A stretch of 22,830 nucleotides of DNA from Promethearchaeota archaeon (GTDB taxonomy: Archaea > Asgardarchaeota > Lokiarchaeia > Sigyniarchaeales > SOKP01). The stretch covers positions 1 to 22,830 of the forward strand of contig JBHLNT010000017.1 of NCBI GenBank assembly GCA_048941265.1. The letters run 5' to 3'. Both the position numbers and the translations under genes were made by a program. Under the pieces are notes generated by a model, which had not been told where the DNA came from, did not search any database, and was given only the letters and a program-made list of their open reading frames with translations. Positions 1 to 22,830 of the stretch are shown piece after piece (the stretch's first letter is position 1; every line of letters begins with the position of its first letter).

Positions 1-464
1 AGTGGAATGAGAGCTGCTAGAGGTATTTCCTCTACGTTTCTCCCTCCCATAAAACAACAAGCAGGGAGTCCTGTTAGCTTTCCCATTAAATCATAACATG
101 CCATATCTAACAGTCCTTTAGCATTTTCACTGCGGGCTATATTATTATCCATTCTCCAATTAATTTTTTCGATATTAAATGGATTCTCCCCTAATACATA
201 ATTAGCCAAACCCCCTTTTATTGCATCTATAATTTGTAATGGAGAAACTCCGGATTCTGGCAACCAAACAAATGATTCGGCATAACCTTCAGTTCCATCA
301 TTACAAATTAGTTTTGCAATTACAAAATCTCCTCCAAACCATGCTTCTTCAGCAGGAATGGCCATCCCCAATGTCCCTTCTCCCTCCCCCATAGCTTTTC
401 TCACAATTTCTTTAAAAGGTACGTGCAATGGGGTAAGTTCAATACGCTCAATCTCGTGTTTCAA
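1..464 (-). CDS. Mandelate racemase/muconate lactonizing enzyme family protein (enolase superfamily), N-terminal part; runs off the left edge
   Basis: Not in the ORF track. Manual translation from TTG at 464 (AAGGA upstream) is open to the edge: (M)KHEIERIELTPLHVPFKE...VIAKLICNDGTEGYAES...YVLGENPFNIEKINWRM...AKGLLDMACYDLMGKLTGLPACCFMGG. This contains the typical capping-domain motifs G..G.GE, LGE.P..IE and A.G.LDMA.YDL.GK..G.P....LGG. Confidence 0.88.
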   Translation of the reverse strand, partial: MKHEIERIELTPLHVPFKEIVRKAMGEGEGTLGMAIPAEEAWFGGDFVIAKLICNDGTEGYAESFVWLPESGVSPLQIIDAIKGGLANYVLGENPFNIEKINWRMDNNIARSENAKGLLDMACYDLMGKLTGLPACCFMGGRNVEEIPLAALIP

Positions 465-667
465 TTTTAATCATCCTTAATTCTTAATTAGTCCTTTTTT
501 TTAATTTTCAATAAAGGTTATTTTCTAAATTAGCCTTAATTTAATCCGTTTATAGTTAATTAAAACATGTAAATGGTTTATAGTTATAGTTTCATAAATT
601 ATACATTTTTAAAATAAAAAAATTAAATATATTTATTAAGATATATATAATCAAGCGGATCATAAAT

Positions 668-1000
668 ATGAGTTTAGATTGGATTTCTTATTTGAGCTTG
701 ATTTGTTCAATTATAAGTATCATTTTCTTCGTTTATAGTTTAATCTTGGTTAAAAATGTTAAGGAGTTATTCCCTAGCACGATTATTATTAAGAAATGGT
801 TTATAATCCAAACGCCAATCGTCTTATTTCTATTAGGTTATATATTTAATATAATGTTATTATTGCTCGAAAAAACAGAACTTATCATTTTTATGGTTGC
901 CATCGTTTATATCTTTGGAGGTTTATTTGTAGCACTCGTTATTCGTTTAGTTTTTAAAACTTATAAAACAATTCTTTTAGAATCCTCATTTAATAAATAA
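668..1000 (+). CDS. Small integral membrane protein (about 3 TM helices), unknown function
   Basis: 110 aa ORF with three hydrophobic stretches; 13 bp upstream of the next + strand gene, so probably co-transcribed. Confidence 0.75.
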   Translation: MSLDWISYLSLICSIISIIFFVYSLILVKNVKELFPSTIIIKKWFIIQTPIVLFLLGYIFNIMLLLLEKTELIIFMVAIVYIFGGLFVALVIRLVFKTYKTILLESSFNK

Positions 1001-1013
1001 AGGGAAGGTCTTA

Positions 1014-1430
1014 ATGCCAAAATCCTCAAAACTGTCTTCGATTCTTAAAGAACTCTGGGTCTTTTCACAAGCCGGAATCCCTATTGTAGAATTTTCCAAA
1101 GAAACGGGCTTAGATAAATTTTTAATGGGAAGTTTTGTATCGGCAATTAAGTTGTATAGCCAACATCTCAGCGAAAAAGGTTTAAACAGTTTTATATTAG
1201 AAAACCACAAATTTGTTCTTAAATCACTCCTTGAGGGAACTGCAATCCTAGTAATTAGAACCGATGCAAAAATTAAAGAGAAAAAGATTGATAAACAATG
1301 CAACGTAATTGCCCGAATTTTTGAAGAATTATATAAGCCCGAGGATGTTAAAAAATGGGACGGAACTCTCTCTTATTTTGATGAATTCAAAGAAAAATTA
1401 GAACTCTACTTTAAGATGAGTAATTTATAA
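1014..1430 (+). CDS. Longin-like domain protein (Asgard type)
   Basis: Pattern ELWVFSQAGIPIV (beta hairpin), DKFLMGSFVSAI (helix), three strands, two helices, ending WDGTLSYFDEF. Clearly paralogous by eye to 10018..10395. Confidence 0.7.
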   Translation: MPKSSKLSSILKELWVFSQAGIPIVEFSKETGLDKFLMGSFVSAIKLYSQHLSEKGLNSFILENHKFVLKSLLEGTAILVIRTDAKIKEKKIDKQCNVIARIFEELYKPEDVKKWDGTLSYFDEFKEKLELYFKMSNL

Positions 1431-1450
1431 TATTCGAGTAAACATAGAGA

Positions 1451-1875
1451 TTATTCTATAAACATTGTATTTGGCAAAACCCATACCGGAGGATCCTTTT
1501 TAAGACCTATTTTTTTCAATTTTATTAATTTATCTTTATATTTGTCAAAGAAACTTGGACCTAATAGACAAACCCCCTCATCAATAGCATCTAATATAGA
1601 AATCGTTCCCTTATTAAACATTTCATTAAATTCTTGGTGATTATAGCAAAACGCATCTAATCCAACTTTATAATTATGATTCTCATAAAAATATTTGCCC
1701 CTATCAATAAATTTTCCTTCAAATTGCAGTGTATTACCAACGATTTTACTGCCTTTTATAACGCTTGTTGTGAATGAAACACAGCGGTATTGTATCTTTC
1801 ATTTATAAGAAGAATTTTCGCATTCTCAAGATCCCAATTTGCCTCATCAAGCCATAATTCGACGTCTTTTTTCAT
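1451..1875 (-). pseudogene. Degraded HEPN-MNT toxin-antitoxin remnant (HEPN N-terminus joined to nucleotidyltransferase C-terminus)
   Basis: ATG at 1875 gives MKKDVELWLDEANWDLENAKILLINERYNTAVFHSQQAL*KAVKS, the HEPN FHSQQAxEKAxK motif with TAA at 1756-1758 in place of GAA. A different frame from about 1745 gives IVGNTLQFEGKFIDRGKYFYE..VGLDAFCYNHQEFNEMFNKGTISILDAIDEGVCL...* (stop 1451-1453), like the C-terminal half of archaeal MNTs but without the GS/DxD motif. Confidence 0.72.
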
Positions 1876-2011
1876 ATATCTCTTATAAACAAATGCTCCT
1901 AAATATCTTAAATTATATAATTCCAAACTATAATTTATTTTTTTTACTTTAAATTAAAGTTTGGAATTAAATTTCAATTATTTCTAGTCATTTAAACACG
2001 CTTTTAATAAA

Positions 2012-4810
2012 CTATTTTAACTCGGTATTGAGTTTAAAAGTAGCTATTACATTAGCTCCAATTTCAATTTTGACGACGTTTTCATTAATATCGTGAATTT
2101 CAGCGTTAATTTCATTTTTAGGTGGTTCTTCCAGTAAGTTTACTAATTCACCATTTTTTATCGCAATTCCTTTATAGAATATCAAATTTGCTTTTTGAGA
2201 ATTCGATGCTAAGTTATACAACCTTACAATGATAGAGTTATCTTCTTCGGATTTCTTTAAAGCGCTTAATAAAACGTTTTTATTGTCAACCTCTAAAAAG
2301 CTCATGCTTTCAGGTAAATAAGGCTCAAATTCTTTAGGAGGTACATTCTTAAATATCTGAAAAATAGAAGAAGGCGATAAAAGAAGTTTATTATTTTGTC
2401 TAATGACAATTTTAAGACTATCTGGTATGATTGTCATAAGAGGATTATTAAATTCTTTGCCTATTTTAGGAAATTCAGCAACTAAGAAATCTTTTTTATG
2501 ATTCTGTATACAAAGTGATAAATCAAATTCATATTTTCCAAGACATTGAGCTTTAGGGGTATATAGTGGAGGGCCAGCTATTGCGCTTCTCATACCCGTC
2601 CTTGTCGAAAGATCTCCACGTGAAAGCCATCCAACACATCTTAATAAAGTAATGGCAAGCTTAATTGCTCCATTTTCATCTTTAATAGCCTCATACTCTG
2701 GCAATCCTTTATTAAATATAGCAAAACAAGTTTTATTATCCTGAGCACACACAAAATCCTTCTGATGATTTGTAGGGAGTGCCTTTTGAGCCCATCCCCT
2801 ACTATTAGGTAATTCTATATTTCTTGGAATAACATAAAAATGACCATCCGCAAATACTTTTTCACTTTTTACTTTAGATGAAAAGATAGCCCTGATTCTA
2901 TGATCTTGGCTTTGGTTATCAATCTTTATTTTAAAATGTATATGATTAATTTCTTTATATAGGGTAGTATAAACGCTAATTTTGTTTGGGATCAAAATTT
3001 CTTCTCGTTTTGTTCTGTCTTTCGCTAACGAGATTGGTAAGTTTAATATCATACTAAGCTTCAATGTTTTTTGAGAGGGACCCGCTATTTTCAAACTCGT
3101 TTTTAGTTGGGTTGCATCTTTTAAAATATATTTTTTGTCCATTGCACCCTTTTTAGGACCTGAAAAGTCGTATTCATCACCCCAGTCTCCTACATCTTCG
3201 AATTCTAATATATTTTCATATAAAATTTCACTTTTCTTATCTAATAAATCAAGTTGACCATCATTATTAATGGAAACTTTAAAATATTTGTTCTCGATAC
3301 TCTTTTTGTTTAGATTAAGGTCATTTTTAGGTTTAGGACTTTCATCAGGATTCGTATACAATACATAATATACTTTATATCCACATGCCGGAACTTTGGC
3401 TATAAAAGTAATTCTATATGAAGCATTTGGTTCAATCCAAAACCTTGGTTTCTCTTTTATTTTAAAAATTTGATAGTTAATATTGTTACCCTCATAATCG
3501 ATAATTGTTAGTTCGCTTTGAATTTCATTAGGATCTTTATTCGCAAGGACACTTATTTCAAAATATGAAATATCTTTCCTCTCCCATGGTAATGGATTGT
3601 AAATTATTATCGGGATTTTTTCATCATCTGTTTGAAACTTAATTAAATCAGAGAGATAAATGGAGGAATTTTTTGTAATTTCGTTTGCAATTTGTTCGGA
3701 CCACTGAAATCGTGTTTTCATTTCTTCATGGACCTCATCGATGCTACATCCGCATATCGAGTCATGAGGATGATTTTTTAGTAGCCATTTGAGCCCGGTC
3801 CATAGATAAGCCTTCGGATAACTGAACTTATTATACTTATCAAGTACCCAAGTAATAGTAGAGAGGGGTTCTGCATACTTTTCATATAAATATTCGATTT
3901 TTGTATTTTCTTGTTTTATCCATATTCTCGCAGAAAATACACCCGAAAGGAGAGGATGATATTTTCCTCCTCTGAGTTCTCCCTCATAACTTTTTAATGT
4001 AGGATTTGCTGATGAAATCAGATTGACATAATTTTCAAAGTCATTTATCTCCATGAAACTATCGGGATTTGCTTCATTCCATTGTTTAATTATTATCGGA
4101 ACTTCGGGTTGTGCAAATAAATGATCCGAACCGTTATTTAGCAAGACAATATCCGTTGCAGTATACTTTTCTAATCTTCCCACTGCTTTTTTAATTTTTT
4201 TGAGTGCAGCAAGATATTTCCCATTGGTAATAGTGATATTAAGGTTTGCCGCTGAGGAATATCCGTAAATTAAATGGATTGTTAAAATTGATGCGCTGTT
4301 TCTAGGTGCGTTCCATATAAACTCCATATTTAAGTTGTTTTCCTCAAATTCATTGCCAAACCCTCTCATAAATAACATAGAGGGAATCTCACATCCTTGC
4401 AATATTTGGGGTAGCTGTGCGATATGTCCAAAAGGATCCGGGATATATCCCGCTTTCATAACTTTGCCAAATTTCCTCCCGATTATATGCCCTAACATTA
4501 AATTTCGAATAATAGATTCTCCACTTACTAAAAATTCATCGGGTAATACATACATAGGACCAATAGAAAGTCGATCTTCTTTTACGAATTTTTCAATCAT
4601 TTCTTTTTTTTCTGGTCTTACTTCCAGATAATCTTCTAATGGTATAACTTGACCGTCTATTGTGAAATTTTTGAAATTGAGATCGTTCTTAAGGATATCT
4701 AATAACTTATCCATCATAATTACAAGATAAGCTCTAAACTCGTTGAATGTCATGTACCATTCGCGATCCCAGTGAGTTGTTGGAACTATAATTATCTTAT
4801 TCGCTTTCAT
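2012..4810 (-). CDS. Glycoside hydrolase family 38 alpha-mannosidase (MngB/Ams1-like, probably cytoplasmic)
   Basis: 932 aa; THWDREWY, DGQ, GPMYVLPDEFLVSGES, DPFGH (nucleophile), HDSICG, TLLRCVGWLSRGDL..R and C-terminal LSALKKSE...IIVRLYN motifs; no signal peptide. Confidence 0.95.
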   Translation of the reverse strand: MKANKIIIVPTTHWDREWYMTFNEFRAYLVIMMDKLLDILKNDLNFKNFTIDGQVIPLEDYLEVRPEKKEMIEKFVKEDRLSIGPMYVLPDEFLVSGESIIRNLMLGHIIGRKFGKVMKAGYIPDPFGHIAQLPQILQGCEIPSMLFMRGFGNEFEENNLNMEFIWNAPRNSASILTIHLIYGYSSAANLNITITNGKYLAALKKIKKAVGRLEKYTATDIVLLNNGSDHLFAQPEVPIIIKQWNEANPDSFMEINDFENYVNLISSANPTLKSYEGELRGGKYHPLLSGVFSARIWIKQENTKIEYLYEKYAEPLSTITWVLDKYNKFSYPKAYLWTGLKWLLKNHPHDSICGCSIDEVHEEMKTRFQWSEQIANEITKNSSIYLSDLIKFQTDDEKIPIIIYNPLPWERKDISYFEISVLANKDPNEIQSELTIIDYEGNNINYQIFKIKEKPRFWIEPNASYRITFIAKVPACGYKVYYVLYTNPDESPKPKNDLNLNKKSIENKYFKVSINNDGQLDLLDKKSEILYENILEFEDVGDWGDEYDFSGPKKGAMDKKYILKDATQLKTSLKIAGPSQKTLKLSMILNLPISLAKDRTKREEILIPNKISVYTTLYKEINHIHFKIKIDNQSQDHRIRAIFSSKVKSEKVFADGHFYVIPRNIELPNSRGWAQKALPTNHQKDFVCAQDNKTCFAIFNKGLPEYEAIKDENGAIKLAITLLRCVGWLSRGDLSTRTGMRSAIAGPPLYTPKAQCLGKYEFDLSLCIQNHKKDFLVAEFPKIGKEFNNPLMTIIPDSLKIVIRQNNKLLLSPSSIFQIFKNVPPKEFEPYLPESMSFLEVDNKNVLLSALKKSEEDNSIIVRLYNLASNSQKANLIFYKGIAIKNGELVNLLEEPPKNEINAEIHDINENVVKIEIGANVIATFKLNTELK

Positions 4811-4913
4811 TTTTCCAAAACAATATTTTTATTTTTTCCTATAATGTTGAAACTATTATTAATTAATTTATATATAAGTAATCGAAAAATTAGGAAGATT
4901 ATAATTCTAAAAA

Positions 4914-5801
4914 TTAAATAATGGGCGTTGATAACACATTTGAAATCTCTTCCCAATAGATTTTTATATCCCACTTTTCATTTTTCTTTAATTTTAGAGA
5001 AAAATTTTTAAAGATTTCTTTAATTTCGAATGATTCAAAATAGTTAATTTTGGGAGCAATTACTGCAATCATGAATTGTCTTTCTCCCCCTCTTGAGGTT
5101 TTATCTCGATATGAATCAAAGAGAATATACCCATATTTTTTTATGTTTTCGATATTTAACAAGAGTCCCTCTGCTTCAGTTATATCTTCATTTCCATAAA
5201 TTGAAACGGTAGCTTGAAATAATTGAGTTCCTATATCTCTAATCGGGATTGGTAAATATTCTTCTTTTGGATAATAATCCTTTAGTTCGGGGCCTATTCG
5301 ATCATCCCATATTACAATCAATAAATGTACGAGGTTCTTTTCTTCCTCGGAAATAGATGCCTTGCTTTCTACATTTAATGATAAGAGCAATTCTTCAACT
5401 TTTTGATTAACAGATTTGTTTTTTTTATTTCGAGCAATTTTACCAGATACAATAGCAATTAAATCTTCTTCATTAAAGGGTTTAGTAATATAATCGTCTA
5501 CACCCAACATTTTTCCAAACCGAATATCTTCGGGTGATGATCGTGCTGAAAGAAATATAAATGGTATTCTATTCCATCGCAAATCTTCAAAAATTGTCTT
5601 GAAAAAATCATAACCGTTCATTTTTGGCATCATAATATCACTAATTATTACTTCTGGAGGTTTTCTAAGTTCATTAAGGATATTGATTGCTTTTTCTCCA
5701 TTTTCAGCAGTAATTGCCTCAAATCCATTAGCTTCTAAAATTAATTTAATACTAAACAAAATGTCGGCATTATCTTCAACAACAAGAATTAGAGGCTTCA
5801 A
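4914..5801 (-). CDS. Response regulator: REC domain fused to a uDENN/longin-like output domain
   Basis: TTG start. REC residues are intact (ED9-10, D55 in SDIMMP, S85, K107 in TKPF). C-terminal domain from about aa 158 contains LLIVIWDDRIGPELKDYYP and YILFDSYRDKTSRGGERQFMIAVI. The REC call is secure; the output-domain call is inference. Confidence 0.9.
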   Translation of the reverse strand: MKPLILVVEDNADILFSIKLILEANGFEAITAENGEKAINILNELRKPPEVIISDIMMPKMNGYDFFKTIFEDLRWNRIPFIFLSARSSPEDIRFGKMLGVDDYITKPFNEEDLIAIVSGKIARNKKNKSVNQKVEELLLSLNVESKASISEEEKNLVHLLIVIWDDRIGPELKDYYPKEEYLPIPIRDIGTQLFQATVSIYGNEDITEAEGLLLNIENIKKYGYILFDSYRDKTSRGGERQFMIAVIAPKINYFESFEIKEIFKNFSLKLKKNEKWDIKIYWEEISNVLSTPII

Positions 5802-5872
5802 GCTAAATTTATGGCATTTCTCTTTATTATAATAAATAATTGTTCTAAAGATTTTAATAATTTTATTTAAAA

Positions 5873-8767
5873 TTATCCTTCAATTCTAGGGAGAAATACA
5901 TAAAAATTTGATCCCTTTCTAAACTCGCTCTCTACAAATATTTCTCCATTATGAAGTTGCGTTAATTCTCTCGCAATAGATAATCCTAAACCAGTTCCAG
6001 AGATCTCTTTTACTTGCTCAGATCTAAAAAATCGTTCAAATAAATGAGGAATATCTTTTTCGCTAATTCCTATTCCATAATCCTTAAATTGAAAAAGAAC
6101 TCCCCTTATTCCATTAGGATTATATTTCCCTTTATAATTATTAATAGCACTAATCTCAATCTTAGAATCTACTTCAGAATATTTAATCGCATTATCAATG
6201 AGTATCCGAAAAATTTGGTCAATCCGTTTTGGATCACCAAACAACTGAATGTTTTCATTTATTAGTATTTCAAAGATGATCCCTTTTTCTTTACCCTTTT
6301 GCTCCATTAGAGTTAAAATCTCATTTACAATCTCTAAAGGTGAATATTCCACCATGTCAATATCTAATCGGTGTTCATCAATTCTTGAAACCATAAGAAT
6401 ATCTTCGGCTAATTTATGAAGTAAAAAGGTATTTCTACTAATACCATCCATTAAACGTTGCTCCAATTCTGGAGTGATATTTTCCTTATGGTTTTTTAAA
6501 TAATCTAATGACATTAATATAACAGTAATGGGTGTTCTTAATTCATGTGATACAGTAGAAATTAAATGTTCTAATCTCTTCTCTGCTAGAATGCGTTCTG
6601 TAATGTCCATCCCATAAATATTAATATAATTAACGCCCTCAACTGGTGTAATAACAAAGGAATAAAATTTATTCTTAATTTCCTTCTCTATAGTTTTTAA
6701 TTTTTTATTTGATAGTACTTCCATAATGTCATCTTTTAATAAGATTGGAAGTGGGCTCCCTTTACTGATATTAAAGAGATCTTCTCCGATTTTGTTACAA
6801 TAAATTATAGTCTCATTATTTACCCTTAATACAGGCATGGGATTTTCAGAAGGAAATTTAGCTAAATCTGCAATTTTCTCCTCAATCTTCTTTCGCTCAG
6901 TAATATCACGGCAGATTGATTGAAAATAAATATTTCCTGATAATTCAATTACTTTAGCCGATACATAAACGTCCTTAATCTCTCCACTCTTAGTTCGAAA
7001 TTTCGTCTCAAAGTCATCTCTTCCCTCTTTTAGAATTGTTTCTATATGCTTTTTAGTCTCTTCAGGAGCCTCTTGAGCATCATATTCATTGATTTGAAGT
7101 CTCGCAAACTCTTCGTGGGTGTATCCTAATAATTTACACATTGGATCGTTGAATTCAACCGCTCTTCTTGATAGGGGATCCAATATCATAATCCCATCAG
7201 GGGATTGTTCAAATGTTGTTCGATAACGCAATTCGGCTTCCCTGATCCTCCTTTCAGCTTCTCTCTGTTCGGTGATGTCGATAAATGTTGCAAAATCGGC
7301 AATTCTTCCAAGATATTGAATAGCTTTTGATCTGATTTCAATCCATTTAATGTCATCTGATTTTGTTATAATTCTACATGTATAATTAGATAATAAATCC
7401 TTATAACCTTCCATTTTTTTTTTATATTCTTCAATAACAACCGGTAAATCATCTGGATGAATTTTCTTCGAAAATTCCATTTGAGACCACTCGCTAATCT
7501 CCTCCTTAGAATAACCCGTTATTTCAGACAGGGCCTTATTTGAATATTTAACCAATCCATCTTGCAAAATTACTATTCCCAGAGAAGATTGTTCTGCGAT
7601 CGTTCGAAATTTTTCTTCGCTTTCTGCTAAAGCGAGTTCAAATTCTTTTTTATCCGAAATATCTTGAATGTTTTTAATAATTACTTTTTGACCCCCGATA
7701 TCTATTAATTCTGCGTTCATTAAGGCAAAAAAAGATTCACTATTTTTCCTTTTAAGTATAACTTCGAAATTATTCACTTTGCTAGTTTTAAATAAATTTT
7801 CTAATAATCTTTTACGTTCTTTTGGATCATCATAAATCATACTCCGGTTTATGTTTTTTAATTCTTCAAGAGAATAACCAATTATTTCTTGAAATTTTTT
7901 ATTAATTGATATCATATTACCTTGCATATCTGCGATGCCTATTCCTACTGGTGATGCTTCAAAAAGATTAAAATATTTTTCCTCAGATTTTTTCAATTTC
8001 CTAAAAAGTAAATTATAAGGATTTTCAAGACCGATTACGATAATGGCTTTATATAAGAAAAAAAATGCTATGATTTTAAAAATATGCCCTAATAAGTTCG
8101 AGAATCCATAGACGCTAACATATAAGGTAAACACAAATTCGCCAATAATTGTAGTTATAAGTGAGCCTATTATAAATATATATATTTTTTTATTCAATTC
8201 ACTACGAAATTTACGCATTACTAGGATTGTAATTATAAGAATGAAAATAATGATGTATTCACTGATAATCTTAAATGGGGTTAAACCTGATCCTTCAATA
8301 TAACAAACAGGGAAAAATCCTGCAAATATACTGTAAATTAGTATAAATGTAATAAGCGTATAACCAATAAGTAAATAATTTATCTTAACTTCTTTATTAA
8401 ATACTAACGAAGCATATAGGAATGAAATTGCTTGGAGGTATCGTGCCGCAATCCACAATGAAGTAGGGAGATTGGAATCATACCCAATAAAGATGTTCAT
8501 GCCTGTATAAGCTAATGTGTGGATAAGATCAATAAAGCCCACATATAATAGAGAAATTCCAACCACTAAAAAAAAGGAATTATCTATATTCTCTCGGGAG
8601 TTCCAACAAATTACAAATATTCCCTCTGCGACAATAATACTAAATAATTCCGCTATCGTATGAAAAAGAAGAAAGCTGTAAAAACTGGTTAAATATGTGC
8701 CAACTAGGATTAAAGAAAAAATTATTAGCTCAATGTTTTCTTGTTTCTTTTTAGATTTACTAGACAT
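5873..8767 (-). CDS. Membrane sensor histidine kinase: MASE3 - 3 PAS/PAC - short PAS - HisKA - HATPase
   Basis: MASE3-type motifs LLFHTIAELFSIIV, DLIHTLAY.GMNIF and WIAARYLQA. PAS repeats start at SEEKYFNLFE, SEEKFRTIAE, AELRYRTTFE and FPSENPMPVLRV. H-box SHELRTP, N-box LIDNAIKYS, DYGIGI, LFERFFR, GTGLGL. Confidence 0.95.
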   Translation of the reverse strand: MSSKSKKKQENIELIIFSLILVGTYLTSFYSFLLFHTIAELFSIIVAEGIFVICWNSRENIDNSFFLVVGISLLYVGFIDLIHTLAYTGMNIFIGYDSNLPTSLWIAARYLQAISFLYASLVFNKEVKINYLLIGYTLITFILIYSIFAGFFPVCYIEGSGLTPFKIISEYIIIFILIITILVMRKFRSELNKKIYIFIIGSLITTIIGEFVFTLYVSVYGFSNLLGHIFKIIAFFFLYKAIIVIGLENPYNLLFRKLKKSEEKYFNLFEASPVGIGIADMQGNMISINKKFQEIIGYSLEELKNINRSMIYDDPKERKRLLENLFKTSKVNNFEVILKRKNSESFFALMNAELIDIGGQKVIIKNIQDISDKKEFELALAESEEKFRTIAEQSSLGIVILQDGLVKYSNKALSEITGYSKEEISEWSQMEFSKKIHPDDLPVVIEEYKKKMEGYKDLLSNYTCRIITKSDDIKWIEIRSKAIQYLGRIADFATFIDITEQREAERRIREAELRYRTTFEQSPDGIMILDPLSRRAVEFNDPMCKLLGYTHEEFARLQINEYDAQEAPEETKKHIETILKEGRDDFETKFRTKSGEIKDVYVSAKVIELSGNIYFQSICRDITERKKIEEKIADLAKFPSENPMPVLRVNNETIIYCNKIGEDLFNISKGSPLPILLKDDIMEVLSNKKLKTIEKEIKNKFYSFVITPVEGVNYINIYGMDITERILAEKRLEHLISTVSHELRTPITVILMSLDYLKNHKENITPELEQRLMDGISRNTFLLHKLAEDILMVSRIDEHRLDIDMVEYSPLEIVNEILTLMEQKGKEKGIIFEILINENIQLFGDPKRIDQIFRILIDNAIKYSEVDSKIEISAINNYKGKYNPNGIRGVLFQFKDYGIGISEKDIPHLFERFFRSEQVKEISGTGLGLSIARELTQLHNGEIFVESEFRKGSNFYVFLPRIEG

Positions 8768-8979
8768 ATTCTTTGTAGGAAAAAGATATTTAAAATCGTA
8801 AATTATATTGATTTGATCAATTTAATCTTTTGTCTTATAGATTTTTAATAGAACGCTATTTCTATATAATAAGACTTTTTAAGCTTTATTATCTAAAATA
8901 TTAAATTTATATAGAAGAATTTGTTTGAATTAAGTATTATATTAATTGATCATAATAAAATCATTTACTAGAAAAGAAA

Positions 8980-9528
8980 ATGACTGATCCAACTGAAATT
9001 AAGAAACCAACTAAGATTTTGATAATGGGATTAGATAATAGCGGAAAAACGTCTATTTTAATGAGTTTAAGGGAGAATACTAATCTATTATCTTATTTTT
9101 CGTTAAGACCCACTAAAGGTCTATCTGTAGAAGAATTTAATGGTGATACGCAAGGAATGGTCTGTTGGGATCTCGGTGGTCAAGTCCAATACCGAAATAA
9201 ATATATGAAAGATTTTAGTAGATATGCCAAGGAAACTGAAAAAATTATTTTTGTGATTGATATTCAGGATACAAATAGATATAATATAGCATTGGAATAT
9301 CTGGAGGAACTAATTCATGTCCTTAAAGACTCTAAGAATTTTATAGAAATCTCTCTGTTTTTACATAAATTTGATCCAAATTTGATTAAAAGAGACGATT
9401 TCAAAGAATTATATCAAAAAATCAATACAGAATTGGTTAATAAAATTAGAGAAATCATCCCAAATAATTTCAATTATGATATTTTTAAAACAACCATTTA
9501 TACGGTTTTTGAAAAAAGTCTATTTTAA
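8980..9528 (+). CDS. Small Ras-superfamily GTPase, Rag(Gtr)/Arf-like
   Basis: G1 GLDNSGKTS, G2 RPT45, G3 WDLGGQ, G4 HKFD (His variant as in Rag GTPases), G5 TTIY (Rag-type TSI[WY]). Confidence 0.92.
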   Translation: MTDPTEIKKPTKILIMGLDNSGKTSILMSLRENTNLLSYFSLRPTKGLSVEEFNGDTQGMVCWDLGGQVQYRNKYMKDFSRYAKETEKIIFVIDIQDTNRYNIALEYLEELIHVLKDSKNFIEISLFLHKFDPNLIKRDDFKELYQKINTELVNKIREIIPNNFNYDIFKTTIYTVFEKSLF

Positions 9529-9564
9529 TCAAACTCAAATAATAAATCAGGAGATAAGATTCTC

Positions 9565-10002
9565 ATGATAAAAGATATTCTTTGCATTTACATCCTTGAT
9601 GAAAAGGGAACTCCAATTTTTATTCGTGAGAATTATGTTCAGGGTTCGGGAGATGCGAATCATGCTTTATTATCTGATTTTGTTAGTGCTTTACAATCTC
9701 TTGCCCAAGAATTCGGGGAAGATGAGACAAGAGTTATAGAATTAAGTGATTCTAAAATCTTATCAACCAGAGATAAAATTACTAATTATTCATTTATTAT
9801 AAAATCTGAGATTAAATCAAAAAATAAAAAAATATTTGGAATTCTAAATCAAATCAAAAATATCTTTATTGAAAAATTTACTGGACATCTTGCGTCAAGT
9901 GTGGAAGTAAAAAAGAAAATTATGTTATCCTTCGAAGAAGCAATCAATGAAATAATTGCTGAACCTACCGACAGTCTAAAAGGATTTTTAAAATCGATTT
10001 GA
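9565..10002 (+). CDS. Longin-like domain protein, probable GTPase partner
   Basis: 36 bp after the GTPase with AGGAG RBS. IYILDEKGTPIF hairpin, LLSDFVSALQSLAQEFG helix and L..IK..F..KF C-terminal helix fit a longin topology. Confidence 0.7.
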   Translation: MIKDILCIYILDEKGTPIFIRENYVQGSGDANHALLSDFVSALQSLAQEFGEDETRVIELSDSKILSTRDKITNYSFIIKSEIKSKNKKIFGILNQIKNIFIEKFTGHLASSVEVKKKIMLSFEEAINEIIAEPTDSLKGFLKSI

Positions 10003-10017
10003 CGCTAATAAACTTTT

Positions 10018-10395
10018 TTAATGAGAAATAGCTAAGAACTTTTCAAAATCCGAAAAAGCTGAAATATTACCTTTCCATTTATTTAGAAAATCTGTGGAGT
10101 AGTATGCAAAAAATTTTTCTGATATCTCATTTAGTTCTTGTTTAACATTTTTTTCTTTAGCATTTACGGATGATTTACCAACAAAAATGATGTCTTGTTT
10201 CTTTATAAAGGTGAACTTTTTTGTTATGAATTGAAAAGAACTCAATCCACCTTTAGATAAGATATCGGCATATGCATTTAACGCTATTGTGATGGCACCG
10301 AATAAATTTTTATCAACTTCTTCATAAGATTGGTAGTGATATAGGACTATACCAGAATCCTTAAGAATCCAAAAATCAGTTATGTACTGCAGCAT
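10018..10395 (-). CDS. Longin-like domain protein (paralog of 1014..1430)
   Basis: DFWILKDSGIVLY, DKNLFGAITIALNAY, GLSSF, KEKNV and WKGNISAFSDF align by eye with 1014..1430. Confidence 0.7.
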   Translation of the reverse strand: MLQYITDFWILKDSGIVLYHYQSYEEVDKNLFGAITIALNAYADILSKGGLSSFQFITKKFTFIKKQDIIFVGKSSVNAKEKNVKQELNEISEKFFAYYSTDFLNKWKGNISAFSDFEKFLAISH

Positions 10396-10433
10396 TAAAC
10401 GAATATAATATCTTTATAGATAATAATTCAAAT

Positions 10434-10516
10434 CTAAAAATAACATAAAAAAACTCATTTTTAAATCTTATTTTAAAAAAAATGATTAAAAAAACAAAAA
10501 AGAACTAAAAAAAAAG
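10434..10516 (-). terminator. Oligo-T tracts downstream of hsp20 (archaeal-type intrinsic terminator region)
   Basis: Several T5-T8 runs on the - strand immediately after the hsp20 stop codon. Confidence 0.4.
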
Positions 10517-10517
10517 A

Positions 10518-11117
10518 TTATTTAACTTCGATTTTTTTACTCTCTTTCTCTTCGATTTCTTTTTTTGGCAAGTCCAGTTTTAAAACTCCCTTATCTAAAG
10601 TAGCATCGATTTTCTCTTCATTGACGTTTTCAGGTAATTTAAAGCTTCTATAATAACTTGAGCTACTGTATTCTTTTCTAACATAGCCTTCTTTGTTTTC
10701 TTCGTGTTCTTCTTTTCTTTCGCCTTTAATTTCTAATGTACCATCGTGAATGGTTATCTCTAAATCACCCTTTTCTAAACCAGGTAATTCAGCAGTCATT
10801 TGATAACCTTTATCATCTTCGGTAACATTTGCCAATGGAGTTCGGAAAAAGTCATCTTCATCGAATACTTTTAAGCTAAATGGCTCGAAATCCCAGAATC
10901 TAGAAGGTCTCCAGAACATATCTTCAAACCATCTAGTAACATCGCCAAAAAAGCGGTCCATATTTCTGAACATCGATAATGGATGATATCTCTGTCTAAC
11001 GCTTAATTCGGTGTCTCTGGTTTCTTCTTTTGGAGTTTCTTCAATTTTCATTTCTTCTTTAGCCTCTTCATGTTCTTGTTTAACTTCAATTTTTTTCTCA
11101 TCTTTTACATCCGACAT
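10518..11117 (-). CDS. hsp20: Small heat shock protein (Hsp20/alpha-crystallin family)
   Basis: AELPGL.K.DL.I, LEIKGERK, YYRSFKLPENV, IDATLDKGVLKLDLPK and C-terminal IEVK motif. Start is more likely ATG 11117 (GAGGTG RBS 6 nt upstream) than the track's GTG at 11126. Confidence 0.96.
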   Translation of the reverse strand: MSDVKDEKKIEVKQEHEEAKEEMKIEETPKEETRDTELSVRQRYHPLSMFRNMDRFFGDVTRWFEDMFWRPSRFWDFEPFSLKVFDEDDFFRTPLANVTEDDKGYQMTAELPGLEKGDLEITIHDGTLEIKGERKEEHEENKEGYVRKEYSSSSYYRSFKLPENVNEEKIDATLDKGVLKLDLPKKEIEEKESKKIEVK

Positions 11118-11232
11118 ATCATACACCTCTTAATTTGTAATTTTAATTATATTTGTGATCGTCAACTTACTCTTTACAGATATCTAATTTACTAGAATAA
11201 GTTTACCTATTTAAAGATATCGTTTTTGAAGG

Positions 11233-11253
11233 TTAAGAGCCTATAGGTCTTAA
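11233..11253. promoter_or_regulatory. Near-perfect palindrome, candidate operator between divergent hsp20 and PAS kinase
   Basis: TTAAGA g CCTATAGG TCTTAA: 10 bp arms with one extra base. Confidence 0.35.
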
Positions 11254-11363
11254 ATTATTAAATAATAAGCATTAAATTGAATGAATTTATGAAAATTAAA
11301 TAAGAAATCCAAATAATATAGAGATTCTAAAAAGTAATTATTAAAGTAAATTTATCTTTTTTT

Positions 11364-12452
11364 ATGTTGATAGAAATGGAAATCATAGAAAAAAATACGC
11401 CTAAAGGGAGGGCAGAACAATATTTAGATTTAGCAGGAGTAATAATTGTTGCTCTAAACAAAAAAGGAATTATAACATTGATGAATAAAAAAGGTTATGA
11501 AATTTTAGAATATGAGAAGGGGGAACTTATTGGACAAAATTGGTTTGAAACGTGTGTACCTCCTCATTTAAGGGACGAGATTTTTGGGGTGTTTAAAAGT
11601 CTTATGAGGGGAGAAGTTGAACCAGTGGAATTTTATGAAAATCCGGTATTAACTAAAGACAATATAGTAAAATTAATTGCTTGGCATAATACATTATTAT
11701 ATGACGATGAGGGTAATATTGTGGGCACCTTAAGCGCAGGAGAAGATAGTACTAAATTAGATAGAATGAAATCAGAATTACTTGAAAGAATCGCACATGA
11801 ATTAAAAACTCCACTTGTTTCCATTAAGGGTTCAACTGAAATTATATCTAGTTTTTATAATGAGGAATTAACTCCAAAAGTAATCTCACTAATAGAAATT
11901 ATTAATCGTAATACAAATCGTCTTGAGAATTTAATTAATAATATTCTAGATGCATCTCGACTTGAAGTAGGAGTTTTGGCAATTAACAAATCCGGAAATA
12001 ATCTGGCATCCTTAATCAGGGAATCTGTCAAAAATCTGCAAAATTTAGCAGAAATGAGGGAACATAAAATTGAGTTTAAAATACACGATGAATTAATAGC
12101 TAAATTTGATTATCAAAGAATTTTCAGTGTAATGAATGATTTAATAATTAATGCCATTAAATATACACCCCCGAAAGGAAAAATATTGATATCTTCTGAG
12201 ATTTTAAGTGAACATTTTTTAATTTCAGTCAAGGATAGTGGTATTGGATTTACAGAAGAAGAAAAACCTCAAATCTTCAAAAGATTTGGCAAAATTGAGC
12301 GATATGGGAAAGGATGGGATGTTGGAATTGAGGGTTCTGGACTTGGACTATATATTTCTAAAAAAATTATAGAATTGCATGGCGGAAAAATTTGGGTTGT
12401 ATCTGATGGCGAAAATAAAGGTTCAACTTTTTTCTTTACATTACCCTATTAA
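11364..12452 (+). CDS. Cytoplasmic PAS-HisKA-HATPase histidine kinase
   Basis: PAS (YLDLAGVIIVALN..G.I..MN, ELIGQNWF, YENPVLTK, IAWHNTLL.D..G.I.GTLSAGED), AHELKTPL, LIINAIKYT, DSGIG, GSGLGL; no TM segment. Confidence 0.95.
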   Translation: MLIEMEIIEKNTPKGRAEQYLDLAGVIIVALNKKGIITLMNKKGYEILEYEKGELIGQNWFETCVPPHLRDEIFGVFKSLMRGEVEPVEFYENPVLTKDNIVKLIAWHNTLLYDDEGNIVGTLSAGEDSTKLDRMKSELLERIAHELKTPLVSIKGSTEIISSFYNEELTPKVISLIEIINRNTNRLENLINNILDASRLEVGVLAINKSGNNLASLIRESVKNLQNLAEMREHKIEFKIHDELIAKFDYQRIFSVMNDLIINAIKYTPPKGKILISSEILSEHFLISVKDSGIGFTEEEKPQIFKRFGKIERYGKGWDVGIEGSGLGLYISKKIIELHGGKIWVVSDGENKGSTFFFTLPY

Positions 12453-12477
12453 AGGAATAATTTCTTTTTGTTAAAAA

Positions 12478-13431
12478 TTAGAAATTCTCTTTCCATTTTT
12501 TATATCTCTCTATAAATTCCTCAATGAATAAGTCTAAGAAGTTTGGAGACATTGCCGAGGAATGTGGGGTTCTTAATATATTAGGGCAATAGCGTAAGGG
12601 AGAATTTTTATCTAAAGGTTCTTCTTTAAATACATCTAAATATGCGCCTTTTATAACATTATTTTTAAGTGCATATGCTAGATCTTCCTCATTAATAGCA
12701 TTTCCCCTTCCAATATTATAAATATAGCAATGATTTGGTAGCAATTCTAATTTTCTTTTATCTATTATGTTATCTGTAGATTTATCTCTAGGTAATGCCA
12801 AGACAAGGTGATCTGTTTTTGGGAGAATGGAATCAAGATCGTCAATAGTAATTATTTTGTCTTTTTCATCAAAAAAATATGGCGGTTTCATTAAAACCCT
12901 TTTTACTCCAGTTATTTTTGCTCCAAATGGTTTAGCTAACTTAGCAATCCAATTCCCAATTTTGCCAAAACCTAGTATGACAAGATGAGATCCCCTTAAA
13001 GTATTACAATAAGGCTCGATTTCTTCCCGAGGCCATAGATATTTATCTTGAAATTGACCTGCGAAATTTAATCCTCTAATAAATCCAAGGATGGCGCCAA
13101 TTACGTTTTCAGCTATAATTTTACCGTGAAACGCTCCATACGAAACAATCATTCTTTCTGGCACGTCTATATTAAACCAATCTTTTCCTGCAGATGGTGT
13201 AGCGATCCATTTCAATTTCGGTGCCATCTCCAACCATTTTTGATTAAATACCCAGACTAAAGCAATGTCAGTATTAATAAGATTATCTTTAAAAGATTGG
13301 GAACTGTTATGTAATGAAACTGTACATTCTGGAAGAGATTCTTCAAGCTTTTTTTTATGGTTTTCAGAGGCGTTCCAAGCTTTAACTACAGGGTTGGTTA
13401 GCCATATACTAATATGCATAATAATATTCAT
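12478..13431 (-). CDS. D-2-hydroxyacid dehydrogenase family protein (NAD(P)-dependent)
   Basis: LKWI...SAG.D, GFGKIG Rossmann motif, NIGRG (Arg), LDVF.EEPL (Glu), TPHSS (His). Confidence 0.93.
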   Translation of the reverse strand: MNIIMHISIWLTNPVVKAWNASENHKKKLEESLPECTVSLHNSSQSFKDNLINTDIALVWVFNQKWLEMAPKLKWIATPSAGKDWFNIDVPERMIVSYGAFHGKIIAENVIGAILGFIRGLNFAGQFQDKYLWPREEIEPYCNTLRGSHLVILGFGKIGNWIAKLAKPFGAKITGVKRVLMKPPYFFDEKDKIITIDDLDSILPKTDHLVLALPRDKSTDNIIDKRKLELLPNHCYIYNIGRGNAINEEDLAYALKNNVIKGAYLDVFKEEPLDKNSPLRYCPNILRTPHSSAMSPNFLDLFIEEFIERYKKWKENF

Positions 13432-13628
13432 AGAGTCAATAGTGGTAATTTAATTAATCGTTAATTAGTAATAAAAGATATTTTATAAAATTAGATTTTC
13501 TGAATAAATATTCATATTTTATTGGTGATATAAGCCAGAATAGATTTAAATACCAAATCTTTTATATTTAAATTATCTTTAATAATCAAATCTAATAACT
13601 ACTTTTTTTAGGAATTTGAGGTAAGGAA

Positions 13629-14177
13629 ATGGAATATACTAAAGAGATTAGATCTGTCTGTCCATTATGTGGTGAACATATAAAATTTTATATTGATGAA
13701 AAATTGATCAAAGAGACGCATAAACTTCCGGCTGCAGTCACCTTTGAGCATTGTAATAGAATTTTAATCATATATCTTGATGCACAATTACAGGTGAGGG
13801 GAATTGATTCAGCATTTAAGGTAAATAGCGATAATAATTATAGTGAAAATAGCATAGACGGTTCACTTCTCACAGAAGTGATTAGTAGAGATTTTATTCA
13901 TAATAAAACAATAGAAGAGCGAATATTATATCGAGTTAATTCACATCGAGACGCCATCAACCGACAAGCAATACCGGATATATTTGAAAAACAATTATTA
14001 AATATTTTATATAACCAAAAAGAGCTCAGTCTTTTTGATTTATTACAAGAAGCATTAATTTTAGAAAAAGCATTGAATATTAAAGTAAATTATAGCCTTA
14101 TAGAAAATGCTCTCAAAAAATATGTAGATCAAAATTTAATAACTAAGCGGATATTAGAATTTAGGGAGGATTTTTAA
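13629..14177 (+). CDS. Hypothetical protein with N-terminal CxxC...HC metal-binding ribbon and possible C-terminal winged-helix-like domain
   Basis: GAGGT RBS; C11-P-L-C14, H41-C42, IYLD....VRG. The C-terminal FEKQLLNIL...LSLFDL...IENALKKYVDQNLITKR resembles wHTH spacing. Confidence 0.7.
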   Translation: MEYTKEIRSVCPLCGEHIKFYIDEKLIKETHKLPAAVTFEHCNRILIIYLDAQLQVRGIDSAFKVNSDNNYSENSIDGSLLTEVISRDFIHNKTIEERILYRVNSHRDAINRQAIPDIFEKQLLNILYNQKELSLFDLLQEALILEKALNIKVNYSLIENALKKYVDQNLITKRILEFREDF

Positions 14178-14666
14178 ATGAGGTTTTCAAGAAAGAAGAT
14201 AAGTGAAAAAAATTTCATTAGTAAATCTATGATTGGCTTAGGATATGGCTTAGTAAAAACAAATGAATTAATTCTAAATAAAGATTTAGGAATAACTCCG
14301 CAGGATGCAATGGATGCATTAAGCATTTGGATTGGCAGGGAACTAATGAAAGAGATGCTAGATCAAAAGATCGTAAAAATAACTTATGATAATGAAAAAA
14401 TAATTAATAGTCTTTTAAATCTAGTTAATTTAGCTGAAGAGTTAGATGTAAATGTGAAAGAGGACACTATAAGTATTGTCGTTCAAAAATGTCTAATCTG
14501 TCCCAAACGAGTCGGTGGTTACGATCTTGGCCCCTATACTGCTTGTCCCGTAGGAGGTTTTATAACAGGAGCACTCTCCTATGCACGAGGAATAGAACCT
14601 ACAATAGTTAAAAATAATCTCCAAACAGGACAAATATGTCATATTGATGTATCTTTGCACCGCTAA
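14178..14666 (+). CDS. V4R/H-NOX/Bet3-like fold protein with four cysteines
   Basis: ATG directly abuts the previous TAA. Helical N-terminus with IGRE, then ISIVVQKC105LIC108, C123PVGGFITGAL and GQIC154HIDV, a V4R-like pattern. Confidence 0.6.
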   Translation: MRFSRKKISEKNFISKSMIGLGYGLVKTNELILNKDLGITPQDAMDALSIWIGRELMKEMLDQKIVKITYDNEKIINSLLNLVNLAEELDVNVKEDTISIVVQKCLICPKRVGGYDLGPYTACPVGGFITGALSYARGIEPTIVKNNLQTGQICHIDVSLHR

Positions 14667-14912
14667 TACATCTAATCTTTAAAACTAAAATTTAGAATGT
14701 TTAAAAATTTACACATTTTTCCTAAGTACTTTACCATATTCAATTAAAATACCATTACTCATTTTCTTTGCTCAAATTTATTCAATATTTACTTATTTCT
14801 CGTAAAACAATAAATTATTTGAGTATTGATTTTTATAACTTTTGAGGATAAATTTTATATACATATTTGTCTTATTTTTTTAAGGAATTAAAATAATATC
14901 TGACCCCTAAAA

Positions 14913-15078
14913 TGGGGTGAAACATAGAATCTCTCGTAAAATTCGCACACTACATAGGATAATATAATAAATTATCCATCAGAGTAGTCTCAAAAAATTT
15001 ACGGGAAAACAATGGTAAATCATTAAACAGTGATGTAGTTAATAGCTACAATATCCAAAAATTTCTATTTTCACCCCA
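14913..15078 (+). ncRNA. Candidate structured RNA (~166 nt multibranch), family unknown
   Basis: Nested helices: 14913-14929/15063-15078 (16 bp, 1 bulge); 14932-14940/14998-15006; 14949-14953/14984-14988; 14957-14963/14971-14977; 15011-15015/15020-15024; 15034-15040/15044-15050. Three G-U pairs work only on the + strand. A T-run follows at 15081. Confidence 0.45.
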
Positions 15079-15190
15079 CCTTTTTCTATTTTTCCTTTCA
15101 AATTAAAAAACTATTAACAAGTTCCGTAAAGATTTAAATGAATAACCAGATAATCTTATTAGATAAAACTTTCTTTAATTTATTTTAAAT

Positions 15191-15790
15191 ATGAATGAAA
15201 GAGAACAAAACTATAAAGAAATAAATTATGAATGTGTTCAATGCGGGAATTGTTGCCGAGCTGGATTCGAAATTGTTATTGAAAAAGAAGATATTGAAAG
15301 ATGGATAAAAGCAAAGAAAAATGAATTTCTCCAGTATATTCAAATTGACCCAAAATGCATTTCCCCTACGGGATTGGGAGGATACCATATCGAAGAGGTT
15401 AACACATTAAAAAAAATAGAAAAAAAATATAAAGATAATGACGTTAATGAAAAGCTAGATGAGTTAAAAGACTTTATTTTAAATAACCATACTTTCCTCG
15501 GTAATGGTCCTCCTTTGCCTATTTATAGCTTTCTGCCAGATTTAGGCAGAACTCCAATCTTAATTCCTAAAAGTTTTCTCACTATTCTAAACGGATTAAA
15601 ATGGGGTTTGATTTACAGCTTAAAATTTGAGTTAGGTGGGTATTGCCCCTTTTTAAAAGAAAATCTATGTTCGATCCATCCAATGAAACCAAATGTATGT
15701 AGGAGTTTCCCTTATAATAAAAATGGGGAATTAAAAATAGATGACTATTTTATAAAAATCTGTAAAGGAATTACTAAAAATTCCTCTTAA
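15191..15790 (+). CDS. YkgJ-family cysteine-cluster (zinc/iron-chelating) protein
   Basis: C15xxCxxCC, C152PFL, C160SIH..KP..C170RSFP, C191. Confidence 0.88.
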   Translation: MNEREQNYKEINYECVQCGNCCRAGFEIVIEKEDIERWIKAKKNEFLQYIQIDPKCISPTGLGGYHIEEVNTLKKIEKKYKDNDVNEKLDELKDFILNNHTFLGNGPPLPIYSFLPDLGRTPILIPKSFLTILNGLKWGLIYSLKFELGGYCPFLKENLCSIHPMKPNVCRSFPYNKNGELKIDDYFIKICKGITKNSS

Positions 15791-15992
15791 AACATTAAAA
15801 GTTTCAGTTAATTGTTGCTTTTCTTTCCGATATGAATTCTTGAACATAACGACTATTTTCAATCAATTAAAAAATCTGAAAACAACGGAATTCAACATAT
15901 AATAAATATTTTTAAATTTATTGTTGTAATAATTACCAATTAATTAGTTTACAAAATATTAAAAAAAATTAAAAAAATGGAGTATAAAAATT

Positions 15993-17834
15993 ATGCCAAA
16001 AGGATATATGGGTAAGGTATTATGGGTTGATCTTTCAGATGGATCGTTCAAAGAAGAAGAATTATCTGGAGATACATATCGTCAATATCTAGGAGGATAT
16101 GGATTAGCAACAAAAATAATTTATGAAAATATGCCAGCCAAAGCAGATCCATTAGGTCCAGATGCGATTTTTGGTTTTTTCCCCGGCTTATTAACTGGAA
16201 CTGTAGCACCCTTAAGTGGTCGTTTTATGGTGGCAGGTAAATCGACTTTAACGGGAGGCTGGGGAGATTCTAATTGTGGAGGATATTTTGGCCCTGAAAT
16301 TAAGAAATGTGGGTACGATGCAATTCTAATCAAGGGTAAATCTGATAGTCCAAAGTATATCACGATTATCGATGATCAAAAACAGATATTAGATGCTTCA
16401 GATCTCTGGGGATTAGATTGCGTTCAGACAGAAGAAAAATTGGAAGAAAAACATGGCAAAATACAAGTCGCGAGCATTGGTCAATCAGGAGAAAAACTTT
16501 CATTAATATCGGGAATAGTAAACGATAAGGCAAGAATTGCAGGAAGATCTGGTTTTGGCGCGGTTATGGGATCCAAAAAGTTAAAAGCTATAGTACTCCG
16601 AGGAAGTAAAAAAATTGAGCTAGCAGATAAGGATGCAATACTTAACGCTACAAAAGAATATAATGAAGGTATAAAAGCGGCTTCTGCTGGAGCAATCCAA
16701 GCATGGAAGACTCTAGGGACTTCTTTTGGAAACGTAATAAGTGCTCAAATAGGTGATACTCCCATAAAAAATTGGGGCGGCACAGTAGCAGAAGATTTTC
16801 CTATGGATAAAATAAATAAAATTTCAGGGGAAGCAATAACTAAATATAGAGAAAAACCATACGGTTGTTTTTCATGCCCCGTTCAATGTGGAGCTATAAT
16901 GAAAATACCTGAGATCGGTATAGAAGAAACTCATCGGCCAGAGTATGAGACATGTGCCTCTTTTGGGCATTTGTGTTTAAATGACGATATTATGTCATTA
17001 TTTATCGTAAATGACTTATGCAACAGAGCTGGAATTGATACTATTTCAACAGGAACCTCAGTTGCCTTTGCTATAGAGTGTTATGAAAATGGATTGATAA
17101 ACAAAGAAGATATTGATGGGCTTGAAATGACCTGGGGCAATTCCTCTGCTATCATTGAATTAACTAAAAAAATTATTAATCGAGAAGGAATTGGAGATAT
17201 TTTAGCAGATGGAACCAAAATAGCAGCTGAAAAGATTGGGAAAGGGAGTGAAAAATTTGCTATGCAAGCGGGCGGACAAGAACTTGGAATGCACTCACCT
17301 AAATATTATAAACATTTGGGTGCAACTTTCGCATTCGATCCTACTCCTGGGAGACATACTACTCCCTGTTTAGATATGCTTGCAGGAGGTCCATTTATGA
17401 AGCCTGATGGTCTATTTCAAGGTTTAGGATTGCCAAAAAAATTTAAAAGACCTGGGGAAGACAGAAGTGAGGCTGAAAAATTAACTACTGCAATATGGCA
17501 ATCTTTCTGTGCTGTTGGATTATGTGAATTTGTCTTTTTCTTCCAAAAATATCCTCTATTAGAAGTAATCAAAGGCTCCACTGGTTGGGATATAAACATG
17601 GACGAATTAATTAAAATAGGTTTGAGAATTCAAGCTCTTAGGCAGGCATTTTCATTGCGAGAAGGAGTAGAGATTATTAATAATAAATTACCAGAAAGAG
17701 CCGTAGGAGTGGATTATTTAGAAGACTACAAGGATTATTGCGAAAAAATGGGGTGGAATCCTGAGAACGGATATCCCTTAAAAGAAACATTGATAGACCT
17801 AAACTTAGATTTTGTTATAAAAGATTTATACTAA
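15993..17834 (+). CDS. aor: Aldehyde:ferredoxin oxidoreductase family (tungstopterin, 4Fe-4S)
   Basis: GYMGKVLWVDLS, YLGG.GL, KS.LTGGWGDSN.GG.FGPE.K..GYD, AGR.GFGAVMGSKKLKAI, CFSCPVQC, PEYET, GIDTIS, GLCEF. Confidence 0.96.
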   Translation: MPKGYMGKVLWVDLSDGSFKEEELSGDTYRQYLGGYGLATKIIYENMPAKADPLGPDAIFGFFPGLLTGTVAPLSGRFMVAGKSTLTGGWGDSNCGGYFGPEIKKCGYDAILIKGKSDSPKYITIIDDQKQILDASDLWGLDCVQTEEKLEEKHGKIQVASIGQSGEKLSLISGIVNDKARIAGRSGFGAVMGSKKLKAIVLRGSKKIELADKDAILNATKEYNEGIKAASAGAIQAWKTLGTSFGNVISAQIGDTPIKNWGGTVAEDFPMDKINKISGEAITKYREKPYGCFSCPVQCGAIMKIPEIGIEETHRPEYETCASFGHLCLNDDIMSLFIVNDLCNRAGIDTISTGTSVAFAIECYENGLINKEDIDGLEMTWGNSSAIIELTKKIINREGIGDILADGTKIAAEKIGKGSEKFAMQAGGQELGMHSPKYYKHLGATFAFDPTPGRHTTPCLDMLAGGPFMKPDGLFQGLGLPKKFKRPGEDRSEAEKLTTAIWQSFCAVGLCEFVFFFQKYPLLEVIKGSTGWDINMDELIKIGLRIQALRQAFSLREGVEIINNKLPERAVGVDYLEDYKDYCEKMGWNPENGYPLKETLIDLNLDFVIKDLY

Positions 17835-17836
17835 TC

Positions 17837-17884
17837 TTTTTTATTCTTTTTTAACCCATAATGTTTTTTTTAATTTTTTTTTTT
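17837..17884 (+). terminator. Oligo-T tracts after aor
   Basis: T6-T11 runs directly after the aor stop codon. Confidence 0.45.
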
Positions 17885-17889
17885 AATTG

Positions 17890-18334
17890 AAGAGTGATGA
17901 TCTTCGTTGATTAATTTATTGTAATAGGGAATCGAAAGTTTTACAAAATGTAATCTTTAGGATCTTCATTTATTGAAGGCTCTCCCTTGAATTCAAAGGT
18001 TTTAGTCTTTTTTCATCTAAATAAATTATTTCTGCTCTTGTCTTTTCGCATATTTCTTTATATTCCGTAATTCTAAATACAATAAGAGTTATATTTGCTG
18101 GAGTAGAGATTTCCATTACATATACTTTTGCACCGATATTTTTGAGGTACATTATAACTGCTGCTAATATTTCTGGAAATATATTCACATAGGTTTTAAA
18201 GTCTATTTCATTTACTTTCATATAAACCTTATTAGAACATTTAAAATTGGGTCCCTTTTTTAGAAGTGGGTAGATATTTCATTAATGCCTGATTGGATTC
18301 CTCGTTTTGTATCAACAATGTATACTTCGGTCAT
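17890..18334 (-). pseudogene. DUF362-like (Fe-S/lactate racemase fold) pseudogene, 3'-truncated
   Basis: ATG 18334 MTEVYIVDTKRGIQSGINEISTHF* (TAA 18260-18262). A frameshift leads into KVYMKVN...PEILAAVIMYLKNIGAKVYVME.ST..NIT...Y.EICEKT.AEIIYLDE (the track's 83 aa ORF). A second frameshift gives TFEFKGEPSINEDPKDYIL*NFRFP, then decay before the expected PKLKTH motif. Confidence 0.65.
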
Positions 18335-18574
18335 AATTTTTTCACTACTATGATATTAAATTTGAGTTTAAAAAAATGGTTGTTTAAATTCAAAATAATT
18401 TATGTCTAGTATTCATTATTGCTATTTTCTAAGCTTAATTACTTCTTTATAATCCTATTTAGAATCTAAAAAGATTTAAAAATTATTATTGCTTACGAAC
18501 TGTATCTACAAGAAAATTCCAATTTTATTAATTTAAAATAAAGATAAATTCAAAAATGAAATGAGGGACGAAAT

Positions 18575-21500
18575 ATGTTAAATAATGTCGAACAAAAACG
18601 ATGTTCTATCCTAATTCTAATTATTATGCTAGCCAGCATAACATCTACAGTGATTTTCAACCAACCTAACTATAATCCGCTTAGGTTTATAAGTAAAGAG
18701 AATTATAATGACGATTTTCCTGAAGTTTCAGATCAAAGAGTCGTTCATCCGAATTCTATAGTCGACGCTAATGGAGATAAAATCGATGATAAAATATCGG
18801 ATTTAATTACTAGAAAAGTCTTAATTGACCCTGCTTTACGTGAAGATGGCAAGAAAGTTAAGGTTTGTATATGTGTCGATAAAAAACCCGATGATGCCCT
18901 AATCGATAAATTAGGCAGTTATGGGGCAGAAATTTTAACAGTTCACGATGCCTTGATCTATGCGGTTTACGCAATTGTGCCTCTTGATAAGGTTAGAACT
19001 ATAGCTGCTGATAAGGAAGTAACCTTTATTCAAAAAGAATATGAAAGCACTGCTCATCTGGATACGAGCACCATAAACATGGGGATAAGAGGCTCTCCGT
19101 ATGTATGGAATGCGGTTCCAACTATAAAAGGGAATCCCAACTATGCTATTGCAATTTTAGATACAGGTATTGATTCAACCCATCCAGATATGTCAAATTT
19201 TCTCTATTTTCAAGACTTCTCGGGGAGTGGATATCCACCTGGGAGTACGGGGGTTGATTACGGCCATCACGGAACTCATTGCGCGTCCATCGCGGCAGGT
19301 ACAGGCATCGCTGATACAAATCCTCAAACAGTTTATGAGACAACTTCTAATCAATTTCCTGTTCAAGGAAATATTTACCTTTATTGGTTCGAGATTAAAG
19401 ACAATCCTAATAATCCGAATACAATTGTAAGGTTAGATTGGGATAACGCTGGTGGAGATGCTTATTTTGGGATATTAGATTCAAATTTGAATTGGATTAC
19501 ATCCAGTGGTCCGTATTTAACTACTCCAATAACTTATAACTTAGGAAACCTCGCACCTGGTGCTTATTTAGTTTATGTTGAAGCAGCTGATTCGGGTACT
19601 GTTGGAAGAGACTATACATGTACAATCGAGCACGAAAGTGCGTATACAATAGCAGAGGATTCTGTTGGTACACCAGTATTTACAGGGGTAGCTCCACAAA
19701 GCAAATTAATCAGCTTGAAAGTATTGGATGATACTGGTCATGGAAATGATCAAATGCTTCTTAATGCATTCGATTGGATTCAAAATAATGGTCAAAATCC
19801 TGCTTATAACATTACAACGGTTTCAATGTCATTAGGTTTTAGCGGATATATTCCGGGAATAGATACTGCAGTTAATCAGCTTGTCGATGCAGGATTTATT
19901 TGCGTTACATCTGCTGGAAACAGTGGAACGGTCAATCCAATTGGATCTCCAGGTACAGCACAAAAGTGTATAACAGTGGGAGCCGTTAATGATGCTTTTG
20001 AAGTAGTCTATTACAGTTCAAATGGAGATAATACCTATTATAAACCTGACGTTATTGCTCCAGGCGGGACTGTAGCTTATTACGGTACGGGTTCAATTGG
20101 AAATATGATCGTTGCTGCCGATTCTAATTATGAAGAAATGGATACTTCTATGGGTGATCAAAGAGCTAATGATTATAGAGGTATGCAAGGAACATCTATG
20201 TCGTGCCCACATGTTGCTGGGCTAGCACAGCTGGTGATTGATGCAATAATTCAAACTGAGGGGAGTTGGTCTTGGTCGCAGGCTAATGCTTTAAGGGTGA
20301 AACAAATAATATGTATGGGTACTTGGGAAGTCAATGCGGGAGAATCATTTGATGGAGATAAAGATGGAATTCCACAAAGCCCATCATTAAATAGAATAGG
20401 AAGAGATAACGTAGAGGGTTATGGGATGGTACGGGCAGATGCAGTAATTCAATCTATTACTCATCCTACCACTGGACCACTTAATAATAAAGAATATTAC
20501 CTCGATCGTCGAGCAAGTTCACATGCGAGAGATCCAAAAGTAGTTCTTTTCTCTCTTGATGCAGAGTTAGGGAGTAGCTATGATTTTACTCTTGATGTTC
20601 CTTCTACTGGAGATTTCGATCTAATTATTTATGATAATGACTATGATCCGAATACAGGACGTCCTATAGTTTTTGATTCCAGTATAAATGCGGGTTTAGG
20701 AGTTGATGAAACCTTGGAGTTTATTCCTACTGAAGATGGTTTATATTATTGGTCCATTCGTGCTGTTCAAGGATATGGTACTTGTCAAGTCACTTTAGAA
20801 AGATTTACTTCAGCTCCTAATGCTCCATCTAATCCATCACCCCAGGATGGTGCTATTGACGTTCCTACTAATATTGAGTTAAGTGTGGATGTTACTGATC
20901 CAGATGGAGATATAATGGATATCTATTTCTATGATGCATCGGATGACAACTTAATCGGCACGGACTTAGATGTTCCAGATGGAGGTACTGCATCAGTCAT
21001 GTGGCAAGATCTTTCTGAAAATACTAATTATGAGTGGTATGCCATTGCTGATGATGGAATTTACACATCTCAATCTGCGATATGGACATTTACTACAATT
21101 GGTACTGGGCTGCCACAAATAGATTTAACAGATAGAGGCAACTCATACTCAGGATTTACACCAATATCCGTAGTTAGTGGTTCAACTAGTTTTAATGTTT
21201 GGTGTGAGGTAGAAAATATAGGAAATTCAGATGCTGGAAGTTTTGAAATTACCTACTATGTCTCTAGTGATTATGAAATTTCAACTTCAGATTATATTAT
21301 AGGCATTGATTCTGTTTCCGGGATTCCCTCAGCTTCTTCTGCTGCTTCAAGTTGGACTGGCACTTTTCCAAGTGGAGTACCTAATGGAATGTATTACATC
21401 GGATGGATTATAGATAGTAGTGATCAGGTGTCCGAAACTGATGAGACTAATAATGTGGGGATTGCGAGTGGTATGGTAGATGTAGGTTCAAATTATGGAT

Positions 21501-22830
21501 TAATCGCAGAATTTCAGAGTGGAAATGTCCCAATCTTAGATGGAGATCTTTCTGATTCCTATTGGAGTGGTGATTGGGATGTTTATCATGAAAATAGTAG
21601 ATTAATTGATATAGCAGTAAAACATGACAAATATAATCTCTATTTTGCAATTCGATGGGTTGATAATGATGAATGGGGTAATGATCTCCATATTTATTTT
21701 GAGGATGATGGACTTTCACCTCAGGGGTCTTTAGATAGTACTAATGAAGATTGTAAATACGCACTTGCAAATTTTGGAGAAGGAACTAATAGAGAATTCA
21801 CGGATGCGTTTTGGGGCAGTCCTGGATGGACAGTGATGGGCGAATATGGTATCTATCGTAATGGTTTATATGGAGCTCAAAATATAGGAAATACATGGCA
21901 AGTTGAAGCATCTATACCATTATCAACAGGTACGACTCAAGATATCGATGTAACTTCCCCTGAAACATTGGGCTTTATGCTTTTAACATATTATACCGCA
22001 TCCTCAGCTGCATATCCTATAGGTGGTGATCAATTTGACGCTTCTACATGGACAACTCTTGAAGTACTTGGTCCATTTAATACACAACCTAATTTACCTA
22101 CAAATCCTTCACCTATAGATGGTATTAGTGGCATTAATACGGATCCTACATTGAGAGTTGACGTATCAGACGATGATGGAGATGATCTTAATGTTACTTT
22201 TTATGATGCTTCAGATGATAGTATTATAGGTATAGCTTATAATGTTATGAGTGGCACTACAGCATCAGTTTCTTGGTTAGGATTATTAGAAGGCAGTTCA
22301 TATTCTTGGTATACTAAAGTTGACGATGGAGTTGTCAGTCGAACTTCTTCTACATGGTCTTTCACAACAAATACAGCTCCGACAGTTAGTAATCCCGATC
22401 CCCCTGATGGAGTTTCAGGATTAGATTTAAGTCCGACATTGAGTGTGGATATACTAGATGTAGATGGAGATATGATGGATGTTTACTTTTATGATGCATC
22501 GGATGATAGCTTAATCGGTACAGATTTAGGCGTTTCGAGCGGCACAACTGCCTCAACAGAATGGACTGGCCTCGCATGGGGCACTTCCTATTCATGGTAC
22601 GTAATTGTTGACGATGGAGTAGTTAGTAGTATCTCTCCTGCCTGGTCTCTCACAACTAATATAATACCAACAGCAAGTAATCCTATTCCTTCTCATGAAT
22701 CTACTGGAATAACCAATAATCCAATGTTAAGTGTGGAAATATCAGATGCGGATGGAGATCCGGTGGATGTTTACTTTTATGATGCATCGGATGATAGCTT
22801 AATCGGTACAGATTTAGGCGTTTCGAGCGG
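18575..22830 (+). CDS. Large secreted modular subtilisin-like (S8) serine protease, >1418 aa; runs off the right edge
   Basis: Not in the ORF track. GAGGGA RBS, ATG 18575, hydrophobic signal-like segment, prodomain. Catalytic motifs AILD*TGIDSTHPD (19160), H*GTHCASIAAG (19268), SAGNSG and QGTS*MSCPHVAG (20195). Followed by PPC-like, Ig/FN3-like repeat, CARDB-like (VSETDETNN) and DOMON/CBM9-like (PILDG..W, LYFAI, WQVEASIPL) domains and further repeats. Confidence 0.93.
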   Translation, partial: MLNNVEQKRCSILILIIMLASITSTVIFNQPNYNPLRFISKENYNDDFPEVSDQRVVHPNSIVDANGDKIDDKISDLITRKVLIDPALREDGKKVKVCICVDKKPDDALIDKLGSYGAEILTVHDALIYAVYAIVPLDKVRTIAADKEVTFIQKEYESTAHLDTSTINMGIRGSPYVWNAVPTIKGNPNYAIAILDTGIDSTHPDMSNFLYFQDFSGSGYPPGSTGVDYGHHGTHCASIAAGTGIADTNPQTVYETTSNQFPVQGNIYLYWFEIKDNPNNPNTIVRLDWDNAGGDAYFGILDSNLNWITSSGPYLTTPITYNLGNLAPGAYLVYVEAADSGTVGRDYTCTIEHESAYTIAEDSVGTPVFTGVAPQSKLISLKVLDDTGHGNDQMLLNAFDWIQNNGQNPAYNITTVSMSLGFSGYIPGIDTAVNQLVDAGFICVTSAGNSGTVNPIGSPGTAQKCITVGAVNDAFEVVYYSSNGDNTYYKPDVIAPGGTVAYYGTGSIGNMIVAADSNYEEMDTSMGDQRANDYRGMQGTSMSCPHVAGLAQLVIDAIIQTEGSWSWSQANALRVKQIICMGTWEVNAGESFDGDKDGIPQSPSLNRIGRDNVEGYGMVRADAVIQSITHPTTGPLNNKEYYLDRRASSHARDPKVVLFSLDAELGSSYDFTLDVPSTGDFDLIIYDNDYDPNTGRPIVFDSSINAGLGVDETLEFIPTEDGLYYWSIRAVQGYGTCQVTLERFTSAPNAPSNPSPQDGAIDVPTNIELSVDVTDPDGDIMDIYFYDASDDNLIGTDLDVPDGGTASVMWQDLSENTNYEWYAIADDGIYTSQSAIWTFTTIGTGLPQIDLTDRGNSYSGFTPISVVSGSTSFNVWCEVENIGNSDAGSFEITYYVSSDYEISTSDYIIGIDSVSGIPSASSAASSWTGTFPSGVPNGMYYIGWIIDSSDQVSETDETNNVGIASGMVDVGSNYGLIAEFQSGNVPILDGDLSDSYWSGDWDVYHENSRLIDIAVKHDKYNLYFAIRWVDNDEWGNDLHIYFEDDGLSPQGSLDSTNEDCKYALANFGEGTNREFTDAFWGSPGWTVMGEYGIYRNGLYGAQNIGNTWQVEASIPLSTGTTQDIDVTSPETLGFMLLTYYTASSAAYPIGGDQFDASTWTTLEVLGPFNTQPNLPTNPSPIDGISGINTDPTLRVDVSDDDGDDLNVTFYDASDDSIIGIAYNVMSGTTASVSWLGLLEGSSYSWYTKVDDGVVSRTSSTWSFTTNTAPTVSNPDPPDGVSGLDLSPTLSVDILDVDGDMMDVYFYDASDDSLIGTDLGVSSGTTASTEWTGLAWGTSYSWYVIVDDGVVSSISPAWSLTTNIIPTASNPIPSHESTGITNNPMLSVEISDADGDPVDVYFYDASDDSLIGTDLGVSS
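20807..21097 (+). repeat. Ig/FN3-like ~96 aa repeat, copy 1, within the S8 protease
   Basis: P.NPSP.DG...L.VDV.D.DGD.MD.YFYDASDD.LIG...TAS..W.DL....Y.WY...DDG...S..W.FTT. Confidence 0.8.
22079..22830 (+). repeat. Tandem Ig/FN3-like repeats, copies 2-4 (22079-22369, 22370-22657, 22658->end)
   Basis: Same consensus as copy 1 with a 288-291 bp period; 22476-22542 is identical to 22764-22830 (67 bp). Confidence 0.88.

Follow-up and report, generated by a model that had tools for sequence, protein, structure and literature searches.

A Receiver–Longin Response Regulator with a Candidate Arginine Finger Encoded beside a Sensor Kinase and near a Rag-Like GTPase in an Asgard Archaeon

Gene and Domain Organization of the Locus

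The window analyzed here is the whole stretch of 22,830 nucleotides taken from a Promethearchaeota archaeon (GenBank assembly GCA_048941265.1, contig JBHLNT010000017.1), in which a response regulator gene lies beside a sensor histidine kinase gene and close to the gene of a small GTPase. The features on which the analysis is built are the following:

4914..5801, (-) strand: response regulator gene, 295 aa, TTG start, encoding a receiver, a long helix and a GP/Arg longin
5448..5789, (-) strand: receiver (REC) domain, aa 5–118 (PF00072, E 1.6e-24)
5379..5471, (-) strand: receiver alpha5, extended as a single 31-residue helix, aa 111–141 (DSSP, full-length model)
4917..5339, (-) strand: longin (uDENN-type) output domain, aa 155–295 (AlphaFold model, structural matches)
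5289..5309, (-) strand: W165-D166-x3-G170-P171 hairpin, beta1-beta2 (alignments, conservation)
5091..5093, (-) strand: R237 (codon AGA), a beta4-beta5 loop residue aligned to SMCR8 R147 and candidate arginine finger
5873..8767, (-) strand: sensor histidine kinase MASE3-PAS(x3)-HisKA-HATPase (Pfam), H741 at 6545–6547
8980..9528, (+) strand: candidate substrate, a small Rag/Arf-like GTPase of one domain (182 aa), its gene divergent from that of the kinase

An earlier note on this DNA had quoted two peptides from the output half of the regulator and singled out residue 237 in the second as an arginine finger; both were located in the 4914–5801 ORF, at residues 160–171 and 225–248, and residue 237 is an Arg as claimed. 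The chain ends at residue 295, directly after the longin, with no C-terminal DENN domain; the cDENN subdomain for switch-region binding is absent, and a protein of 295 aa leaves no space for it. No tRNA or Rfam element was found in the window.

An Intact Receiver and an Adjoining Histidine Kinase

The receiver retains all of its site residues, namely E9, D10, the phospho-acceptor D55 (codon at 5637–5639), S85 and K107, and D55 was invariant across 92 aligned proteins. The kinase gene lies on the same strand, 71 bases upstream of the regulator gene, and has an intact H-box; judged from sequence and gene order, it is likely the cognate kinase of the regulator. In the family sample defined below, a kinase was located within 1.5 kb of 42 of the 53 Arg-bearing genes versus three of the 11 Arg-less ones, and MASE3 was present in all four cassette kinases scanned from the family designated f1. 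The intact receiver and the adjoining histidine kinase are consistent with the phosphorylation gating proposed earlier. The 31-residue alpha5 helix of the model may serve as a signaling or dimerization helix, and the orientation of receiver versus longin is not fixed in that full-length model (pTM 0.54).

The Output Domain Adopts a Longin Fold

No Pfam family was matched by aa 155–295, and a single-sequence search of the PDB with the domain returned only chance matches to tryparedoxin. AlphaFold applied to a 51-row domain alignment produced a confident model (pLDDT 90.3, pTM 0.86) with the topology beta-beta-alpha-beta-beta-beta-alpha-alpha, which is that of a longin. The six best PDB matches in Foldseek were GATOR1 chains, the Loki longin dimer 8YQG, an FLCN–FNIP2 complex and Lst4. 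In VIA-align, 8YQG ranked first (Z 14.5, rmsd 2.5, 129 aligned residues), followed by Lst4 (Z 13.3); the active FLCN complex 8DHB, whose chain J was assigned to FLCN by residue range, reached Z 11.8 (3.2, 133), C9orf72 Z 11.5 (3.3, 134), the GATOR1 chains Z 9–10.6 and SMCR8 Z 10.0. A structure search of the Atlas returned PF11704 Folliculin, SMCR8 and C9orf72 clusters at TM 0.74–0.78, as well as an Avl9-bearing cluster at TM 0.72 (39% of its members). Together, Foldseek, VIA-align, the Atlas and the model itself agree with the earlier expectation of a longin of the FLCN/SMCR8/C9orf72/NPRL2 type.

The appearance of GAP-longin complexes as top structural matches is consistent with a GAP reading, with the top Z values lying close together. 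Longins of GEF or other non-GAP proteins, such as DENND1A (Z 10.4), TRAPP (10.2) and VAMP7 (9.9), also scored well, and because GEF and SNARE longins fall within 2 Z units of the GAP longins, the fold alone leaves the function undecided. This closeness of DENND1 GEFs and TRAPP, together with the description of longin/roadblock proteins as mostly GEFs or platforms (PMC10933270) and the GEF activity proposed for an Asgard DENN-GTPase operon (10.1101/2020.10.19.343400), lends some weight to an alternative that we regard as doubtful, in which the longin would bind a Rag-like GTPase as an effector, scaffold or exchange factor, with R237 as a noncatalytic interface or phosphate contact. The residues at the putative active surface, examined below, bear directly on this point.

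Residue Equivalence to Eukaryotic GAP Longins

Against 177,635 PDB sequences, the domain profile gave a sole match, C9orf72, at E 0.3. Broader profiles, in which the domain profile was combined with Arg-bearing paralogues of the same genome, reached C9orf72 at E 0.018 and 0.0056, SMCR8 at 0.13 and 0.052, and NPRL2 at 0.97. These E-values to eukaryotic proteins are weak (0.006–1), with chance matches interspersed among them; the alignments of the broader profiles extend over the entire domain and are consistent with the structure, apart from the NPRL2 match, which covered beta1-beta2 only. FLCN and 8YQG were beyond the reach of every sequence profile run against the PDB, and FLCN and GATOR1 chains were matched by the structure searches as residue ranges, not as residue-by-residue pairs. 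A further profile, made from ten F-x4-GP paralogues of the genome, matched no longin in the PDB and proved homologous to the REC-longin family (hhalign 93.9%).

In these alignments the R237 column falls on SMCR8 R147, as counted back from the printed end of the alignment, and in the full-length model R237 lies in the loop between strands 222–232 and 240–249, that is, between beta4 and beta5. Profile alignment and model agree with the equivalence to SMCR8 R147 and with the loop position that the earlier note had expected. SMCR8 R147 acts on ARF1 as the catalytic finger and is required for GAP activity (10.1101/2021.04.13.439632), and C9orf72 has an Asn at the position of R237. The hairpin can be placed in the same manner: W165-D166/G170-P171 align with C9orf72 W33-D34/G38-P39 and with SMCR8 F63/G68-P69, and the spacing from aromatic to Pro (W165–P171) equals that of FLCN F10–P16. 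We considered W165-D166 as a uniquely C9orf72-like mark, a reading weakened by the presence of an aromatic residue in SMCR8 (F63) and FLCN (F10) as well; the C9orf72-like features are limited to the choice of Trp and to the Asp.

The equivalent hairpin is the GTPase-contacting loop in the eukaryotic complexes (PMC12290439, 10.1101/2021.04.13.439632, PMC9473554). Its replacement in C9orf72 (W33G/D34K) nearly abolishes activity (10.1101/2021.04.13.439632), and in FLCN F10 is required for GAP activity on RagC, with the F10 loop setting specificity (PMC9473554). GAP longins have been reported to combine GP with a beta4-beta5 Arg as a typical trait, a combination that the longins of adaptins, TRAPP and DENN GEFs lack (PMC12290439), and Avl9-type proteins bearing such an Arg proved to be GAPs (10.64898/2026.01.05.697756), both of which speak against a role for the domain as effector, scaffold or exchange factor.

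Conservation of the Hairpin and of R237

Taken alone, the strict pattern D-x3-R-G-x2-R is at chance level, with seven of the 4247 ORFs of the genome carrying it versus 7.05 in shuffles. In combination with an upstream aromatic-x4-GP, it is found in a single ORF, the 4914–5801 ORF, versus 0.1 in shuffles, and a looser version of the two-part pattern was detected in 11 ORFs versus 1.15 in shuffles (maximum 3). The feature is accepted as real on the grounds of fold and conservation, not of the short motif alone.

Among 100 close homologues, drawn from 396 candidates, R237 was kept in 98, D233 in 94, and W165, G170, P171, F228 and D229 in all 100. The residues flanking R237 vary, with G238 present in 48/100 and position 241 occupied by Arg in 54/100 and by Lys in 36/100. 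The same trend was seen in a distant set, to which 151 representatives at 50% identity contributed 153 aligned domains, among rows with a residue at the position in question: R237 in 112/141, W165 in 125/128 and G170 in 124/130, with Arg at position 241 in only 41/149. The family signal is R237 together with the hairpin, and not G238 or R241. Thus, of the match to the D/RG/R arrangement of FLCN and SMCR8 on which the earlier note relied, D233 and R237 stand, whereas G238 and R241 are not conserved in the family and the downstream match at R241 is largely incidental; the conservation of R237 itself, which that note had proposed to check, is well supported by both sets. The Arg was present in 55 of the 77 REC-fused representatives, and since the remaining 22 lack it, the domain can persist without the Arg.

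Distribution of the Family in Asgard Archaea

By their source labels, the close homologues belong to Loki-/Promethearchaeota, Hermod-, Hel- and Thorarchaeota, which, together with three named loci that agree, places the window in an Asgard archaeon. Almost every homologue has a receiver. With a full-length profile, the family was detected in 61 of the 251 genomes of the phylum, belonging to four of its 28 families: 48/54 genomes in the organism's own family and 9/16, 1/1 and 2/26 in three others. The same profile did not find the REC-longin family in the genomes searched of the remaining families. A domain-only profile reached 68/251 genomes. Among 1.84 billion representatives searched by profile there were 349 matches at E <=0.001, and the best 150 of these were examined. 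The receiver fusion is an Asgard arrangement restricted to some lineages, neither universal nor ancestral. The special closeness to a folliculin/SMCR8 ancestor that had been put forward for this domain is not supported: the fusion occurs in 4/28 families, and the closest PDB sequence is C9orf72, not FLCN or SMCR8.

Linkage to a Rag-Like GTPase

The GTPase encoded at 8980–9528 matched Gtr1_RagA at E 7.7e-21 (above the cut-off) and Arf at E 3.9e-21, and among solved structures it is closest to 8YL2 and 8ZLA/9M28, the last of which is titled as a Loki Rag-like GTPase. The residues of G1 to G4, namely K23, T45, W63, D64, G67, Q68, H129, K130 and D132, were invariant in 27/27 sequences, and a G4 of the form His-Lys-x-Asp is of the Rag type. 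The main-clade GTPases are lone G domains of 178–199 aa in which the C-terminal roadblock domain is absent. Because the Arf score is as high as that of Gtr1_RagA and no roadblock is present, we call the protein Rag-like, not Rag. It falls in a 100/100 clade of 30 rows, 27 of which adjoin a REC-longin gene.

Linkage was assessed on 64 family genes from 60 loci, hand-picked from profile matches, plus the window, leaving out the non-receiver loci L053–L055 and short 1.5-kb versions. A Rag-like GTPase was found within 5 kb of 40 of the 53 Arg-bearing genes versus one of the 11 Arg-less ones, counts in which the loci are kin and not independent. As background, in the organism's own genome a Rag-like GTPase lies within 5 kb of 69 of the 3155 ORFs of at least 200 aa, and the only one of 18 receiver genes near such a GTPase is the REC-longin gene itself. 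The linked GTPases fall into three separately supported clades (27 rows with the window's GTPase among them, 6 rows and 4 rows), in two families and in several orientations. Thirteen of the 53 Arg-bearing genes have no Rag-like neighbor in the DNA examined, some of them being on short contigs, and for two Arg-bearing genes the sole GTPase neighbor is Rab-like. In the window's family, the usual order on one strand is an ArsR-type regulator, the GTPase, the kinase and the receiver-longin; the window departs from this order by an inverted GTPase gene that has no ArsR ORF beside it. Across the loci examined, no second longin was found as a fixed member of the ArsR-GTPase-kinase-regulator run.

Two further measures of association were set aside. 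Co-loss of the Arg and of the GTPase neighbor, as suggested by the 40/53 versus 1/11 counts, reduces to three independent pairs (sign test p = 1). A mirror-tree comparison of longin and GTPase identities over 27 pairs gave rho 0.55 against a permutation maximum of 0.31, a result which shared descent leads one to expect.

The gene cluster likely names a regulator–target pair, as far as gene content can indicate, and this linkage would fit an effector or exchange factor equally well. It is less compatible with a longin unrelated to the GTPase, acting as a dimerization or small-ligand module next to a kinase, regulator and GTPase that are merely co-regulated. Such an arrangement could be suspected from the Arg-less members, which retain an intact receiver and persist with no GTPase neighbor, and from the relatedness of the longin, PAS and GAF folds, with LOV/PAS structures appearing in Foldseek at E ~0.005–0.02. 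We consider it very improbable, as the linkage spans three separate GTPase clades, the conserved residues are exactly those which contact the GTPase in eukaryotes, and relatives fuse the longin directly to a GTPase domain, an Arg-bearing longin being found behind an Arf-like GTPase domain in L054, L055 and P0220.

A Phosphorylation-Gated GAP as the Proposed Function

We consider it moderately probable, from the homology, conservation and gene order presented above, that the REC-longin protein is a phosphorylation-gated GAP for the neighboring GTPase at 8980–9528. A signal sensed by the MASE3/PAS kinase would lead to phosphorylation of D55, as suggested by the intact sites and the order of the genes. 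The phosphorylated receiver might then change its dimer state or shift the long alpha5 helix, and this change could expose or assemble the longin platform. By homology, the W165–P171 hairpin would dock on the switch regions of the neighboring Rag-like GTPase and R237 would enter its active site, accelerating GTP hydrolysis in the manner of SMCR8 R147 on ARF1 and FLCN R164 on RagC. The working unit may be a homodimer, in which the arginine comes from one copy and the holding surface from its partner; with no DENN on the chain and no second longin in the conserved run, we take this to be the most likely unit. In its fullest form the proposal, which we offer tentatively, is that the cassette forms a complete yet minimal pathway, starting at a membrane histidine kinase and ending at a Rag-like GTPase, in which phosphorylation assembles a symmetric longin homodimer acting as an arginine-finger GAP.

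The homodimer differs from what is known of eukaryotic longin GAPs, which need a second longin (PMC12290439, 10.1101/2021.04.13.439632, PMC9473554), and from the Avl9-type monomeric GAPs, which need their cDENN part (10.64898/2026.01.05.697756). One could accordingly suppose that the protein is a GAP and depends on an Arg-less partner longin, much as SMCR8 is served by C9orf72, or else that it acts on another Arf- or Rab-like substrate. All solved longin GAPs are heterodimeric, Arg-less paralogues exist and twice adjoin an Arg-bearing copy (L050 and the G000:C211 pair), and three small longin/roadblock-like genes lie inside the window. For a different substrate, one could cite the two loci with only Rab-like neighbors and the transcription of the window's GTPase away from the kinase–regulator pair; moreover, the genome carries ~100 small GTPases and more than 12 GP longins, so that cross-talk is possible. 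We nevertheless find this version unlikely, given that the ArsR-GTPase-kinase-regulator run has no fixed second longin, in 40 cases the GTPase linked to the gene is Rag-like, and W-D/GP and Arg are both present on a single chain.

Comparison with Known Systems

Returning to the proposed GAP for the neighboring GTPase, parts of its architecture have precedents among Asgard proteins. Liu et al. (10.1101/2020.10.19.343400) reported many Asgard fusions of NPRL2-like longins with two-component domains, a class which the REC-longin protein resembles as an Asgard GAP-type longin joined to a two-component domain, and they share with the present work the proposal of growth regulation via two-component systems. 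The accessible text of that preprint mentions neither a fusion to a receiver nor an arginine, a partner kinase or a target GTPase, and its Fig. 5c and supplementary tables may list the family. Asgard longins with a GP motif and an arginine finger were described by Novak (2025, PMC12290439), who raised GAP activity on Rag or ArfR GTPases as a possibility; GP at beta1-beta2 and the Arg finger have the same arrangement there as here. Their analysis covers one heimdallarchaeial reference and 14 other models, with no GTPase linkage in the portion available, and their main text nowhere uses the term "response regulator"; the supplementary data may bear on the family. Nothing on the REC-longin family was found in the accessible text of Vargova et al. 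(10.1101/2024.02.28.582541) or of PMC13037920. A full-text literature search, with most subscription papers outside its reach, found no paper on the receiver-longin/kinase/Rag-like cassette and no measured GAP activity of an Asgard longin.

Among eukaryotic systems, the C9orf72:SMCR8 Arf GAP (CSW) is a longin-DENN heterodimer with WDR41, whereas the Asgard protein has no DENN and has a receiver as input; CSW divides the Arg and the W-D between its subunits, whereas here both are on one chain. FLCN:FNIP2, a GAP for RagC/D, and GATOR1 with NPRL2:NPRL3, a GAP for RagA/B, share the longin fold, and the GTPase linked to the archaeal gene is likewise Rag-like. These heterodimers act on Rag heterodimers bearing roadblocks, in contrast with the lone 182-aa G domain of the archaeal GTPase. 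The monomeric DENN GAPs Avl9, DENND6 and DENND11 have their catalytic Arg, as in the REC-longin protein, between beta4 and beta5 of the longin subdomain, and hold the GTPase by a cDENN which the REC-longin protein lacks. The structure 8YQG, a dimeric longin of a Lokiarchaeota roadblock-longin protein with 9% identity to the REC-longin domain, indicates that a Loki longin of similar shape can homodimerize in the crystal. On present evidence, the protein would appear to work like a longin GAP; having neither a DENN nor a known partner, it falls outside the longin-DENN GAP families of eukaryotes.

Implications for Asgard GTPase Regulation

Novak (2025) had already described GP/Arg longins from Asgard archaea and Liu (2020) fusions of longins with two-component domains, and with these ingredients in print the surprise is moderate. 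What is added here is the conserved kinase–GTPase cassette and the presence of W-D/GP plus Arg on one chain, in which a bacterial-style phosphorylation switch is joined to the kind of domain that turns off human Rag and Arf GTPases. Asgard archaea have dozens of small GTPases and longins, and in MK-D1 the arrangement of genes in the genome was described as a difficult guide to which GAP or GEF belongs to which GTPase (Tran et al. 2024, PMC10933270). The locus offers a small, soluble and genomically matched pair, a 141-aa domain and a 182-aa GTPase, with a point-mutant control built in.

Should the GAP activity be true, it would be the first prokaryotic arginine-finger longin GAP shown, as far as the literature search reaches, and chemistry of the FLCN/GATOR1 type would predate eukaryotes. 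Two-component phosphorylation would then feed a Rag-type switch in organisms which are said to lack the TOR kinase (Liu et al., 10.1101/2020.10.19.343400). If the homodimer reading is also true, the protein would serve as a living model of the condition that preceded the separation of holding surface and finger by duplication, the two jobs having then been divided between C9orf72 and SMCR8, FNIP and FLCN, and NPRL3 and NPRL2, and the tandem Arg-bearing/Arg-less Asgard pairs would represent independent repeats of this same split.

Other Genes in the Window

Outside the cassette, the window encodes three small roadblock/longin-like genes, among which weak Robl_LC7 and Fuz_longin_1 matches were found, together with further genes:

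668-1000, + strand, hydrophobic ORF of 110 aa
1014-1430, + strand, small roadblock/longin-like gene
2012-4810, - strand, GH38 alpha-mannosidase
9565-10002, + strand, small roadblock/longin-like gene
10018-10395, - strand, small roadblock/longin-like gene
10518-11126, - strand, Hsp20
11364-12452, + strand, second PAS histidine kinase
12478-13431, - strand, 2-hydroxyacid dehydrogenase
15993-17834, + strand, aldehyde ferredoxin oxidoreductase
18575-22828 (3' end open), + strand, large subtilase (Peptidase_S8) that also carries a CARDB domain and several repeats of extracellular-type modules

The three longin-like genes lack the GP and Arg motifs, and their positions are preserved in locus L034. 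The mannosidase, Hsp20, second PAS kinase, dehydrogenase and oxidoreductase genes are ordinary.

The Cassette GTPase and Its Surroundings

The cassette GTPases, comprising that of the window (8980-9528) and its orthologs at L071-L108, share a conserved T-S/T-I-Y word approximately 8-10 residues from the C-terminal end; besides the roadblock domain, the usual last helix is presumably missing from them. At L071 (4317-11067) and similar loci, a PALP enzyme and a hexapeptide transferase often flank the ArsR-GTPase-kinase-regulator run on one side, with an Lrp/AsnC regulator often on the other, these identities having been assigned by Pfam at L071 only, with matching gene sizes recurring at the other loci. 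Such neighbors hint at an amino-acid context.

Longin Repertoire and Domain Fusions

The many contigs of the organism's own genome (G000) contain at least 14 ORFs with a GP-motif longin, most of which have an Arg in the loop that carries R237, as well as 100 small-GTPase ORFs, 15 of them Rag-like. Longins of the R237 family are joined to further inputs in seven proteins (P0091, P0092, P0111, P0121, P0140, P0216 and P0217), across which PAS, DUF1638, RsbRD_N, hybrid kinases with REC, HATPase and TPR were detected. In other multidomain proteins (G000:C271:23466-26837, L054 2300-5668, L055 5214-7745 and P0220), an Arf-like GTPase domain is directly followed by an Arg-bearing longin, accompanied by PAS (and GAF/HATPase) domains; they may represent self-contained GTPase-GAP sensors.

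Longins with and without the Arginine

Two groups of REC-longins lack the Arg. The clade at L036-L042 (seven loci) retains an intact receiver, and neither a kinase nor a GTPase adjoins its REC-longin gene; the group at L043-L044 (two loci) has a kinase. Both are candidate pseudo-GAPs. Arg-less and Arg-bearing forms also occur side by side, as in one gene run with two REC-longins:

L050 (G186:C300), 3269-9954: ArsR, Rag-like GTPase, Arg-less REC-longin, CheB-CheR-PAS-HATPase gene (opposite strand), Arg-bearing REC-longin

Likewise, two GP-longin-TPR-longin genes lie in tandem at G000:C211:15785-19914 (L003 from 1492, L002 from 1444) and encode 682 and 690 aa. The first gene of the tandem is devoid of the Arg, with G-P replaced by G-S, and the second has the Arg within a loop closely resembling that of SMCR8. 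The tandem looks like a non-catalytic/catalytic pair.
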